A DNA stretch of 64,000 nucleotides. It comes from an uncultured Chloroflexia bacterium (GTDB lineage Bacteria > Chloroflexota > Dehalococcoidia > DSTF01 > WHTK01). Shown here one piece after another: positions 1 to 64,000 of the stretch; position 1 is the stretch's first letter; each line of letters starts with the position of its first letter. The notes beneath the pieces are model-generated. The model ran no database searches and had not been told where the DNA came from. It saw nothing but the letters and a program-made list of their open reading frames with translations. The position numbers and the translations under genes were made by a program. Where the stretch lies: contig CAVSWS010000041.1 of the NCBI GenBank assembly GCA_963731765.1, positions 77,691 to 141,690 of the forward strand, written 5' to 3'.

Positions 1-160
1 ATGCCCTCGGGTCGCACCCAGCGCACTCGCACACCCGTGAGCGCAGGGTCTGCTTCGATCGCTGCCTTCATGCGCGACTGCACTTCGGCCAGCCCGTCCA
101 GCCATGTCTGTGGCAGCTCGATCGCCACGAACAGACGGAGTCTGCGCGGCTTATCGTTGT

Positions 161-1033
161 TCACGGCAGCGCCAGCAGCTTCGCCGCGTTCTCGCCCAGA
201 ATCCGGGCCTTCGCGGCGACGTCCAGGCCCGACTCATCGATGCGCCGTTTGCTCCGCTTCTGGTTCAGCAACGGGTAATCGCTGCCGAAGAGGATGCGCT
301 CGGCCCCGATGAGCCCAGCGCCGCGCTCGTAGATGGCGTCGCCGTAGAGCAGGCTGCTCGCCGCCGTATCGACGTACGTCCCGGCCTCGAACGCCTTCGC
401 CACCTCCGGCATGGCGCTGTAGAACGGCAGCCCGCCCGCCCAGTGCGCCCCGATCAGGTGCAGCTCCGGATGCGCCGTCACGAAACGATAGAAGCGTCCG
501 ACGTCCAGCCCTTCCTTGCCCGCGTAGGCATGCCCCACCGGCTCCGAGACGTGGAAGGACAGCGTCGCGCCCAGCTCCATCGCGACGGCAGCCAGCCGAG
601 CGCCGCCCTCGCCGTCGAGCTCAAAATCCACGCTGTCGGGCCGCAGTTCACCGAAGCCTCTTACACCCTGGTCCGCGCAGCGCCGCATCTCCGCCTCGAT
701 GACCTCGATGCCCGCGGCCAAAGGCAGGGTGCAGAAGGGGACGATGCGACCATCGCTCTTGCTCGCAGCCTCGATGAGGTAGTCGTTGTGCCGCCGGCAC
801 GTCGCGGCGTCGTTCCAGGCGAACCCCAGCGCCACGGACACGTCTACGCCGGCGTCATGCATGCTCTGCAGCAGCTCCTCCGAGGTTGCCATCGTGGCTT
901 TCGGGTTCGCGTACATGGCGCGAAACGTTGCGTCTTGAAGCAGGAAGCTTTCTCGCTGTTCGGCGATTTCGGGCGGGAAGATGTGCGTGTGGCTGTCGAC
1001 GATCACCCGCCGATGATAACAAGTCGCCATCAT
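161..1033 (-). CDS. Amidohydrolase-family metal-dependent hydrolase (TIM-barrel, amidohydrolase-2-like)
   Basis: 290 aa ORF. N-terminal 'DSHTHIF' metal-binding His motif and overall similarity to the amidohydrolase 2 family. ORF 104..1039 on the opposite strand is its antisense shadow. Confidence 0.65.
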   Translation of the reverse strand: MMATCYHRRVIVDSHTHIFPPEIAEQRESFLLQDATFRAMYANPKATMATSEELLQSMHDAGVDVSVALGFAWNDAATCRRHNDYLIEAASKSDGRIVPFCTLPLAAGIEVIEAEMRRCADQGVRGFGELRPDSVDFELDGEGGARLAAVAMELGATLSFHVSEPVGHAYAGKEGLDVGRFYRFVTAHPELHLIGAHWAGGLPFYSAMPEVAKAFEAGTYVDTAASSLLYGDAIYERGAGLIGAERILFGSDYPLLNQKRSKRRIDESGLDVAAKARILGENAAKLLALP

Positions 1034-1064
1034 TGTTGAGCGAAACAGTCAACTTAGGCAAAAT

Positions 1065-1898
1065 GTGTCCATGCCCGACGTGCTGACCTGGGTGGGCCTG
1101 ATCCTTCTCGGCGTCCTTGTGGGCGGCTACGGCACAATGATCGGTGCCGGTGGCGGTTTCGTCCTCGTGCCGCTGCTGCTCTTCCTCTACCCGAACGACC
1201 CACCGGAGCTCCTGACCAGCATCTCGTTGGCCGTCGTGTTCTTCAACGTGCTATCGGGCTCGGCAGCGTACGCCAGGCAGAAGCGCATCGACTTTGTGGC
1301 GGGCAACGTCTTCGCCCTGGCTTCGATTCCGGGCGCTATCGCCGGCGCGCTCGTCGTCGGCTACGTGCCGCGACGTACCTTCGACATCATTTTTGCCGTC
1401 ATGCTGCTGGCCGTTTCGACCTTCCTGATCGCTCGGCCCGCCGCCCGCGTGGTGGAGCGGCGCCAGCGCAGAGGCCTCGTCGAGCGCGAACTGACCGATT
1501 CCGAAGGCTTCACCTACCGCTACTCCTACAACATGTGGCTCGGAGCGTTCCTGAGCTCGCTGGTCGGCTTCCTGTCGGGCTTGCTCGGCACCGGCGGCGG
1601 CGTCATCCACGTGCCGATCATGATCCAGATCCTCGTGTTCCCTGCCCACATTGCCACGGCGACGTCTCACTACGTCCTGGCGATCTCTGCTCTCACCGGC
1701 ACCATCGTCCACCTGGTCAACGGTGACCTCGATGGCGGTTACTCTCGTACGGCAGCGCTCGGCATCGGCGTGCTGTTCGGCGCCCAGATCGGTGCACGAC
1801 TTTCTCGCCTGCTCCAGGGCTCGATTCTTATCCGGCTGCTTGCATTCGCAATGGGCCTCGTGGCCATCCGGCTGCTGATCAACGGCTTCCTGGGCTAG
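1065..1898 (+). CDS. TauE/SafE (TSUP, DUF81) family membrane transporter
   Basis: 277 aa polytopic membrane protein. Glycine-rich internally duplicated TM segments typical of TSUP sulfite/anion exporters. Confidence 0.75.
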   Translation: MSMPDVLTWVGLILLGVLVGGYGTMIGAGGGFVLVPLLLFLYPNDPPELLTSISLAVVFFNVLSGSAAYARQKRIDFVAGNVFALASIPGAIAGALVVGYVPRRTFDIIFAVMLLAVSTFLIARPAARVVERRQRRGLVERELTDSEGFTYRYSYNMWLGAFLSSLVGFLSGLLGTGGGVIHVPIMIQILVFPAHIATATSHYVLAISALTGTIVHLVNGDLDGGYSRTAALGIGVLFGAQIGARLSRLLQGSILIRLLAFAMGLVAIRLLINGFLG

Positions 1899-2243
1899 TT
1901 ACTGCAGCGAGCGGGCGATCTGAAGGATGACGCGCCGTTGCTGCGGTGGACCGACGGCCTGCAGCTCGTAGTAGATGTTGTCCTTTGTCCACAGCAGGTG
2001 GTACTGCGAGTCGCCACTCGCGTCGTTTATCTCGATTAGAGTCGCCTGGATGCTCGGGTACAGGTCGACCGACACGCGCGAGGCGCCGGACGGGTCTGCC
2101 GAGACCGCCGGCGGGAACTGCGACTGGCGGATCGTGAAGTCGAACGGCCCCGTCCAGACGAACTCCACGCTCTGCCTGCCCGGTTCGCCCGTCACCGCGG
2201 TCGACTCGAGGTCCTGGGCGTTGGGCAGGAAGCACGGATACAC
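1899..2243 (-). CDS. Hypothetical small protein (possible secreted or membrane-anchored; start uncertain)
   Basis: 114 aa ORF starting at GTG. The in-frame upstream extension encodes a hydrophobic signal-like segment but has no canonical start. No recognisable family. Confidence 0.3.
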   Translation of the reverse strand: MYPCFLPNAQDLESTAVTGEPGRQSVEFVWTGPFDFTIRQSQFPPAVSADPSGASRVSVDLYPSIQATLIEINDASGDSQYHLLWTKDNIYYELQAVGPPQQRRVILQIARSLQ

Positions 2244-2415
2244 CAGCGGGAAGCCTGCCTGCGCTCGAGCGTCGTCGATCTTCTGGGCTGCCTGCGAGCC
2301 GGGTTCCGGCGTCGGGCAGGCGTCTGCCTGGTCGACAGGCTGGCACGTCGTCGCCAGGTAGATGAAGACGATTACGGCGATGCCGGCGGCTATGTAGTGG
2401 CTGACGGGGCGGTTC

Positions 2416-3162
2416 TTAAACGCCCGCGTAGCTGTGCAACCCCGAAATCAGGAAGTTCACCGCGAAGTACGTGAACAGGACGGCCGCGTAACCCAGCAGT
2501 AGCAGGTACGCCGCCCGCTTGCCCTCCCAGCCTCGCAGGCCACGGGCATGCAGGTAGCCGGCATACACGAACCAGGTCAGCAGGGCCGAAGTCTCCTTGG
2601 GGTCCCAGCCCCAGTAGCGGCCCCAGGCTGAGTTGGCCCAGTATGCGCCGAGGGCGATGCCGAGCGTCAGCAGCGGGAAACCGACCAGCACGGACCAGTA
2701 GGCCACGTCTTCCAACGTCTCGGCGTCAGGCAGGCGGGCGAAGCGGTTGCCCGACTTGCCGGCCTGCAGCAGATACAGCACTGAGGCGCCGAAGGAAATG
2801 GAGAGCGCGCTGTACGCCATCGCCATCGTCGTGACGTGGATGCCGAGGATGCGATTCGACTGCAGGGCCGGCACCAGCGGCGAGATGCTCGAGGGGAAGA
2901 ACGCCAGCGCGATGCCCATGAGCACGACCGCGATGGGCAGCATCACGGTTGGGATAGCGCGTTCGTGGAAGCCGCGCTCGAACGCCGTCGTGAATAGCAC
3001 CATGCCCCAGCCGAGGGCGACCGTGTACTCCCACAGGTTGCCGATGGGCGGTCGCTCGACAGCGATGGTGCGGAAGACGATCGAGAGCGTTAGCAGGCCA
3101 AACGTGAGCCAGAGCAGCAATCGCGCGACCTTGTCGATGCCGGAGGGCATCGTAATCGACAC
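2416..3162 (-). CDS. ccsA: Cytochrome c-type biogenesis protein CcsA/ResC (heme-handling WWD family)
   Basis: 248 aa, about 8 TM segments, with the conserved tryptophan-rich 'WGRYWGWDPKE' WWD motif of CcsA/ResC/CcmC. Confidence 0.85.
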   Translation of the reverse strand: MSITMPSGIDKVARLLLWLTFGLLTLSIVFRTIAVERPPIGNLWEYTVALGWGMVLFTTAFERGFHERAIPTVMLPIAVVLMGIALAFFPSSISPLVPALQSNRILGIHVTTMAMAYSALSISFGASVLYLLQAGKSGNRFARLPDAETLEDVAYWSVLVGFPLLTLGIALGAYWANSAWGRYWGWDPKETSALLTWFVYAGYLHARGLRGWEGKRAAYLLLLGYAAVLFTYFAVNFLISGLHSYAGV

Positions 3163-3290
3163 GGGGAAGCTTACCGTCCCGGCCTCGGTCGCCGCCTGTC
3201 TATACGTCGTCCAGCCGCCGACAGCGCTCAGCAGGTAAGTGCTGGCTGCCAGACAGCAGACAATAAAACCACTGACGAACGTGTAGTAGG

Positions 3291-4172
3291 CTATGCCTTC
3301 GATTGTCCTGCTCCCACCGGAGCCCCTTGCGTCGCGGCAGCCATGCTTTCGGCCAGCTTACGAGCTTCCTCTTCCGCCTTCTGTGCCCGCTGCGACGTCC
3401 GCATGTGCACGCGCTTGAAGCTCTCGACCAGACCTCTGCCGCCGGGGCGCTTCCCTCGTTCACGCATCTGCTTGATCAGCTCGTCGCGATCGTGGGATTG
3501 CACCTGACTCCTATGAGCTAGGATAGCGTCTGCTTTCGTTTCAATGAAGTCGCTAACATCTACAAAGTAATTCGGATCAGGCGATCCAACTAACAAAATC
3601 TCATTCGCCCGCCACTCGCTCAGCCCCTGGTCGGCGTGTTGAGGGAAATAGAGGCGGTCCCGAACGGCCGGGAACAGCGCGTCTCGCACGGCGATGCCGG
3701 TATTGCGGTGGTCGTTGTGGTTGAAGCTGGGGCGGAACCCGTCCCACGTCAGCACCACGTCCGGCTTGTAGGTGCGGAACAGCCACACGAGGCGCTCTCG
3801 CAGCTCCGCGTTCGGCTCCACGAAGCCGTCCTCCAGCCCCAGGAAGAACACTTCTTTGACGCCGAGTACGCGTGCTGCCTCTCGCTGCTCTTCCTCGCGG
3901 ATCGCGGCGAGCTGCTGGCCGGAGATCCCCGGCTCGTGCGTGCCCTTGTCGCCCGAGGTTGTCAGCACGTAGTAGACCGTCCAGCCCTCGGCGCACCACT
4001 TTGCGATGCTGCCCGACGACCCGAAGTCGATGTCGTCCGGGTGGGCCATGATCGCCATCAGCGTCTTCGGCCCGTCATGCCCGATGGGCGGCAGCTTCGA
4101 GACGTCCTCGCCGTAATCGAAGGGGTTGGCGTCCTTCTTCCGTCGGGCCTTCAGTCTGGGCAGCATGAGCAT
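3291..4172 (-). CDS. PIG-L/LmbE family N-acetylglucosaminyl deacetylase (MshB/BshB-like)
   Basis: 293 aa. 'AHPDDIDFG' zinc-binding PIG-L signature, downstream conserved His/Asp. Sits downstream of a GT4 glycosyltransferase on the same strand. Confidence 0.8.
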   Translation of the reverse strand: MLMLPRLKARRKKDANPFDYGEDVSKLPPIGHDGPKTLMAIMAHPDDIDFGSSGSIAKWCAEGWTVYYVLTTSGDKGTHEPGISGQQLAAIREEEQREAARVLGVKEVFFLGLEDGFVEPNAELRERLVWLFRTYKPDVVLTWDGFRPSFNHNDHRNTGIAVRDALFPAVRDRLYFPQHADQGLSEWRANEILLVGSPDPNYFVDVSDFIETKADAILAHRSQVQSHDRDELIKQMRERGKRPGGRGLVESFKRVHMRTSQRAQKAEEEARKLAESMAAATQGAPVGAGQSKA

Positions 4173-4286
4173 CTTGTCGCCTCTTCTAGTTCAGCTATCG
4201 GCCCGATTGTACCCCGGCGTCACCGCAGCGCCAGGGAGAATGACCCGCCGGGGTGTGGGCACCTCGGCCACGATTGTGGAGGCCGG

Positions 4287-5519
4287 CTACGCCGAGGTTG
4301 TGAGCTCTCGGCTGGCCGCACCGCCGATGAGCGATTCATAGACATCGAGCACGGCGCCGGCGACGTTCTCCCAGCGATAGCGTGAGACGGCTTCGCGGGC
4401 CGCTTCGCCCAGGCTGATGCGTAGCGGTTCGTTGTCCAGCAGCAGCTCGATACGCTCTGCGAAAGGCTCAGGGCAGAGCCAGGGGATCAGGTAGCCGGTC
4501 TCGCCGTCCTTCACCGTGCCCGTCAGGCCACCGACGCGCGATGCCACCACAGGCACGCCGCTGGCCATCGCCTCGACGGCGACGAGGCCGAAGCTCTCGT
4601 AGTGAGACGGCACGACGCAGACGTCGGCGGCGTTGTAGTACAGCGGCAGCATGTCGTGGTCGACGGCGCCCGCGAAGGCGATGCGCTTGCCCACACCCAG
4701 CGCCTGGGCCAGGTCCTGGAGTTGCGCCACCTGCTGTGCCGAGGTCTCGTCGCCGCCCACGATAAGCACGCTGCAGTCGACGTCGCTGTCTAGCAAAGAC
4801 GCGGCACCGATGAGGATGTCGACGCCCTTGAGCGGTTCCAGACGGCCCACGAAGAGGATGATGCGCTCGTCCTGGCTGAGGCCGAGTCGCTCGCGGGCGT
4901 CTGCCTTGGCTGCGGGCCGGAAGCGGTCCATATCGACGCCGAGCGGGATGACCTGCACCTTGGCCAGGTCGCCGCCGTAGAGGGCTCGGATCGCGGTCCG
5001 CTCCTGCTCCGTGGCGCAGATGATGCGGTCGGCTCCCTGCAGCACGGCGCGCTCGGAGGCAATGCGCAGGGCTGTTTCGTGCTCCTGCACGCTGCTGCGG
5101 TTCTTGATCTCGCCCAGGGTGTGGAACATCGCCACGTGCGGGACGCCCCACGCAGCCTTGAGACGCTCGCCGACGAGGCCGGAGAGCCAGTAGTGGCTGT
5201 GGACGACGTCATACCCAGCGCCGGACGCCGCCGCAAAGGCCTTCACGCCGGACTCGAACGCTTCGAGGTGGTTGTAGATGTCTTCGGGCACCAGCGGCGC
5301 GACGGGACCTGCTTCGATGTGCACCGCGCGCAGACCCGGCTCGATCTCGACGATGGCCGGCACTTCGGGCTGCGTGGCCCGGCTGAAGATGTCGACCTCG
5401 CAGCCGCGCGCTACAAGCTGTCGGGCGAGCTGCAGCACGTACACGTTGAGTCCCCCGGCCTTGGCCCCGCCGGGACGTGCCAGAGGCGACGTGTGAACGC
5501 TGAGTACTGCGATGCGCAT
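4287..5519 (-). CDS. GT4-family glycosyltransferase, MshA-like (D-inositol-3-phosphate glycosyltransferase-like)
   Basis: The track ORF 4287..5762 is over-extended. An internal Met 'MRIAVLSVHTSP...GGLNVYV' at aa 82 gives a 410 aa protein with MshA-type N-terminal motifs and a GT4 C-terminal domain 'ESFGLVAVEAMASGVPVVA'. Starting at 5519 leaves a 13-bp gap to the upstream CDS instead of an out-of-frame overlap. Confidence 0.8.
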   Translation of the reverse strand: MRIAVLSVHTSPLARPGGAKAGGLNVYVLQLARQLVARGCEVDIFSRATQPEVPAIVEIEPGLRAVHIEAGPVAPLVPEDIYNHLEAFESGVKAFAAASGAGYDVVHSHYWLSGLVGERLKAAWGVPHVAMFHTLGEIKNRSSVQEHETALRIASERAVLQGADRIICATEQERTAIRALYGGDLAKVQVIPLGVDMDRFRPAAKADARERLGLSQDERIILFVGRLEPLKGVDILIGAASLLDSDVDCSVLIVGGDETSAQQVAQLQDLAQALGVGKRIAFAGAVDHDMLPLYYNAADVCVVPSHYESFGLVAVEAMASGVPVVASRVGGLTGTVKDGETGYLIPWLCPEPFAERIELLLDNEPLRISLGEAAREAVSRYRWENVAGAVLDVYESLIGGAASRELTTSA

Positions 5520-5532
5520 GGATACAGGTTCT

Positions 5533-6561
5533 CTATGCAGACCGGGCGACCCGGATGCGATAGATCTCCTGGTTCCTGGCGCCCATGTCGTACTTGTAGG
5601 GCTCGTCGCCGCGCAGGAAGTCGAGACCGGTCTTGCCGTTTTCGATTGCCCATTGCAGGCAAAGCGCCTTCGAAACGAGGCCGACAGACAGCGAAGAAAA
5701 CGCCGGATCGTAGCCGGAGTTGTACAGATACAGGTAGCTGCCGGCGTCGAAACAGAGCACACACGCGGCAGGCTTCTTGTTGACTCGCAGCATGAACAGG
5801 CGCACGAGGTCCTCCGCAGCCATGGCGGAAGCCATGCGGCGGAAGAACGTCTCCATCTCGGGCGTCATGAACTCGGTCTTGTCGGCGCGGCTGCTGCGGT
5901 GCAGCTCGAGGAACTCGTCCATCGCCCCGACGACCTCCTCCTGCGTGCTCAGCACGTCGAAGGAGACGCCGGCGCCGCTCTCGTAGAGCTTGCGGATCTT
6001 GCGCCGCAGCTCGTGGCGGTCTTTCTTGCCCAGCGTGGCGAGGTAGCCTTCCCACGAGTCGGGCAGGGGGAGCCGGGGCGCTACTGCCTCGAGCTCCTCG
6101 GTGACCTCGAAGCCCTTGTCCGCCGCGAACGCCTTGATGCGCTCCCGTGTCGGCGAAGAGGCCATGAGACCCCAGAAGTCGAGCTCGCTCCATTCGTGGT
6201 CGCATAGCTGCTTCCACAGGTCTTCGTACGCCGCGTCTGCGTTGTCCGGGTCGACCAGTACGTCCATGAAGTCGCAGATCTGGGGGTCGCCGATGAAGCT
6301 GAGCTGGTTGTCGTTGCGCATGAGCGGGGCGATGCCCAGGACGCCGCCTTCGCCGCACGACAGCATCAGCGGCTCATAGTTGCCGCCGAACTCGGAGAAC
6401 CAGGTGCGCAGCCACGCCGGGTGAAGGAAGGGCAGTCGTTCGGGCTGGCGGGCGAGCAGTGCCTCCAGCGCCGGGTCGAGGTCTACGAAGGTTCCTTGTG
6501 CCGTTTCCTGCAAGCCAAGCCTCAATTCAGTGGTTGGCGTGACCCGCGAGCCCGCCCTCAT
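5533..6561 (-). CDS. Acetyltransf_6 (CelD/BioF2-like, FemAB-fold GNAT) acyl/aminoacyl transferase
   Basis: 342 aa. C-terminal 'GYDPAFSSLSVGLV...GKTGLDFLRGDEPYKYDMG' matches the CelD/BioF2-like GNAT (PF13480) signature. First gene of a three-gene minus-strand cluster. Confidence 0.7.
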   Translation of the reverse strand: MRAGSRVTPTTELRLGLQETAQGTFVDLDPALEALLARQPERLPFLHPAWLRTWFSEFGGNYEPLMLSCGEGGVLGIAPLMRNDNQLSFIGDPQICDFMDVLVDPDNADAAYEDLWKQLCDHEWSELDFWGLMASSPTRERIKAFAADKGFEVTEELEAVAPRLPLPDSWEGYLATLGKKDRHELRRKIRKLYESGAGVSFDVLSTQEEVVGAMDEFLELHRSSRADKTEFMTPEMETFFRRMASAMAAEDLVRLFMLRVNKKPAACVLCFDAGSYLYLYNSGYDPAFSSLSVGLVSKALCLQWAIENGKTGLDFLRGDEPYKYDMGARNQEIYRIRVARSA

Positions 6562-6687
6562 ACGCTGTAAATCTTACTGTTAGGTTCGTAGGGGGTCAAC
6601 GAAGGGAAGTCTGCACCCTGCTCCGGTGACTCTCATGGCCGTTGCAAGGGACGCACACCCCTTCTTGCACAAGCATAGAATGTCGGC

Positions 6688-8343
6688 ATGACTCCGGGAT
6701 CCATTCTGGAGGAAGCGCGCGAGGCCTTTGCCCGACAGTCGTGGTCTGCCGCTCGGAGCGCGTTCGCCGCGGCTGCGCAGGAGGCGCCGCTCTCGCTTGA
6801 CGACACGGAGCGCTACGCGGAGGCGGCGCACCTGATCGGCGAAGAGGCCGAATGTCACGAAGCGCTGGCCGCCGGCTATCGGGCAGCATTGTCCCGCCAG
6901 GATGTGACGCGAGCGGCCCGGTTCGCTTTCTGGCTTGGCCACAACATGATCTTCACGGGGGAGGAGGGCCGGTCCGCGGGCTGGTTTGCCCGGGCAAAGA
7001 ACGTGCTCGCGGACCGAGGCTCAGACTGCGTGGAATGGGGCTATCTCCTGGTCCCACCCGGCATGCGCCAGCTCATGGAGGGCGATGCGGTTGCGGCACG
7101 CATCCCCCTGACCGAGGCGATGGCGATCGCGCGGCGCTACGCCGATGCCAACCTCCTCGTCCTGGCCGCCCATGCCCTGGGTCGCACGCTGATCCGGCTG
7201 GGTGAGCCCGACGAAGGCATGGCGCTGCTCGACGAGGCGATGGTGGCGATTTCGGAGGGCGAGGTGACGCCACTGCTGGTGGGACACGTCTACTGCGGTG
7301 TCCTCGAGGCGTGCCAGGAGGTGTACGACATGCACCGGGCGCGGGAATGGACGGCCCTGCTTTCGAGATGGTGCGAGGGGCAGCCTGACCTGGTGCCTTA
7401 CCGCGGCCCTTGCCTCGTCCATCGAGTCGAGATGATGCGACTGCGCGGCGATTGGGAGGACGCGCTTGAGGAAGCCCGCCGTGCCTGTGAGTGGCTCTCG
7501 CTTCCCAACAGCCCTGAGACACCGTCCGACGCCTACTACGAGCTCGCCGAGCTGCACCGCCTTCGCGGCAACTATACGAGCGCGGAGGAAGCTTACCGGC
7601 AGGCGAGCCGTCTGGGCCGGTCGCCGGAGCCGGGCATCGCCCTGCTCTGGCTGGCGTCCGGGCAGGCCGAAGCGGCCGAGTCCGCCGTCCGCCGGGCGCT
7701 GTATGAGCCAAACGAGTATCAGGTGCGTCGCCCCGAACTGCTGGCCGCCTACGTGGAAATTCTTCTCGCCAGAGACGACGTTGCCGGGGCTCGGCACGCC
7801 GCCGATGAGCTCATGCAAATCGCGAGCGCCACGGACAACCTGCCGCTAAAGGCGCTGGCAGAGCGGGCGGCGGGAAGCGTCCTTCTCGCGGAGGGCGAGC
7901 CAGGCCCTGCGCTGGGACCGCTGCGGCGCTCCTGGGTGATCTGGCGGGAGCTGGACGCGTCCTATGATGCGGCGTGCGTGCGCGCTCTGATCGCGGCAGC
8001 CTGTCGCGCTCTCGGTGACGAGGAGTCGGCCCAGATGGAGATCGATGCGGCGCGCTGGATATTCGAGCGGCTGGGCGCGGCGCCGGCGCTTGCCCGCCTC
8101 GACGGGATTGTCGGTGGGGTGTCTGGAAGTTCGGCAGGCCTTACCCAGCGCGAGCTGGAGGTCCTGAGCCTGATCGTCGCGGGCGAAACGAACAAGGGCA
8201 TCGCGGCATCACTTGTCATAAGCGATCATACTGTCGCGCGACACGTGCAGAACATGCTGCAGAAGCTCGGCCTGCCGTCTCGGACCAGCCTCGCCGCTTA
8301 CGCTCTGGAGCACGGCCTCCTACGTTCTACTGGTTCAAAGTAA
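6688..8343 (+). CDS. LuxR-family transcriptional regulator with large N-terminal helical (TPR-like) domain
   Basis: 551 aa. C-terminal GerE/LuxR HTH 'LTQRELEVLSLIVAGETNKGIAASLVISDHTVARHVQNMLQKLGL'. Divergently oriented from the acyltransferase/GT4/deacetylase operon, 126-bp intergenic. Confidence 0.75.
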   Translation: MTPGSILEEAREAFARQSWSAARSAFAAAAQEAPLSLDDTERYAEAAHLIGEEAECHEALAAGYRAALSRQDVTRAARFAFWLGHNMIFTGEEGRSAGWFARAKNVLADRGSDCVEWGYLLVPPGMRQLMEGDAVAARIPLTEAMAIARRYADANLLVLAAHALGRTLIRLGEPDEGMALLDEAMVAISEGEVTPLLVGHVYCGVLEACQEVYDMHRAREWTALLSRWCEGQPDLVPYRGPCLVHRVEMMRLRGDWEDALEEARRACEWLSLPNSPETPSDAYYELAELHRLRGNYTSAEEAYRQASRLGRSPEPGIALLWLASGQAEAAESAVRRALYEPNEYQVRRPELLAAYVEILLARDDVAGARHAADELMQIASATDNLPLKALAERAAGSVLLAEGEPGPALGPLRRSWVIWRELDASYDAACVRALIAAACRALGDEESAQMEIDAARWIFERLGAAPALARLDGIVGGVSGSSAGLTQRELEVLSLIVAGETNKGIAASLVISDHTVARHVQNMLQKLGLPSRTSLAAYALEHGLLRSTGSK

Positions 8344-8463
8344 CCACTCAGCGTCTGGCTGCAAGTTGGTTCATCGGTACGATGGCGCGTCTTTCCGGTC
8401 GCCGTAGCGTCTCCGTCAGAGAGGAAACGGTTCCTCATACGACAGCCAACGAAGGAGACGGAC

Positions 8464-9627
8464 ATGATCGCGACAAGAGTGGAAGACCTGGTGGAGCCGG
8501 TAGCAGGCGACATTCGGCGGATGGCAGCGCAGGCGGAGGCCGAGCGTCGTATGCCCGACGAGCTGCTGCAGAGCCTGATGGAGGCCGGACTGTTTTCGAT
8601 CTACACGCCGAAGCAGTTTGGCGGCCTCGATTTGCCGCTGCCGGAGGCGCTTCGAGTTGTCGAGGAGGTCTCGCGGCACGATGGCTCCACGGGCTGGACG
8701 GTCGCGCTGGGCGTCGTGAACAGCCTGTTCACGTCTGTGCTGCCGGACGAGAGCGCACGGCGCGTGCTGGGCAACGGGTCAGTGCTGATCTGCGGCTCGC
8801 CGGCTATGAGTGTGCAGGCTGTGCCCGTCGAGGGCGGCTACCGCCTGTCGGGTCGGTGGGGATTCAACAGCGGCGCGCCGAACGCCAGCTGGGTCGCCAT
8901 ACCGGCGCCGATCTTCGAAGGTGGTGCGCCTCGCATGGGCGAGGGCGGCCCGGAGCTGGTGTTTTGCTTCTTCCCGCGTTCCGAGGCGCAGATCATCGAC
9001 ACCTGGCATGTCACCGGCTTGCGCGCGAGCGGCACCCAGGACCTGTGCGTCGACAACCTCTTTGTGCCGGAGGAGATGACAGGCGGCTTCTCGATGCCTG
9101 CCGGCCCGCAACCGGTGCGTGATTGCGCGTTTACAAACGTGCCGCTGTTCACGCTGTTCGCCGTGATCCAGTCGCCGGCAGTCTGCCTCGGCCTCGCGCG
9201 CCGCATGATCGAAGAGTATCGAGACCTGGCGGTGTCGAAGCAGAGCACATTCGGCTCGAAATTAAGCGAGCAGAGCCTGGCGCAGGTCGGTATAGCACGG
9301 GCGGAGGCGCTGGTTAGCTCCGCGCGCACGTGGTGGTACGACCGCGTGGAGGGCTTGTGGGACGCCGCGGTGGAGGGCCGGACGCTCTCGCTGGAGGAAC
9401 GGGCGAGCATTCGCGTCGCTTCGCTGCTCGCCGTCGACAACTGTCTTGACGCCGCGGATATGCTGTATCGCCTCGGCGGGTCCAGCACCATCTTCCAGTC
9501 CTCGCCGCTAGAGCGCTGCTGGCGCGACATCCACACCGCCGCGCAGCACATGCAGTCGCAGCCGGTACGGTGGGAGACGGCGGGCAGAGTGATGCTGGGG
9601 CTGGAACCCGACAGCCCGATTCTGTAG
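8464..9627 (+). CDS. Acyl-CoA dehydrogenase-family flavoprotein (possibly group-D flavin monooxygenase-like)
   Basis: 387 aa. Acyl-CoA dehydrogenase N/M/C domain organisation is recognisable. Confidence 0.65.
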   Translation: MIATRVEDLVEPVAGDIRRMAAQAEAERRMPDELLQSLMEAGLFSIYTPKQFGGLDLPLPEALRVVEEVSRHDGSTGWTVALGVVNSLFTSVLPDESARRVLGNGSVLICGSPAMSVQAVPVEGGYRLSGRWGFNSGAPNASWVAIPAPIFEGGAPRMGEGGPELVFCFFPRSEAQIIDTWHVTGLRASGTQDLCVDNLFVPEEMTGGFSMPAGPQPVRDCAFTNVPLFTLFAVIQSPAVCLGLARRMIEEYRDLAVSKQSTFGSKLSEQSLAQVGIARAEALVSSARTWWYDRVEGLWDAAVEGRTLSLEERASIRVASLLAVDNCLDAADMLYRLGGSSTIFQSSPLERCWRDIHTAAQHMQSQPVRWETAGRVMLGLEPDSPIL

Positions 9628-9665
9628 AGAGTGGCTACGAAGGAGTGCTGCCGCCGGGCCGGAGG

Positions 9666-10751
9666 TCAGGCGATGCCGAGGGCGTCTTCGATGACCTGCA
9701 GGTCCGGTGGCACGCTCAGTTCATGGAACGGGAAGGCCTTGCCGGCGGTGTCCGGGTCCTTCAGGCCCATGCCCGTGATGATGCAGACGCAGGTCAGGTT
9801 CTTCAGGTCGGTGTGCTCGGACACTTTGATCAGGCCCGCCACGCTGGCGGCCGAAGCGGGCTCGCAGAACAGGCCCTCTTCCGAGGCCATGCGCTGGTAG
9901 GCGGCGATGATCTCGTCGTCAGTCACGCTATCGATGGCGCCCTCGGACTCGTCGCGGGCGGCGGTGGCCAGCTTCCAGCTCGCCGGGTTGCCGATGCGGA
10001 TGGCCGACGCGATGGTCTGGGGGTCCTCGACGATCTCGTTGCGCACGATCGGTGCAGCGCCGGCGGCTTCGAACCCCATCATCTTCGGCAGGCGAGTCGA
10101 GAGCTTCTGCTGCTCGTACTCCTTGAACCCCGCCCAGTAGGCCGTGATGTTGCCGGCGTTGCCGACGGGCACGAACAGACGGTCCGGCGCTTCGCCCAGG
10201 TCATCGACGATCTCGAAGGCGGCCGTCTTCTGGCCCTGGATGCGGTACTGGTTCACGGAGTTCACGAGCGAGATGGGGTGGCGGTCCGTGTACGCGCGGG
10301 CGAGACGGAGGGCATCGTCGAAGTTGCCGTCAATGGCGACGACCTGCGCTCCGTAGGCGATGCTCTGGGCCAGCTTGCCCATGGCGGTACGTCCCTTGGG
10401 CAGGAAGACGTAAGCCTTGAGCTCGCAGTGCGCCGCGTAGGCTGCGGCTGAAGCGCTGGTGTTGCCGGTGGAGGCGCAGAGGACGGCCTTCGAGCCTTCC
10501 TCGATCGCCTTGGCGACAGCCATGACCATGCCCCGGTCCTTGAACGAGCCGGTGGGGTTGCAGCTCTCCAGCTTGAAGTACAGCTCGCCAATCCCCAGCG
10601 AGGGGCCGATGCGCGTGGACTTCACCAGCGGCGTGCTACCTTCGCCCAGGTCGACGATGGGAGTCGCCGAGGTCAGAGGCAGAAAGTCCGCATAGCGCGA
10701 CAGGACGCCGCGGCGCTGGTTACTCCGGTTCGACGTTGAAGGTACGGGCAC
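9666..10751 (-). CDS. thrC: Threonine synthase
   Basis: 361 aa. PLP-binding 'FKDRGM' lysine motif with 'TGSFKDRG'. N-terminal 'RYADFLPL'. Full-length similarity to ThrC. Confidence 0.9.
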
Positions 10752-11730
10752 GGAGGTCCTTAATCTCTTTCTCTAGGGCGCCCATCTCCCGCTTGCGGAA
10801 GTCGGCACTCAAATCGCGAAGTCCGTTCAGGTACGCGCCTAGCTGCTCTCGTTCGATCTGCAGATTCTCGCGCAGCTTGCGCAGGTCGTCTTGATAGCCT
10901 GTGATGCGCGCTTCGATCAGCGACGATCGCTCGTCATGGCCGTTGAGCCTGCCGTCGATCGTGTTGATGGTGGAGACGATGGCGTTGATCTGCTCGTTGT
11001 GGCGAGTGCGTTCGGCCTGCACCAGCTCCAGGCGGTCGTCGATGCGAGTGATCTTGTTCGTCTCGACGCGGATGACGGCAATCTCGGCTTCCAGGCGGCG
11101 GAGCATCTCGGCGTTACTGGCGACGCGCTCCTCGTGGGTGACGTCGATGTTCTGAAGCGCCATCACGGCGCCGGCGAAGCGTGTGAGCTCCTGGTCGATG
11201 CGGCTAAGGGTGGAAATCGTGCGCGCCTGGTCGGTCTCGTTCTCTGCGACGGCGTTTTCCAGCACCTCGACCCGCATCATGATCTGCGAGATCTGGTCCA
11301 GGTTGCGGCGGCTGTACTCTTCCGTCTTCTGGATGCGCTCCGGCAGGACTTCGATCGCTCGTTCGATGTCGGTGAAGCGACGGCCGTAGGCGTTCTTGTC
11401 CTGACGCACCACCTCGGCTTCTTCCTGGACGCGGCGTTCGAACTCCTCACGCGCGTGACGCAGGTTGTTGATGTCGTCCTGGCTGCGGGCGACGAGGTCT
11501 CGCAGGGAGCGCAGGTCGTCCTGGACGTGCATGAGCGCGGTGCCCATGCCATCGAACTGGGAAAGGGCGGTGTGGACCTGGTGCGACGTTTCGGACGCGT
11601 CTGAGGCGACGTTACGGCTCTGGTCTGCAGCCTGCGCGACGACCGCGAGACGGCTCTTGATCTCCGAGAGCTCGGAGTGCACCCAGGCCAGGGCGTCGCC
11701 GTTCAGTGGTATTTCGCGTCGTGTCGTCAC
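10720..11730 (-). CDS. Coiled-coil protein of unknown function
   Basis: 336 aa, almost entirely heptad-repeat, charged and Leu/Ile-rich, with no enzymatic motifs. Its start overlaps the hom stop by 4 bp and its end overlaps the thrC start. Confidence 0.5.
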
Positions 11731-13016
11731 TGCTCTTCTACTCTCAGGAAGCTGCCGATCTCCTGAACCACGCCCAGCGCCTCGACGTCTCTCAAGGCGC
11801 TCTGCATCGCGGCCTCGCGGGCCTCATGCGTCATGATAACCAACTCCGCCGTCTGTGAGGCCGGGTCGGACTCCTTCTGGATTACGGTCGCGATGCTGAT
11901 CTTGGCTTCACCCAGGCACGCGGCGATCTGCGCCAGCACGCCGGGGCGGTCCTTGGCGGTGAGACGGATGTAGTAGCGCGTCGTCAGCTCGTCGATGGAC
12001 AGGATGGGCAGCATCGCCTGCTCCATGGTGCGGATGACGGGGCCGCCGCCGATAACGCCCTGCGCAGCTTCGATGACGTCGCCAAGCACCGCGCTGACTG
12101 TGGGGAAGCCGGCGCCGGGGCCCTGGAAGTTGACCCGGCCCACGAGGTCGCCCTCGACCTGCACGGCGTTGAGCACGCCATCGACCTTTGCGAGCGGCGC
12201 GTCGGCGGGCAGGAGGGCGGGGTGCACCCGGGCCTGGATGCCGCCGTCCTGGGCGCTCGCGAGCGCCAGCAGCTTGATCGCGTAGCCGAACTCGGCGGCG
12301 TACTTGAAGTCTTTCGCCGTGAGCTTTGTGATCCCCTCGCGGTGGATCGATTCGCGGTCAACGGGCGTACGGAAGGCGAGGCTGGCCAGGATCGCCAGCT
12401 TGTAGCGCGCGTCCTCGCCCTCGACGTCGTTCGTGGGGTCCGGCTCCGCGTAGCCGAGGCCTTGAGCCCGCCCCAGCGCGTCGGCGAAGTCGGCGCCCTC
12501 GCGGCTCATCGCCGTCAGGATGTAGTTCGTCGTGCCGTTGATGATGGCGGAGATGGCGCTGATGCTGTTTGCCGCCAGGTCGCGTCGCAAGGGCTGGATG
12601 ATGGGGATGCCGCCGCCGACGCTTGCCTCGAACAGCAGGTCTGCGTTGTGCGACTGCGCCACGGATAGCAGGTGAGCGCCGTGCTTTGCCATCACCTCTT
12701 TGTTCGCTGTGACGAGGGCCTTGCCGGCCTCCAGCGCCGCGACCATGTAGTCGACGGCCGGGTCTTCGACGCCCAGCATCTCGACCACGATGTCGACGTC
12801 CGGCTGCAAGAAGCGCGAGGCGTCCGTTGTCAGCAGGGCGGAGTCGATGCCCTCGCGTTCCCTGGAGAGGTCCTTGACCAGGATGGAATCGATGACCAGC
12901 GGCCGTCCCAGCTGCGCGGCGTAGATGTCCGCCTTCTGGATCAAGGTTCGGGCCACGGCGGCGCCGACTGTTCCGGCGCCCAGCAGGGCTAGCCTGATGG
13001 CGCCATCCCTAGCCAC
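11727..13016 (-). CDS. hom: Homoserine dehydrogenase
   Basis: 429 aa. N-terminal NAD(P)-binding 'LLGAGTVG', catalytic domain and C-terminal ACT domain. Confidence 0.9.
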   Translation of the reverse strand: MARDGAIRLALLGAGTVGAAVARTLIQKADIYAAQLGRPLVIDSILVKDLSREREGIDSALLTTDASRFLQPDVDIVVEMLGVEDPAVDYMVAALEAGKALVTANKEVMAKHGAHLLSVAQSHNADLLFEASVGGGIPIIQPLRRDLAANSISAISAIINGTTNYILTAMSREGADFADALGRAQGLGYAEPDPTNDVEGEDARYKLAILASLAFRTPVDRESIHREGITKLTAKDFKYAAEFGYAIKLLALASAQDGGIQARVHPALLPADAPLAKVDGVLNAVQVEGDLVGRVNFQGPGAGFPTVSAVLGDVIEAAQGVIGGGPVIRTMEQAMLPILSIDELTTRYYIRLTAKDRPGVLAQIAACLGEAKISIATVIQKESDPASQTAELVIMTHEAREAAMQSALRDVEALGVVQEIGSFLRVEEQ

Positions 13017-13980
13017 CGGACACCTGCTGCAGGTGGCTGGCGATGCGCTGCGCCTGCCCCACGGTGACCAGGTTCTGCAGCTCGTACGTGTTGGAGGCTG
13101 CCTCCAGCTTGTCGCCGAAGTAGGCCTTGGCCAGGCTCAGCTTCGTCGCGTCCTCCAGCTGGCGCGTCTCTTTGCCATCGATGCGAAGGAGGTAGTAGCC
13201 GTTATCCGTCTGGATCACGTCGCTCAGCTTGCCGACCTCCAGGTTGAAGGCGTCGTCAGCGAGCGGAGCGACGAGCAGGTCGTGTGGCGTCCAACCGATG
13301 GCGCCGCCCTGCTGTGCGCTGGAGTGCTGCGACACGTCCTTGGCGACCTCACCGAAGTCCTCGCCGTTGACGATACGGTCTCGTGCCTGGGCTGCTTCGG
13401 CGTCCGTCTTAACAAGGATAAGGTTCAGCTGGACCTCTTCCATCTCGTCCGGAATGCCGGCCTCGAGCTGGTCGACCATCTTCTGCTGAATGACATTGAC
13501 CTTGATGATTTCCTTGTACTGGTCGAGCGAGAGACCAACCTGCTTCAGGTGGTTCTGCAGCTCCGCCGCGAAGACGTTGCGAGAGGCGTCGGGGCTAACG
13601 CCGAGGTCCTTCCGCATGCCATCGTCCAGCTCCGCATCGGAAATCGTGACTCCCTCATCCCGGGCGATGAGACGGGTGAGCTCCTCGTTCTGGATGTTGC
13701 TCACTACGGTGGCGATGCTGTTTGTGAGATTGCTGGTGTCGATCTGGCCCTGCACATATGCAGCATCGATCCGGTCTTGCAGGTAGGAATAGCTGAACTT
13801 GCGACCACCCACTGTGAACACGGTGTCGTTGTTCGGCGCGATGCGGTCGACATAATAGCCAACCGCGATCAGGGCAAACGACACGGCCACAACCAGGACG
13901 ATGCTGCTGATAAGCAGCACCCGGTTGCGGCTCTCCGGATCGACGTGGCCGGTACTGAAGAGGTTTTGTATTCGACTCAA
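13009..13980 (-). CDS. PpiC-type (parvulin) peptidyl-prolyl cis-trans isomerase, PrsA/SurA-like, membrane-anchored
   Basis: 323 aa. N-terminal TM 'LLISSIVLVVAVSFALIAV'. C-terminal parvulin domain 'GGAIGWTPHDLLVAPLADDAFNLEVGKLSDVIQTDNGYYLLRIDG'. Confidence 0.7.
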   Translation of the reverse strand: MSRIQNLFSTGHVDPESRNRVLLISSIVLVVAVSFALIAVGYYVDRIAPNNDTVFTVGGRKFSYSYLQDRIDAAYVQGQIDTSNLTNSIATVVSNIQNEELTRLIARDEGVTISDAELDDGMRKDLGVSPDASRNVFAAELQNHLKQVGLSLDQYKEIIKVNVIQQKMVDQLEAGIPDEMEEVQLNLILVKTDAEAAQARDRIVNGEDFGEVAKDVSQHSSAQQGGAIGWTPHDLLVAPLADDAFNLEVGKLSDVIQTDNGYYLLRIDGKETRQLEDATKLSLAKAYFGDKLEAASNTYELQNLVTVGQAQRIASHLQQVSGG

Positions 13981-14039
13981 AGCGGGGCGCCCTCTGAGAG
14001 TGGCATCATGCCCATTCTCGGCTCAGGCTGAAACGTGGA

Positions 14040-14420
14040 TCAAGAGCGGCTGGGGAATACGCCGGTCTGCTGGATGTGCATCGCGGTGTAAGGCAGCAGG
14101 GCGATGTGCCGGGCGCGCTTGAGAGCCAGGGTCAGCATGCGCTGGTGCTTGGCACACGTACCGGTCTTGCGGCGCGGCTCGATCTTCGCGCGGTCGGAGA
14201 CGTAGCGGCGCAGCTTTGCCGGCTCCTTGTAATCGATGTGGTCGATCTTGTCGACACAGAAGGCGCACACACGGCGTCGCCCGAAACGGCCACCACCACC
14301 CCCACGTCGACGCGGGCGCTCGGGGCGTTCCGAACGGTCGCCGCCACCACCACCGCCGCTGTACTCAGACGGGGCGCTGTTCGGAGATTCTGATGCTGAG
14401 GGCTGTGTCGATTCGCTCAC
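14040..14420 (-). CDS. rpsR: 30S ribosomal protein S18 with Gly/Arg-rich N-terminal extension
   Basis: C-terminal '[60 protein letters not shown]' is canonical S18. About 50 aa N-terminal low-complexity '[29 protein letters not shown]'. Confidence 0.85.
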
Positions 14421-14432
14421 TGTTTCCTACTC

Positions 14433-14828
14433 CTAAGGTTCGAACGGGATGTCGTCCAGGTTCATGTCGCCGCCGCCGTCCGGCATGCCCACACCCTGGG
14501 GGCGGTCCAGGAACAGGACCTGGTTCGCGACAAGCTCCGTCATGTATCGTTTCTGGCCGTCCGGGCCGTCCCAGCTACGAGTGCTCTGGCGGCCTTCGAC
14601 GTAGACCTTGCGGCCCTTCGTGAGGTGCGCCTGCACCAGCTCTGCCAGCTTGTTCCAGGCGACGACGCGAAACCATTCCGTCTCTTCGCGGCGCTCGCCC
14701 TCGACGTTGAAGGTGCGGCCAACAGCTACCCGGAAAGTGGTCACCGCCGTGCCATTGGCCGTGTAGCGCATCTCCGGGTCACTACCCAGATTGCCGATGA
14801 TCTCTACGCGGTTTAGCCCGTCCGGCAT
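14433..14828 (-). CDS. ssb: Single-stranded DNA-binding protein
   Basis: 131 aa. OB-fold region 'VEIIGNLGSDPEMRYTANGTAVTTFRVAV...WFRVVAWNKLAE' and acidic C-terminal tail 'DDIPFEP'. Confidence 0.9.
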   Translation of the reverse strand: MPDGLNRVEIIGNLGSDPEMRYTANGTAVTTFRVAVGRTFNVEGERREETEWFRVVAWNKLAELVQAHLTKGRKVYVEGRQSTRSWDGPDGQKRYMTELVANQVLFLDRPQGVGMPDGGGDMNLDDIPFEP

Positions 14829-14860
14829 TTAAGACCTAATTTCCTTCTTCTGCAGACTGG

Positions 14861-15160
14861 CTATTCGTCCGATCGCACCACGATGTGGCGGATGATCTCT
14901 TCCGAGATCCGGAGTGTGCCCTCAAAGGCCAGCACATCCGCCGGGTCCATCTTGATCTGGCTCACCACGTAGTTGCCCTCAAAGTGACGGCTGATCGGGT
15001 AGGCGAGGCGTCGCCGGCCCCAGTGGTTTACCTCCACGACTTCGCCGCCGTGGCTGGTCACACCCTGGTTCAGGCGCTCCAGGCTCTCTGACACCACGTC
15101 ATCGCCAATTTCTGGGTTGAGGATGACAACCACTTCGTAGTCGCGTAAAGATGTTGCCAA
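14861..15160 (-). CDS. rpsF: 30S ribosomal protein S6 (TTG start)
   Basis: Track ORF 14861..15367 is over-extended. S6 homology begins at 'LATSLRDYEVVVILNPEI'. The Leu at aa 70 is TTG, preceded by a GGAG Shine-Dalgarno about 6 nt upstream. Classic rpsF-ssb-rpsR order. Confidence 0.75.
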   Translation of the reverse strand: MATSLRDYEVVVILNPEIGDDVVSESLERLNQGVTSHGGEVVEVNHWGRRRLAYPISRHFEGNYVVSQIKMDPADVLAFEGTLRISEEIIRHIVVRSDE

Positions 15161-15438
15161 GTCTTGCTCCTGCAAATGTCGCAATGAAACACGCGCGCCA
15201 TCAGGCCCGCGATAACTTGCTAATTCTAGGTGGGCTATCGTCGACAAGTCAACGAACGGCCCGCTATCAGCTTGCCACGACATGCGGCGCTTGTGCGAGG
15301 GCGCAGCGGGACAATCCTGCTGTGATAAAATTCTCCTCGCGAATTGATTAGTCTCATGATCAATCACTGGGGGTGGGGTAGCTGGAAGGGATTCGCCTGA
15401 AGCCGCCGGTTCTCATTGGGGCCTTCGTTGCCGTCGCC

Positions 15439-16497
15439 TTGCTCTCCGGGCTTGCCTCCGGCGCGGTCGTCGCCGTCCTCACGGATAACGGCGACGCCAC
15501 ACCGAGCCAGGCCGCGGAGGGAACGCGCAGCCCATCACCCACGCGCACGCTGACGCCGGAAGAAACGCTAACACGTGTCGCCGAGACGGCCAGCAACTCC
15601 GTCGTCACCGTGGTGAACGAAGGTGACACGCGGGTCGAGAACGGGCTGTCGGTCCAGACCGTCAACAGCGGCTCCGGCGTAATCATCGATTCGGCCGGAT
15701 TCATCCTGACGAACGAGCATGTTGTGCACGAACCCGGTACCCTGAGTGTCGTGCTCAACAATGGAGAGCAGAGGCCCGCGAAACTCATTTCTCAGGATGC
15801 TCCGTTCACGGACCTCGCAGTGCTGCAGATCCCGGAGGGCGGCCTGACAGCCCTGACGTTAGGCGACTCTGCGAACCTCCACGTCGGCCAGAGCGTGCTC
15901 GCCATCGGCAGCGCCCTCTACGAGTACGACAACAGCGTCACGTCCGGCATCGTCAGCGGTCTCGGGCGTCGTTATCTACGCAACGGCATCTTCATGGAGG
16001 ACCTCATTCAGACCGACGCCGCCGTCAACACCGGCAATAGCGGAGGGCCGCTGATCACCTCGGACGGGCGCATGGTCGGCCTTGTCTCGAACGTCGTGCG
16101 CAGCGTCAACGGTTTCGAAAACGTGCAGGGCATCGCCTTTGCCATCTCTACCCGCACGATCGTGCCGATCGTCGATGCGATCCTCAGCAACGGCAGCTTC
16201 CCGCGCCCTTACTTCGGCGTCGATCAGCTCGACCTCGATGTGCCGACGGCGGCTCAGATGAACCTGCCCGTCTCGCAGGGTGCGCTGGTGCAATCCGTCG
16301 AAGCCGGCAGCCCCGCCGAACAGGCCGGCATCCAGCAAGGCGACATCATCCTCAACCTGGGCGGCAGCGACATCTCGGAAGAGTTCACGTATTTGAACGC
16401 GCTCGCCATCGTGGCGCCGGACGATCGCATTCCGGTTACGTTGCTACGTAACGGCGAGACGATGCAGATCAGCGTGCAACTGGTGCCGCGGCAATGA
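15439..16497 (+). CDS. htrA: HtrA/DegP-family trypsin-like serine protease with PDZ domain
   Basis: 352 aa. Catalytic triad context 'TNEHVV'...'GNSGGPL' and C-terminal PDZ. The N-terminal membrane anchor appears to begin upstream of the TTG, so a non-canonical CTG/ATT start after a GGAAGGG SD is possible. Confidence 0.85.
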   Translation: MLSGLASGAVVAVLTDNGDATPSQAAEGTRSPSPTRTLTPEETLTRVAETASNSVVTVVNEGDTRVENGLSVQTVNSGSGVIIDSAGFILTNEHVVHEPGTLSVVLNNGEQRPAKLISQDAPFTDLAVLQIPEGGLTALTLGDSANLHVGQSVLAIGSALYEYDNSVTSGIVSGLGRRYLRNGIFMEDLIQTDAAVNTGNSGGPLITSDGRMVGLVSNVVRSVNGFENVQGIAFAISTRTIVPIVDAILSNGSFPRPYFGVDQLDLDVPTAAQMNLPVSQGALVQSVEAGSPAEQAGIQQGDIILNLGGSDISEEFTYLNALAIVAPDDRIPVTLLRNGETMQISVQLVPRQ

Positions 16498-18143
16498 ACG
16501 ACCGCAACCCCTTCCGCCAGCGAGAAGGAGAACCGGTCGATAACTCGGCCCGACTGATCCTCATGGGTCTGGGCGGGCTCGCCGTCATCCTCTTTGCCCT
16601 CTTCGTGTGGCCGTTCTCGGTGTTTGGGGGCGGTGGAGGTGGCAACGGCACCGGCACCGATGGCACCACCCTGAGCGCGGGAGCCGGTGATGGTCAGGTC
16701 GCCGGCGTGCCCACCGGCTTCGAGGCCCTCAGCATTCACTTCGAAGACCTCAAAGCGCCGAAGGACACCGGTCCTTACGTGCTGACGATGCCGCTGCTGC
16801 AGCAAGAGTCGGACGGGCGCAACCTCGGTCTCTATACCTTCAAAGACAACAAGTGGGTCCGCGTTTCCCCTGCCACGCTCGTGAGCAACGGCACGGCGGC
16901 CAGCGGCGAGGTGGACGACATGCCCACCAACCTCGCCGTGCTGCGATTGCTGAGCAGCGCCGTGCAGATCACGGGCTGGCTGCCTTCCGGCGCCAAGCCC
17001 GACGCCGACGGGCTCGATGTGCTTTCGACAGTCAACCCGGCCGACTTCGCCCCGACGGCGGACGGCAGCGTCTCCGGCAAGGCGACTACGCTGACGGGCG
17101 TCACCGGCAACATCGTCCCCACCGTGCGCGCGTCGACCACGGACGACGACAACGCCGTCGACACCATCCTCGCTTCGCCGGCGCTGCTGGACCAGCACGT
17201 CACCGCTCTTGTGCAGCTCGCCCTTCAGAGTGGCAACGCGGGCATCGATATCGATTATCCGAATGTCGCCCCTGCCCGTAAGGCAGACTTCACGGGCTTC
17301 ATCACCGTCCTCGCCGGTCAGCTGCACCAGGCTAACCGCACCCTCAGCGTCACGCTGCCCACGCCGAAGCGCGCCGGCGTGAGCTGGGACACCGGCGCCT
17401 ACGACTGGGAGCAGATCACAAAGCAGGCGGACCTGGTGAAATTGCGGCCAAACCCCGACCCTTCCCTCTACTTCCAGAGCGTCACAGACGTCCTCGATTA
17501 CCTCAAAGGCCGGAACGTTGACCTGAAGAAGGTCGCCCTCGTCGTCAACCGCGAGAGCTACGAAAGCGGCCCGGATGGCCTCACCGGCATGAACCTCTTC
17601 CAGGCGCTGAGCCTCGCAAGCGACCTCGAGGTGCGGACGGCGTCGACGATCACGCCGAACAGCTCTGTGGTCATCGTGGGGCGCAACATCTTCCAGGACG
17701 ACGGCGCCAGCGGCATCGAGTGGGACGATCAGGCGAAGGCTGTCTCGTTCCAATACCCCGGCCTCGGCGGCACGCACACGGTGTGGATGGAGAATAGCCT
17801 CAGCCTCGCGTTCAAGCTCCAGCTCGCCTCGAAGTACGGTCTGGCGGGCGTGGCGATTTCAGACGTTTCGGATACCCAGGGTAAGGCGGACTTCTGGGAG
17901 CCCCTGCGTGTCTACAGCGGGTCGGGCGAGGTCCAGCCCGCGTCGGCCAACTCCGTCATGCTTCGGCCGGAGTGGGAAGTCCAGGCGGGCGACCCGCAGC
18001 CGGAGTCCAAGGGCAACCTCGTCTGGACGGCGCCTGCACAGCCGGGCACCTATCAGATCACCCTTATCGTCTCGGACGGCGTGATCCGGGCCTCTCGCAG
18101 CCTGCAGCTCGAGGTTCAGGCGCCGGCTCCCACCAACAACTGA
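16494..18143 (+). CDS. Membrane-anchored GH18-like (chitinase-fold) domain protein, probably non-catalytic, with C-terminal Ig/PKD-like domain
   Basis: 549 aa. N-terminal TM. 'NAGIDIDYPNVAP' resembles the GH18 'DGxDxDWEYP' motif but lacks the WE including the catalytic Glu. 4-bp overlap with htrA, and stop/start overlap (TGATG) with rsmD. Confidence 0.5.
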   Translation: MNDRNPFRQREGEPVDNSARLILMGLGGLAVILFALFVWPFSVFGGGGGGNGTGTDGTTLSAGAGDGQVAGVPTGFEALSIHFEDLKAPKDTGPYVLTMPLLQQESDGRNLGLYTFKDNKWVRVSPATLVSNGTAASGEVDDMPTNLAVLRLLSSAVQITGWLPSGAKPDADGLDVLSTVNPADFAPTADGSVSGKATTLTGVTGNIVPTVRASTTDDDNAVDTILASPALLDQHVTALVQLALQSGNAGIDIDYPNVAPARKADFTGFITVLAGQLHQANRTLSVTLPTPKRAGVSWDTGAYDWEQITKQADLVKLRPNPDPSLYFQSVTDVLDYLKGRNVDLKKVALVVNRESYESGPDGLTGMNLFQALSLASDLEVRTASTITPNSSVVIVGRNIFQDDGASGIEWDDQAKAVSFQYPGLGGTHTVWMENSLSLAFKLQLASKYGLAGVAISDVSDTQGKADFWEPLRVYSGSGEVQPASANSVMLRPEWEVQAGDPQPESKGNLVWTAPAQPGTYQITLIVSDGVIRASRSLQLEVQAPAPTNN

Positions 18144-18685
18144 TGCCACTGCGTGTGATTGGCGGATCGCTCGGTGGGCGGCGGCTGGAAGGCCCGCCTC
18201 GCTCCGGCGTGCGTCCCACCACGGACCGAGTACGGGAAGCGCTCTTCGAGGTCCTCGGTGACCTGGTCGAGGGCGCCCGCGTGCTCGACCTGTACTCCGG
18301 CACCGGCGCCATCGGCATCGAGGCGATGAGCCGGGGCGCCGAATGGTGCGACTTCGTCGAGTCGGACCCGAAGGCGCAGGCCGTGATCCGGGAGAACCTG
18401 ACGCGCACGGCGCTGCTCGACGTCACGAAGCTGTATCCGTTGCAGGTGGCCCGCTCCCTTTCGCGGTTGCAGGGCCCGTACGATCTGGTGGTGGCAGACC
18501 CGCCCTACGAGTATGATCGGGCGGAGTCGGAGCTGGCTCAGGTGCTTACGAGCGGGTTACTGGCCGAAGGGGGCGTACTCGCCGTGGAGCACTCGCAGCG
18601 CAAGCCGTGGCCGCAGGAGCTCGGCGGGCGCGCCCAGTTCGCCTCCCGTCGCTATGGCGACACTCGCGTCACCCTCTATCGCTAG
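18143..18685 (+). CDS. rsmD: 16S rRNA (guanine966-N2)-methyltransferase RsmD
   Basis: Internal Met 'MPLRVIGGSLGGRRL' at aa 58 of track ORF 17972..18685. 'LDLYSGTGAIGIEAMSRGA' SAM motif and 'DPPY' motif. Followed by coaD as in many bacteria. Confidence 0.8.
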   Translation: MPLRVIGGSLGGRRLEGPPRSGVRPTTDRVREALFEVLGDLVEGARVLDLYSGTGAIGIEAMSRGAEWCDFVESDPKAQAVIRENLTRTALLDVTKLYPLQVARSLSRLQGPYDLVVADPPYEYDRAESELAQVLTSGLLAEGGVLAVEHSQRKPWPQELGGRAQFASRRYGDTRVTLYR

Positions 18686-18694
18686 GAGCCCTGA

Positions 18695-19192
18695 ATGCCC
18701 ACCGCTTTCTTCGCCGGCCGCTTCGACCCGCTGACGAACGGCCATCTCGATATTGCCCTGCGCGCGGCCGACCTGTTTGAACACCTCGTGGTCGGTGTCG
18801 AGCAGTCGGGGAATCGCGGCGTCGGCGGCCCCACCACGCTCTTCGATACTGAGGAGCGCGTCGCCTTCTTCCGGGAGGCCGTGAAGGACTGCGGCAACGT
18901 GAAGGTGCTGCCGTACAGCGGCCTCACCGTCGATTTCGCGCGGCAGCAGGGCGCGACGATCCTGATCCGGGCCATGCGCGGCGGCACCGACTTTGAGACG
19001 GAGTTCGACCAGGCCCTGATGAACCGCCGCATGGCGCCGGAGATCGAGTCGGTCTATCTGATCACCCGCCTCGAATGGTTGTTCATCAGCGCCTCTCGTA
19101 TCCGTGAAGTGGCGCGTCTCGGCTATGATGTCTCAGGACTCGTGCCGGAGAATGTAGCGCTGGCGTTGAAGAAGAAATTCCGTCAGAGTTAA
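18695..19192 (+). CDS. coaD: Phosphopantetheine adenylyltransferase
   Basis: 165 aa. 'FAGRFDPLTNGHLDI' nucleotidyltransferase H-x-G-H motif region. Confidence 0.9.
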   Translation: MPTAFFAGRFDPLTNGHLDIALRAADLFEHLVVGVEQSGNRGVGGPTTLFDTEERVAFFREAVKDCGNVKVLPYSGLTVDFARQQGATILIRAMRGGTDFETEFDQALMNRRMAPEIESVYLITRLEWLFISASRIREVARLGYDVSGLVPENVALALKKKFRQS

Positions 19193-19220
19193 AACAAACC
19201 GAAGCGCTTAGGAGAAGCGA

Positions 19221-19817
19221 TTGGACATCCTTCATCTCATCGACCGGCTTGAGGAGCTCGTTGCGGAAGCACGCCGCATGCCCATCGGTCAGGGTGTCGT
19301 CGTCGATAGGCGCCGGTTGCTGGAGCTCGTAGACCAGATGCGCTCCACGGTGCCGTGGGAGGTCAAAGAGGCCGACCGCATCGTCAAGGAGAAGGAAGAC
19401 ATCATCGAGGAGGCCCGCCGCGAGGGCGAGGGCATCATCCAGCGCGCCGAGATGGAAGCGCAGGAGAAGCTCGACGAGACGGCGATCCTCCAGGCGGCCG
19501 AGCGCGAAGCCGCTGCCGTCCTCTCGCGCGCCGAAGAGCGATCGCAGCAGATGCACGAGGATGCCCAGCAGCAGGTGCAGGCCCGTCTACGTCAGGCCGA
19601 ACAGGCCGCCACAAACCAGATGGACGAAGCCGACCGCTACGCCCTCGAGATGCTGCGCCGCCTCGACGCCCAGCTCAACGCCTTCAGCACCACGATTCGC
19701 ACGGGCATCGATGCCCTGGAAGAGCGCACCGGCGAAGCAGCCCAGGCCGCGCAGGACCCGGGCGCTTACGACTACGACAACGGCACGGAGCCCGGTCAGC
19801 AGTACCCGCAGCAGTAG
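19221..19817 (+). CDS. Hypothetical coiled-coil protein (ATP-synthase b-like charged helical repeats)
   Basis: 198 aa. Highly charged E/R/A/Q-rich helix. No confident family assignment. Confidence 0.4.
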   Translation: MDILHLIDRLEELVAEARRMPIGQGVVVDRRRLLELVDQMRSTVPWEVKEADRIVKEKEDIIEEARREGEGIIQRAEMEAQEKLDETAILQAAEREAAAVLSRAEERSQQMHEDAQQQVQARLRQAEQAATNQMDEADRYALEMLRRLDAQLNAFSTTIRTGIDALEERTGEAAQAAQDPGAYDYDNGTEPGQQYPQQ

Positions 19818-19873
19818 CAGCCGGCCGTTCTACTGAATCCACGTCGGATACTGTGAGCGCAGCTTGTTACTGC

Positions 19874-20572
19874 CTAGTTCCCACCGAGCACGAAGGTCAG
19901 CACTTTGTCCTGCACCTGCGGTATCGCGAGCACGTTCTCGCCGCTCCACGTGGCGTCTCCACCGAGGGCCAGAGCGTTGGCGGTCTCCGACTTTCCGGCG
20001 CCGCCGTACGTAATGACGCCCGAGAGCCCGTCTACAGAGCTGGCAGCCTGCGTGACTGCTGCCGCGCCGTCCATGCCCGCGCCCATGAGGTAGACGAGGG
20101 GATACTCACGTGACATAACGAACCGCGCGACGAGTTCGGCGTCGGAGGCCAGGGCTTCCGTGTCCGCGTTGCCGCCGGTCTCGCCGTAGCCCCGGGGGTC
20201 GAATGTGAACACCGCAACGCCCTCGCTCGTGAACGCCTGCGTGCTCTCTGCCCAGACGGATTGCTCCACGGGCGCCACGATGATCAGGGCCTGTCGCTTG
20301 GGGCCGTTTGTGCTGTACAGATGCCCCTTCAGCACGACGCCGTCGGACGTCTCTACCGAGACCGGCTCGTTCGCCACGCTGATCTCGCCGGGGCCCGGCG
20401 TGGGTGCCGGGGTCGGCTTACCGTCGCTGCTGTCGACCGCCGGCGTGGCGGTTGCGACCGCGACCGAACCGCCCGAGGTGGGCGTGGCGGTGGCTTTGTC
20501 GCTGCTGCCGCCACCACAGGCCGTCACGAGCAGGAGGCCCGTCCCCAAAATGATCAGTGCTAATCGACGCAT
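19874..20572 (-). CDS. Lipoprotein, alpha/beta-hydrolase-fold-like
   Basis: 232 aa. Signal peptide with lipobox 'LLVTAC', Pro/Thr-rich linker, then a globular domain. Confidence 0.5.
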   Translation of the reverse strand: MRRLALIILGTGLLLVTACGGGSSDKATATPTSGGSVAVATATPAVDSSDGKPTPAPTPGPGEISVANEPVSVETSDGVVLKGHLYSTNGPKRQALIIVAPVEQSVWAESTQAFTSEGVAVFTFDPRGYGETGGNADTEALASDAELVARFVMSREYPLVYLMGAGMDGAAAVTQAASSVDGLSGVITYGGAGKSETANALALGGDATWSGENVLAIPQVQDKVLTFVLGGN

Positions 20573-21913
20573 GCGTCATAGCCTCCCTGGAACTGTGTGA
20601 AGCCAACGTCGCTTGAGTCCGATGTCCACTCCGGGCGCGCCGTTGCCGTAACGTTATCCGATACCATGACGGGTGGCTGGCTGCCGTCCGCCTTGACGAT
20701 GTATCCGCCGGTTAGCTGAGCCGTGTAAGCCACCCACGCATTGTCCGGCGAAAAGGCGACTTGAAACACGTGTCCGACGTCCTGTGCCAGCACCGAGTCG
20801 CTGTCGCCGGCGACGTCATGCACGACGAGCCTCTCATTGTCCGTGCAGGTGCCAAGCGTTCCCAGCAGCTTCGAGCCATCGGCATTCCAAACGCCGGACG
20901 ACACGTCCAGCTGCGAGCCCAGCGAGGCATCTCGCCACGTACCGATCTTGTCGAACGGGGCGAGGGCGTAAATCTGAATGGCCTGTGTGGGAGGGCCTTC
21001 CTGTACGGCCAGCCGGCGGCCATCCGGGCTCACGGCCACCTGGTCCGACTCGATACGCCTCTCCAGCTCGATCCGTGGCACCGCACCCGATACGTCGAAG
21101 ACCTGCAGCAGGTTGGCATGCTGCGAAACGAGCAGGACGCGGTCGTTGTCCAGCCACACCGGCGAATGTTGGGCGATCTCGTTCGGCGATTGGCCCAACG
21201 GCAGCCGGACCGCAGCGGCGGGATTGTCGAAGGGCATGACGATGAACGGACCTACGCCGTCCTGCTCCGGCGCCAGCAGCAGCAACTTCGAGCCGTCTGG
21301 GGAGAACAGCAACGGCCGCGCGTTCGTGGTTATCTCCTGCTGCGTCCGCTTGCCGGCGAGGTCAATGAGATAGGTGCGTCCGTCGACAGTCACCGCGGCG
21401 CGCGTCCCATCGGGGCTCGAGACGTCCTGCTGCACCGTGGCGCCCAGGTCCACGCGCATCCAGCGGCCCATGTCCTCGTTCGAACAACCGAAGGAGGCCG
21501 TCCGTAGAGACCGTCAGTGGGGGTGTCATCTCCAGCCATGTATCGAAGAAGCGTTCCGATTCCGGCAGGATCTGCGCCCCGACCGCGACGTCGTAGATGA
21601 CGAGCCGAGGCACCAGCGGCGTGCGTAGATCGTCCGGCACCAGTGCGAGTGGCTCTTCCGGGCCGGCCAGCTCTACGAGAGGTTCCGGCGTGGCGGTGGG
21701 TGCGGGTAAGGGCGTAGCCGTCGCTGTCGGCGGCGTGCTCGTGGGCTGGTCGTCGCGGCCGCTACAGCCCAGGGCGATCGCGGCTGTCAGCGATACGAAG
21801 AGCCCCAACGCAAGCCGAGCCGCATGTCGTAGCAGCCTTAGCGTCATGGCCCACACCGGTCGTAACCTCCGACCGTCCTCGTGAAGACCGCGTAGCGCGA
21901 ATCCCCCGTCCAT
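20560..21913 (-). pseudogene. Frameshifted lipoprotein beta-propeller (TolB-like) paralog
   Basis: Track ORFs 21362..21913 and 20560..21471 lie in different frames. They align consecutively to the intact neighbour 21844..23145: frame A '...LLRLFERGHG' matches 'LALFDRASG', then frame B 'RWMRVDLGATVQQDVSSPDGTRAAVTVDGRTYLIDL' matches 'TWRVPGLAGQLNLIASQDGKHAAVTVSGRLFLFDL'. This places a 1-nt indel near 21470-21480 in a G/C run. Lipoprotein signal 'MTLRLL...AIALGCSG'. Confidence 0.55.
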
Positions 21914-23145
21914 CGCGGTGCCAGTGTCCCCTGTGTATCAGCGCTGACAAAGGTTGGGTCTGATGAACCGTCGGCAGGGACTACGTAGGCCGCGTCTGGC
22001 CACGCGGTGTAAGCGACCCAGTCGTCGTCTGGTGAAAAGACCCACCGCATGATGCCGCCACGTGCGAGCTCCTTCTCGGTCCCAGTCGCGAGCTCATAGG
22101 AAACCAGGCGTTCGTTCTCACCGCACACGTCGTAGGTGACGAGGAGCGCGCTGTCGTCGCTTGACCAGACGCCGCCGGGCACGTCCGCCGACAGCCCCAG
22201 GCTAGCCCCGTCGATCGTCGTGACAGGCTCGAAAGGATCGATGCGATAGACCTCGACCGAGGGGCTCTTCTGCTCATCGCCCGACTCCACAGCCAGCATG
22301 GAACCATCCCTGCTTATGGCTGCGAGCGATGAGCTAACCGGCGCCTCGGTGAGTGCCGACGGTGGTGAAGTGGATACGTCGAATATCTGTACCTGGATAG
22401 CGCCGGGAGCCGAATCGAACACCAGTACACGATGGTCGTCCAGCCAGTGAGGCCAGTACTGACCGGTGGAGCCGGGCAGAGTGCCCGGAGGGAGTTCGAA
22501 GGCTTGCGATGCGCCGGCAACGGGCAGGATCCAGTAGCTGGACATGCTCCCGGGGGGCGAAGCAGCAGTAATCAACTCCTGTAGCAGGAGGAGTGAACCG
22601 TTGGGAGAAAAGGCCACCGGAAGCAGCCCGTCCCCGATCTGTTGGCGCGTATTCGATACGAGATCGAAGAGGAACAACCTGCCGGAAACGGTAACCGCGG
22701 CATGCTTGCCGTCCTGGCTCGCGATCAGGTTGAGCTGGCCGGCCAAGCCAGGTACTCGCCACGTACCACTCGCTCTGTCGAACAGCGCCAGGCTGTGTCC
22801 GTCCCCGACGCCCCACGGCAGAGGGTTAACGTCCAGCCATGCGTCCTGGAAGGTCGTGCTGTCTTCCGGCACCAGCGCTCCAACCGACACGTCATAGATC
22901 CGCGGCTTCTCTGTTGTTACCGGTTCGGTCCCGGTGTAGGGCAGGAGCGCTAGTCTCTCTGGTGGGGCCGGAGTGATGGCTGACGTCTGTGGTGTAGACG
23001 TTGCCTCCGTTACTGCCGTGGCTGTCGGTGTAGCCGACGGCTGTACGGGAGTGACAGATGCCGCACTGTCGTCGCCACCACCGCCGCTACAAGCGAGGGC
23101 GATCGCGGCGCAGACGACTGCGAGGGCGGGGAGTACGCGGGGCAT
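21844..23145 (-). CDS. Lipoprotein with beta-propeller (TolB/WD40-like) repeats
   Basis: 433 aa. Lipobox 'AIALACSG'. Repeated 'FSPDG/SPDD...W' blades. Paralog of the adjacent frameshifted gene. Confidence 0.6.
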   Translation of the reverse strand: MPRVLPALAVVCAAIALACSGGGGDDSAASVTPVQPSATPTATAVTEATSTPQTSAITPAPPERLALLPYTGTEPVTTEKPRIYDVSVGALVPEDSTTFQDAWLDVNPLPWGVGDGHSLALFDRASGTWRVPGLAGQLNLIASQDGKHAAVTVSGRLFLFDLVSNTRQQIGDGLLPVAFSPNGSLLLLQELITAASPPGSMSSYWILPVAGASQAFELPPGTLPGSTGQYWPHWLDDHRVLVFDSAPGAIQVQIFDVSTSPPSALTEAPVSSSLAAISRDGSMLAVESGDEQKSPSVEVYRIDPFEPVTTIDGASLGLSADVPGGVWSSDDSALLVTYDVCGENERLVSYELATGTEKELARGGIMRWVFSPDDDWVAYTAWPDAAYVVPADGSSDPTFVSADTQGTLAPRWTGDSRYAVFTRTVGGYDRCGP

Positions 23146-23198
23146 GGCGGGGTAGACGTCTGGCTGCCGCGGGGTTCAGTCCGCGGTGTACTGAAGCC

Positions 23199-25718
23199 TC
23201 ATCCTTTCACGACGATGTTCACCAACCGGCGCGGCACGAACAGCACCCGCGCGATCTCCTTGCCGGCGACCTGCTTCTCCACGTTGGCGCTCGACATCGC
23301 CAGCTCTTTCGCGGCGTCCTCGGTGATGTCGACGGGCACGTCGAACTTGTCGCGCACTTTGCCGTTGACCTGGATGACCAGCGTGAACGTCTCGGCCTTC
23401 GCCAGCTCCGGGTTTGCTTCCGGCCAGGACTGCTGGTGCACGCTGTACGCGTGACCGGTGCGCTCCCACAGCTCCTCGGCGATGTGCGGCGCGGCCGGCG
23501 CCATCATCAGCAGCAGCGATTCGACCGCCTGGTCCCAGGCCGTGCGACCGACGTTGTCTGCCTCGCGCACCTTGCCCAGGTAGGTCGTGAACTCCATCAG
23601 GCGCGCCAGCATGGTGTTGAACCGGAAGTTGTCGAGGTCCTCCGTGACGATGCTGATCGTGCGATGGCGCTGTCGCTCCAGCTCGCGCACGGCGGCTTCG
23701 TCGACGTTGCTGCCGGAGGGCGGCTCCTGCGCGACGCTCCATACGCGGTTCAGCCATCGCGACAGGCCCTCGATGCCTTCCGGCCGGTAGGGACCGCCGT
23801 CCGACCACGGGCCGATGAACATCAGGTAGCAGCGGAAGGTGTCGGCGCCGTATGAATAGACATAATCGTCGGGGTTGACGACGTTGCCGCGTGACTTCGA
23901 CATCTTCTCGCCGTCGGGGCCCAGGATGATGCCCTGGTTGTACAGGCTCACTGCCGGCTCGTCGAAGTTCAGCAGGCCCAGGTCCCGCATCGCCTTCGTG
24001 AAGAAGCGGAAGTACATCAGGTGCATCGTCGCGTGCTCGATGCCGCCGGTGTACTGCGTGACGGGCAGCCATTGCTTGACCGCCTCATTCGTGAAGTCGA
24101 AGGGCGCCTCGTCGAAGTGCGGGCTCAGGTAGCGATACTGGTACCAGGACGAGTCCACGAAGGTGTCCATGGTGTCGGTCTCGCGCACGGCGTCGCCGCC
24201 GCAGACCGGGCAGGTCGTCTTCCAGAACCGCTCGTCGCGCTTCAGGGGCGATTCGCCGGTCGGCACGAACTCGGAGTCCTCCGGCAGCAGGACGGGCAGG
24301 TCCTCTTCCGGCACCGGCACAGCGCCGTCGGTCGGGCAGTAGATGATCGGGATCGGCGTGCCCCAGTAGCGTTGACGGCTCACCAGCCAGTCGCGCAGGC
24401 GGTACGTAATCGTCGACTCCGCGAAGCCGCGCTCGGCACCATAGGCCACGACGCTCTTCTTGCCCTCTTCGTTCGCGGTGCCGTCGAAGGGGCCGGAGTT
24501 CACCATCGTTCCGGGCTCGACATAAGCCTCCGTCAGCGCTGTTTGGTCTGGGCTGCTATCCGGCGGTGCGATCACCACCTTGATGTCGATGCCGTACTTC
24601 GTCGCGAACTCGAAGTCACGCTGGTCGTGCGCCGGGACGCCCATGACGGCGCCGGTTCCGTAGCCCGCCAGCACGTAGTCGCCGACGTAAATCGGCACCT
24701 GCTCGCCGTTGTACGGGTTGGTGCAGTAGGCGCCCGTGAACACGCCGGTCTTCGCCTTGTCCGCCGCGGTGCGCTCGATCTCAGTCTGGCGCTTCGCCGC
24801 CTCGACGTACGCATCGACGTCGGCCTTGCGCTCGGGCGTCGTCAGCGACTCGACCAGCGGGTGCTCCGGCGCCAGGACCATGAACGTGACGCCGTAGATC
24901 GTGTCGGGCCGCGTCGTGAACACCGTAATGCTGGAGTCGACCCCTCCCCCCGGCCCCCTCCCCGTTGACGGGGAGGGGGAGACGGAGAAGGTGATGTTGG
25001 CGCCCTCGGAGCGGCCGATCCAGTTCGTCTGCATGGTCTTGACGCGCTCGGGCCAGTCCAGCCCGTCGAACTTCAGCAGCTCTTCGGCGTAGTCGGTGAT
25101 CTTGAAGTACCACTGCTCCAGGTTGCGCTTCTCGACGGGTGTGCCGCAGCGCTCACACACGCGCTCATCGCCGTGCACCTGCTCCCGGGCCAGCGTGGTG
25201 TTGCAGTGCGGGCACCAGTCGACGGCGCCCATCTTGCGATAGGCCAGCCCGCGATTGAAGAACTGCAGGAAGAACCACTGGTTCCACTTGTAGTACTCCG
25301 GCAGGCACGTGATCACCTCGCGCGACCAGTCGAACATCGTGCCCATGCGTTTGGCCTGCTGGCGCATGCGGTCGATGTTGGCCATCGTCCACTTGTACGG
25401 GTGGATGTTGTTGCGGATCGCGGCGTTCTCCGCCGGCAACCCGAAGGCATCGAAGCCGTAGGGGAACAGGACGTTGTGCCCCTTCATGCGCATGTAGCGC
25501 GCCTTCGTGTCGGGCGGCGTTTCCGCGTACCAGTGACCGATGTGGAGGTCGCCGGACGGGTAGGGGTACATGGTGAGGAAGAAGTACTTCGGCCGCGGGT
25601 CGTCGTTGCGGGCCTCGTACAGCCCGTCCCGCTCCCAGCGAGCCTGCCACTTCTCCTCGATCGCCGGTGGGTCGTACCGGTCGATGCGTCCTTCGGTCGT
25701 GTTCTGCGTCTGCGTCAT
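23199..25718 (-). CDS. leuS: Leucine--tRNA ligase
   Basis: Start taken at 'MTQTQNT', aa 11 of the track ORF. 'HIGH'-type 'PYPSGDLHIGHW' and 'KMSKS' motifs. Full-length LeuS including the editing domain. Confidence 0.95.
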   Translation of the reverse strand: MTQTQNTTEGRIDRYDPPAIEEKWQARWERDGLYEARNDDPRPKYFFLTMYPYPSGDLHIGHWYAETPPDTKARYMRMKGHNVLFPYGFDAFGLPAENAAIRNNIHPYKWTMANIDRMRQQAKRMGTMFDWSREVITCLPEYYKWNQWFFLQFFNRGLAYRKMGAVDWCPHCNTTLAREQVHGDERVCERCGTPVEKRNLEQWYFKITDYAEELLKFDGLDWPERVKTMQTNWIGRSEGANITFSVSPSPSTGRGPGGGVDSSITVFTTRPDTIYGVTFMVLAPEHPLVESLTTPERKADVDAYVEAAKRQTEIERTAADKAKTGVFTGAYCTNPYNGEQVPIYVGDYVLAGYGTGAVMGVPAHDQRDFEFATKYGIDIKVVIAPPDSSPDQTALTEAYVEPGTMVNSGPFDGTANEEGKKSVVAYGAERGFAESTITYRLRDWLVSRQRYWGTPIPIIYCPTDGAVPVPEEDLPVLLPEDSEFVPTGESPLKRDERFWKTTCPVCGGDAVRETDTMDTFVDSSWYQYRYLSPHFDEAPFDFTNEAVKQWLPVTQYTGGIEHATMHLMYFRFFTKAMRDLGLLNFDEPAVSLYNQGIILGPDGEKMSKSRGNVVNPDDYVYSYGADTFRCYLMFIGPWSDGGPYRPEGIEGLSRWLNRVWSVAQEPPSGSNVDEAAVRELERQRHRTISIVTEDLDNFRFNTMLARLMEFTTYLGKVREADNVGRTAWDQAVESLLLMMAPAAPHIAEELWERTGHAYSVHQQSWPEANPELAKAETFTLVIQVNGKVRDKFDVPVDITEDAAKELAMSSANVEKQVAGKEIARVLFVPRRLVNIVVKG
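24954..24979. repeat. GC-rich perfect hairpin (CCCCCTCCCC-gttgac-GGGGAGGGGG) embedded in-frame in leuS
   Basis: 10-bp inverted repeat with 6-nt loop read directly from the sequence, with an extra CCCCTCCCC copy just upstream. Encodes part of a lineage-specific 'SPSPSTGRGPGGGVDSS' insert. Confidence 0.6.
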
Positions 25719-25833
25719 GTTGAATCTGATTCTACCAATAAGCCCCAAACCGGGCGACAGAGATCATCTTCGCACGGCCTGTACCGGGCGCGGGCCTTGC
25801 TGCTGACGGATGACTGGGGTGCCGCGAAATAAT

Positions 25834-26127
25834 TCAGGGCTGCAGCGTGATGCTGTCCTCGAAGAAGGCGGTGCCACCCTTCGAGAGCGACAGCTTGAGC
25901 TCGCCATATTCCTCAAACACGAAGGAAAACGCCACTCGACCGACGGCGATCATGGCCGACGAGGTCAGGATGCCCCGGACACCGTCCTTGCGGGGGTAAT
26001 CAAGTCGTGCCTCGACGCGAGCGCGCGTATCCTCGTTCTCGGACTCGAACACCACCTGGAAGTCGATCGTATGGCCGACCATGCCGGGTCCGAACCGCCA
26101 GACCGCGGACTGGCTCCGGGGGTCCAT
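25834..26127 (-). CDS. Hypothetical protein
   Basis: 97 aa ORF in a coding-plausible context. No recognisable motif. Confidence 0.3.
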   Translation of the reverse strand: MDPRSQSAVWRFGPGMVGHTIDFQVVFESENEDTRARVEARLDYPRKDGVRGILTSSAMIAVGRVAFSFVFEEYGELKLSLSKGGTAFFEDSITLQP

Positions 26128-26243
26128 GACATGCCCGCGCGCCTCGATGCCGGTGACTTCTAACGTGACGTTGTCCTTTCTGGTGGCGGCCCGGAGATGA
26201 CTCTAGCCGAGGGGTGATGCATTCCCGGCAATCTCGGGACAGC

Positions 26244-26804
26244 TTAGCGTCCGCCGTTCTCGACCTTCAGCGCTTCCTGGAAAAAGCGGGCAAAGATTGC
26301 GCCGAGACCCGTCACCCAGTGGGGTGCATCTTCGGTCGGTACGAGCGGCGCAACCGTTATCTGCTCCAACGCTTGCTCCGGCGGAACTAGACGCCGGTGT
26401 GACATCTCGAAATGCGGTTCCCATGGCAACAGCGAAACCCGTGCCCACCACAATGATCTCACGATCACGAGGTCCTTCTCGAGGCCTCGAATGCAGGCGC
26501 CTCTGCTAAATCCAACAAGTACCGCATCCTCGACCCGCGCGCAGGCTTCTTCCATTACTTCGCGCTCCAGGGTTTGGCGAAGCGATTCGCCTTCCTCTGG
26601 GCGGCCAGCCGGCGGCTCCCATGCGGCACCTCCGGCGCTGACCAGCACTATCTGCCCGTCCGGCGTGAAGCAGAATCCCGCGGCGCCGTGATTCTTACCG
26701 TCAGGTGGCGGCGAGCTCGCGGCGTGCCACGATACCAGCCAGTCCTGGCCAGCATTGTGGAAAGGGTACTCGATGCCGTCTCCGGCAACCCCCAAATCGG
26801 CCAT
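26244..26804 (-). CDS. NUDIX hydrolase
   Basis: 186 aa. Nudix box 'GGAAWEPPAGRPEEGESLRQTLEREVMEEAC' (GX5EX7REUXEEXGU). Confidence 0.75.
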   Translation of the reverse strand: MADLGVAGDGIEYPFHNAGQDWLVSWHAASSPPPDGKNHGAAGFCFTPDGQIVLVSAGGAAWEPPAGRPEEGESLRQTLEREVMEEACARVEDAVLVGFSRGACIRGLEKDLVIVRSLWWARVSLLPWEPHFEMSHRRLVPPEQALEQITVAPLVPTEDAPHWVTGLGAIFARFFQEALKVENGGR

Positions 26805-26946
26805 CGCAATTGAAGTCCTTCAACCCAGTTGAGACCCTGATGTCGCTAACGATTGGGCTTTCATGCAGAGTAGCGCATCTTCGGTACCCACGCGCTTGGC
26901 CGCAAGATCAGTACAGAGTTGTGGGGCTGGAGCCTAAGATTTCGGA

Positions 26947-27771
26947 ATGGCTCGCGAAGCAAATGGTCGGTGGCAGTCCGGTGATGTGGTCGTGTTCCGA
27001 CACATCGAAACACCGACGACTATCCGGATGCTCCACGCGATCAACGGCGACCCCGTGGCGCCCGGCGGTGGGCGTGGTGAACCGTTTCTGGTCAATGGTG
27101 ACGTGGTCACTGTGGGCGCCCGGCCGTATGTCGTGATTGCCGACACCGAGGAGTTGCTGGCTCTCTATCAACCGGAGGGCACGGTTCTTCGGCGCTGGCA
27201 CATTGCTGAGCGACGCTACCTGAACGAGGTGACCGTCACCAAAGGCGAGACGTTGCGCCTTCTAAAGCCGGGCCAGCATTACGACGTCACGCTTTTCTTC
27301 GAAACCGAGGGTGAGCTCCCCTGGTTCTACGATGCCTTGTTTGCTCCGGGCCGTCTTCAGGCGCCGGGCTGGCGGGCACGGCACCGTGACTCTGACGATC
27401 CCTCCATTGTTCGGCCGGTGCAACCGACAGGTCATCGGTTCAGAGGCTGGTACGTGAACATGCAGATGCCGTTCCTGCGGACTCCCCTGGGGATCGATGT
27501 TGTCGACCAGACGCTCGATATCGTCGTCCGTTCCGACGGCTCCTGGTATTGGAAGGATGAGGATGAGCTCGCTCTCGCGGTAGACAAAGGTGCCTGCACG
27601 GAAGCCTACGCCGCCGCGGTCCGACGGACCGGCGAGGAGGTCGTTGAGCTCATCGAAGCGCGGCAAGTACCCTTCGATGACACGTGGACGGGCTGGCACG
27701 CCGATGGCTACGCGCCAATCACCGAAGTTCCAGAAGGCTGGCAGTTCTTGACGGCCATGCTTCCCGACTGA
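26947..27771 (+). CDS. DUF402-domain protein (FomD-like nucleoside phosphatase family)
   Basis: 274 aa. 'LDIVVRSDGSWYWKDEDEL' matches the DUF402 core. Confidence 0.6.
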   Translation: MAREANGRWQSGDVVVFRHIETPTTIRMLHAINGDPVAPGGGRGEPFLVNGDVVTVGARPYVVIADTEELLALYQPEGTVLRRWHIAERRYLNEVTVTKGETLRLLKPGQHYDVTLFFETEGELPWFYDALFAPGRLQAPGWRARHRDSDDPSIVRPVQPTGHRFRGWYVNMQMPFLRTPLGIDVVDQTLDIVVRSDGSWYWKDEDELALAVDKGACTEAYAAAVRRTGEEVVELIEARQVPFDDTWTGWHADGYAPITEVPEGWQFLTAMLPD

Positions 27772-27812
27772 CTTTTTCGAAGCTCGCAGCTATAGGCTCG
27801 AACGCTCGCCTG

Positions 27813-29297
<1,485 letters not shown>

Positions 29298-29406
29298 TTA
29301 AATCTGAGTGACTAGAAACGAATACTACACGCCACGCGCGTTAGAGTCAGACGCCGGCGAAGCCCCAGGCTACGAGCTTTGAAGCCACCAGCCTGAGTGA
29401 CCGCCA

Positions 29407-29432
29407 AGAGTACCCGACGCGTCGGGTACTCT
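29407..29432. terminator. Perfect 26-bp palindrome (AGAGTACCCGACG|CGTCGGGTACTCT) between the M23 peptidase 3' end and ilvC 5' end
   Basis: Read directly from the sequence. Could act as a hairpin terminator for the peptidase transcript or as a regulator-binding palindrome upstream of ilvC. Confidence 0.4.
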
Positions 29433-29460
29433 GCGTCAAATCCTCGAAGCCTGAAGCTTC

Positions 29461-30924
29461 TTACGGCAGATACTTCAGCGGGTCGACCACGTTACCGTCG
29501 ACGTGGATCTCGAAGTGCAGGTGGTTGCCCGTGGCGTTGCCGGTGCGGCCGCCGTAGCCCAGCAGCTGGCCCTGGGACACATGCTGGCCTTCCGACACAA
29601 CGATCTGGGAGAAGTGCGCGTACAGCGTCTGTACCCCGTTGCCGTGGTCGACGATGACGTAGTAGCCGTAGGAGCAGCACGGGTCGCCGCCGGCGAATGT
29701 GACCGTGCCTGCCTTCGCCGCCCCGATCGCTGCATTCGGGTCGTTGTACAGGTCGATGTCGATGCCCAGCGGGTGTGACGGCCCGAAGTAGCTGGAGATC
29801 GGGCCCTGCACCGGCCAGATAAACCCGCTCTTGCTGGTGGAGGACGGGGGCCTGGGCGTGGCCTGTGGCGCGGAGGTGCCTGTCGGTACCGGTGTCGCCG
29901 TTGGCTCGGGCGTGTCCGTCGCCTCAGGTGTGGCTGTAGGTTCAGGTGTCGGGGTCTCCAGCGGGCCCAGCGGCGCAAAGGTCGCCGTAGGTTCGGCCGT
30001 CGGTTCTTCCGTGGGAGTGTCGGTCGGAGCCGCTGTTGGTTCCTCGGTGGGCGCTTCAGTCGCCGTCTCGGTCGGTACAGCGGTGTCCGTGGGTTCGGCC
30101 GTCGGCTCGTCCTCCGGCAGCTCGACGTCCTCGTTGACCGGGAGCTGCGTCGGGTTGGGGACAAAAATCTCCTGGCCGATGAGTACCACGCCGTCGGCGC
30201 CGATATCGTTGTAAGGCGAGTTCAGCAGGTCGTCCAGGCTGACGCCGTAGTCTGCGGCGATGGCGCTGGCGTTCTCCGCATAGAAGACGGTGTGGATAAT
30301 GCCGGTTTCGTACGGCACGCGGATGTTTTGCCCGGCCACGACGAGGTCGGTGCTCACGACGTCCGGCTTGTTGCTCTGGGCGAGCATCTCAGCGGCGGGC
30401 AGACTGTCGTTGCCGGTGAAACCCAGCTTCTGGGCGATGCCGCTGAGCGTGTCGCTTTCCTGCACGGTGTAGACGCAGTAGGCGGCGCTCCCCGTTTTGG
30501 CGCACGCGGTCTCGTCTGCGGCGGCGAGTGGGCTCAGCGCCGCGTTCTGGTCTTGCTTCTCAGCCGTCGGTGAAGGTGCCGGCGTCTCCGTCGGCGACAG
30601 GGCGCCGAGCTCAGGCACGTTCTGCGGCACGCCCAGGCTGACGATGCGCTGCTTCGCCTCGTCGGCCTGCTCCGAGGTCTTCGAGGACTCCAGCGAGAGC
30701 ACGGCCAGGAGAATGTTGTCCTGCGGCGCGAGCTGCGTCGTCTGCTTGTCGAGTTGGGTATCGGTGACCTGGCGCTCAGTGTCGGTCTGCGTGTAGCGCG
30801 CCAGGATCGTGTCGTTCTGGGGCTGCTGCACCGCGGCCCGGTCGCTCGATGCCTTGCCGGGCAGGACGGATGACAGCATCGTGCTGCCGACGACTGCCAC
30901 GGCGATCAGCGTAACAACGGCCAT
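29461..30924 (-). CDS. LysM-domain M23-family peptidoglycan metalloendopeptidase
   Basis: 487 aa. N-terminal TM, two LysM-like segments, Pro/Thr/Glu-rich linker, and C-terminal M23 domain 'HLGIDIDL...YGYYVIVDHGNGVQTLYAH...GNATGNHLHFEIHV'. Confidence 0.8.
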   Translation of the reverse strand: MAVVTLIAVAVVGSTMLSSVLPGKASSDRAAVQQPQNDTILARYTQTDTERQVTDTQLDKQTTQLAPQDNILLAVLSLESSKTSEQADEAKQRIVSLGVPQNVPELGALSPTETPAPSPTAEKQDQNAALSPLAAADETACAKTGSAAYCVYTVQESDTLSGIAQKLGFTGNDSLPAAEMLAQSNKPDVVSTDLVVAGQNIRVPYETGIIHTVFYAENASAIAADYGVSLDDLLNSPYNDIGADGVVLIGQEIFVPNPTQLPVNEDVELPEDEPTAEPTDTAVPTETATEAPTEEPTAAPTDTPTEEPTAEPTATFAPLGPLETPTPEPTATPEATDTPEPTATPVPTGTSAPQATPRPPSSTSKSGFIWPVQGPISSYFGPSHPLGIDIDLYNDPNAAIGAAKAGTVTFAGGDPCCSYGYYVIVDHGNGVQTLYAHFSQIVVSEGQHVSQGQLLGYGGRTGNATGNHLHFEIHVDGNVVDPLKYLP

Positions 30925-31261
30925 ATGGAGGAAGAAGCGGGCGCTACCGGGTGCGCGATAAGGCGCACGACGCAGCGGGTTGCCTCTCGGTTTGTGGGCA
31001 GGGTGAGGAGAACGTTGGTAGGGCCGGATCGGGGAAACCTCCGGGGCTACTGACTCTCAACGACCCGCCAAAACCGTCAAGGCCTCGCCAATAATAGCGT
31101 CTCGCCGGCGGTTATGGTAATCGACCGCCTTGCAAGACCATCTACGTTATTGACGGCAGCCGGCGCCCAGGCCGGTAGCTCTGGCGATACATCTATTGAA
31201 GATTTCGGCCTTCTTGATGCAACTGCGAGACGTGTGCCTCGCGTCGCTTCGAGTGCCCGCG

Positions 31262-32221
31262 CTACTGGGTGACGCAGCTGCTGAGGAAGAACTGGCGCTC
31301 AGCCGGCGAACGGTAGTCCGTGCCTCGGATCGACGCGCAGTCGGTGCGGTCCGGCAGCGCTCCCGTGGAGCCCGTGGCGGCGGCACCGCAGTTCGTCTCG
31401 AAGTAGCTCTGCTCCGCAGACGTGCGCTGCGTTGATGCCGACAGGACATCGCAGTCCGTGCGGGCCGTGCTGGTGGCGGCCGCGCCCGAGCTCACGGTCA
31501 GGGTGACCTGCTGGACGCCGTCCGTGCTGCTGCCTGCGTCCGGCGACTGGTCGATGACGAGGCCGGCCGTCACCGGCGAAGCGGCATCGATGCGCAGATA
31601 GGCAATGTCCTGCTGGTCCAGGAAAGCCATGACGGCATCGACGTCGACATTGGTGAAGTCAGGCAGGATCCCGGGCAATCCGGCCTCCAGGGGCCGCTCC
31701 GTAGAGGCCGAGGAAGCTGGGGAAGACTGAGGTGAGACCGCGGAGGTCGGTGCGGCCGCCGCTCCCAGGAGGTCAAGCCCGTTCGAGCCTGTGGTCTGGT
31801 TGGTCGCCTGCTGGTCCTTCTGGACCTTCGCTTCCAGGTCGTTGAGGTTCGATCCGCCGCGGTTGAGATAGAGTCCGAGCCCAACCAGCGCCACGAGGAC
31901 GACGCCGGCCACCAGCCAGCGCACGTTGAACGTGATGGGGCCGCGAGTCGATACGGGGGTCAGTTGAGTAGACGGGCCGGTGCCGGTCCAGCCCGCCGGG
32001 AGCTCTTCCAACTGAGGGTCCGGGTCGATACCCAGGTAGCGACAGTAGGTGCGCAAGAAGCCACGCGCATAGACGGGCGCCGGAAATACGCCGTAGTTGT
32101 GTTCTTCGAGGGCCACGAGGAAGCGCCGCGAAATTCGCGTGCTACGTTCCGCATCTTCGAGCGTGAGACCGCGGGCGATGCGGGCTTGAGAAAGACTCGT
32201 GGTGCCGAGGTCTAACGTCAT
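31262..32221 (-). CDS. RodZ-like HTH-domain membrane protein with C-terminal PASTA domain
   Basis: 319 aa. N-terminal Xre-type HTH 'RIARGLTLEDAERSTRISRRFLVALEE', a single TM, Ser/Thr-rich linker, PASTA-like 'DQQDIAYLRIDAASPVTAGLVIDQSPDAGSSTDGVQQVTLTVS'. Confidence 0.6.
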   Translation of the reverse strand: MTLDLGTTSLSQARIARGLTLEDAERSTRISRRFLVALEEHNYGVFPAPVYARGFLRTYCRYLGIDPDPQLEELPAGWTGTGPSTQLTPVSTRGPITFNVRWLVAGVVLVALVGLGLYLNRGGSNLNDLEAKVQKDQQATNQTTGSNGLDLLGAAAAPTSAVSPQSSPASSASTERPLEAGLPGILPDFTNVDVDAVMAFLDQQDIAYLRIDAASPVTAGLVIDQSPDAGSSTDGVQQVTLTVSSGAAATSTARTDCDVLSASTQRTSAEQSYFETNCGAAATGSTGALPDRTDCASIRGTDYRSPAERQFFLSSCVTQ

Positions 32222-32528
32222 AGGTCCCGTCTCCGGAAGGGCTTAGTTACATAAGCGCTGGTAATCAGTAAAGCTAAAACCGGGTCGTCAGGGTGTCAAG
32301 TTAGGGAAAACCCTCATTACGACCTCATCGCAATTTGGTATGACCATTCTCGAAGCCCAAACAGGTGTGCGATCAGATCGTTGACAGCTACAGCGGGCGA
32401 GGACGATCATTCCGCCAGTCAGCGCTCAGGGGAACTCGCTGCAAGCATGATTTCGTGCTTCTTAGCTTCGACAACCTATTCCTAAGCGTCTGACAGCATT
32501 CGGCCGATTCCCAGTCAAGGAGAGCGAA

Positions 32529-33704
32529 GTGAACCGTAGTACCAACCGCATCCTCACGACCCACGCCGGGCGCCTCAACGGGCCGCCGGAGCTGACGGCC
32601 GAAACCCAGAAGCTGCAACGCGGCCAGTCCAATGATTACGAGGCAATCCTGCCGCTTGTCCGCCAGTCCATGGTCGGTCTCCTGAAGCAGCAGCAGGAGG
32701 CAGGCATCGACATCCCCAGCGACGGCGAGCTGGGCAAGATCGGCTTCGGCATCAACTACTACGGCAAGCGCCTCAGCGGCATCGCTGCCCGCCCGTTAAA
32801 GGAAGGCGAAGCCGGCATGATGTCCGGCGCCACCGGCGAGCGCATCGAGTTCGCCGAGTTCTACAACCAGCTCAGCACCGGTGGAGGCGGCTACCAGGCT
32901 CCACCGGCCACCACCCGCATCGTCTGCAACGGCCCGATCGAGTACATCGGCCAGAAGCTGGCGCAGGCCGATGTCGACATCTTCAAGTCGGCGGTCGAGC
33001 AGGCCGGCCTCAAGCCCGAGGACTGCTTCATGTGCGTCCTGGCGCCCGGCTGGCTGGAGCACTTCTTCTACAACGAGTACTACAAGGACGACGAGGCCTA
33101 TCTCTTCGCCCTCGCCGATGCGATCCACGAGGAGTACAAGATCATCGCGGACGCCGGCTTCATCCTGCAGCTGGACGACCCCGGCCTGCCGGACACCTAC
33201 GACATGATCGTGCCCAACCCGAGCATCGAGGACTACCGCAAGTTCGCCCAGATCCGGGTCAACGCCATGAACCGGGCCCTGGAGGGTATTCCGGCCGACC
33301 GCGTGCGCTACCACATCTGCTGGGGCAGCTGGCACGGCCCGCACACACACGACCTTCCCCTGAAGCACGTCGTCGACCTCATGCTGCAGGTCAACGCGCA
33401 GGCCTACTCGGTCGAGGCGGCCAACCCGCGCCACGAGCACGAGTGGAAGGTGTGGCGGGACGTGAAGCTGCCGGAGGGCAAAATCCTCATCCCGGGCGTC
33501 GTCAGCCATGCCAGCAACGTCGTCGAGCACCCGGAGCTCGTGGCGGACCGCATCATCCAGTACGCCGAGCTCGTGGGCAAAGAGAACGTCATCGCCGGCA
33601 CTGACTGCGGCATGGGCAACCGTGTGCACCCGCAGATCGCCTGGGCGAAGCTCAAGGCGCTCTCGGAAGGCGCCGCGATGGCCTCGAAGCAGCTCTGGGG
33701 TTAG
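32529..33704 (+). CDS. Cobalamin-independent methionine synthase family protein (MetE C-terminal-domain-like, short form)
   Basis: 391 aa, GTG start. Zn-ligand-like 'YHICWGSW' (His-x-Cys) and 'DCGMG' Cys motif consistent with the Meth_synt_2 / UroD-like fold. Confidence 0.65.
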   Translation: MNRSTNRILTTHAGRLNGPPELTAETQKLQRGQSNDYEAILPLVRQSMVGLLKQQQEAGIDIPSDGELGKIGFGINYYGKRLSGIAARPLKEGEAGMMSGATGERIEFAEFYNQLSTGGGGYQAPPATTRIVCNGPIEYIGQKLAQADVDIFKSAVEQAGLKPEDCFMCVLAPGWLEHFFYNEYYKDDEAYLFALADAIHEEYKIIADAGFILQLDDPGLPDTYDMIVPNPSIEDYRKFAQIRVNAMNRALEGIPADRVRYHICWGSWHGPHTHDLPLKHVVDLMLQVNAQAYSVEAANPRHEHEWKVWRDVKLPEGKILIPGVVSHASNVVEHPELVADRIIQYAELVGKENVIAGTDCGMGNRVHPQIAWAKLKALSEGAAMASKQLWG

Positions 33705-33805
33705 CGCTTCGGAAACAGGCAAGCCCTTCCGAGGGCGCTAACGGTTTCGATGTCTACAGGGGACGCCGCAGAAGTCTGAAGCGGCGTCCCCTGTAGTTCG
33801 AAACC
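33701..33805 (+). terminator. Two consecutive long hairpins immediately after the metE-like stop
   Basis: Hairpin 1: TTAGCGCTTCGGAA...TTCCGAGGGCGCTAA. Hairpin 2: GGTTTCGA-tgt-CTACAGGGGACGCCGC-(11 nt loop)-GCGGCGTCCCCTGTAG-t-TCGAAACC. Followed by an AT-rich island at 33806-34050. Confidence 0.55.
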
Positions 33806-34050
33806 TCTAAACCTTTCACGTAACCTATCTGTCCGGTACCAAACCTAAGTAGTCGCATCCGTTCTGCTTGCGGTTCCAGATGATTGACCCCTACACTAGC
33901 CTGGCCTGGTCATGATAAATAGCATCCATCCGTGGTAGCATACTAAGGATGAACTTTAGTTCATGGATGTAACGAGCAGGCTCGTAACAAGTTAATAAGT
34001 CTAGGATCCATAGGCGGCAGTGAGGCCGCTGTGCGGTCCTAAAGGGTTCC

Positions 34051-36870
34051 ATGATGACTACCGCGCTTCGCGGTGCGGGTACCCAAGGCAGGGAGGCCTC
34101 CATGTCCCAGGATCAAGATCAGCCTGAGCAGAGCAAGCAGTCATTGCGCCGGCGGCTTCTTTCCCGCATGGGTATGAAGGGCCTCGGCAGCGAGAGCGGC
34201 CTTGTACGTGCCTTTTCCGTTTCCGGCCTCCTGGTTGTCTTTGCGATTGTCGTCGTCGCAGGCACCTTCGCATGGCGCAGCGTGGCAGTCGGTGCCCCTA
34301 GCACCAGCGGCACATTAAACTGCCCGCTACCTGCATATAATCCGACTCACTATGCCCTGCAGGTTGGGACCTCCGTAACCTGCACGATCACAGGTGCCGA
34401 AGACGTTTCCGGTCAATCGACCGTCGATGTAATCATCAAGAGCTCGCAGTTCGGTAACCAGACGGTCACCGGGACGGTCACTGGCACCGGCTCGGCGACT
34501 ACCATCACGTTCACGTTCACGGCGCCAGCCAATGGCTGCGACACCACGGTCGTTGCCTACAGCACAAACGGCAACAACGTCAGCGGTGACTATCAGGGAT
34601 TCGGCTACGTCGATGCGGGCGGTAATCACATCAGCTGTACAGGCGGACCATCACCAACCAGCACGCCGACGAATACACCTGAGCCGACCCAGACGCCAAC
34701 AGCGACTGCCACCAGTACTGCTACAGCAACGGCAACGCCGGTTGACACTGCTACTCCCACGCCGACGAGTACGGCCACAGCTATCGCCACGTCTACAGCA
34801 ACTGCCACAAGCACGGCGACCGCAACGCCCACACCGAATGACACCGCCACTGCTACGCCAACGGCGACAAGCACGGCTTCTCCCACACCGACCGCCACAA
34901 GCACTGCGACGGCGACACCGACCGCTACAGGTACGGCTACGCCCACTCCGACTGTGACCAGTACTGCGACACCGACCCCGACGGCAACGAGTACGGCCAC
35001 GGCCACTGCAACGGCGACCGCAACTGCTACGGATACGCCCACGGACACTCCTACACCCACCGAGACCCCGACAAGTACACCGACGCCGTCCACTCCGACG
35101 ATCGTGACGTCGCCGAGCTCACAGACCATCAATCTCGGTGGCGACCCCTCGAGCGTGACCGACCACATCACCGTGACGGTTAACAGCGAGGGGATCGCGG
35201 GCACCGTGGACGTCTACGTCTGCCAGGACGATAACGCCAACCCGGACTGCACCACGGGTGGCACGCAGACCGGCAACGACATCGCGCTCGACGGTAACGG
35301 CGAAGCGGACTCCGATCCGTTTACTCCGACGGTCGAAGGCTTCTACTGCTTCCGGGTCGAATTCGCGCCGACCGACACGGCGGCCTACAGCCCGGCCCAG
35401 CACACGAACATCCCGGTTGAGTGCTTCCAGGTGACGGCACCCGACACGGACATCGCCAAGACGGCCGACGCTGACACCGTCAACGTTGGTGGCGACCTCT
35501 CCTACACGATTACCGTGACCAACAATGGCAGCGGCCCGACTAACGACACCCTGACGGTCGTCGATACGCTGCCCGACGGCCTCACCAACATTTCGGTTAC
35601 CGAGAATGGCTGGAACTGTAACGACGAGTCGATCACGGAGCCGACTTCCGGCGCAACGATGACCTGTACCTACGACGGCGTCGTCAACGCCGGTGCCTCG
35701 GCGCCGAGCATCGTGGTCGACGTGACGGTGCCCGACGACAGCTGTGACAACCTCACCAACCAGGCCGTCGTCAGCGGCGCTGATGCCGGCAACGACACGG
35801 CCGATAACACCGCTTCAGTTACGACGAACGTCGATGGCTGTGCAAGCGACCTGGATATCACGAAGTCGGGCGATACGACCGCCCTGTTCGGCGATACCGT
35901 CCAGTACCTCATCCAGGTCACCAACTCCGGCAACAACCAGGCTGATGACGTGGTGGTCACGGACAACCTCGACAACAGTCTGAACGGCGTCACGGCCCTC
36001 TGGGACACGGACAGCAACCCGGCCGTTGGTGGTACCGCCTGTACGGTGGGCGCCGGCAACGACGTGAGCTGTAGCGTCGGTAGCCTGGGTATCGGCGAAT
36101 CGGCCTGGGTTCTTGTGACCGGCACCGTCGACTCCTGCGATGACCTGACGAACCAGGCCGTCGTGAACTGGAACGACGGCACCACCGGCACGCCCGACTC
36201 GAACACGAGCAACATCGTGACGACGACGGTAACCTGTGGCGCCATCACCATCGTCAAGGACACTGATCCCGAGACGACGGGCATCAACTTCAGCTTCGGC
36301 AGTTCGTTCGGCGGCTTCGTGCTGCAGGACGACCAGTCGATCAACTTCAACGACCTTGAATCGGCGACCTACACGTTCACCGAGACGAACATCCCGGCGG
36401 GTTGGGACCTCACGGACATCAGCTGCACCAACGACGGCATCAACGCCGGCGTGCTGGATGACGTCAACCTGGGCAACGAGACGGTGGAGATCACCCTTCG
36501 CGCCGGTGACGACATAACGTGTGTCTTCAACAACGTCGAAGAGCCGCCGGTGGTCATCGTGGAGGAGACGGCAACGCCAACGCCCACGGCGACCTCGACA
36601 CCGGTAGCCCAGGTCGGTGGCATCATCACCACGCCGACGCCGACCCTCGTTTCGGAAATCGGTGGGGTCCGGACGACGCCCACGCCCACCCTGGTTAGCG
36701 AGATCGAGAGCGTCCGCAGCCTGCCGCAGACCGGTAACGGTGGCCCCATGGCAGATGCGACGCACGGCGGCGCTTCCTTCCCGTGGGCCCCAGTGGCGGT
36801 CGCCTCAGTGCTCGCTGCTATCGGCCTGGCGTTTGGCTTCGGTCGCCGCCGTCGAGGCGACGCAAGCTAG
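34051..36870 (+). CDS. Cell-wall-anchored surface protein: DUF11 repeats, SpaA/prealbumin-like domain, PT-rich linker, C-terminal LPQTG sorting signal
   Basis: 939 aa. N-terminal TM/signal. DUF11 motifs '[31 protein letters not shown]' and '[26 protein letters not shown]'. '[15 protein letters not shown]...[11 protein letters not shown]' prealbumin-like domain. C-terminus 'LPQTGNGG...[23 protein letters not shown]' is a sortase signal. Exact start uncertain. Confidence 0.7.
34660..35100 (+). repeat. Pro/Thr/Ala-rich low-complexity tandem repeat array inside the surface-protein CDS
   Basis: About 140 aa of (T-A-T/P-T-P) repeats encoded by degenerate ACN/GCN/CCN tandem DNA repeats. The antisense frame gives the spurious 'VGVAV' ORF at 34626..35204. 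Confidence 0.6.
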
Positions 36871-36968
36871 AGTGATCCGGCCGGGGCGAGAGTAATCCCG
36901 CTCCGGCCGTAACCAACCCCGCCATCTCGCGTTGATGAGGGCGGGGGCACTTTGAAACGCTACTGGGA

Positions 36969-37835
36969 TTGGCCTGCGGAAGGTGCTGTCACGTGACGCG
37001 CGCGATCGTCTTCATCACTCTGGTTGCTGGTGTGGGTGTCCTGATCGCCATGGCCATCCTGCGCCGGTCTTCCGGCCATCAACCCTCTCCCGCCGAGGTC
37101 GAATCGATGACTCCACCCGCACCCGAAATGTCACCGCCACCCCCGCCGAGCGAAGAGCCCGTTGCGGGCCGCCTGCGTTATCTGCTCCTGCTCATCCCCG
37201 CCTCGCTGCTCGTCGCGGCGCTGATCATCCTCACCGCAGGCTCCGGCAGTAATGACGGCGGCACGAGTGCAGTGAGCACGAACGCGTCGCCCACGGCGAC
37301 TGCTCGCGCGAGCGTCGCCGGAGGTAGTTCCGCCGTGGCCGCCGACGCGACTGCTACGGCCATGCCGCACCCCGTCGACGTCGCCCGCGTCGTGGTACCC
37401 AGCCTCGACATCAATGCGCCCATCATCACCCTCGGCGTCGACGCCACCGGCACGATGGAGGCGCCCGGCAACCCGACGGACGTCGCCTGGTACAACTTCT
37501 CGGCCCGCCCGGGGGAGATCGGCAACGTCGTGCTCGCGGGCCACCTCGACTACATCAACTACGGTCCGGCGGTGTTCTACCACCTGAAGGACGCCAAGGC
37601 AGGGGACGAGGTCGATCTCGTCCTCGTCGATGGCACCACGGCTCGCTACCGCATCCAGAACGTCACAACCTACGACGATGCCACCGCGCCCGTGCAGGAG
37701 ATCGTTGGTCCCACAGATAAGGAAGTCGTGACGCTGATTACCTGCGGCGGCTCCTTCGACCAGCTCTCGCGTGAGTACGACAAGCGCGTGGTACTCCGCG
37801 CTGAACGCGTCGCGGATACAGCTGTCGCGCCTTAG
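36969..37835 (+). CDS. Sortase family transpeptidase (class E/F-like)
   Basis: 288 aa. N-terminal TM segments. Catalytic His 'VVLAGHLDY', Cys 'VTLITCGG' and Arg context. Immediately downstream of the LPQTG protein. Confidence 0.8.
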   Translation: MACGRCCHVTRAIVFITLVAGVGVLIAMAILRRSSGHQPSPAEVESMTPPAPEMSPPPPPSEEPVAGRLRYLLLLIPASLLVAALIILTAGSGSNDGGTSAVSTNASPTATARASVAGGSSAVAADATATAMPHPVDVARVVVPSLDINAPIITLGVDATGTMEAPGNPTDVAWYNFSARPGEIGNVVLAGHLDYINYGPAVFYHLKDAKAGDEVDLVLVDGTTARYRIQNVTTYDDATAPVQEIVGPTDKEVVTLITCGGSFDQLSREYDKRVVLRAERVADTAVAP

Positions 37836-38173
37836 AGCAGGCTCTCCCCGGAGCAGCGATTCCCTGAGGGCGTTACCCAGCTGCGTGACGTGTGAGAAGC
37901 GGCCGCCCGGGCCGAGAGTAGCAAGGAGAAGTCCTCCCGGACCCGGACGGCGTCTGGAGAGGGAGACGACTGCGGGCGCGTCGCCCGTCCTGCGTGTCCC
38001 TTGGTTCCATTATTCCAATCTCGCGGAGAGTTCGAATCTGCCGATGTTCACGAAATCGCAAGTCATCCGGCCCTTGGATTCGGCGCAGGAAGGCAGATGA
38101 TAGAAGGGTACGGATCGGGCGCGTCGCGGACACGCCTGCTTAAGTAGATTTGCCGAGTGTGTGGTGGTGAGAA

Positions 38174-39451
38174 ATGGTCGAGGCCGAGGTTCAGGACGAA
38201 GAGATCGAAGAGCTTTCACCCGCTGAAGAAGCGGAGTTGCCGGATGCCATAAGGCAGTACTTCCAGGAGATCGGCGCCGTGCCCCTGCTCAAGGGGCCCC
38301 AGGAAGTCGAGCTCGCCAAGGAGATCGAGAACGGCCGCGTGCTCGCCCGTGTGCAGCGAGAACTCAAGTCACGGGGCGAGCCGCTGACCTACCCATCGAT
38401 GGCGCGCCATCTCCTCGGCTGCATGCGTCGCCTCCTGGACCGCATGCGCCCTCTGTTCGACGGCCACACCAAGAGCTACGCCGAGCTGCTGTTCGCCACG
38501 TCGCTCCAGCGCTCCATCGAGCGTGAGATCGATCCGGGTCTCGCCGATGCCATCGCTGAGGTCGTAGGGACGTCCGGCGGTCAGGTAACGGATGACCTCT
38601 GGGTGCTCTCGGTCGGCAGCCGCATCGTGACGCCGGAGCAGCTAGACGCGGGACCGGACGACGAGGAAGCCGTGCGCCGACTGGCGGAGGACCTTCGCGC
38701 CACGGAGCGCATCGCTGGTGAAGCGAAGGACCACATGCTGCGCGCCAACCTGCGCCTCGTCGTGTCGATTGCCAAGCGCTATCAGAACAGCGGCCTGCCC
38801 TTCCTGGACCTCATCCAGGAGGGCAACACGGGCCTGATTCGCGCCGTCGAGAAGTTCGACTACCGGCGCGGCTTCAAGTTCAGCACCTACGCGACGTGGT
38901 GGGTACGCCAGGCGATCACCCGAGCCCTCGCCGACAAGTCGCGTACCGTTCGATTGCCCGTGCACGTCGTCGAAAACGCCAACAAGTACCGTAAGGCGCT
39001 GGATGCCCTGCTTTCGAAGCTCGGTCGTGAGCCGACGCAGCAGGAGATCGCCGATCAGATGGGCATCACCGTCGAGGCGGTCGAGCAGATCCAGGAGGCG
39101 CTGACGCGCCAGCCCATCTCGCTCGAACGCCCGCTGATCAGCGATGGCGATGGCCGGCTGGAGGATGTCATCCAGGTCGTCGCCGCCTCGCCTGCCGAGG
39201 AGGCCGAGTCGATGCTGCTGCACGACGACCTCACGACGGCGCTCAACGTGCTCCCACCGCGCGAGCGCGAGATCATCGTGCTGCGTTACGGCCTTCGGGA
39301 TGGCAAGCCGTTGACGTTGGAGGAGACGGGCCGCCACTTCAATCTGACACGGGAGCGAGTACGCCAGCTGGAGGCGCGCTCATTCGCTCAGCTGCGCGAT
39401 TCGCCGGAGATGCGTTCGCTGCTAGACTACCTCAACAACGGCAACGACTAG
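38174..39451 (+). CDS. rpoD: RNA polymerase sigma-70 family sigma factor (RpoD/SigA-like, group 1/2)
   Basis: 425 aa. Region 2 '[41 protein letters not shown]', region 3 and region 4.2 '[29 protein letters not shown]'. Long 5' leader. Hairpins at 39452-39510 after the stop. Confidence 0.9.
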
Positions 39452-39625
39452 CCGGCGCATCCGGCGCCACGTGCCGATTGGGCCGAGTCTTCTCTAATAA
39501 GCCAATCGGCCCCGCCCGGACGCGCCGGATGGCCCTACGATGCTTCGTTTGCCGCGCCTAAGTTGTAGGAAGTGAGTCCCGGGAGATACCGGGCTGCAGG
39601 CACGACGAAAGGCTGTGAAGACGCA

Positions 39626-40156
39626 ATGACCACAATTCTGGCAACGGTGGACGGCTCCGACGAGTCACTGGCAGTGATCCCTGCTGTGCAAAAGCTTGCG
39701 GCAGACCAGGATGCGAGCGTGCGGCTCCTGATGGTCGTCGATCGCCCGTCGGCGACGGCGCGACGGTCAAGTAACATCTCTCGCTCGCCGACTGCGCCCG
39801 CGGAGGGTGTTCCCGGCGCGCCCATGAACTTCGGTCCTGTCAATCGGCCGGAGCCAAATTGGGCTGAGTCCGAGGAGCAGGCTTTCGAACGGGCAGCGGC
39901 CGAAGGTCATGACTACCTCGAGTCCGTCGCCAAGGTACTCCGAGACGCCGGTGTCAAAGTCGAGACCGAAATCATCGTCGATGACGACTACAGTCGCGCC
40001 ATCATTGGGTACGCGCGGGAGAACAGGCCGGACATGATCGCCATGGCGACGCACGGTCGCAGCGGTCTCAGCGGCCTCGTGCAGGGCAGCGTCGCAGCAG
40101 CCGTAGTGCGCGCCGGTGTTGCCCCGGTACTCCAGGTCCGTCCGTCCGGGAAATAG
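39626..40156 (+). CDS. Universal stress protein (UspA family)
   Basis: Start at 'MTTILATVDGSDES', aa 19 of the track ORF. C-terminal 'MATHGRSGLSGLVQGSVAAAVVRAGVAPVL' Usp ATP-binding motif. Confidence 0.8.
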   Translation: MTTILATVDGSDESLAVIPAVQKLAADQDASVRLLMVVDRPSATARRSSNISRSPTAPAEGVPGAPMNFGPVNRPEPNWAESEEQAFERAAAEGHDYLESVAKVLRDAGVKVETEIIVDDDYSRAIIGYARENRPDMIAMATHGRSGLSGLVQGSVAAAVVRAGVAPVLQVRPSGK

Positions 40157-40193
40157 CAATTGACATAAGAGACGCTTGTCGAGGAGGGAACAC

Positions 40194-40598
40194 ATGACAA
40201 AGATACTCTTACCCCTGGACGGCTCCTCCTGCTCCGAGGCGGCCATTCCTGTTGCGAAGAACCTGGCAGGCTCTCTCGGTGCGACCCTCGTTCTCGTCAT
40301 AGTCGGCAATCTGGCAGAGACGGGAAAAATGGCGCACGAGGAAGAAGGGGAGCTGAAGGACACGCTGAAGCGCCTTGCTAAAGAGCACTCCCTCGGCGAT
40401 AACCAGCGCATCGATATGGGCGGGGACGCCGCGCAGGGTATCCTCAGCATTGCGGACGAAGAGGGCGCCGACTTCATCGTGATGGCGACGCATGGCCGCT
40501 CCGGTCTGTCAGACCTGGCGCAGGGCAGCGTCGCCCAGGAAGTGGTACGAGACGGGCGCAGGCCCGTGGTCCTCGTCCGTCCGTCGAACGAACAGTAG
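40194..40598 (+). CDS. Universal stress protein (UspA family), tandem paralog
   Basis: Start at 'MTKILLPLDGSSCSEAA'. 'MATHGRSGLSDLAQGSVAQEVVRDGRRPVVLV'. Confidence 0.8.
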   Translation: MTKILLPLDGSSCSEAAIPVAKNLAGSLGATLVLVIVGNLAETGKMAHEEEGELKDTLKRLAKEHSLGDNQRIDMGGDAAQGILSIADEEGADFIVMATHGRSGLSDLAQGSVAQEVVRDGRRPVVLVRPSNEQ

Positions 40599-40678
40599 TA
40601 GGCATAGAAGCGAGAGGCTCCGATACATGACGAACCAGACCGACAACGACTTCTCCACCCTTCTCACGCAGCTGGCCC

Positions 40679-41515
40679 GTGGCGACGTCGCCATTGGGGA
40701 TCTGCCGCTGGAGGACGAGGGGTTCTGGCTCGCCGTCTTTGAGCGCGCTGCCCACCCGGGACGCATGCAGCCGCAAGGCCCGCATGGCCACCGCCAGCGA
40801 GCTGCTCCTGCATCGCTCCCTCAAGGGCAAGGCGGCGTCCGCGCGCCGTCAGGCTGCTGCGAGCGCCCTGACCAGCACCGACCGCAACGCCCGTCGCGAA
40901 GCCATTCGCATCATGCACGAGATCGAGGCGGACGCGGCGATGCTCGATGCGGCTGCTAAGGCCGTCAACGACGACGACGGCGAGGTGCGCATGGAGGCTG
41001 TCCGCCTCCTCGCCAAGTACCCCTCGGCGCGCTCTGTGCCGGCCCTGCTCGAATTGCTGAGAAACGCCTTCGACGCCCGCGAGACGATCGCTTCGGAGGC
41101 GCTGGCCACCATCGGTGCGCCCGCCGTTTCCGGGCTGACCGAGATGCTCGACAACCAGGACCAGCGCATACGTTGGCGGGCGGCCCGTTGCCTGACGAAG
41201 ATCGCCGAGAACGGCGAAGCGAAATCGCTGAAGGCGCTCCTCAAGGCCCTCCACGACGACTCTCCTGACGTCGCATGGGTGGCCGCCGATGGGCTCCTCG
41301 CCCTTGGGCCCGCCGTCCAGCTTGACGTTTTGCGCTCCGTGTTGAACGAGCGACTGACGCCCGGCATCAGCCGCGCTCTACAGCACTACGCCGACCACTC
41401 GTCGCCGCGGCGCACCTTCCAGCCCCTGATCCAGGCGACCCGCGGCTCCGCCACCGGCACAGCCACGCTTGTCGCGATCGAGCAGGTGCTCAAGACGCTG
41501 GAAGGCGCCGGGTAG
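40679..41515 (+). CDS. HEAT/PBS-lyase repeat protein (N-terminus possibly encoded in another frame from 40627; candidate frameshift)
   Basis: HEAT-like repeats 'DDDGEVRMEAVRLLAKYPSARSVPALLELL', 'DQRIRWRAARCLTKIAENG', 'DSPDVAWVAADGLLALGP'. A plausible N-terminus 'MTNQTDNDFSTLLTQLARGDVAIGDLPLEDEGFWLAVFERAAHPG' with a GAGAGG SD lies in frame +1 (ORF 40492..40959) and degenerates into low-complexity sequence after about 40762. Confidence 0.5.
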   Translation: MATSPLGICRWRTRGSGSPSLSALPTRDACSRKARMATASELLLHRSLKGKAASARRQAAASALTSTDRNARREAIRIMHEIEADAAMLDAAAKAVNDDDGEVRMEAVRLLAKYPSARSVPALLELLRNAFDARETIASEALATIGAPAVSGLTEMLDNQDQRIRWRAARCLTKIAENGEAKSLKALLKALHDDSPDVAWVAADGLLALGPAVQLDVLRSVLNERLTPGISRALQHYADHSSPRRTFQPLIQATRGSATGTATLVAIEQVLKTLEGAG

Positions 41516-41521
41516 CCAGTT

Positions 41522-41544
41522 CTCGCTCCCTCCGAGGGAGCGAG
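41522..41544. terminator. Hairpin CTCGCTCCC-tccga-GGGAGCGAG between convergent HEAT-repeat gene and atpG
   Basis: 9-bp perfect stem read from the sequence. Positioned between two convergent stops, so a candidate bidirectional terminator. Confidence 0.5.
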
Positions 41545-41603
41545 ACGTCCGAGCATCGCCTCAAGCCAGAGGAAAGGCGGTCCTGCCGAAGTGCCCGGGC
41601 GGC

Positions 41604-42482
41604 CTAATCGCTTCCTGCGTCTGACATCGCGTGAAAGCCGCTGATGATCTCCAGCAGCGCGTTCGTCTCCGAGATCTGGCGTGCGCGGTTGGCGTCCAGC
41701 GTTAGCTCTTCCAGCAGATGGCGCGCGTTGTCTGTCGCCAGGCGCATAGCAGCAACACGCGCCAGCTCCTCGCTGATCGCCGACTCCACCACGGCCTGAT
41801 AGAGGTCGATCAGCACGTGCTCGACCACGAGATGCTGCAGGACGTTCGGCGCGTCGGCCTCAGGCCGCACGTCCAGGTCGCGCCGCACCTCGCCCTCGGG
41901 CGTCTCGATGGGCTCGACGGGGTAGAGCTGGCGCGTAACCACCTCGTACTGAAATCGATGCGCAGGGGCGTTGTACATGACGACGAGCTTGCCGCAGGCC
42001 CGCTCCTCCATCAGGTCCAGCAAATCGATGGCCACCTGTTCTACGTCGGGATACGCCGGCAGGGCAAAGGTCGGCATCGGTGATTCGTACGCCAGCGTTT
42101 CGCCCGCCGCCCGGAGCAGGCGTTGGCCCTGGCGCCCCAGGCACACGAGGACCACCTCGTCCTCCGCCGCCTGCAGCCGTCGTAGCTCAGACCGCACTCG
42201 ATTGACCAGGTGCTGGTTGAAGGCACCGCACAGACCGCGCTCCGATGACACGGCGACCAGTACCATACCCCCGGTCGCATTCGCGCTGTTATCGGGGCGC
42301 TCTGCGGCTTGCAGCACGCCCAGCAACGTTTCGAGGCTCTCTGCGTAGCGCCGTAGTGGCTCCAGCCGCGTCCCAGCACGGCGGTAATCGATCTCCGCAA
42401 TCGACCGCATCGCTTCCAGCAGCGGCACAACCTGCTGGATGGCGTGCTGGTGCCCTCTGATCGCATCGTAGTCGGCTGTCAT
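41604..42482 (-). CDS. atpG: ATP synthase F1 gamma subunit
   Basis: Start at 'MTADYDAIRGHQHAIQQV', aa 71 of the over-extended track ORF. This start overlaps the atpA stop by 4 bp. C-terminal 'ISEELARVAAMRLATDNA...ITLDANRARQ...ISGFHA'. Confidence 0.9.
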   Translation of the reverse strand: MTADYDAIRGHQHAIQQVVPLLEAMRSIAEIDYRRAGTRLEPLRRYAESLETLLGVLQAAERPDNSANATGGMVLVAVSSERGLCGAFNQHLVNRVRSELRRLQAAEDEVVLVCLGRQGQRLLRAAGETLAYESPMPTFALPAYPDVEQVAIDLLDLMEERACGKLVVMYNAPAHRFQYEVVTRQLYPVEPIETPEGEVRRDLDVRPEADAPNVLQHLVVEHVLIDLYQAVVESAISEELARVAAMRLATDNARHLLEELTLDANRARQISETNALLEIISGFHAMSDAGSD

Positions 42483-44011
42483 GCGCCGCTGCCCTCGTGC
42501 TCGCCCGCCGCGGCCTTCGCCGTGTCCACCCACTGCGACAGCTGGGCTTCGAGCTCGGGTGTGACCTTTTCGGCCGTACTTGCCAGCGCATCGACCTCGG
42601 GGTAGTTCACCGCCAGGGTGCGCAGCGCCGCCTCGAAGTGGGCCACGCCGTCCGGCTTCATGTCGTCCAGCCGCCCCGTCTTCAGCGCCCACATCTCGGC
42701 CACCTCGACGGCGAGGGGCACGGGCTGCCGTTCGTCCTGGCCCAGCACGGCGGTCAGGCGTTCACCCCGCGCCAGCTGGCGTTGAGTCGCCTCGTCCAGG
42801 AGCGTTCCGAAGCGCGTAAACGTCTTCACCTCCTGGTACTGCGAAAGCTCCAGGCGCACGTTTGCCGCGGCGTCTCGCAGCGTCCCGGGCTGCGCGCTGC
42901 CACCCACGCGTGACACCGACAGCCCCACGTCGACGGCGGGCAGTTGCCCTTCGGCGAACAGCGTCGCGTCCAGGTAGATCTGACCGTCCGTCATCGAAAC
43001 CAGGTTCGTGGGTATGAAGCCGGAGAAGTTGCCTCGCTGCGTCTGGATGATCGGCAACGCCGTCACGGAGCCGCCGCCGAGCGACTGGTTCAGCTTGAAG
43101 GCCCGCTCCATCAGGCGGGCGTGGGCGAAGAAGATGTCGCCGGGGTAGGCCTCGCGAGTCGGCGGGCGTCGCAGCAGCAGCGAAATGCTGCGATATGCTT
43201 CCGCGTGCCGCGTCAGGTCGTCGTACACGATGAGCGCCGGCCTGCCGTGGTAGGCGAACCACTCGGCGATAGCGCAGCCCGCGTACGGCGCCAGGTAGCG
43301 CAGGGCCGCCGGCTCCGAGGCGTCGGCCACGACGACGACTGTGTGTGCGAACGACCCGAGGCGATGGAGCTCGTCGCTCACCTGGCGCACGGAAGACCGC
43401 CGGGCGCCGATGCTCACGTACACGCAGACGATGCCGGTGTCCTTCTGGTTGATGATCGCGTCGATGGCCAGGCTCGTCTTGCCGGTCTCGCGGTCGCCCA
43501 GGATGAGCTCGCGTTGGCCCCGGCCGATCGGCACCGCCGCGTCGATCACCTTGCAGCCCGTGAGGAGAGGCTCGCGCACCGGCTCCCGGTCCAGCACGCC
43601 CGGCGCCTCTTGCTCCACCTCGCGCCACTCCGTCGCGCCCAGCGATGCGCCACCGTCGCGGGGCTCTCCCAGCGGGTCAATCAGCCGGCCCAGCACGGCA
43701 TCGCCTACGGGCACGCTCGCCAACCGGCCCGTCCGCAGTACCGGCGAACCGGCGCTGATCCCGGCGTCTGCCCCGTAGAGCACGCAGCCGACCACTTCGC
43801 GCTCCAGGTCCAGCACCTGCCCGTGCGTGCCGTTTTCGAACACGACGATCTCGTTGTTCGCCACGTCCGGCAGTCCGGACACGCGTGCCACGCCGTCGCC
43901 CACGCTGATCACGCGGCCGATGTCCTGTACCGAGGGCGAAATCTGCATCTCGCCGGCGCGTAACTCGAGCCGGTCCAGCATCTCCTCCAGGCGGCGCTCC
44001 ATGTTCGTCAT
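42479..44011 (-). CDS. atpA: ATP synthase F1 alpha subunit
   Basis: 510 aa. P-loop 'GDRETGKTSLAIDAI'. Full-length alpha homology. Confidence 0.95.
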   Translation of the reverse strand: MTNMERRLEEMLDRLELRAGEMQISPSVQDIGRVISVGDGVARVSGLPDVANNEIVVFENGTHGQVLDLEREVVGCVLYGADAGISAGSPVLRTGRLASVPVGDAVLGRLIDPLGEPRDGGASLGATEWREVEQEAPGVLDREPVREPLLTGCKVIDAAVPIGRGQRELILGDRETGKTSLAIDAIINQKDTGIVCVYVSIGARRSSVRQVSDELHRLGSFAHTVVVVADASEPAALRYLAPYAGCAIAEWFAYHGRPALIVYDDLTRHAEAYRSISLLLRRPPTREAYPGDIFFAHARLMERAFKLNQSLGGGSVTALPIIQTQRGNFSGFIPTNLVSMTDGQIYLDATLFAEGQLPAVDVGLSVSRVGGSAQPGTLRDAAANVRLELSQYQEVKTFTRFGTLLDEATQRQLARGERLTAVLGQDERQPVPLAVEVAEMWALKTGRLDDMKPDGVAHFEAALRTLAVNYPEVDALASTAEKVTPELEAQLSQWVDTAKAAAGEHEGSGA

Positions 44012-44769
44012 GCCGCACCGCCTTCCTGCTCGCTCAGCATCTCGAGCTGATGCAGCAGCGTCATATCGACAACGTGGGCACCGAGAAGGATGCGCGCGCC
44101 CGCCAGCAGCTCCGGTGCCTCACGTACCTCCACGACCACCTCATCGGGAGGCAGGTCCAGCGTCTTACCGATCAGGCCCCGCAGCGACTGCTCCTGCGCC
44201 GCTTCGAGGGGGTAGGCGGACTGCACCACGATTTTGTTCGCGTCTTTGTGCAAATCCTCGGCTGCTTCCTGGCGCGCTTCTTCCTGGAAACCCAGGCCTT
44301 CAGACAGCAGGCGCTCGATCAGGGCGTTGTGCACCGCTTCTCCGGACGACTGTCGCACCAGCGACCCCGCGATGTTCACGGCCGACCGGGAGAGCCGTTG
44401 GCCCACCCGCTCCATCGCCGCTTTCTCCTCGGTCGTTGCCGTCGCGCGCGCCGCATCCACGAGCGCGGCGGCGTCCTTCTTCGCGGCTTCGATTAGCCGC
44501 TCACGCTCCTTGCCCGCCTGGCTGCGCGCCGTTTCCAGCATCGTCGCCGCCTCACGCGCTGCTGCCTCCGATTGCTGCGCCAGCTTCACGCGCGCTTCAT
44601 CGGCTTCGCGGCCCCGGCGTTCAGCGTCCTCGATACGTTCGTCGATCTGAGCCTGACGCTTCTGCATCACGTCCAGTACGGGGCGGTAGAAGAAGCGAGT
44701 GAGGATCGCCAGCAGGATCAGGAAGTTGATGATCTGGAAGACGAACGTAGGAATGTCGAAGCCGAGCAT
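44008..44769 (-). CDS. atpF: ATP synthase b subunit fused to a delta (OSCP) C-terminal-like domain
   Basis: 253 aa. N-terminal TM 'FVFQIINFLILLAILTRFFY' plus long charged coiled coil (b). C-terminal 'DEVVVEVREAPELLAGARILLGAHVVDMTLLHQLEML' resembles the delta C-terminal motif. No separate atpH in the operon. Confidence 0.65.
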   Translation of the reverse strand: MLGFDIPTFVFQIINFLILLAILTRFFYRPVLDVMQKRQAQIDERIEDAERRGREADEARVKLAQQSEAAAREAATMLETARSQAGKERERLIEAAKKDAAALVDAARATATTEEKAAMERVGQRLSRSAVNIAGSLVRQSSGEAVHNALIERLLSEGLGFQEEARQEAAEDLHKDANKIVVQSAYPLEAAQEQSLRGLIGKTLDLPPDEVVVEVREAPELLAGARILLGAHVVDMTLLHQLEMLSEQEGGAA

Positions 44770-44778
44770 GCTTCGAGC

Positions 44779-45291
44779 TTACGGCAGCACTGTGCTCGTC
44801 AGCGGGTTCGCGAAGAGCAAGATGAGCGCAATGATCAGGGCGTACAACGCCAGGGATTCCAGCAGCGCCAGGCTGATGAAGAGCGTGGTTGAAATGGCGT
44901 CACGTGCGCCGGGCTGCTCCGCGATCGATTGCATCGCCGCCGCAGCAACGCGCCCCTGACCCACGGCCGCCAGCATCGTGCCCAGCGTGATCGTCAGGCC
45001 TGCCACGATGGCCGAGCCCGTGACGAACCAGAACTGCGCCTTGCCCGCCTCGGCGGCCCGTGCCGCATCACTCTCCAGCGGGTTCGCAAATAGCAACACC
45101 AGCGCCACGATCAGCACGTACAGCGCCAACGACTCCACCATTGCGAGCGATACGAAGAGGTTGCGGCTGATCGTCCCGGCCTCGTCCGGCTGGCGGGCGA
45201 TAGCCTGCACGGCGGAGCGAGCCGCCATCGCCTGGCCGACCGAGGGCAAGATCACCCCGGCGCCGATCGAGACGCCGGCCGTGGCGATCAC
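44779..45291 (-). CDS. atpE: ATP synthase c subunit, tandem-duplicated and fused (double hairpin, 4 TM), both ion-binding Glu retained
   Basis: One uninterrupted frame encodes two c hairpins: '...[70 protein letters not shown]' and '[77 protein letters not shown]'. The DNA shows diverged direct repeats, both beginning 'CAGCGGGTTCGC.A.A..AGCAA'. Proposed GTG start at aa 104 of track ORF 44779..45600, which is otherwise over-extended into atpB. A CTG/ATT start about 10 codons upstream is an alternative. Confidence 0.6.
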
Positions 45292-45317
45292 CGCGACATG
45301 GAACCAGCTTTCGGAAA

Positions 45318-45992
45318 TCAGGCTGCACCCCCTTCCGCTCGGACCGCACCGGCGATGTAGACAATGGTCAGGATTGTGAAGATGTAAGCCTGAAGCACGC
45401 CGATGAATAACCCGAACACTTCCAGCACGGCCGGCACCACGAGTGGGAGCACGACCAGCAGCACTGCCACAATTATCTGATGCGAGAGCATATTCCCGAA
45501 GAGCCGAATGGCCAGTGAAAACGTGCGCGTCAGATGACTGAGCAGATTCATGGGCAGCAGGAGCACCGAGGGCTCTGCAAAGCTTCTCATGTAACCCCAC
45601 ACCCCCTGCTCCCGGATACCGAAGTAGTGGACTGAGAAGAACACGAGAACGGCGAGCGCTGCCGGCGTGCTGATCGTCGCGGTAGGCGCTTCGACGTAGG
45701 GCAGCACCGCCATCAGGTTCGCAACGAGGATGAACAGCCCGATGGTCGCCACCAACGGCAGGTAACGTCGCCCGCTATCGCCCGTCATCTCTCCAATCAG
45801 GCTGGATACGCCGCCGATGCTCCACTCTGCTACGGCCTGCCAGCGCGAGGGCCGCGCCTGCAAATGCTGGCCGCCGTAAATCGCCAGCACCGAGATCACC
45901 GCCACCATTCCCCAGGTCGCCACCACCGTTGCGGTGACCTGGATACCGGCGAGGCGAAAGATCACGTCCTTTTCAAGCACTGTCGCGATCAT
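45318..45992 (-). CDS. atpB: ATP synthase F0 a subunit
   Basis: 224 aa. Conserved Arg context '[22 protein letters not shown]'. Five or six TM segments. Confidence 0.85.
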
Positions 45993-46170
45993 CGCCGTCC
46001 TCCTCGTGCCGGATCGTCTTCAGCGCCATCGTCATCGTGCGCACGGCTTCCAGCAGCGCGAGCCCGATACCGCAGCCCAGCAATGCGATCGTCGCGTAGG
46101 GGTGCGTCCCCAGCACGCCGTCCGCCACTCGTCCAAGCAAGATCCCGCCGGCAATCGGCAGCACGATCAT
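45973..46170 (-). CDS. Small F0-associated membrane protein of the AtpZ/'ATPase gene 1' (AtpQ/AtpI-like) family
   Basis: Two TM segments with 'LGRVADGVLGTHPYATIALLGCGIGLALL' matching the LGxxxDxxxxTxP...G...G pattern of the 'ATPase_gene1' family. Met start at aa 59 of the track ORF, which otherwise overlaps atpC. Confidence 0.5.
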   Translation of the reverse strand: MIVLPIAGGILLGRVADGVLGTHPYATIALLGCGIGLALLEAVRTMTMALKTIRHEEDGDDRDSA

Positions 46171-46228
46171 CCAACCCAGCGAGGTGAGCTGGGCCACGTG
46201 CCGCCACAGCGGCGGACTACCCTGAGCG

Positions 46229-48101
<1,873 letters not shown>

Positions 48102-48284
48102 CTACGCTTGGCGGTGTCGGCGCATCCGCTGCCATTGCGACCTTGCTTGGGGGCCCGCTTGGCCCTTGCATTCGCCTATGCATGCGATTGAAATTCGTTC
48201 GGTTCGCGAGATAGGCCGCAAATTAACCCGGTCTAGATTCGTTTGCCGCTATGATTTCGTACATGTGGTACGCAGAACGGGGCC

Positions 48285-49643
48285 TTGAGTAGGCCCGTCG
48301 AGGCGCACACTGACGGGCCGCCACCTGACGACTTCAACACGTCGGCGTTCGCCTCGCTGAGCTATCGGGATTTCCGGCTGGTCTGGCTGAGCCAGAGTTG
48401 CAGCGCCTTCGCGATGTGGATGGAGAACATCGCACGGCCCCTTCTGGTCCTCGAAATCACCGGCAATAACGCCGCTCAGCTCGGCGCCGTCATCGCCGTC
48501 CGAACCATACCTACCCTGTTGCTCGGGCTCTGGGCCGGTGTCATCGCCGACTGGTTCGACCGCAAGACGATCCTTCTCGCGACCAAGGTTGCTTCGTTCA
48601 CGGTCAGTGCCCTCTTTGCCGTACTGCTGCTCAGCGGCGCCCTGCAACTCTGGCACATCTACCTCCTCGTCTTTTTCCGAGGCGGTATACAGGCCTTCGA
48701 TCAGCCGGTCAGAGGATCGATGGTGCCCAGTATGGTGCCGTCGCGCCTCGTCACCAGCGCGATGGCTCTGCTCAGCTCCACGCAGAACCTCATGCGCATC
48801 ATCGGTGCGGCGGGTGCCGGTGCGTCCGTCGCCTTCATCGGCCTCGATGGCACCTTCATCATCGTCGCGGTGCTCTACGCCGGTAGCGTCCTCGCCATCT
48901 CGCTGCTACGCGTGAAGACCCACGAGCGCCCGACGGAGCGCGGCGCCGGCGCCATGCTTGCCGGCATGATGGAAGGCCTCCACTTCTCGCGGCGCCGGCC
49001 CGAAGTACGAGGCGTGCTCATCGTGGCGCTGGTCCACTTCGCCTTCGGCATGGTCTACATGCAGGTGTTCGCGCCGCTCTTCGCGGTCGACGTTCTCGAT
49101 ATCGGGCGCAGCGGCCTCGGCTACATGCTGGCGTTCTCCGGCGCGGGCGCACTGCTCGCCGCCCTGTCGATCGCCCGCCAGCCACCCCGGCGCATCGGGC
49201 TCGTATTGCCATTGGGCGTTTCGGGCATGGGGCTGGGGCTGATGGTGTTCTCTGCTTCGACGTATTTGCCGGGCATCGCGGGCGTCATCTTCCCGTTCGC
49301 GTTTATCACGGCCGTGGGCGCCTGCCAGACGACCTTCATGTCGTTGAGCCGCGCTCTCCTCGTCCAGGCTGCGCCCGTGGAGCTGCGAGGCCGCGTGCTT
49401 TCGCTGATCTCCCTCGATCGCGCTGCCATGGCGCTCGGTGCCGCCGTAGCCGGCGTCGTTGCCGCTTCAACCGGTGTTCAGGTCGCGCAGCTCATCTTCG
49501 GCGGCATCTGCCTGTCTGGTGGCCTCACAGTCCTCGTCCTCACCCCCGGCCTGCGACGCTTCCAGCTCGGCACCAGCACCACGCTCGATGTGTCGCCCGA
49601 GGCTGCCGCGCGCGTCCCGGAGACCGCACCTGCCGGCCACTAG
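48285..49643 (+). CDS. MFS transporter
   Basis: 452 aa, about 12 TM segments. Typical MFS loop motif region 'GVIADWFDRKTILL'. Confidence 0.8.
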   Translation: MSRPVEAHTDGPPPDDFNTSAFASLSYRDFRLVWLSQSCSAFAMWMENIARPLLVLEITGNNAAQLGAVIAVRTIPTLLLGLWAGVIADWFDRKTILLATKVASFTVSALFAVLLLSGALQLWHIYLLVFFRGGIQAFDQPVRGSMVPSMVPSRLVTSAMALLSSTQNLMRIIGAAGAGASVAFIGLDGTFIIVAVLYAGSVLAISLLRVKTHERPTERGAGAMLAGMMEGLHFSRRRPEVRGVLIVALVHFAFGMVYMQVFAPLFAVDVLDIGRSGLGYMLAFSGAGALLAALSIARQPPRRIGLVLPLGVSGMGLGLMVFSASTYLPGIAGVIFPFAFITAVGACQTTFMSLSRALLVQAAPVELRGRVLSLISLDRAAMALGAAVAGVVAASTGVQVAQLIFGGICLSGGLTVLVLTPGLRRFQLGTSTTLDVSPEAAARVPETAPAGH

Positions 49644-49673
49644 CCCAAGCGACCATCTTCAGCGCCGGAATGC

Positions 49674-50252
49674 CTACCCACCGCTACTCCACAGGCAGCC
49701 ACGGCCGGCGTCCTTCGCCTGCTGCTCAAGGGCGACGAGCTGGTCCTTGTAGTAACCGTCCTGGGTCTGTGCCGTCGCGAAACCCTCAGCCACCAGCGTG
49801 GCGTCCAGCGACGTGCCGTCCTCCAGGAAGACGTAACGCAGCAGATAGATGCCGTCTTCCGGCCGGGCGTCCTTCAGCAGGTACAGGTCCTTGTTGAGCA
49901 GCATCGTGTTGCGGTCCACCGACTCTCGGAAGCAGCGGTCGCCGCGGGCGGGCGTGTTGATGCCGTAGTAGCGCACCAGCAGCGTGCGGCCGTCCGCCAT
50001 CTCCGCCGTAATCGTGTTGCCGTCGACGATCTGCGAGAGCTTCGCGTGCTCCAGCGAGTCCATCGTCACGCCCGGCGGCAGGTCGAGCTTCGTGAGGTGC
50101 TCCTCGATCGGTGGGCGCTTCGCCGCGTCCCCCACGAAGAGGTACGGCACGCCCGTGACGAAAAACACGATGCCGACCAGCAGCAGCACCACCGCCACGC
50201 CTGCCCACGCCCCGGAGCTGCCAAACCGCCGCCGTATCTGCTTACCGAGCAT
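49674..50252 (-). CDS. Membrane-anchored thermonuclease (staphylococcal nuclease/SNase-like)
   Basis: Start at 'MLGKQIRRR'. N-terminal TM 'WAGVAVVLLLVGIVFFV'. SNase core 'VDGNTITAEMADGRTLLVRYYGINTPARGD'. Confidence 0.7.
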   Translation of the reverse strand: MLGKQIRRRFGSSGAWAGVAVVLLLVGIVFFVTGVPYLFVGDAAKRPPIEEHLTKLDLPPGVTMDSLEHAKLSQIVDGNTITAEMADGRTLLVRYYGINTPARGDRCFRESVDRNTMLLNKDLYLLKDARPEDGIYLLRYVFLEDGTSLDATLVAEGFATAQTQDGYYKDQLVALEQQAKDAGRGCLWSSGG

Positions 50253-50435
50253 CCCCCGCCCCTCCCAATCCAGACTGCCCAGTCCGAAGTGCTGGCAACA
50301 GCAATGCGGCAACCGCAGCAAGACGTGAGCTACCGTATGCGGCGCCCTCTCTCCTGAGGAGAGGGCCAGGCTGCCGAAGTGCTCCCACGCATTCCATCCG
50401 GCTGCACCGTGAACTCTGTACGCTGGCCTCGCCCC

Positions 50436-50996
50436 TCACGCCAGCGACCTCGCCGTCCCCCGGATCAACGTCGCCCGAAACGGCTCAATCTCCGGTTTCG
50501 TGACGCTGTTGCCGGCCCCGAACGCAATCGCCGCGCCGCGATAGAGCTGCTTCTCGCCCACCGCCAGGCCAATCGCCGTCAGCGATGCGCCCGCCTCCTC
50601 CGACCAAGCCGAGAGCGCCTCGCGTACCTCGAAGTCGTACGCCTCGTCCGGGCCCATCAGGGCCGCGCACGCTGCGCCGCCGTCGAGGGCCTCGAAGTCA
50701 TCGTCGAGTCGCACGTCGGCGCCCGCGAAGCCGGTGATCAGGGGGGCAACGGTGCCCTGCAGGAACTGCGTATAGCGTGGATGCGTTCCGAACGGCTCCA
50801 GGGCCGTGAACTGGCGTAGCACGAACCAGAACGCCAGGTCGAAGTCGGAGCCGGACGCGCCCTCGATGACGCCGACGCTCTCGACGCCGTCGATCTCGCG
50901 TAGCTGCGAGGCCGCTACTTCTAGCTCGTTGCGTTGTTCCCTTGCCGTTTCCGGCGTCAGCTTGATGAAATCGAGGTGCAGTACCTGTTCGCTCAC
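50436..50996 (-). CDS. Dabb-family (stress-responsive dimeric alpha/beta-barrel) protein, tandem-domain
   Basis: 186 aa. First half 'FDLAFWFVLRQFTALEPFGTHPRYTQFL' resembles the Dabb fold. Second half weaker. Confidence 0.45.
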   Translation of the reverse strand: MSEQVLHLDFIKLTPETAREQRNELEVAASQLREIDGVESVGVIEGASGSDFDLAFWFVLRQFTALEPFGTHPRYTQFLQGTVAPLITGFAGADVRLDDDFEALDGGAACAALMGPDEAYDFEVREALSAWSEEAGASLTAIGLAVGEKQLYRGAAIAFGAGNSVTKPEIEPFRATLIRGTARSLA

Positions 50997-51877
50997 AGAG
51001 GCTCGCGTGGTGATGCGGGCGGATGATACGGCGTCTTGCGCTCCGTCTCAGGCCTGCGCCAGCTACGGGGCTTCGGCTCATCGTCCGCGGTTCTCGGCGA
51101 CCCCGTCGGGTCTGCCCGCGCGCCGGCGTTCCACGACTCCGGCGGCTTCCACGGTACCGCGACTGCCTCCTTACGATCACGCTCGAAGTACGTCGGGCCG
51201 GTCTGGAGCACGCCGTCTGCCAGCTCGATCACCCGCTGCGCCTTCTCCATCACGAGTCGATCGTGCGTCGTCGTAATGATCGTGACGCCCTCGCGCGCGA
51301 TCACCTCCTGCAGCAAGTCGAAGATCTGGTTTGCCGTCGTCGAGTCCAGCTCACCGGTCGGCTCGTCCGCCAGGATCAGCGATGGCCGATTCGCCAGCGC
51401 CCGTGCGATCGCTACGCGCTGCTGTTCGCCGCCCGATAGCTCGTAAGGCCGGTGGTGCGCCCGTCGCGTCAGGCCCACGGTCTCCAGCAGCTCGTTCGCC
51501 CGCCGTCCGCGCTCCCGGATCGATGCCCCCGCGATGCGCAGGGCGATCTCCACGTTCTCGTAAGCCGATAGCAGCGGCAGTAGCCCGAAGGACTGGAATA
51601 CGAAGCCCAGCTTGTGGCGTCGGAGCTCCGTCAGCTCCGCGTCGCTCATCGCGGCGACGTCCTGACCGCCGATGTGGACGTGGCCGCTGCTCGGCCGGTC
51701 GAGCCCGGACATGATGTTCAGCAGCGTCGTCTTGCCGGAGCCTGACCGTCCGATCACGGCAAGGAACTCGCCCTGGTTCACCTCGAACGTGACGTCCTGC
51801 AGGGCGTGGATCGTCTGGCCGCCTACCTCGAAGCTGCGGCTCACGTTCTCGACCCGGATCAGCGCCTCATTCGCCAT
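50993..51877 (-). CDS. ABC transporter ATP-binding protein (MacB/LolD-like)
   Basis: Start at 'MANEALIRVENVSRSF', aa 81 of the track ORF. Walker A 'GRSGSGKTTLLN', signature 'LSGGEQQRVAIARAL', Walker B 'ILADEPTGELD'. Pro/Arg-rich C-terminal tail. Confidence 0.85.
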   Translation of the reverse strand: MANEALIRVENVSRSFEVGGQTIHALQDVTFEVNQGEFLAVIGRSGSGKTTLLNIMSGLDRPSSGHVHIGGQDVAAMSDAELTELRRHKLGFVFQSFGLLPLLSAYENVEIALRIAGASIRERGRRANELLETVGLTRRAHHRPYELSGGEQQRVAIARALANRPSLILADEPTGELDSTTANQIFDLLQEVIAREGVTIITTTHDRLVMEKAQRVIELADGVLQTGPTYFERDRKEAVAVPWKPPESWNAGARADPTGSPRTADDEPKPRSWRRPETERKTPYHPPASPREPL

Positions 51878-52814
51878 CGCGACCGTCCTCCCTGCCGTCC
51901 GGCTCCACGTCCTCCGGCAGGATCTCGACCTGCCCGTCGCCCATGCGCAGCCGTGCCCGCTCCGACACGTCGATGCGCTCCAGGTACTCCTTCGGGATCT
52001 GCAGGCGCCCCGTGCGGTCCACCACCGCGTACTCGTCGTGGTAAACGTAGGCTTCCTTGCCCTGGAAGGCGATGCGACGGAAGCTCTCCGTGCTGATGCG
52101 GCCGTCCCGGATCGCAACGACGCGGTCGATCTGGTTGGCGATCGCCGGGTCGTGCGTCACGACGACGACCGTCACACCGAGCTCATCGTTCAGGCCTCGC
52201 AGCACGGCGAACACCTCGGACGCCGTCTGGGAATCGAGCTCACCGGTAGGCTCGTCGGCCAGCAGCAGGGGCGGGTCGTTCGCCAGCGCCACGGCGATCG
52301 CGACGCGCTGCTGCTCGCCGCCGGAGAGACGGTCGGGCTTCGAGTCCAGGCGGTGAGACAGACCGACCATGTCCAGCAGCTCTCTCGCTCTCGCCCGCGC
52401 CGGCCCCGGCTCGACGCCTTCGAGGATCATCGGCAGCTCGACGTTCTGGGTCGCCGTCAGGTACATCAGCACGTTGCGCGATGTCTGCTGCCAGACGAAG
52501 CCGACCTCTTTGCGCCGGTACTGCACGAGGTCCTTCTGCGTCATCGTCAGCAGGTTGCGGCCTCCGACGAGGCATCGGCCCGCGCTCGGAATATCGAGCC
52601 CGGCGAGGATGTTCAGCATCGTCGACTTGCCCGAGCCGGACGCCCCGACGATGGCCATCAGCTCGCCGCGCTTCACCTTCAGGTCCAGGCCGCGAAGCGC
52701 CACGACTTCCAGGTCGTCGGCTTTGTAGATCTTGAACAGGTCCTCGCACAGGATGTACGGCTCGTCTTGCGGTGCCGTTACCGGCGTCTCGATCGCTTCC
52801 CAGTTGTTCGTCAC
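51867..52814 (-). CDS. ABC transporter ATP-binding protein (MacB/LolD-like) with C-terminal extension
   Basis: 315 aa. Walker A 'GASGSGKSTMLN', 'LSGGEQQRVAIAVAL', 'LLADEPTGELD'. About 70 aa acidic C-terminal extension. Confidence 0.85.
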   Translation of the reverse strand: MTNNWEAIETPVTAPQDEPYILCEDLFKIYKADDLEVVALRGLDLKVKRGELMAIVGASGSGKSTMLNILAGLDIPSAGRCLVGGRNLLTMTQKDLVQYRRKEVGFVWQQTSRNVLMYLTATQNVELPMILEGVEPGPARARARELLDMVGLSHRLDSKPDRLSGGEQQRVAIAVALANDPPLLLADEPTGELDSQTASEVFAVLRGLNDELGVTVVVVTHDPAIANQIDRVVAIRDGRISTESFRRIAFQGKEAYVYHDEYAVVDRTGRLQIPKEYLERIDVSERARLRMGDGQVEILPEDVEPDGREDGRDGE

Positions 52815-52817
52815 GGA

Positions 52818-55800
52818 TCAAGCTTCCCCGATACGTAGCACTCTGTGCAACGCCAGCCGTGAGTACATCAGCACCACGGTTCCAATCGTCACGGCGAACA
52901 CCGCCGCGAGCACCAGCCAGGCCGTGCCCAGCGTAAGCCAGTTGATCTGCAGCTGCAGCGGCGGCAACACCTGGTCGCCCGTCTCCGTCAGCCCCATGTA
53001 CCGGATCATCAGGCTGCCGAGCCGCATGCCCATTAGTGTCCCCGCCGCCATGCCAAGCCCGATGACGAAGAGCTGCTCGAACGCCACGACGCCCGCGATC
53101 TGCTTCTTCGAGAAGCCCATCGTCCGTAGCACGGCGAACTCCAGCGTGCGTCGCTGCGCCGTCAGGTAGGAGTAGATCAGGAAGCCGATGGCGCTCAGCA
53201 GCAGGATCGCCGCGAAGCTGATGAACAGGATGCCCTCCCAGCCTGCCGCCACCAGTGGGTCGCTCTGCTGCTCCGCCTCGATGTCGTCCACGGCGATGAC
53301 CTGGCCGGCAAGCACACCCGGCGCCATCTGCGAGCGGATCGTCGCCAGCCCCTGCGCATCGGTGTCGAACCAGGACTCGGATGGGTAGAGCAGAGGCCCC
53401 CTCGGGTTGCCGTTGAGCATCGCCGCCAGCATCGACCCGTTTGTGATCAGCGCCGGCTCGCTGCGAGTGTCGCCCATCGTCGGGAAGAGCCCGAAGCTAC
53501 CGACGATGCGCGCCTGCATGAACAGCGAGTTGACGAAAATCTGCGTCACGTCGCCCACGCGCAGGCCGCTGCTGCGCATGAACCCGGAGCTCGCCAGGAC
53601 GGGCAAGATGCCATCCCCCGTGTGCGGCACGATGGCCTGGGTCTGGATGTTCGCGCTCTGCGGTTGCCACGAAAGCTCGAAAGCCGTGTAGTCGCCGTCC
53701 TGGCGCGTTCGGGTTACGTCGTTCAGTGCCGTTGGGAGGCCGCCCTGCCACACATCCCACTCCGCCGTGCTGTCGAACGCGGCGATCGTTTGAGCGTCGG
53801 GCAGGTCGCCGCCTGCGCGCGTTGGATCGGCTCGCAGTCGCGATTGGCCCAGGTCCCCCGGCAGCGTCGTGGCGCTCGAAGTGTGCAGGTCGTCGAACTG
53901 AAGAGTGCCCTGCGGCGCGGCGTATCGTGTCGGCGACCGAAGCGAGATCGAAGTCACCGTCAGCGGCGCTTGCGGGTCCGCCACCGTGTACGGCCCGTTG
54001 ATTGCCGGACCCGGCGAGCGGAAGCGGTTGTTGTTGACCGGTAAGCTCAGGTCGGCCACGAGCAGCGTCCAACCCGGCTGCATCGCCGTCACGTCGTCCG
54101 GGCCGACTAGATACGTGAAGTAGCGCCCGGAGGCGTCGCGCACCTCCATGGTCAGACCGAACTGGCTACGCATGTCGACCGGGTTCACCCACAGACCCAA
54201 CCAGCGAGCGTCGGCCGGAAGCACGAGGCCGTAATCGCTACCGCTAAGCGACGGCCCCAGCTTGTCCATCAGCGTTCCCAGCGAGTCGCCCGCGAAGTCC
54301 GACCGGAAGTACGCCACGTCCCGCATCGACTCCGGCTCGACGCCCAGGATGTCGAACGAGGTCTGGTTGCCCAGGTCGCCCTCGCTGCCGCCGAGGCGGT
54401 ACACCTGCGTGACATGCGACGCGCCCGTTTTGTCGGCGAGATAGGCGTCCACCGTGCTCGGGCCCGAAGCCGCCACGGAGTTCAGATTCTGGATGCGCAC
54501 GTTCGCGCCGGCCTCGTACTGGGCCCGGTCGGCGTAGCTCGAATCCAGGGTCGCCCCGAAGCTGGCGGAGAACATGCCCACGGCCGTCGCCAGCATTAGC
54601 AGCAGCACGAGGCGAGAGTAGTGCACAGGGTTGCGCACGAGCTGCCACATGCCGATGAGCACGGCAGCCCCCTGCACCTTGGAGACCGCCCACGCCAGCA
54701 GCTTCAGCACTACCGGGAACAGGCGCAGGAACACGAGGCCGACGGTGAGAATGAAGAACGCCGGCGTCAGCAGCACCACCGGGTCCACCGACTGGTTGCC
54801 GAAGAAGTCGCTGGAAACCAGGCTGCCGCGCCGGTTGAGCTGGTACAGCAGGATGCCCCCCACAACTACCAGGACGACGTCGAGGTAGTAGCGCGTGAAC
54901 ACAGGCTGCTTCGGTGGCCGGGCGCTGGCCGTGCGCTGCTGCACCATCGTCCGCCGCGATGCGCTGTACGCCGGCACCAGCAGCGTCACGAACGCCAGCG
55001 CCGCGCCCGCGGCCGCCCAGTAGTACGCCTGGTTGCCGACGTGCACCTGCAGGTTCGAGCCGCCGCTCAAGTCATGGAACGGCGGCGTATGGCCGAGCAG
55101 CCCGACCACGAGCGCCGCGATCGGTGGCCCCAGCAGCAGCGCGAACGCCGCGATTGCCAGGCCCTCCATCACGTAGATGCGCATGACCTGGAACGTCGTG
55201 GCGCCCCGGCTCTTCAGCAGTGCGATCTCCGCCGCCTGCCGTTCGACCACCATCGTCGAGACCATGAACAGGTAGTAGAGGACGATGGCCGAGATCTGCA
55301 GCACCAGCACGAGCAAGGGAATGCGCGTGAAGAACAGCTTCTGGTCGTACGTCGCCAGCACCGTGGGCAGCTGCGTCTGCACACTCGTGCGCACGACGTT
55401 CGACGACAGGTTGTTCGTGTAGCCGTCCAGCGCGTAACGCACGGACTGGGCGTTGCGGGAGTTCACACCTGACGTGTCGAGGTAGATCAACGTGGTGTAG
55501 TCGGACGTCATCGTCGGCAGGTAACCCACGATGGCGTTGAAGAACGTCGTCTGGGAGATGATCATCGGGATCGTGTCCCAGTTGTTGCTGTGGAAGTCCA
55601 GGAGCTGGTTCTGACCCACCCAGAAGTCCTCGGTCGGGTCCTTCGCCTCGATGATGCCGACGACACGCACCCGGATCGGCGCCAGCTCCAGGCGCCAGAA
55701 CGGGTTCATGTCGAACTCCTGGCCCACGGAGATGCCGAGTCGCTGCGCCGTCTCCGCCCCGACCGCGACATCGAAGCTCGGGGCCTGGTCCGGCGTCGCG

Positions 55801-56264
55801 GGTGGCGCATCGCCCGGGAACACGCCCTGGACGACGTTGATGTGCGACTGCAGGTCCGTCACGAAGATGAAGTGACCGCGGTCCCGGCCCTGGTTCTCCT
55901 CGTCGACAGGCTGTCCCGGCACCGTGGGGTAGAACGTGGCGCTACGCCCGATCGCCGTGGGCTGGCCGTCGATGATGCCGCCGAACCAGCCCTGCGCCGA
56001 GTTCTGGATGTACTCCTCGTTGCGGTTGTAGTCGGCGCTCACGCCGGTCTGAGACGTGCTGCGGACGACCATGTTGATCTCGTCCGGCGCGCGCTGGTCG
56101 ATTGCGTACTTCAGGCCCAGGTCGCGGATGGCGTCGGTGTAGATCGCGGTGGTCGACATAATCGCCGCAGCCAGTACCGCCCCGATAACGACTGCCAGCA
56201 GCAGCTTCGAGTTCGCGACCACGCGCCGTGCCACCACGGGCACCATTGAGAACAGCCCCCACAT
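52818..56264 (-). CDS. FtsX-like ABC transporter permease, giant two-module form (two FtsX domains, large extracytoplasmic domains)
   Basis: 1148 aa. Two sets of four-TM FtsX modules separated by large periplasmic/extracellular regions. Directly downstream of two ABC ATPase genes. Confidence 0.8.
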   Translation of the reverse strand: MWGLFSMVPVVARRVVANSKLLLAVVIGAVLAAAIMSTTAIYTDAIRDLGLKYAIDQRAPDEINMVVRSTSQTGVSADYNRNEEYIQNSAQGWFGGIIDGQPTAIGRSATFYPTVPGQPVDEENQGRDRGHFIFVTDLQSHINVVQGVFPGDAPPATPDQAPSFDVAVGAETAQRLGISVGQEFDMNPFWRLELAPIRVRVVGIIEAKDPTEDFWVGQNQLLDFHSNNWDTIPMIISQTTFFNAIVGYLPTMTSDYTTLIYLDTSGVNSRNAQSVRYALDGYTNNLSSNVVRTSVQTQLPTVLATYDQKLFFTRIPLLVLVLQISAIVLYYLFMVSTMVVERQAAEIALLKSRGATTFQVMRIYVMEGLAIAAFALLLGPPIAALVVGLLGHTPPFHDLSGGSNLQVHVGNQAYYWAAAGAALAFVTLLVPAYSASRRTMVQQRTASARPPKQPVFTRYYLDVVLVVVGGILLYQLNRRGSLVSSDFFGNQSVDPVVLLTPAFFILTVGLVFLRLFPVVLKLLAWAVSKVQGAAVLIGMWQLVRNPVHYSRLVLLLMLATAVGMFSASFGATLDSSYADRAQYEAGANVRIQNLNSVAASGPSTVDAYLADKTGASHVTQVYRLGGSEGDLGNQTSFDILGVEPESMRDVAYFRSDFAGDSLGTLMDKLGPSLSGSDYGLVLPADARWLGLWVNPVDMRSQFGLTMEVRDASGRYFTYLVGPDDVTAMQPGWTLLVADLSLPVNNNRFRSPGPAINGPYTVADPQAPLTVTSISLRSPTRYAAPQGTLQFDDLHTSSATTLPGDLGQSRLRADPTRAGGDLPDAQTIAAFDSTAEWDVWQGGLPTALNDVTRTRQDGDYTAFELSWQPQSANIQTQAIVPHTGDGILPVLASSGFMRSSGLRVGDVTQIFVNSLFMQARIVGSFGLFPTMGDTRSEPALITNGSMLAAMLNGNPRGPLLYPSESWFDTDAQGLATIRSQMAPGVLAGQVIAVDDIEAEQQSDPLVAAGWEGILFISFAAILLLSAIGFLIYSYLTAQRRTLEFAVLRTMGFSKKQIAGVVAFEQLFVIGLGMAAGTLMGMRLGSLMIRYMGLTETGDQVLPPLQLQINWLTLGTAWLVLAAVFAVTIGTVVLMYSRLALHRVLRIGEA

Positions 56265-56366
56265 ACGGGCGAGATTGTGTCACCCGAACCGAGGTTCGGC
56301 AATCAACGTGACTCGTCTGATTCGATGAGCTTCCGTAATTTCGTCGCCACGCGATACTCTCGGGTC

Positions 56367-56693
56367 ATGACGGAACATTTCGATTGTCCTCACCTCGGAG
56401 GCCGGGTTGACCTCACAGATGAGCGCCTTGAGCACATCAAGGCGGAACACCAGGACCTGGAGCCATTCATCAACCGTATTGGTGACGTGTTGCGCGATCC
56501 AGACGAAGTTCGTCAGAGCACCCGTGACGAGCAAATTCGCCTATTTGCGCGTTGGTATGATGCTGTTAAGCGCGGTAAGCACGTCATCGTGGTCGTGGTC
56601 AGTGAACCTTCACCGTCGCAGCGGCACTGGATCATAACGGCGTACATGGCGCAGCGCCTGACCGGAGGCATTGTCGAATGGGTGAAAAACTAG
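56367..56693 (+). CDS. DUF4258-family protein (toxin-like component of a putative TA pair)
   Basis: Start at 'MTEHFDCPH'. 'LTDERLEHIKAEH' and C-terminal 'GKHVIVVVVS...RHWIITAYMAQR' resemble DUF4258. Lies in a locally lower-GC islet. Confidence 0.45.
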   Translation: MTEHFDCPHLGGRVDLTDERLEHIKAEHQDLEPFINRIGDVLRDPDEVRQSTRDEQIRLFARWYDAVKRGKHVIVVVVSEPSPSQRHWIITAYMAQRLTGGIVEWVKN

Positions 56694-56911
56694 CATTTCG
56701 CTATGACAAAGTCGGCGACATTATGTACGTCGAGAAGTGCCAGCCGTACGCCGAACAAAACTCAGATGAAATCGGCGATGAGATCGTTGCGCGCTTTAAC
56801 CCTGAGACAGGCGACGTTGAAGGGCTTGAGATCCTCTCCTGGTCGAAGCGCATCGAGGCTGGCGAAACAGTGAATCTTCCGATTTCTGGAAAGCTCCGTC
56901 TCGCTGTCTAA
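56678..56911 (+). CDS. DUF2283-family protein (antitoxin-like partner)
   Basis: 77 aa. 'FRYDKVGDIMYVEK...GDEIVARFNPETGDVEGLEILSWSKRIE' matches DUF2283. 16-bp overlap with the upstream ORF. Confidence 0.55.
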   Translation: MGEKLAFRYDKVGDIMYVEKCQPYAEQNSDEIGDEIVARFNPETGDVEGLEILSWSKRIEAGETVNLPISGKLRLAV

Positions 56912-56921
56912 GGTAGCTCCT

Positions 56922-57689
56922 TCACCAAACTGCAGCGTCTGACCCCAACGGCGACGACACGCGCTCCCAGCGTGGCGCCGTCTCCGATAGCCTGACCACC
57001 GGCCCCAGGTGTCGCAGGCGCCCGAACGCGCTCTCCGTCTCCACCAGCAGGTCCGAGACACCCGCGCCGGTGTCTTCGAGGTTCGGTAGCTGCACGCCCT
57101 CGTAGGCGGTGCGACCGAGGCTCTGGATCCAGCGACCGGTTTGCGCCAGCGAAACCCGTACCAGGTAGCTGCCGCCCTCGATCGCGCGCCGGCGCAGCGC
57201 CGTCATGACACCGAAAGCCAGAAGGTAGCCCGAGACGTAGTCGAGCGCCTGTGCGGGCAGGTGGTGCGGCTGCCCGCCGCCACTCTCCTCATCCACGATG
57301 CCCGTGACGGACTGCACCAGGCTGTCGAAGCCGCGCCGTTCCCGCCACGGCCCGATGTGCCCGTAGGCGCTTAGCGTCGCATAGATGATGCCGGGTCGCC
57401 GGGCCGCCAGCTCCTCCGGCGAGAAGCCTCGACCCGCCAGACTGCCCGGCCGGTACGCCTGCAAAAACACGTCGCCGCGCTCGATCAGGCTGTAGAGCGC
57501 CTCGCGGCCCTCTTCGTCGCGCAGGTCGATGCTCGCCGAGCGCTTGCCGTGCCCCATGTCGATATCGAGGCCCTCGGGGAAGCCCGGCAGGTGCGGCGCC
57601 GTCACGCGCATCACGTCCGCCCCGTGCTCCGCCAGCGTGCGACCACCCACCGGCCCGGCGATCACCCGCGTCAGGTCCAGCACCCGCAC
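56922..57689 (-). CDS. CoA-transferase family III (CaiB/BaiF) protein lacking the usual small domain
   Basis: 255 aa. In-frame upstream context '...KGDRPLSGVRVLDLTRVIAGP' is the canonical CaiB N-terminus. 'IIYATLSAYGHIGPW', 'DSLVQSVTG' and 'LDYVSGYLLAFGVMTAL' conserved. C-terminal 'GPVVRLSETAPRW' resembles the CaiB C-terminus. About 120 aa shorter than typical members. Confidence 0.55.
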   Translation of the reverse strand: MRVLDLTRVIAGPVGGRTLAEHGADVMRVTAPHLPGFPEGLDIDMGHGKRSASIDLRDEEGREALYSLIERGDVFLQAYRPGSLAGRGFSPEELAARRPGIIYATLSAYGHIGPWRERRGFDSLVQSVTGIVDEESGGGQPHHLPAQALDYVSGYLLAFGVMTALRRRAIEGGSYLVRVSLAQTGRWIQSLGRTAYEGVQLPNLEDTGAGVSDLLVETESAFGRLRHLGPVVRLSETAPRWERVSSPLGSDAAVW

Positions 57690-58432
57690 GCCCGAGAGCG
57701 GCCGGTCGCCCTTCGATGCAGCGGCTCCGGAGCGCTCTCGCCGATCTTGACGACGTCAAGGATAGGCAGCGTCGCAATCGCCTGTGCCTGGGGATGCGCC
57801 GCCCACTCCGCCGCCGAACGCACGAGCCCGATTGTCATGCCTTCAGCCGCCAGCCGGTCCTCCAGCTCGGAGCCGCCCCAGGTCGACACCGCCTTCGCGA
57901 CCGACGCTCTGTCGTCTTCGCAGCCCAGGACGCGCAGCACGCCATCGCGATGGTGGGGGAAGTTGCAGTGCAGCTGGATCCACCGCCCGTCGCGCGTCTC
58001 GTAGAACCCGGAGATCGAGGCCCACGCACTCGGCGGCGCCTGCCCGTCGATGCGCAGATAGCGGTCGCTACGCAGCGCCGCGGCAGCATCCCGCAGGCTC
58101 ACAGAAACCGTCTGCTGCCGGCCCGTGCGCAGAGCCCACAGCTCCGAAGCCGCTACGCCTGTCGCCGCGATCGCCGCCGCGCCGGCCGTTGCCAGGCGAA
58201 ACGTCGTGGGGAACACGGGCTCTTCGCCTGTAATCGAGACATCAGTCCGAGGGTCCCCCCAGTCGGCCGACTCCAGTAACTCCCGCAGCGCCTGGTCCGC
58301 CGAAACATCCTGCATCATGCCCGTCACGAGAACCTCTCCTACGACACTACATCGTTCATTGAGTACATCGCTCAACGATGTAAGTATACGACTCCGAGCA
58401 AGTGCCTCGGGAGCGCCGGCATCCACGTACAA
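57671..58432 (-). CDS. CaiB/BaiF-like fragment (middle and small-domain region only)
   Basis: 253 aa. 'FRLATAGAAAIAATGVAASELWALRTGRQQTVSVSL' and 'FYETRDGRWIQLHCNFPHHRDGVLRVLGCEDD...AAEWAAHPQAQAI' match CaiB internal and small-domain regions. Lacks the N-terminal Rossmann segment and the catalytic Asp. Overlaps the next CDS by 19 bp in another frame. Confidence 0.4.
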   Translation of the reverse strand: MYVDAGAPEALARSRILTSLSDVLNERCSVVGEVLVTGMMQDVSADQALRELLESADWGDPRTDVSITGEEPVFPTTFRLATAGAAAIAATGVAASELWALRTGRQQTVSVSLRDAAAALRSDRYLRIDGQAPPSAWASISGFYETRDGRWIQLHCNFPHHRDGVLRVLGCEDDRASVAKAVSTWGGSELEDRLAAEGMTIGLVRSAAEWAAHPQAQAIATLPILDVVKIGESAPEPLHRRATGRSRACGCWT

Positions 58433-58584
58433 CGCTTGAAGATGAGCTCGACTCTTACGCCCTGGACGCGCCCTCGGCGGCCTACTCTGATCGCTCGCCC
58501 TCTCTGCCGGCGGGGAGGGGACGAAACGCTCAACACGAATTCGAAACGCCTTCCGAGCCAGGGGAGGGGTCGTATAATCGCACC

Positions 58585-61500
58585 GTGACGAACTCCCCGG
58601 AAGAACGCAAACCCCTCCTTGCCATCCTGGACGGCCACGGCATCATCCATCGCGCCTACTACGCCCTCAAGGACACGCCCCTCGTCGCCAAGCGCACGGG
58701 CGAGAACACCAGCGCCGTCTTCGGCTTCACGAACACGCTGCTGACGATCATCGATGAGCTCAAGCCCACCCATCTCATCGTCGCCGTCGACCTGCCGGGA
58801 CCGACCTTCCGTCACGCCCGCGACGCCTCGTACAAGGCCACGCGCTTCGAGAACATCAAGACCAACGTCAACAACGTCCTGAAGACGGTGCCCGACCTCG
58901 AAGAGACCGTGCGCTCCCAGATCGCCGAGGCCGTCGCCGGCGCCGAGAACCGCGAAGCCATCCACAACGGCGTCTACGACACGGCGGAAGGGGCCGGCGT
59001 CTCCGATGAGCTCCGGCTCGAGATCGAGCGCGCCCTCGCGCCCATCGAGTCGTCCTGGGAGCTGTCGCGCCAGATGGGGCGCTGCCTGGAGATGATGGAC
59101 GCCTTCAACATCCCGGTGTTCAGCGCCCAGGGCTACGAGGCGGACGACGTCATCGGCGCCCTATCGGTCCAGGCCGCGGAGCAGGGCATCGACACCTACC
59201 TCGTCACGCTCGACAGCGACCTCATCCAGCTCATCCAGGACGACGTCACGATCTACATGATGCGTCCTTACCAGCGTGACGTCGTCATCTACAACGAAGA
59301 GACCGCCACGGAGCGCTACAAGTTTCCCCCGAAGCTCATGGCCGACTACAAGGCCCTGCGCGGCGACAGTTCCGACAACATCCCGGGCATTCCCGGCGTC
59401 GGCGACGGCACCGCGACGAAGCTCCTCACGCAGTACCCCGGCATCGAAGCGATCTACGAGCACCTCGAGGAGATCAAGCCGGACAAGCTGCGGGAGAACC
59501 TGCGCGCCCACGAGGCCCAGGTGCGCCAGGCCCTCGATACGGCCACCATCCGCACCGACGTGCCCGATATCACCCTCAACATGGATGAGGCCGTGGTCGG
59601 CCGGTACGACCGCCAGCGCGTTCTCGACCTCCTGCGCGACCTCGAGTTCCGCACCCTCGTCCCGCGCCTCCCTCCCGTCGACCAGACGTGGCTTGGCGCC
59701 AGCGGCGAAGGGCAGTCCAACAACGACGGCGAAGCCGGAGACGAAAGCTCCCCCTCTCAGCCAACGGGGAGAGGGCCGGCGGGAGTGGTCGCCAACTACC
59801 GGGTTGTAACCACAGAAGAGGACCTCGACAAGCTGATCGAGCGTCTGCGCGAGTGCGGCCGCTTTGCCTTCGACCTCGAAGGCGTCGGCAGCAACCCGTA
59901 TCACTGCAACCTCGTCGGCATCGCGGTCGCCTGCGCCCCCGGCGAGGCCTACTACGTCCCGGTCGGTCACACGCCGCCGCAAGCATCCCTGTTGGATTCA
60001 CCGGAGTCTGACGGGGAGAGCGCCGCAGGCATCAACTCGAGGTCGGGCACCGCCCAGCTTCCCGAAGACATGGTTCTCGGCCGCCTGGCGCCTCTATTTG
60101 CGGACGAGAACGTCGAGAAGGTCGCGCACGCCGGCAAGTTCGACCTCGCGCTGCTCACCAGTCGCGGCATCGACACGCACGGCTTCGCTTTCGACACCCT
60201 GCTCGCCGCCTACGTGCTCGGCGAAGGCGCCCTCGCCGACACCTTCCGCGCCGGTGCCGGCTCTCTCAGCCTCAAGTGGCTCACCTCCCGCCGGCTGGGC
60301 TACGAGATGAAGGAGATCATCGAGTTAGTCGGCAAGGCGGGGAACAAGCAGACGCCGATCAGCGCCGTCAGCGTCGACGATTGCCTGGTGTACGTCTGCG
60401 AGAACGTCGACTACACCCTGCGTCTGCGTGAACCCCTGGAGCGCGAGATGCGCGACTACGGCGAGATGTGGAAGCTCTTCCTCAACGTCGAGATGCCCCT
60501 CGTGCCCGTGCTCGCGCGCATGGAGGCCGCCGGCATTGCCCTCGACACGAACGTCCTGCGCGAGCTCTCCATCGGTCTCAACGAGCAGATCGACTACTAC
60601 GAGAAAGAGGCCTACAGCGCCGTCGGTCACGAGTTCAACCTGGGTTCGCCGCCCCAGCTCTCCATCGTCCTGTTCGAGGAGCTGGGCTTGCCCAAGACGC
60701 GTAAGACCAAGCAGGGCTACTCCACCGACGCCCAGAGCATCGAGGCACTCAGGGGAGTGCATCCAATCATTGACATAATCTTGCACTGGCGCGAGCTCAC
60801 CAAGCTGCGTTCGACCTACATTGACACGCTTCCCCTGGCGGTCGACTCGCGGGACCTGCGCGTGCACACCACGTTCGATCAGGCCGTTGCAGCCACGGGA
60901 CGTCTCTCCTCGAACAACCCGAACCTGCAGAACATCCCGGTGCGGTCGGAGCTGGGCGGGCAGGTGCGACGCGCCTTCGTGGCCCGCGACATCGGCAAGG
61001 ACCCCGTGCTGCTCTCCGCCGACTATTCTCAGATCGAGCTGCGCATCCTTGCCCACATGTCGCAGGACCCCGGCCTCATCGAAGCCTTCCTCAACGACGA
61101 GGACATTCACGCCGCCACCGCATCGCAGGTCTTCGGCGTCGCCATCGAAGACGTCACGCGCATCCAGCGCAACCGGGCGAAGGTGTTCAACTTCGGCGTG
61201 CTGTACGGCCTCACAGACTTCGGTCTCGCCCAGCGCGAGGGCATCAGTCGCGAAGAAGCCCGGGCATTCATCGACCGCTACTTCGATAAATACCAGGCCG
61301 TCAAAGCCTGGCGCGACGACATCGTCAACAGCACGCGCGCCGACGGCTACGCCGAGACCCTCGCCGGCCGCCGCCGCTACATCCCGGACATCCACAGCTC
61401 CAACTTCAACGTGCGCATGGCGGCCGAGCGTGTCGCCATCAACATGCCGATCCAGGGCACCGCGTCCGACATCATCAAGATCGCCATGCTCGGCATCGAC

Positions 61501-61695
61501 AAGGAGCTGGACGAAAAAGGCTACGAGACGAAGATGCTCCTCCAGGTCCACGACGAGCTGATCTTCGAGGGCCCGCGCTCCGAACAAGAAGCTCTGCGCG
61601 AGATGCTCGAACGCATCATGCCCGCCAGCCTTGAGCTCATCGTCCCCCTGCGCATCGACATCAAGGCCGGCCCCAACTGGGCGGACATGGAGTAG
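58585..61695 (+). CDS. polA: DNA polymerase I
   Basis: 5' nuclease 'LLAILDGHGIIHRAYYAL...GYEADDVIG', 3'-5' exo-like region, and polymerase motifs 'RRAFVA', 'DYSQIELRILAHMS' and 'KMLLQVHDELIFE'. Proposed GTG start at aa 62 of the track ORF ('VTNSPEERKPLL'). A TATAAT box ends 6 nt upstream of it. Confidence 0.9.
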   Translation: MTNSPEERKPLLAILDGHGIIHRAYYALKDTPLVAKRTGENTSAVFGFTNTLLTIIDELKPTHLIVAVDLPGPTFRHARDASYKATRFENIKTNVNNVLKTVPDLEETVRSQIAEAVAGAENREAIHNGVYDTAEGAGVSDELRLEIERALAPIESSWELSRQMGRCLEMMDAFNIPVFSAQGYEADDVIGALSVQAAEQGIDTYLVTLDSDLIQLIQDDVTIYMMRPYQRDVVIYNEETATERYKFPPKLMADYKALRGDSSDNIPGIPGVGDGTATKLLTQYPGIEAIYEHLEEIKPDKLRENLRAHEAQVRQALDTATIRTDVPDITLNMDEAVVGRYDRQRVLDLLRDLEFRTLVPRLPPVDQTWLGASGEGQSNNDGEAGDESSPSQPTGRGPAGVVANYRVVTTEEDLDKLIERLRECGRFAFDLEGVGSNPYHCNLVGIAVACAPGEAYYVPVGHTPPQASLLDSPESDGESAAGINSRSGTAQLPEDMVLGRLAPLFADENVEKVAHAGKFDLALLTSRGIDTHGFAFDTLLAAYVLGEGALADTFRAGAGSLSLKWLTSRRLGYEMKEIIELVGKAGNKQTPISAVSVDDCLVYVCENVDYTLRLREPLEREMRDYGEMWKLFLNVEMPLVPVLARMEAAGIALDTNVLRELSIGLNEQIDYYEKEAYSAVGHEFNLGSPPQLSIVLFEELGLPKTRKTKQGYSTDAQSIEALRGVHPIIDIILHWRELTKLRSTYIDTLPLAVDSRDLRVHTTFDQAVAATGRLSSNNPNLQNIPVRSELGGQVRRAFVARDIGKDPVLLSADYSQIELRILAHMSQDPGLIEAFLNDEDIHAATASQVFGVAIEDVTRIQRNRAKVFNFGVLYGLTDFGLAQREGISREEARAFIDRYFDKYQAVKAWRDDIVNSTRADGYAETLAGRRRYIPDIHSSNFNVRMAAERVAINMPIQGTASDIIKIAMLGIDKELDEKGYETKMLLQVHDELIFEGPRSEQEALREMLERIMPASLELIVPLRIDIKAGPNWADME

Positions 61696-61794
61696 CAACG
61701 GCTGCGGTCAAGATCGTCTGCACAATGGCCTGTCAACGCTGCTGTATTGTTAACCAGGATTCTTCCGGCAGGAGCACGAGTCTGAGACGACGAC

Positions 61795-62217
61795 ATGCGA
61801 CAGCAGGCGATTCGAATTATCGAGCAGATGCCCGAAGGCGCTTCCCTCGAAGACATCATGTACGAGCTCTACTTCTGCTCACGAAGTGGATCGAGAGGCA
61901 TGCGGGAAGCCGAGGAGGGTGAAACTCGTGCCTCACGAGGAGGTGGTCCAGAGGATGAGTCCGAATGGCTCAAGTCCTTCTGGACGCTAGGAGCAGCCGA
62001 GGAACTCGAAGAATCTGCGTCATCGTCCAACAGCGAAGCTCTGGCGTTTACGCCGCCACCTTCGCTAGACCGAATTCTCGCCGCTGATCGCCGGACTGTC
62101 AGGATCAGCCCGCGAATGGACAGAGTCGTGCCTGAATATGAACCGAACGAATTCGAGAACTCATCGTTCGAGGACTATCGACGTCGTCTATGCACGTACC
62201 AGCGAGGACATCGATAA
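61795..62217 (+). CDS. Hypothetical protein (N-terminus reminiscent of addiction-module-component small proteins)
   Basis: 140 aa ORF in a locally AT-richer stretch. 'MRQQAIRIIEQMPEGASLEDIMYELYF' weakly resembles the addiction-module-component family. The rest is acidic low-complexity sequence. Confidence 0.3.
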   Translation: MRQQAIRIIEQMPEGASLEDIMYELYFCSRSGSRGMREAEEGETRASRGGGPEDESEWLKSFWTLGAAEELEESASSSNSEALAFTPPPSLDRILAADRRTVRISPRMDRVVPEYEPNEFENSSFEDYRRRLCTYQRGHR

Positions 62218-62331
62218 TGTCCGTATCTGGGCGATCACCCACGCGTAGCCGACGATCTGCAGGCGCTCGGCTCGGGAGACTTGGAAGTCGGCACCGGAAC
62301 TGGCCTAAGAGTGTGGGTCAGACCCGAGCCT

Positions 62332-62973
62332 TCAGCTCGTCGTCTTCACCCCCACACCCCGAAATACCGGGTGCACCGGCGAGAAGCTCATGCGCTCCGA
62401 TACCTCCAGCGTGAACCCCGCAGCCCGCACCGCGTCCTCGGTGTGGCGGTTGATGCTGCAGCCCGCAGACGCCCAACCGTACACGGGCTGAATCGTGCGC
62501 TGTACCGTGCCCCATTTGCCGTCGCGCGCGACGTGCTCCAGCAGCCGTAATTCGCTGCCGGCCTTTAGCACGCGTCGCATCTCTCGCAGCGATCCCTCGA
62601 GGTCCGACACGGTACACAGCACCAGGCACGACACAACCGCGTCGAAGTGCTCATCCGGGAACGGCAGCGACTCCGCCGGCGCATCCGATAGCGTCACTTT
62701 GCTCCGAACCTCAGCAGGCGACGCCGACAGCTTCTCTTCCGCCCGACGTCGCATGAACGGGTCCGGCTCCGTCGCCACCAGCGAGTCGATTGCGGACCAG
62801 CCGTAGTGCTCGAAGTTCGTGCCGGTGCCGCAGCCCACTTCCAGAACGGCGCCGCTCAGCCCGTCGAGCAGCCGGTCTCGCAGCGGGTTCATGCGCTTCT
62901 CATCCAGGCGATCGCAGAAGTCGTAGAACGCCGCGAACCATCGATGTCGCGGTCTGGGCAGTGATTCCGCCAT
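62332..62973 (-). CDS. Class I SAM-dependent methyltransferase (Methyltransf_11, UbiE/COQ5-like)
   Basis: 213 aa. Motif I 'VLEVGCGTGTN'. Post-I acidic residue and motif II/III spacing. Confidence 0.8.
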   Translation of the reverse strand: MAESLPRPRHRWFAAFYDFCDRLDEKRMNPLRDRLLDGLSGAVLEVGCGTGTNFEHYGWSAIDSLVATEPDPFMRRRAEEKLSASPAEVRSKVTLSDAPAESLPFPDEHFDAVVSCLVLCTVSDLEGSLREMRRVLKAGSELRLLEHVARDGKWGTVQRTIQPVYGWASAGCSINRHTEDAVRAAGFTLEVSERMSFSPVHPVFRGVGVKTTS

Positions 62974-63111
62974 CAGTCGGCCCTCCTCAGATAGGAGCTA
63001 TTCCGTCCCTCCGCTATCATCTGTCCATCATGCACATTCACACAGAGGCTGACGAGGGAGTCGCGTCCGGTCGCTCGCTCGCAGCAGATTCGTCGAAGCT
63101 CGGAGCACTCA

Positions 63112-63942
63112 ATGCCTGAGCTACCCGAAGTCGAGACCATCCGCCGCGACCTCGAGACGCTGGTCACCGGCCGGCGCATCACCGGCGTCACGATAGCGCC
63201 CGATGCCGGCAAGCCAGTCCCGGTGCTCAAGGACATTGACGAGGCGACCTTTCGCGAAGGCGTCGTCGGCGCCCGTATCGATGCCGTCGACCGGCGCGGG
63301 AAGTACCTCGCTATGCGCCTCGATACCGGCGCGCTCATCGTCGTCCACCTTCGCATGACCGGCAGCCTGCTGTATCGAGCGCCTGCTGACTCGCCGGAGC
63401 GCTTTCTGCGCCTCACGCTGCACCTCGATAACGGCCACGAGCTTCGTTTCACCGACATGCGCAAGTTCGGCGGCTTCTGGCTCCTCGATGACTTCGCGGA
63501 TGCCTCGAAGGGCGCCCTGGGCCCCGAGCCCCTGAGCGACGAGTTCACGGTCGAGCACCTCGCTGCCGCGCTCGCCAACCGCAAGGCGCCGGTGAAGTCG
63601 ATCCTCCTCGACCAGAAGCACATCGCCGGCATCGGCAACATCTACGCCGACGAAGCCTGCTACGCCGCCTGCATCGACCCGAGACGCCTGGGCGCGGACG
63701 TCACGCCGGAAGAGGTGCAGAAGCTGCACGCTGCGATACGCACCGTCCTGCTTTTCGGCGTCGAGAGCCGCGGTGCCAGCTTCAAGGACTACAAGGACCT
63801 TGCCGGTGAGGAAGGCAGCATGCACATGCACGTCAAGGTGTTCCGTCGCACGGGCAAGCCTTGCTATAGCTGTGGCACCGCCATCGAGCGCGTGAAGATC
63901 GGCGGCCGGAGCACGCACTTCTGCCCGAGGTGCCAGCGATGA
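63112..63942 (+). CDS. mutM: Formamidopyrimidine-DNA glycosylase
   Basis: 276 aa. N-terminal 'MPELPEVE' catalytic Pro2/Glu3, H2TH region, C-terminal zinc finger 'CYSCGTAIERVKIGGRSTHFCPRCQ'. Confidence 0.9.
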   Translation: MPELPEVETIRRDLETLVTGRRITGVTIAPDAGKPVPVLKDIDEATFREGVVGARIDAVDRRGKYLAMRLDTGALIVVHLRMTGSLLYRAPADSPERFLRLTLHLDNGHELRFTDMRKFGGFWLLDDFADASKGALGPEPLSDEFTVEHLAAALANRKAPVKSILLDQKHIAGIGNIYADEACYAACIDPRRLGADVTPEEVQKLHAAIRTVLLFGVESRGASFKDYKDLAGEEGSMHMHVKVFRRTGKPCYSCGTAIERVKIGGRSTHFCPRCQR

Positions 63943-64000
63943 GCCCGGGGAGGTAGAATCTGTCTCGATGAATTCTTTCAACATCGATGTCGAGCTAACT

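Follow-up and report, generated by a model that had tools for sequence, protein, structure and literature searches.

What does an operon make that begins like the mycothiol pathway and carries no cysteine ligase? Mycothiol synthesis relies for its amide bond on MshC, a CysRS paralogue. The question is raised by a 64-kb stretch of DNA (64,000 nucleotides, hereafter the window) from a Dehalococcoidia (Chloroflexota) MAG, in which an operon on the minus strand (6561-3291) encodes, in this order, an Acetyltransf_6 protein (AT6), an MshA-like GT4 glycosyltransferase and a PIG-L deacetylase. We lean modestly towards the view that this operon makes a mycothiol-like GlcN conjugate, with AT6 forming the amide bond, probably from an aminoacyl-tRNA; the acceptor, the amino acid and the donor are all deduced. 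The conjugate would most likely be a low-molecular-weight thiol, and a Fem-type transferase seems to replace the usual cysteine ligase. No description of a pathway or operon of this kind was found in the searchable literature. If the interpretation is correct, it adds an undescribed route by which bacteria that are very abundant but little studied make a small protective thiol.

Results

The four open reading frames that a first-pass annotation had placed at this locus are all present, and the spacings that it gave, 13 bp between AT6 and GT4 and 126 bp between AT6 and a LuxR-type gene, are correct; GT4 and PIG-L are 114 bp apart. On the 5′ side of AT6 stand promoter-like hexamers (TTGACC-17-TAAGAT, 6571..6599, minus strand), a match to the consensus only and the sole sigma-70-like one within 2300-7000, where 0.5 would be expected by chance. 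The operon is flanked by housekeeping genes (thrC, hom, ccsB, tauE, rpsF-ssb-rpsR, greA and lysS), and neither the window nor related loci contain a polymerase, a flippase, a polyprenyl-phosphate transferase or a second glycosyltransferase. With such neighbours, and no other glycan genes nearby, an exopolysaccharide or cellulose locus was rejected.

Conservation of the neighbourhood was followed across 80 related species-level loci, the GT4 count being restricted to the 76 with room for the gene and the PIG-L count being taken over 73. In 75 of the 76, GT4 is the next gene after AT6, with a median gap of 17 bp and 4-bp overlaps being common, and in 48 of the 73 PIG-L is encoded downstream in the same orientation. 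The arrangement is far beyond chance, the AT6-GT4 pair being repeated in 75/76 species-level loci. AT6, GT4 and PIG-L are conserved together as a unit, outside any EPS locus. Clusters within the Dehalococcoidia keep their housekeeping synteny at AT6 identities of 36-99%; as the neighbourhood is largely syntenic overall in this class, the adjacency of AT6, GT4 and PIG-L within it is partly inherited, and it is the clusters in other phyla that carry the weight of the argument. A Desulfobacterales genome (Desulfobacterota) has the core in the form AT6 > GT4 > inverted MshD-like gene > PIG-L. In Poribacteria a protein of the TIGR03084/TIGR03083 mycothiol-dependent-enzyme family is encoded between AT6 and the MshD-like gene, and in Lindowbacteria an MDMPI_N protein takes the same place.

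AT6 (5533..6561, minus strand) matches Pfam Acetyltransf_6 (PF13480) with an E-value of 7e-35 and 120.7 bits (cut-off 22), and falls just short of the cut-off for FemAB_like (PF04339; 26.5 bits vs 27). Its true start is probably the TTG at 6516, which would yield 327 amino acids, because homologues are 325-329 amino acids long and span 92-95% of the query, residues 1-21 of the predicted model have a pLDDT below 50, and a GAGG is located 6 nt 5′ of this TTG. No solved Fem or MprF protein matches AT6 at the sequence level. The predicted structure (pLDDT 90.7) has the dual-GNAT architecture of the Fem/MprF aminoacyl-tRNA transferases, in agreement with the Fem-type fold assigned on first reading, and its top structural neighbours (FemX, FemA, MprF and Sbb17/Sba18) are all aminoacyl-tRNA-dependent, a direction towards which solved dual-GNATs are biased; Sbb17/Sba18 among them were solved with an amino-sugar substrate, and acetyl-CoA tandem GNATs score far below these enzymes against the AT6 model. 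Invariant in sequences down to 36% identity are Y322-K323, near the C-terminus, and a basic helix with R182, R187, K188 and R190. A tRNA-binding basic helix and a catalytic Lys following an aromatic residue near the C-terminus are described in PMC12945691; the AT6 helix may parallel the former, and its Tyr-Lys pair is a putative counterpart of FemX_Wv Lys305 and DhpH-C Phe328/Lys329. The donor is probably an aminoacyl-tRNA, the fold alone being no proof of tRNA use.

The mechanical open reading frame 4287-5762 is too long for the GT4, as homology to MshA starts at the ATG at 5519 (gene 4287..5519, minus strand). The protein matches Glycos_transf_1 (E 1.4e-44) and Glyco_transf_4 (E 4.6e-31) over its full length. 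By far its best NCBIfam model is MshA (TIGR03449), with 403 bits over the full length, followed by a family at 148 bits, whilst EPS-type GT4 models give at most 126; its nearest curated family is therefore MshA, and the designation 'MshA-like' in the first-pass annotation is sound. Even so, 403 bits are below the equivalog cut-off of 462.5, with C. glutamicum MshA scoring 718 and TeSPS, a proven sucrose-phosphate synthase, 288 on the same model. In the PDB the best match is C. glutamicum MshA (283 bits, 38.8% identity), with TeSPS nearly as similar (269 bits, 37.8%). For both reasons, the score below the MshA cut-off and the closeness of TeSPS, homology does not fix the acceptor.

Vetting et al. 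2008 are said to have named Lys78, Tyr110, Thr134 and Arg154 as the acceptor-phosphate ligands of C. glutamicum MshA. The residues matching Y110, T134 and R154, as well as H133 and E316, are invariant across 70 GT4 orthologues; the K78 position falls in a variable loop and is Lys in 48 of the 70 and Pro in the window protein. Arg105 and Arg178 of TeSPS, stated in PMC7264703, would be the equivalents of MshA Lys78 and Arg154. As TeSPS has the same phosphate ligands, these indicate a phosphorylated acceptor and not inositol specifically; inositol phosphate is the leading candidate. We propose that this retaining GT4 transfers GlcNAc from UDP-GlcNAc to such an acceptor.

The third gene (3291..4172, minus strand) encodes a metal-dependent de-N-acetylase of the PIG-L/LmbE family (PF02585, E 3.8e-31), with AHPDD and HNDH motifs, for which exposure of the GlcN amine is proposed. 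Its best NCBIfam match is BshB1, at about 96 (95.7) bits vs a cut-off of 182.5; it also fails BshB2 (84 bits, cut-off 195) and MshB (TIGR03445; 33 bits, cut-off 224), and so is not MshB-like. Its best PDB matches are LnmX and archaeal diacetylchitobiose deacetylases.

That the cluster has no ligase, as had been remarked from the window, extends to its relatives: the window and all 80 related loci lack a CysRS/MshC-like catalytic domain, the sole class-I synthetase among the 80 being a TyrRS (L032), and in the further loci from Desulfobacterota, Poribacteria and Lindowbacteria no CysRS-type catalytic domain lies beside the MshA-, MshB- and MshD-like genes. The window likewise shows no BshC-like gene. 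At these loci, where an MshC-like ligase is absent, the only additional enzyme that is always there is AT6.

The thiol-like reading proposed at the outset gains from what the relatives carry. An MshD-like tandem GNAT is encoded inside the cluster in 35 of the 80 related loci; among NCBIfam models it scores best on MshD (102 bits, cut-off 163), and the top PDB match is M. tuberculosis MshD, over the full length (58.7 bits). To this can be added phosphatases of three unrelated families (PHP, PAP2 and HAD) that adjoin PIG-L, lineage by lineage, a glyoxalase-II-like MBL hydrolase in 10 loci, the mycothiol-dependent-enzyme-family protein mentioned above and, in one locus (L037), a partial pyridine-nucleotide-disulfide-oxidoreductase-like gene after PIG-L, with a score under the family cut-off. 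In the window itself, tblastn with the MshD-like proteins of related loci finds no such gene, and ino1 and phosphatase genes are not found there either; a MIPS-like (inositol-1-phosphate synthase) motif is found neither in the window nor in the 80 related loci.

Discussion

The pathway would run as follows. Judging from homology, GT4 would take GlcNAc from UDP-GlcNAc and attach it to a phosphorylated acceptor, our best guess being a cyclitol phosphate such as inositol-1-phosphate, and the phosphate would then be removed by a phosphatase encoded elsewhere in the genome. PIG-L, by its family, would remove the N-acetyl group, and AT6, the new element, would form an amide on the freed amine, as its fold, conserved residues and gene context suggest; the donor would probably be an aminoacyl-tRNA, with Cys-tRNA as the leading candidate. 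In relatives only, the cluster-encoded MshD-like GNAT would finally N-acetylate the amino acid.

Could AT6 use acyl-CoA instead, with GlcNAc transfer and deacetylation unchanged, so that the product is an N-acyl-GlcN compatible solute, signalling molecule or glycolipid head group and no thiol at all? Its Pfam family is Acetyltransf_6 and its only NCBIfam match (33 bits) is BspF, described in that library as a crotonyl transferase. We hold this explanation to be unlikely. It is also conceivable that a canonical MshC encoded elsewhere makes mycothiol or a relative of it, leaving AT6 to add a further amino acid or to modify another substrate. The msh genes of Actinobacteria are scattered over the genome, so the lack of the gene in a 15-kb neighbourhood is weak evidence of absence. 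No gene, however, is coupled to GT4 as tightly as AT6 (often translationally), and CysRS-type domains are missing from the 80 loci and from the additional loci in other phyla alike, which makes a distant MshC quite improbable as the explanation.

An envelope role, with the operon decorating a polymer or lipid either in CelD/BcsL-type EPS fashion or by MprF-style aminoacylation of a GPI-like GlcN-phosphatidylinositol, draws on the JGI family name ('CelD/BcsL ... cellulose biosynthesis'), on PIG-L being named for GlcNAc-PI deacetylase, on the MprF domains among the structural neighbours of AT6 and on the DUF502 membrane proteins that follow GT4 in 26 loci. Against it stand the housekeeping context without glycan genes, the low scores of EPS-type models and the position of GT4 nearest to enzymes for soluble sugar or cyclitol phosphates, with phosphate ligands kept; we give it very little credence.

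With mycothiol (MshA, MshA2, MshB, MshC and MshD of Actinobacteria) the operon shares its start, a GT4 nearest to MshA with sugar-phosphate ligands and then a PIG-L-family deacetylase, and its relatives share the MshD-like tandem GNAT, the adjoining phosphatases and, in two phyla, mycothiol-dependent-enzyme-family proteins that adjoin AT6. It differs in that no MshC stands at the loci, where the constant partner is a Fem/MprF-fold Acetyltransf_6 enzyme, in that GT4, deacetylase and GNAT are all under the MshA, MshB and MshD equivalog cut-offs, and in that the genes are clustered, not scattered, and hosted by Chloroflexota, Desulfobacterota, Poribacteria and Lindowbacteria. Bacillithiol synthesis (BshA, BshB and BshC) has the same order of GT4, PIG-L deacetylase and cysteine transfer onto the GlcN amine, and BshB1 is the best curated model for the window PIG-L. 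Yet that model's cut-off is missed, a BshC-like gene is lacking in the window, and GT4 scores 114 bits on BshA (cut-off 273.7) against 403 on MshA; its phosphate-binding residues also argue against a malate acceptor as in bacillithiol.

For the proposed amide-forming step the parallel is Orf11/Sbb17/Sba18, which depend on Gly-tRNA to aminoacylate streptothrisamine, an amino sugar intermediate of BD-12 and streptothricin-type antibiotics. Sequence identity to AT6 is about 15%, acceptor and amino acid differ, and those enzymes belong to Streptomyces secondary metabolism whereas the AT6 operon sits in a core-genome context. FemX, FemA, FemB, MurM and MprF belong to Pfam families other than PF13480; AT6 has neither the FemA coiled-coil insertion nor a membrane domain, and the genes that accompany it suggest a soluble GlcN conjugate, not peptidoglycan or lipid. 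CelD/BcsL-type proteins do share PF13480 with AT6, and JGI gives their name to its homologues, but AT6 lies outside any polysaccharide locus and has an MshA-like GT4 and PIG-L as constant partners.

The first-pass annotation is thus supported as to the three-gene unit, the MshA-like GT4 and the Fem/MprF architecture, and its thiol-like reading gains evidence; it is not supported in counting the divergent LuxR regulator as part of the system. This gene (6688-8343, plus strand; TPR and GerE domains) and the adjoining HsaA-like monooxygenase gene (8464-9627) recur only in a 99%-identical contig (L001); L002, L003 and L004 lack both at this position. The LuxR-type gene is a lineage-specific insertion, together with the monooxygenase gene, and lies outside the system.

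Results

The operon lies at 6561-3291 on the reverse strand and comprises an Acetyltransf_6 protein of 342 aa (AT6; 5533-6561; PF13480 at E 7e-35, with FemAB_like marginally below its cut-off), a GT4 glycosyltransferase of 410 aa (4287-5519) and a PIG-L deacetylase of 293 aa (3291-4172). They are separated by 13 bp and 114 bp, and the G+C of the window is about 65%. The first-pass annotation was correct in its gene content, coordinates and gaps, as all its ORFs and domain matches were recovered in place. AT6 itself probably starts at TTG 6516, which would shorten it to 327 aa, judging from the lengths of its homologues, the disordered N-terminus of its model, a GAGG placed 6 nt before this TTG and promoter-like hexamers (TTGACC-17-TAAGAT at 6599-6571) upstream of the gene. 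No Rfam element, riboswitch or other RNA, was found between 3000 and 7000. The AT6 protein has no exact match but a 99%-identical one (P0001); an ENA contig of 373 kb is likewise 99% identical to the window, and the names borne by the closest AT6 homologues are those of Dehalococcoidia MAGs.

The remaining genes of the window are housekeeping ones (thrC, hom, ccsB, tauE, leuS, ilvC, ATP synthase, polA and a sigma factor), along with a sortase and pilin genes, and the window holds no further glycan genes and no ino1, mshC, mshD or bshC. The thrC-like PALP gene was considered as a cysteine synthase and ruled out, being a threonine synthase. Membership of a defence system, prompted by a Pfam ‘GT4-conflict’ match, was rejected as well, the three enzymes having no PADLOC match.

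The LuxR-type gene (TPR and GerE domains; 6688-8343, forward strand), which begins 126 bp upstream of AT6 on the opposite strand, had been proposed as regulator of the operon, a role that its distribution contradicts. Together with a gene for an HsaA-like flavin-dependent monooxygenase it makes up an insertion of two genes that separates thrC from AT6 (6688-9627) and is seen only in the lineage of the window. Relatives with 64-73% AT6 identity carry the three enzymes at the equivalent site, thrC to ccsB, with both inserted genes missing; the site is empty in the close relatives L002 and L003 and occupied by a GGDEF-EAL gene in a third, L004. The LuxR gene is therefore a lineage-specific neighbour outside the system, and its product more plausibly serves the monooxygenase.

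The three enzymes, by contrast with this neighbour, are conserved as a unit. Scanning one genome per GTDB species for AT6 gave 80 loci with 36-50% AT6 identity, nearly all in Dehalococcoidia (including SAR202), with a few in Desulfobacterota and one in Poribacteria. In 75 of the 76 loci with room for it, GT4 is the next gene 3′ of AT6 and co-directional with it (median gap 17 bp, with many 4-bp overlaps), and a co-directional PIG-L gene is found downstream in 48/73, so that the conservation of neighbourhood on which the first-pass annotation had staked its reading is borne out, and outside polysaccharide loci. When the flanking ORFs of the 80 loci were clustered and representatives scanned with profiles, a tandem-GNAT protein of about 315 aa appeared between GT4 and PIG-L in 35 of them. 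Among NCBIfam models it matches mycothiol synthase MshD best (102 bits; cut-off 163), and among solved proteins M. tuberculosis MshD (58.7 bits, a full-length match); many of these MshD-like proteins bear the JGI annotation ‘mycothiol synthase’. A phosphatase follows PIG-L in some loci (PHP/CpsB in 10, PAP2 in six, HAD in two), and a glyoxalase-II-like protein of the metallo-beta-lactamase (MBL) fold occurs in 10. A catalytic domain of the CysRS/MshC type was found in none of the 80 loci. One locus, L032, has a protein with HLGH and KMSKS motifs adjoining AT6, the sole class-I synthetase found; being an ordinary TyrRS that occurs once, it is treated as a coincidence.

Since synteny within Dehalococcoidia is partly inherited, cases outside the class carry most weight. 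Four Desulfobacterota loci (L037, L074, L084 and L086) have AT6, GT4 and PIG-L in that order with MBL and HAD genes alongside, and a Desulfobacterales chromosome (L089) reproduces the Dehalococcoidia core of AT6, GT4, an inverted MshD-like gene and PIG-L. In L037 a partial gene after PIG-L resembles pyridine-nucleotide-disulfide oxidoreductase, with a score below the family cut-off. After AT6 in the Poribacteria locus L068 comes a protein that passes the TIGR03084 cut-off (339 bits; cut-off 248) and includes the TIGR03083 ‘mycothiol-dependent enzyme’ domain, with an MshD-like gene next in line; the Lindowbacteria locus L090 has AT6, an MDMPI_N protein and an MshD-like gene. Thus AT6 is associated with MshA-, MshB- and MshD-like genes and thiol-type enzymes across four phyla.

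Both of the last two loci (L068:7031-9833 and L090:896-3902) place AT6, an MDMPI_N/DinB protein and the MshD-like tandem GNAT 3′ of a biotin carboxylase, and GT4 and PIG-L are absent within 7 kb of them. The Desulfobacterota have peculiarities of their own. One is a protein of about 417 aa in which a cyanophycinase/peptidase-S51-like domain is fused to some 100 C-terminal residues homologous to the helical-bundle and anticodon-binding domain of CysRS (PF23493). In four genomes (L074:5061-6314, L084:2910-4163, L086:9001-10269 and L089:15228-16517) this S51-CysS_C fusion is the first gene of an operon with ThuA-GFO, GFO, AT6, GT4 and PIG-L genes, to which L089 adds the MshD-like one; in that genome the fusion gene and its successor share 4 bp. 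A link of the fusion protein to tRNA(Cys) is possible. As a constant partner of the cluster it qualifies only in part, lying within it in these four and away from it in two further loci (L087 and L088), and its family is large, with at least 8,000 candidates, all below E 1e-5. Oxidoreductases of the GFO/IDH/MocA type also precede the Desulfobacterota cluster (L037:1051-2157, L084:4226-6956, L086:10478-13187 and L089:12570-15231), one gene in L037 and two in the other three, where the first is fused to a ThuA-like domain. The best NCBIfam matches of the L037 protein, xylose dehydrogenase and inositol 2-dehydrogenase, are both below cut-off. These neighbours suggest that a sugar or cyclitol moiety is modified in Desulfobacterota.

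Among curated models the window GT4 is by far closest to MshA (TIGR03449), at 403 bits with the next at 148, but this falls below the equivalog cut-off of 462.5, and sucrose-phosphate synthase is nearly as similar: in the PDB the window protein scores 283 bits with C. glutamicum MshA and 269 with Thermosynechococcus Tll1590 (TeSPS), with pairwise identities of 38.8% and 37.8%. A true MshA reaches 718 bits on the MshA model, compared with 318-378 for the other cluster GT4s and 288 for sucrose-phosphate synthase. The MshA residues used for comparison reportedly come from Vetting and colleagues (2008). The equivalents of MshA Tyr110, Thr134, Arg154, His133 and Glu316 are invariant in 70 GT4 orthologues, and Thr134, Ser317 and His109 are among several positions that match MshA and not TeSPS; that of Lys78 is Lys in 48 of the 70 and Pro in the window. 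This ligand list was cross-checked against the TeSPS residues of PMC7264703, in which Arg105 and Arg178 are the phosphate ligands. We conclude from these residues and scores that the window GT4 probably belongs to an MshA/TeSPS-like group using phosphorylated acceptors. Inositol phosphate is a plausible acceptor, the phosphatases adjoining the cluster in other lineages would fit a phosphorylated intermediate, and the donor would be GlcNAc, given the co-operonic deacetylase. The deacetylase carries the PIG-L metal-binding motifs and is neither a BshB1 equivalog (96 against 182.5) nor an MshB one (33); among solved proteins it comes closest to LnmX and to archaeal diacetylchitobiose deacetylases.

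For AT6, which belongs to a family of 503 representative clusters (E below 1e-30), only fold comparison was informative, as sequence and profile searches of the PDB gave no meaningful match. A confident AlphaFold2 model built from 69 homologues (pLDDT 90.7, pTM 0.86) has as its top 27 Foldseek matches members of the Fem/MprF class of aminoacyl-tRNA-dependent transferases (TM 0.49-0.66), whereas the tandem GNATs that use acetyl-CoA (clavulanate ORF14, VipF and MshD) reach only 0.35-0.46. According to a 2026 review (PMC12945691), members of the class hold their acceptor site between two GNAT domains and bind tRNA through a positively charged helix, with one Lys as the single catalytic residue (Lys305 in FemX_Wv; Lys329, after Phe328, in DhpH-C); one of them, Orf11, moves Gly from tRNA onto an amino sugar. 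Invariant in AT6 are Tyr322-Lys323, about 20 residues before the C-terminus, Asp97, and a basic helix at the start of domain 2 (K180, R182, R186, R187, K188 and R190), all of which would be equivalent to the Fem residues. For AT6, tRNA dependence is likely rather than certain, because this equivalence is itself deduced and because BspF, described in NCBIfam as a crotonyl transferase, is also in Acetyltransf_6.

Discussion

The gene content and conservation of the cluster are direct observations, from which we infer each chemical step of a pathway that would resemble those of mycothiol and bacillithiol. GT4 would form a GlcNAc-X-phosphate, a phosphatase would take off the phosphate, PIG-L would free the amine, and AT6 would join to it, by an amide, an amino acid from aminoacyl-tRNA, which would then be N-acetylated wherever an MshD-like enzyme is present. 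Cys is the best guess for this amino acid because of the neighbours that are MshD-like, of the mycothiol-dependent family, glyoxalase-II-like or disulfide-oxidoreductase-like. In the lineage of the window itself, the MshD-like and phosphatase genes do not adjoin the cluster. On the whole, we lean slightly towards such a mycothiol-like mechanism. That AT6 is a Fem-fold transferase dependent on Cys-tRNA(Cys), which displaced the ATP-dependent MshC, with the co-operonic CysRS-anticodon-domain protein of Desulfobacterota perhaps aiding delivery of tRNA(Cys), is a more tentative proposal, which we hold to be somewhat improbable as it stands.

The operon is not a member of either known pathway, since the proteins of the cluster score below the MshA, MshB, MshD, BshA and BshB equivalog levels and no neighbourhood contains the defining ligases. 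Nor is AT6 an ordinary member of the CelD/BcsL polysaccharide proteins, though it shares their annotation; the closest mechanistic precedent for its step is Orf11/Sbb17. In the searchable full-text literature the cluster is undescribed, Dehalococcoidia, SAR202 and Chloroflexota are unlinked to mycothiol biosynthesis, and no Fem-type enzyme was found in a thiol pathway; in one SAR202 paper a ‘mycothiol maleylpyruvate isomerase’ annotation appears as a list entry only. To our knowledge, and after a full-text search that found nothing, no particular low-molecular-weight thiol has been assigned as the redox buffer of Chloroflexota, among them SAR202 and the Dehalococcoidia that respire organohalides. 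The cluster is a concrete, testable candidate for such a thiol pathway in at least 80 species. If correct, this interpretation would account for the ‘mycothiol-dependent’ families and ‘mycothiol synthase’ annotations outside Actinobacteria, and would mend the misleading ‘CelD/BcsL cellulose’ label carried by thousands of proteins. Should AT6 prove to be a ligase that depends on tRNA, a redox cofactor of primary metabolism would for the first time be seen to be made with aminoacyl-tRNA, and the replacement of MshC would be a clear non-orthologous displacement.

Other features of the window

SpaA-type pilin genes and a class-C-like sortase at 34051-37835 (L085:90-5185 in the public contig) form a covalent pilus locus of Gram-positive type in a Dehalococcoidia genome, with a LysM-M23 peptidase gene and an HTH-PASTA gene nearby. 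A family III CoA-transferase at 56922-58432 (reverse strand) appears to be split into two overlapping ORFs of 255 and 253 aa that match different parts of the Pfam model, perhaps through a frameshift or because the gene is a pseudogene. The leuS (23199-25748) and HsaA-like (8464-9627) genes are each called in two pieces in the 99%-identical public contig (L085:13563-16084 and L001:6935-8099), which suggests frameshift errors of that assembly and not biology, since both are intact in the window. A conserved 336-aa protein (10720-11730; also in the public contig L001 and in L002 and L004), with faint coiled-coil-type Pfam matches only, is encoded by a gene that overlaps, in every close relative, with the ends of both hom and thrC. 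The ATP synthase genes at 42479-48095 are in an unusual order: alpha is followed by a b/delta-like fusion and subunit a, and then, some 2.6 kb away from alpha, comes a second subunit of the alpha/beta family, which is beta-like.

Follow-up and report, generated by a model that had tools for sequence, protein, structure and literature searches.

Can an ATPase operon encode a rotor subunit that is duplicated and fused, with neither of its two ion sites lost? In every rotary ATPase, the ion/ATP ratio is determined by how large the ring is and how many carboxylates it has, and the fusion of c hairpins is held to be the step from synthases to V-type pumps. To our knowledge, natural F-type fusions have so far been limited to c1 of the A. 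woodii type, in which one site is lost. Here we describe such a case in the window (the whole 64-kb stretch of Chloroflexia DNA that was analysed). The best joint explanation, which we hold to be reasonably probable, is that the gene for this fused subunit (c2) is intact and under selection, that its product forms a homomeric ring with an even number of hairpins in an accessory N-ATPase-like pump, and that its translation begins at a CTG codon.

A single frame encodes two complete hairpins

A first-pass annotation had claimed that one polypeptide comprises two complete c hairpins and keeps both carboxylates. The open reading frame, the Pfam matches and the alignment of the two halves all support this claim. 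The frame is open from CTG at 45321 (or ATT at 45318, or GTG at 45291) to TAA at 44781-44779, with zero internal stops, and the protein has 180 aa (180 codons plus the stop). Its predicted mass is 18.4 kDa with the CTG start and 17.3 kDa with the GTG start. Two stretches match ATP-synt_C (PF00137), with 98 bits summed for a cut-off of 24.

44779-45321, minus strand: atpE-like gene for the fused double-hairpin c subunit (c2), from the ORF and its translation, the two PF00137 stretches and AlphaFold2
45076-45318, minus strand: hairpin 1, residues 2-82, from invariant columns in a 46-member alignment
45034-45075, minus strand: 14-residue linker, residues 83-96, from an AlphaFold2 helix at 81-92 and its conserved length
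44782-45033, minus strand: hairpin 2, residues 97-180, from invariant columns in the 46-member alignment
44795-44883, no strand assigned: DNA direct-repeat copy 1, coding for the TM4 end of hairpin 2 (repeat search, family D1)
45071-45159, no strand assigned: DNA direct-repeat copy 2, coding for the TM2 end of hairpin 1 (repeat search, family D1)

An alignment of the two halves covers 77 residues, of which 41 (53%) are identical, and its BLOSUM62 score of 199 compares with 30.7 +/- 5.4 for shuffled sequences (n=500, maximum 49). The diverged direct repeat that had been noticed in the DNA of both halves is found as two 89-nt copies, 73% identical, with a spacing of 276 nt or 92 codons. The sequence CAGCGGGTTCGC occurs exactly twice in the 64-kb window (at 44800 and 45076; chance expectation 0.08). 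All of the motifs quoted in the first-pass annotation (ARQPDEAG, AEQPGARD, VESLALY and LESLALY) are present in the translation, together with the 14-residue linker.

Hairpin 1 has the invariant Pro26 and Gln30 in TM1, Arg43-Gln44-Pro45 in the loop, and Glu63-Ser64 and Tyr68 in TM2. Hairpin 2 has Gln122 and no Pro in TM3, Glu135-Gln136-Pro137 in the loop, and Glu155-Ser156 and Tyr160 in TM4. The codons of the two carboxylates lie at 45133-45135 (Glu63) and 44857-44859 (Glu155). Across 46 diverse members, Q30, E63, S64 and Y68 of hairpin 1 and Q122, E155, S156 and Y160 of hairpin 2 are invariant, and so are R43-Q44-P45 of loop 1 and E135-Q136-P137 of loop 2. The Arg of loop 2 is thus replaced by Glu, giving EQP compared with the RQP of loop 1 and of normal c subunits. 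In F-type c, the RQP polar loop contacts gamma and epsilon. At the Thr position of ES(T)xxY both halves in the window have Leu, and most relatives have Gln in hairpin 1. Scored individually against TIGR01260 (cut-off 43.95 bits), one half falls just below the cut-off at 41.9 bits and the other passes at 48.5 bits.

AlphaFold2 models c2 as two hairpins and a linker helix, with a mean pLDDT of 95.6 and long helices at residues 4-43, 45-78, 94-135 and 137-170. The linker is predicted to form a short helix on the membrane side opposite F1. Its length is conserved across the c2 family, and its codons vary both synonymously and non-synonymously in relatives with zero stops.

The operon is N-ATPase-like

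The gene for c2 lies in an operon with the order beta, epsilon, AtpQ, a, c2, b/delta fusion, alpha and gamma, an order shared by 13 genome loci.

46608-48095, minus strand: atpD, beta subunit (ORF limits; the annotated ATG is 7 codons inside), TIGR01039 at 651 bits
46229-46627, minus strand: atpC, epsilon subunit, PF02823
45973-46197, minus strand: AtpQ (ATPase_gene1), small membrane protein of 74 aa, PF09527 at E = 5e-11
45318-45992, minus strand: atpB, Fo a subunit of 224 aa with the LAIRLFGNM motif containing the stator Arg, PF00119 at 162 bits
44008-44769, minus strand: atpF, 253 aa, long b with a delta/OSCP-like C-terminal part, PF00430 plus PF00213 at residues 172-248
42479-44011, minus strand: atpA, alpha subunit, NF009884 at 641 bits (cut-off 554)
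41604-42482, minus strand: atpG, gamma subunit of 292 aa, PF00231

The operon has no separate delta/OSCP gene. No single-hairpin c gene is present in the operon or in the 64-kb window, and c2 is the sole rotor-ring subunit that the operon encodes. Around the operon we found one promoter-like and three terminator-like sites, which is no excess over shuffled controls, and no Rfam family matches in the window. The neighbouring Usp, HEAT and MFS genes are common to the closest relatives only and give no functional clue.

The N-ATPase (alternate F1Fo) operon has been described as atpDCQRBEFAG (Dibrova et al. 2010, PMC2881411). The c2 operon shares with it the gene order apart from atpR, the presence of AtpQ, the lack of delta and a long b that ends in a delta-like tail, as well as the spread into archaea and, in haloarchaea and at the Binatia locus L009, the occurrence as an extra enzyme. 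One difference lies in the c subunit. In N-ATPases it consists of one hairpin that usually has Glu in helix 1 together with ESTxxY (for example in the operon next to the c2 operon at L009), whereas c2 is a fused pair of hairpins, with Gln at the helix 1 position and ES(L/Q)xxY. Na+-binding rings have the Thr of ES-T-xxY.

AtpR is absent from the window: there is no room for it between AtpQ and atpB, and tblastn with the ORFs that relatives have at this position gave no match. An ORF between AtpQ and atpB is likewise absent in L004, L006, L008, L009 (first operon), L015 and L020. The slot holds a membrane ORF of 90-101 aa in L007, L010, L011, L013, L014 and L016, of which just the one in L010 matches the AtpR family PF12966, weakly (E = 0.021). 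N-like loci that lack atpR are known (PMC4154653).

For the placement of the operon between N- and F-type enzymes, we used NCBIfam scores (N-type models TIGR03305, 03306 and 03321-03324 at their curated cut-offs) and compared sequences pairwise with a single N-type operon and a single F-type operon. Every F1 and Fo subunit stays below the N-type cut-offs when the c halves are taken one by one: beta reaches 594 of 752 (alt_F1F0_F1_bet), alpha 565 of 750 (alt_F1F0_F1_al), a 201.8 of 302 (altF1_A) and gamma 84 of 282. The top NCBIfam model for atpF is alt_F1F0_F0_B at 137.8, below the cut-off of 224.7. The two c halves taken separately reach 87 and 77 against the N-type c model, for a cut-off of 131, and the whole c2 passes TIGR03322 (151.6 > 130.85) solely by summing two stretches. 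For atpB, the best models are N-type-related, with NF004481 at 230.7, above its cut-off of 227. As a control, the N-ATPase of L009 passes with beta at 815, a at 352 and c at 164.

Overall, the models nearest to a, b and c are N-type, and the operon is N-ATPase-like rather than an ordinary F1Fo. Because its subunits fall below the NCBI cut-offs for N-ATPases, these comparisons suggest that it is a divergent sister lineage of the N-ATPases. The beta subunit is 51% identical to an N-type beta and 55% identical to a canonical F-type beta, that is about equally far from both, and we therefore keep the label 'N-ATPase-like'.

An accessory pump or the main synthase

By analogy with N-ATPases, and because the haloarchaeal hosts of the c2 operon type also have an A-type synthase, the most likely role of the c2 enzyme is that of an accessory cation pump driven by ATP, and not that of the main ATP synthase. 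N-ATPases are laterally transferred and a second rotary ATPase is always found in the same genome (Dibrova 2010, PMC2881411), and haloarchaea retain their A/V-type synthase (PMC4154653). Accompaniment by a second rotary ATPase is seen for the c2 operon type in haloarchaea (the Salinigranum marinum plasmid and Halogranum amylolyticum) and in Binatia L009.

The main alternative is that c2 is real and the operon encodes the main reversible F-type ATP synthase of the host, a lineage-specific F1Fo with a rearranged gene order. We regard this as unlikely, though deserving of real weight. The general atpD and atpA models (651 and 608 bits) beat the N-ATPase models, which stay below cut-off, and the beta identities given above lean to the canonical F-type. 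The GC content of the operon (66.3%) is close to that of the window (65.0%), with neither an island signature nor a sign of recent acquisition in this host. No second atp operon is found within the 64-kb window, and if the Chloroflexia host has no other ATP synthase, the c2 enzyme must be the synthase. Against this stand the N-ATPase hallmarks (gene order, AtpQ, no delta gene and the b/delta fusion) and the affinity of a, b and c for N-type models. Furthermore, the same operon is found next to a true N-ATPase operon and, in a haloarchaeon, on a plasmid, so that in these places it cannot be the sole synthase.

Translation of c2 starts most likely at CTG

The start codon of c2 had been called non-obvious, with three candidates.

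45319-45321, minus strand: CTG, most likely start, overlapping the TGA stop of atpB as CTGA (from the starts of homologues and an SD-like site)
45316-45318, minus strand: ATT, alternative start, adjoining the atpB stop
45289-45291, minus strand: GTG, start in the public annotation (170-aa product P0001), probably internal (Val11) and not conserved as a start codon in L004

The positions remarked upon earlier are accurate: in the long ORF, codon 104 is the GTG at 45291, while CTG 45321 and ATT 45318 lie at the atpB stop.

Comparison with homologues indicates that translation most likely begins at CTG 45321 and not at the annotated GTG. Homologues begin with ATG, GTG or TTG at exactly the position of this CTG, and the overlap between the atpB stop and the c start is GTGA in L006 and CTGA in L004 and L005. 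An SD-like GGAAGGGGG lies about 7 nt upstream of the CTG. Initiation would then occur at the CTG that overlaps the atpB stop, via translational coupling.

If translation started instead at the annotated GTG 45291, the product would have 170 aa, with a truncated first helix, and the in-frame codons before the GTG would be untranslated. We consider this rather improbable. GTG is a canonical codon and the choice of the public annotation, CTG and ATT are rarely used, and in model bacteria initiation at CTG is very weak. Nevertheless, not only do the ATG, GTG and TTG starts of homologues fall at the CTG position, but the SxxWF segment is conserved as well and has its counterpart in the FWF segment of hairpin 2. 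L004 has GTT at the place of the GTG, and its changes relative to the window in the first 10 codons are mostly synonymous (4 synonymous and 1 non-synonymous). The annotated product of L004 (156 aa) begins inside TM1. Since the start would be the non-canonical CTG, public annotations appear to cut c2 genes to 156-170 aa.

Ring architecture and ion coupling

The best PDB match of c2 is A. woodii F1Fo c1 (4BEM chain J), with a sequence E = 1e-16 over residues 15-173 and a fold TM of 0.73. This too is a natural two-hairpin F-type fusion of about 180 aa from a bacterial F-type operon. The second-hairpin carboxylate of A. woodii c1 is however lost (AVAQTTGIY, with Gln for Glu), whereas c2 keeps both Glu. 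The halves of A. woodii c1 are 64% identical to each other and about 33% identical to the c2 halves of the window, and these identities argue that the c2 duplication is independent of the A. woodii fusion.

Duplicated A-type proteolipids that keep both sites have been described in Methanothermobacter thermautotrophicus and Methanobrevibacter smithii (PMC2359735). Like c2, they have two hairpins, a full ligand set in each and one ion per hairpin, but they belong to archaeal A1Ao enzymes, which have A/B catalytic subunits and another operon, whereas the sequence and the operon of c2 are of the F/N type. The four-helix double-hairpin fold recurs in V-type c and Enterococcus hirae NtpK (2BL2 and eukaryotic Vo structures; Foldseek TM 0.6-0.7); these proteins differ from c2 in having one carboxylate per four helices and a V/A-type operon, and are about 20% identical to it. 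Assignment of c2 to the V/A-type proteolipids was rejected: V-type K models reach at most 46 bits for cut-offs >100, and the flanking genes encode F-type alpha, beta, gamma, epsilon, a and b. Finally, Jones and Fillingame reportedly found in 1998 that engineered E. coli c2 and c3 fusions with both carboxylates assemble into a working Fo. Such engineered dimers show that the design is mechanically viable; their halves are identical and their linker designed, in contrast to the natural c2, in which the halves are now 53% identical and their asymmetries are fixed.

In the proposed mechanism, n copies of c2 would form a homomeric ring of 2n hairpins. Each hairpin would carry one ion (H+ or Na+) past the arginine of the a subunit, giving 2n/3 ions per ATP. 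Odd rings would be excluded, such as the c17 ring of the Burkholderia N-ATPase.

The first-pass annotation had expected the fusion to change both the ion/ATP ratio and the constraints on ring stoichiometry. The second part holds, in that even numbers of hairpins are forced. The first does not: both Glu are retained and the ions per hairpin stay the same, so that the fusion alone leaves the ion/ATP ratio unchanged. A halved ratio belongs to V-type or A. woodii c1-type fusions with one carboxylate lost.

Ion sites of c rings lie between neighbouring hairpins. Because of this, the sites of a c2 ring would alternate between two non-identical kinds, one inside a protomer and the other at the contact of two protomers. 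The cytoplasmic loops would alternate as well, between RQP (as in normal c) and the invariant EQP. If true, such a ring would be a rotor design without description in any natural F/N-type enzyme; its parity would be fixed, and a two-step asymmetry in ion translocation or in gamma/epsilon coupling could follow.

Alternatively, one carboxylate site alone may be functional, or c2 may mix with single-hairpin c from elsewhere, giving a hybrid ring with a lowered ion/ATP ratio. The closest solved relative works in this way, the A. woodii ring combining one c1 with nine single-hairpin c2/c3 subunits (PMC9171764). The halves of c2 differ systematically (RQP compared with EQP, Pro26 compared with none), and the operon next to that of L009 has a single-hairpin c gene. 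We still find this reading quite improbable: the invariance of Glu, Ser, Gln and Tyr in both hairpins of the 46 members is unexpected for a silent site, and unlike in A. woodii, neither the operon nor the window contains a single-hairpin c gene. The homomeric ring remains our preferred model. The c2 family is a testable system for the effect of covalent pairing on ring stoichiometry, with even numbers to be compared with the one solved N-type ring, Burkholderia pseudomallei c17 (PMC5376962). It could also show whether the alternation of sites and loops has any effect on coupling.

Conservation, age and spread of the c2 family

We found the fused gene in the same operon in 13 of 13 genome relatives and in one plasmid relative; every relative found has it at the same place, never as two separate genes. 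A stop or frameshift between the halves was looked for and is absent from three independent assemblies, which have an identical c2 sequence. Between the window and L004, 74 codon differences in c2 are synonymous and 26 non-synonymous.

The fused gene might instead be a pseudogene in decay, or two adjacent atpE genes might have been joined by a sequencing or assembly error. This has some prior plausibility, and the relative MAG L005 does have frameshift errors in several atp genes, but its probability is close to nil. It is effectively refuted by the identity of the three assemblies, by strongly purifying selection on c2 and by the conservation of the fused frame, which is kept at 13 genome loci, at one plasmid locus and in no fewer than 120 protein clusters, cultured haloarchaea among them. 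Among the short homologue matches, candidates for split two-gene versions were discarded: P0124, P0142 and P0164 are fragments cut by a contig end, and past the linker P0126, P0152 and P0164 are out of frame, which we read as sequencing errors.

A homologue search gave 360 clusters at E <= 1e-5, of which the best 120 are all double-length (156-187 aa). The earlier statement that fused doubles are rare is accordingly true of the literature and not of sequence space. In the open-access literature on fused or duplicated c in N- or F-type enzymes, we found just A. woodii c1 and archaeal/V-type cases, nothing matching the c2 family, and the c2 branch is apparently undescribed. Other independent multi-hairpin F/N-type c proteins exist besides this family. 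The halves of the protein P0132 group with N-type single c, which likewise speaks for the independence of the c2 fusion from other fusions.

Across the family, first hairpins share a mean identity of 71% and second hairpins 70%, compared with 51-52% between first and second. Since like halves are closer to each other than to their fused partners, these identities show a single and ancient duplication. The c2 family would thus be a widespread natural F/N-type enzyme at the stage of being duplicated with nothing lost, with fixed differences between its halves.

Hosts of the c2 branch include soil Chloroflexia, Binatia, Methylomirabilota and haloarchaea, plasmids included: a 321-kb plasmid of Salinigranum marinum has the operon, and it also occurs in Halogranum amylolyticum. 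At the Binatia locus L009, it adjoins a bona fide N-ATPase operon, which has a single-hairpin c gene. The c2 branch of N-type-like ATPases is laterally spread. More tentatively, and with a chance we place slightly short of even, it forms a distinct and laterally mobile sister lineage of N-ATPases (in Chloroflexota, Binatia, Methylomirabilota and haloarchaeal plasmids) whose ring is an obligate c2 homomer with alternating non-equivalent sites and RQP/EQP crown loops.

With these observations the N-ATPase group, itself poorly understood, would reach into soil Chloroflexia and onto plasmids of the haloarchaea Salinigranum and Halogranum, which are in culture and could serve as experimental hosts.

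A conserved gene for a fused double c subunit

The c2 gene is read from the minus strand as one frame ending in a TAA terminator at 44781-44779; its translation from the atpB stop on reads [11 protein letters not shown]...[24 protein letters not shown]...[10 protein letters not shown]. The first-pass annotation saw here two c hairpins in a single frame and a diverged direct repeat in the DNA, and both are confirmed, together with all the motifs it named. Pfam finds two ATP-synt_C stretches, and the halves are identical at 41 of 77 residues, with an alignment score of 199 compared to 30.7 +/- 5.4 for shuffled sequence. At the DNA level, two 89-nt copies with 73% identity are spaced exactly 92 codons apart, and the 12-mer quoted in that annotation occurs only twice, both times inside these copies.

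No stop or frameshift separates the halves: two ENA metagenome assemblies and one Logan assembly all give the same 180-residue sequence. When 5.8 billion proteins were searched, 360 homologue clusters had E <= 1e-5; the best 120 of these are all double-length (mostly 180-182 aa), the shorter ones being annotation truncations. Scanning one genome per species, we found the fused gene at 13 loci in Chloroflexia and Limnocylindria MAGs, Binatia, Methylomirabilota, an unclassified bacterium and the cultured haloarchaeon Halogranum amylolyticum. A plasmid search added one further locus, on a 321-kb plasmid of Salinigranum marinum ZS-10. The same fusion is thus present in relatives, as one frame at all 13 genome loci and the plasmid locus. 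Between the window and its relative L004, c2 codons show 74 synonymous and 26 non-synonymous differences. The fused gene is real and conserved, neither an artefact nor a pseudogene. Short matches considered as unfused versions were rejected as contig-end fragments or frameshifted reads.

In another relative (L005, Chloroflexia MAG CAVYJE010000016.1, 7280-10542), the a, c2 (N-terminus), b and alpha genes carry apparent frameshifts when compared with all the other loci; errors in the assembly of this MAG are the most likely cause.

The two haloarchaeal loci (NZ_CP100463.1, 289281-296093, in Salinigranum marinum; NZ_FODV01000013.1 in Halogranum amylolyticum) hold bacterial-type c2 operons, which is evidence of inter-domain transfer. 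The former adjoins a MazF/HTH toxin-antitoxin pair. Both species are possible experimental hosts for the operon.

Two conserved ion sites from one ancient duplication

An AlphaFold2 model built from a 46-member alignment (mean pLDDT 95.6) predicts helices at 4-43, 45-78, 94-135 and 137-170 and a short linker helix at 81-92, forming two hairpins with their junction on the membrane side away from F1. Both carboxylates are retained, as the first-pass annotation had stated: Glu63 and Glu155 are invariant.

Residues invariant among the 46 members
First helix: Pro26, Gln30 in hairpin 1; Gln122, no Pro, in hairpin 2
Loop: Arg43-Gln44-Pro45 in hairpin 1; Glu135-Gln136-Pro137 in hairpin 2
Second helix: Glu63-Ser64, Tyr68 in hairpin 1; Glu155-Ser156, Tyr160 in hairpin 2

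Given this invariance of the ion-site residues in both hairpins, both sets are under selection. The halves also differ in fixed ways, with RQP versus EQP loops and a proline kink in hairpin 1 only. Directly after Glu-Ser, hairpin 1 has Gln in most relatives and Leu in the window; hairpin 2 has Leu there in every member inspected. Across organisms, mean identity is 71% for hairpin 1 and 70% for hairpin 2, but just 51-52% between the two hairpins, which points to one ancient duplication older than the spread of the family.

A probable CTG start

The first-pass annotation considered the start non-obvious, either GTG or a CTG/ATT immediately after the atpB stop, and comparison favours the latter. 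Homologues start with ATG, GTG or TTG where the window has its CTG (45321). This codon is preceded, at a distance of 6-7 nt, by an SD-like GGAAGG(G/A)G, and the downstream GTG (45291) is GTT in L004. The ten codons between CTG and GTG differ from those of L004 by four synonymous changes and one non-synonymous change, and the N-terminal SxxWF segment echoes the FWF opening hairpin 2. On these grounds the start is probably CTG, less likely the adjacent ATT. The overlap with the atpB stop is GTGA in the homologous locus L006 and CTGA in the window (45318-45321), L004 and L005; initiation would presumably occur through coupling to atpB termination. Because of the non-canonical start, public annotations probably lack the true N-terminus, beginning instead at GTG (170 aa) or at an ATG inside the gene (156 aa).

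An operon related to N-ATPases

The operon order is beta, epsilon, AtpQ, a, c2, b, alpha, gamma. Apart from the missing AtpR, it matches the arrangement that Dibrova et al. (PMC2881411) give for N-ATPases.

Genes around c2 in the window
46608-48095, minus strand, beta
46229-46627, minus strand, epsilon
45973-46197, minus strand, AtpQ/ATPase_gene1
45318-45992, minus strand, a, stator Arg motif present
44008-44769, minus strand, b, 253 aa, OSCP-like tail
42479-44011, minus strand, alpha
41604-42482, minus strand, gamma

AtpR is missing from the window operon, judging by gene calls and comparison with the AtpR-position ORFs of relatives. Six more distant relatives have an AtpR-sized membrane ORF in that slot, one of which matches PF12966, weakly. 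The nearest NCBIfam models for a, b and each c half are N-ATPase-related, but every subunit, with c scored half by half, stays below its curated "alternate F1F0" cut-off. The second operon of the Binatia locus L009, which has AtpQ and AtpR as well as a c of one hairpin with Glu in helix 1 and ESTAIY, served as a control and passes all cut-offs tested. The window beta is 51% identical to the N-type beta of L009 and 55% to one from a canonical F-type operon; for subunit a the corresponding identities are 42% and 34%. Given the N-type order and nearest models on the one hand, and the scores and beta identities on the other, in our reading the operon represents a divergent sister lineage, which would work like an N-ATPase; membership is not claimed.

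L009 (82-9955, Candidatus Binatia MAG JBFWZL010000160.1) carries two rotary ATPase operons in head-to-tail order. The c2-type operon comes first; directly after it stands a bona fide N-ATPase operon, whose beta scores 815 bits with the alt_F1F0 model and whose c is a single hairpin with two Glu. In the window, the region immediately downstream of gamma (39572-41515) encodes two universal stress proteins and a HEAT-repeat protein on the opposite strand. L005 has these neighbours too, and in the homologous locus L007 the operon has Usp genes nearby.

Consequences for the rotor

Each operon has one fused c gene with both carboxylate sites conserved. In the proposed model, n copies of c2 would assemble into a homomeric ring with 2n hairpins, moving 2n ions per three ATP. 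According to the first-pass annotation, fused doubles change the ion-per-ATP ratio and the constraints on ring stoichiometry; since both Glu are kept, the ratio per hairpin should be unchanged and only ring parity constrained. Ions in c rings are held between neighbouring hairpins (PMC2359735), so sites within and between protomers would alternate around a c2 ring. Gln, Glu, Ser and Tyr of c2 correspond to four Na+ ligands of I. tartaricus, whereas the Thr of ESTxxY is Leu in the window. The only characterised N-type ring, that of B. pseudomallei, is H+-specific (PMC5376962). By analogy, and from the haloarchaeal and Binatia contexts, the c2 enzyme may act as an accessory pump.

Other fused c proteins

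The closest solved structure to c2, A. woodii c1 (4BEM_J), is a fusion of independent origin that has lost its second Glu. A. woodii c1 and E. hirae NtpK are in this respect unlike the c2 family, which keeps both (PMC9171764, PMC5376962); the duplicated proteolipids of Methanothermobacter also keep both sites (PMC2359735). Our open-access literature search found no paper on this family.

Fused doubles were described as rare in the first-pass annotation. This holds for the literature but not for sequence space, where a representative-level search gave further multi-hairpin c proteins (434 aa in L019, 968 aa in P0123 and the double P0132). Among known sequences, hairpin fusion in F/N-type rotors is therefore commoner than the literature suggests. 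P0132 is a double that derives from a bona fide N-type c by a separate, independent fusion and shows Glu in helix 1 and the IYCF/ANPFW motifs, its halves being 60% identical to each other and 62-66% to an N-type single c; it lies at 425-982 of a 1.1-kb contig (L018, Logan SRR34348030) flanked by a and b genes. The L019 protein, encoded in a canonical F operon, has five hairpins, all five of which keep the ES(T/P)AIY glutamate; it would be a natural fusion of five c units in a bacterial F1Fo. The gene for an ordinary 89-aa c comes next in the operon atpI-a-c-c-b-b'-delta-alpha-gamma-beta (5566-7164, ENA ERZ27249683 k141_1008707). Finally, the single polypeptide P0123 contains thirteen c-like stretches, which recalls the 13-hairpin rotor of Methanopyrus kandleri.
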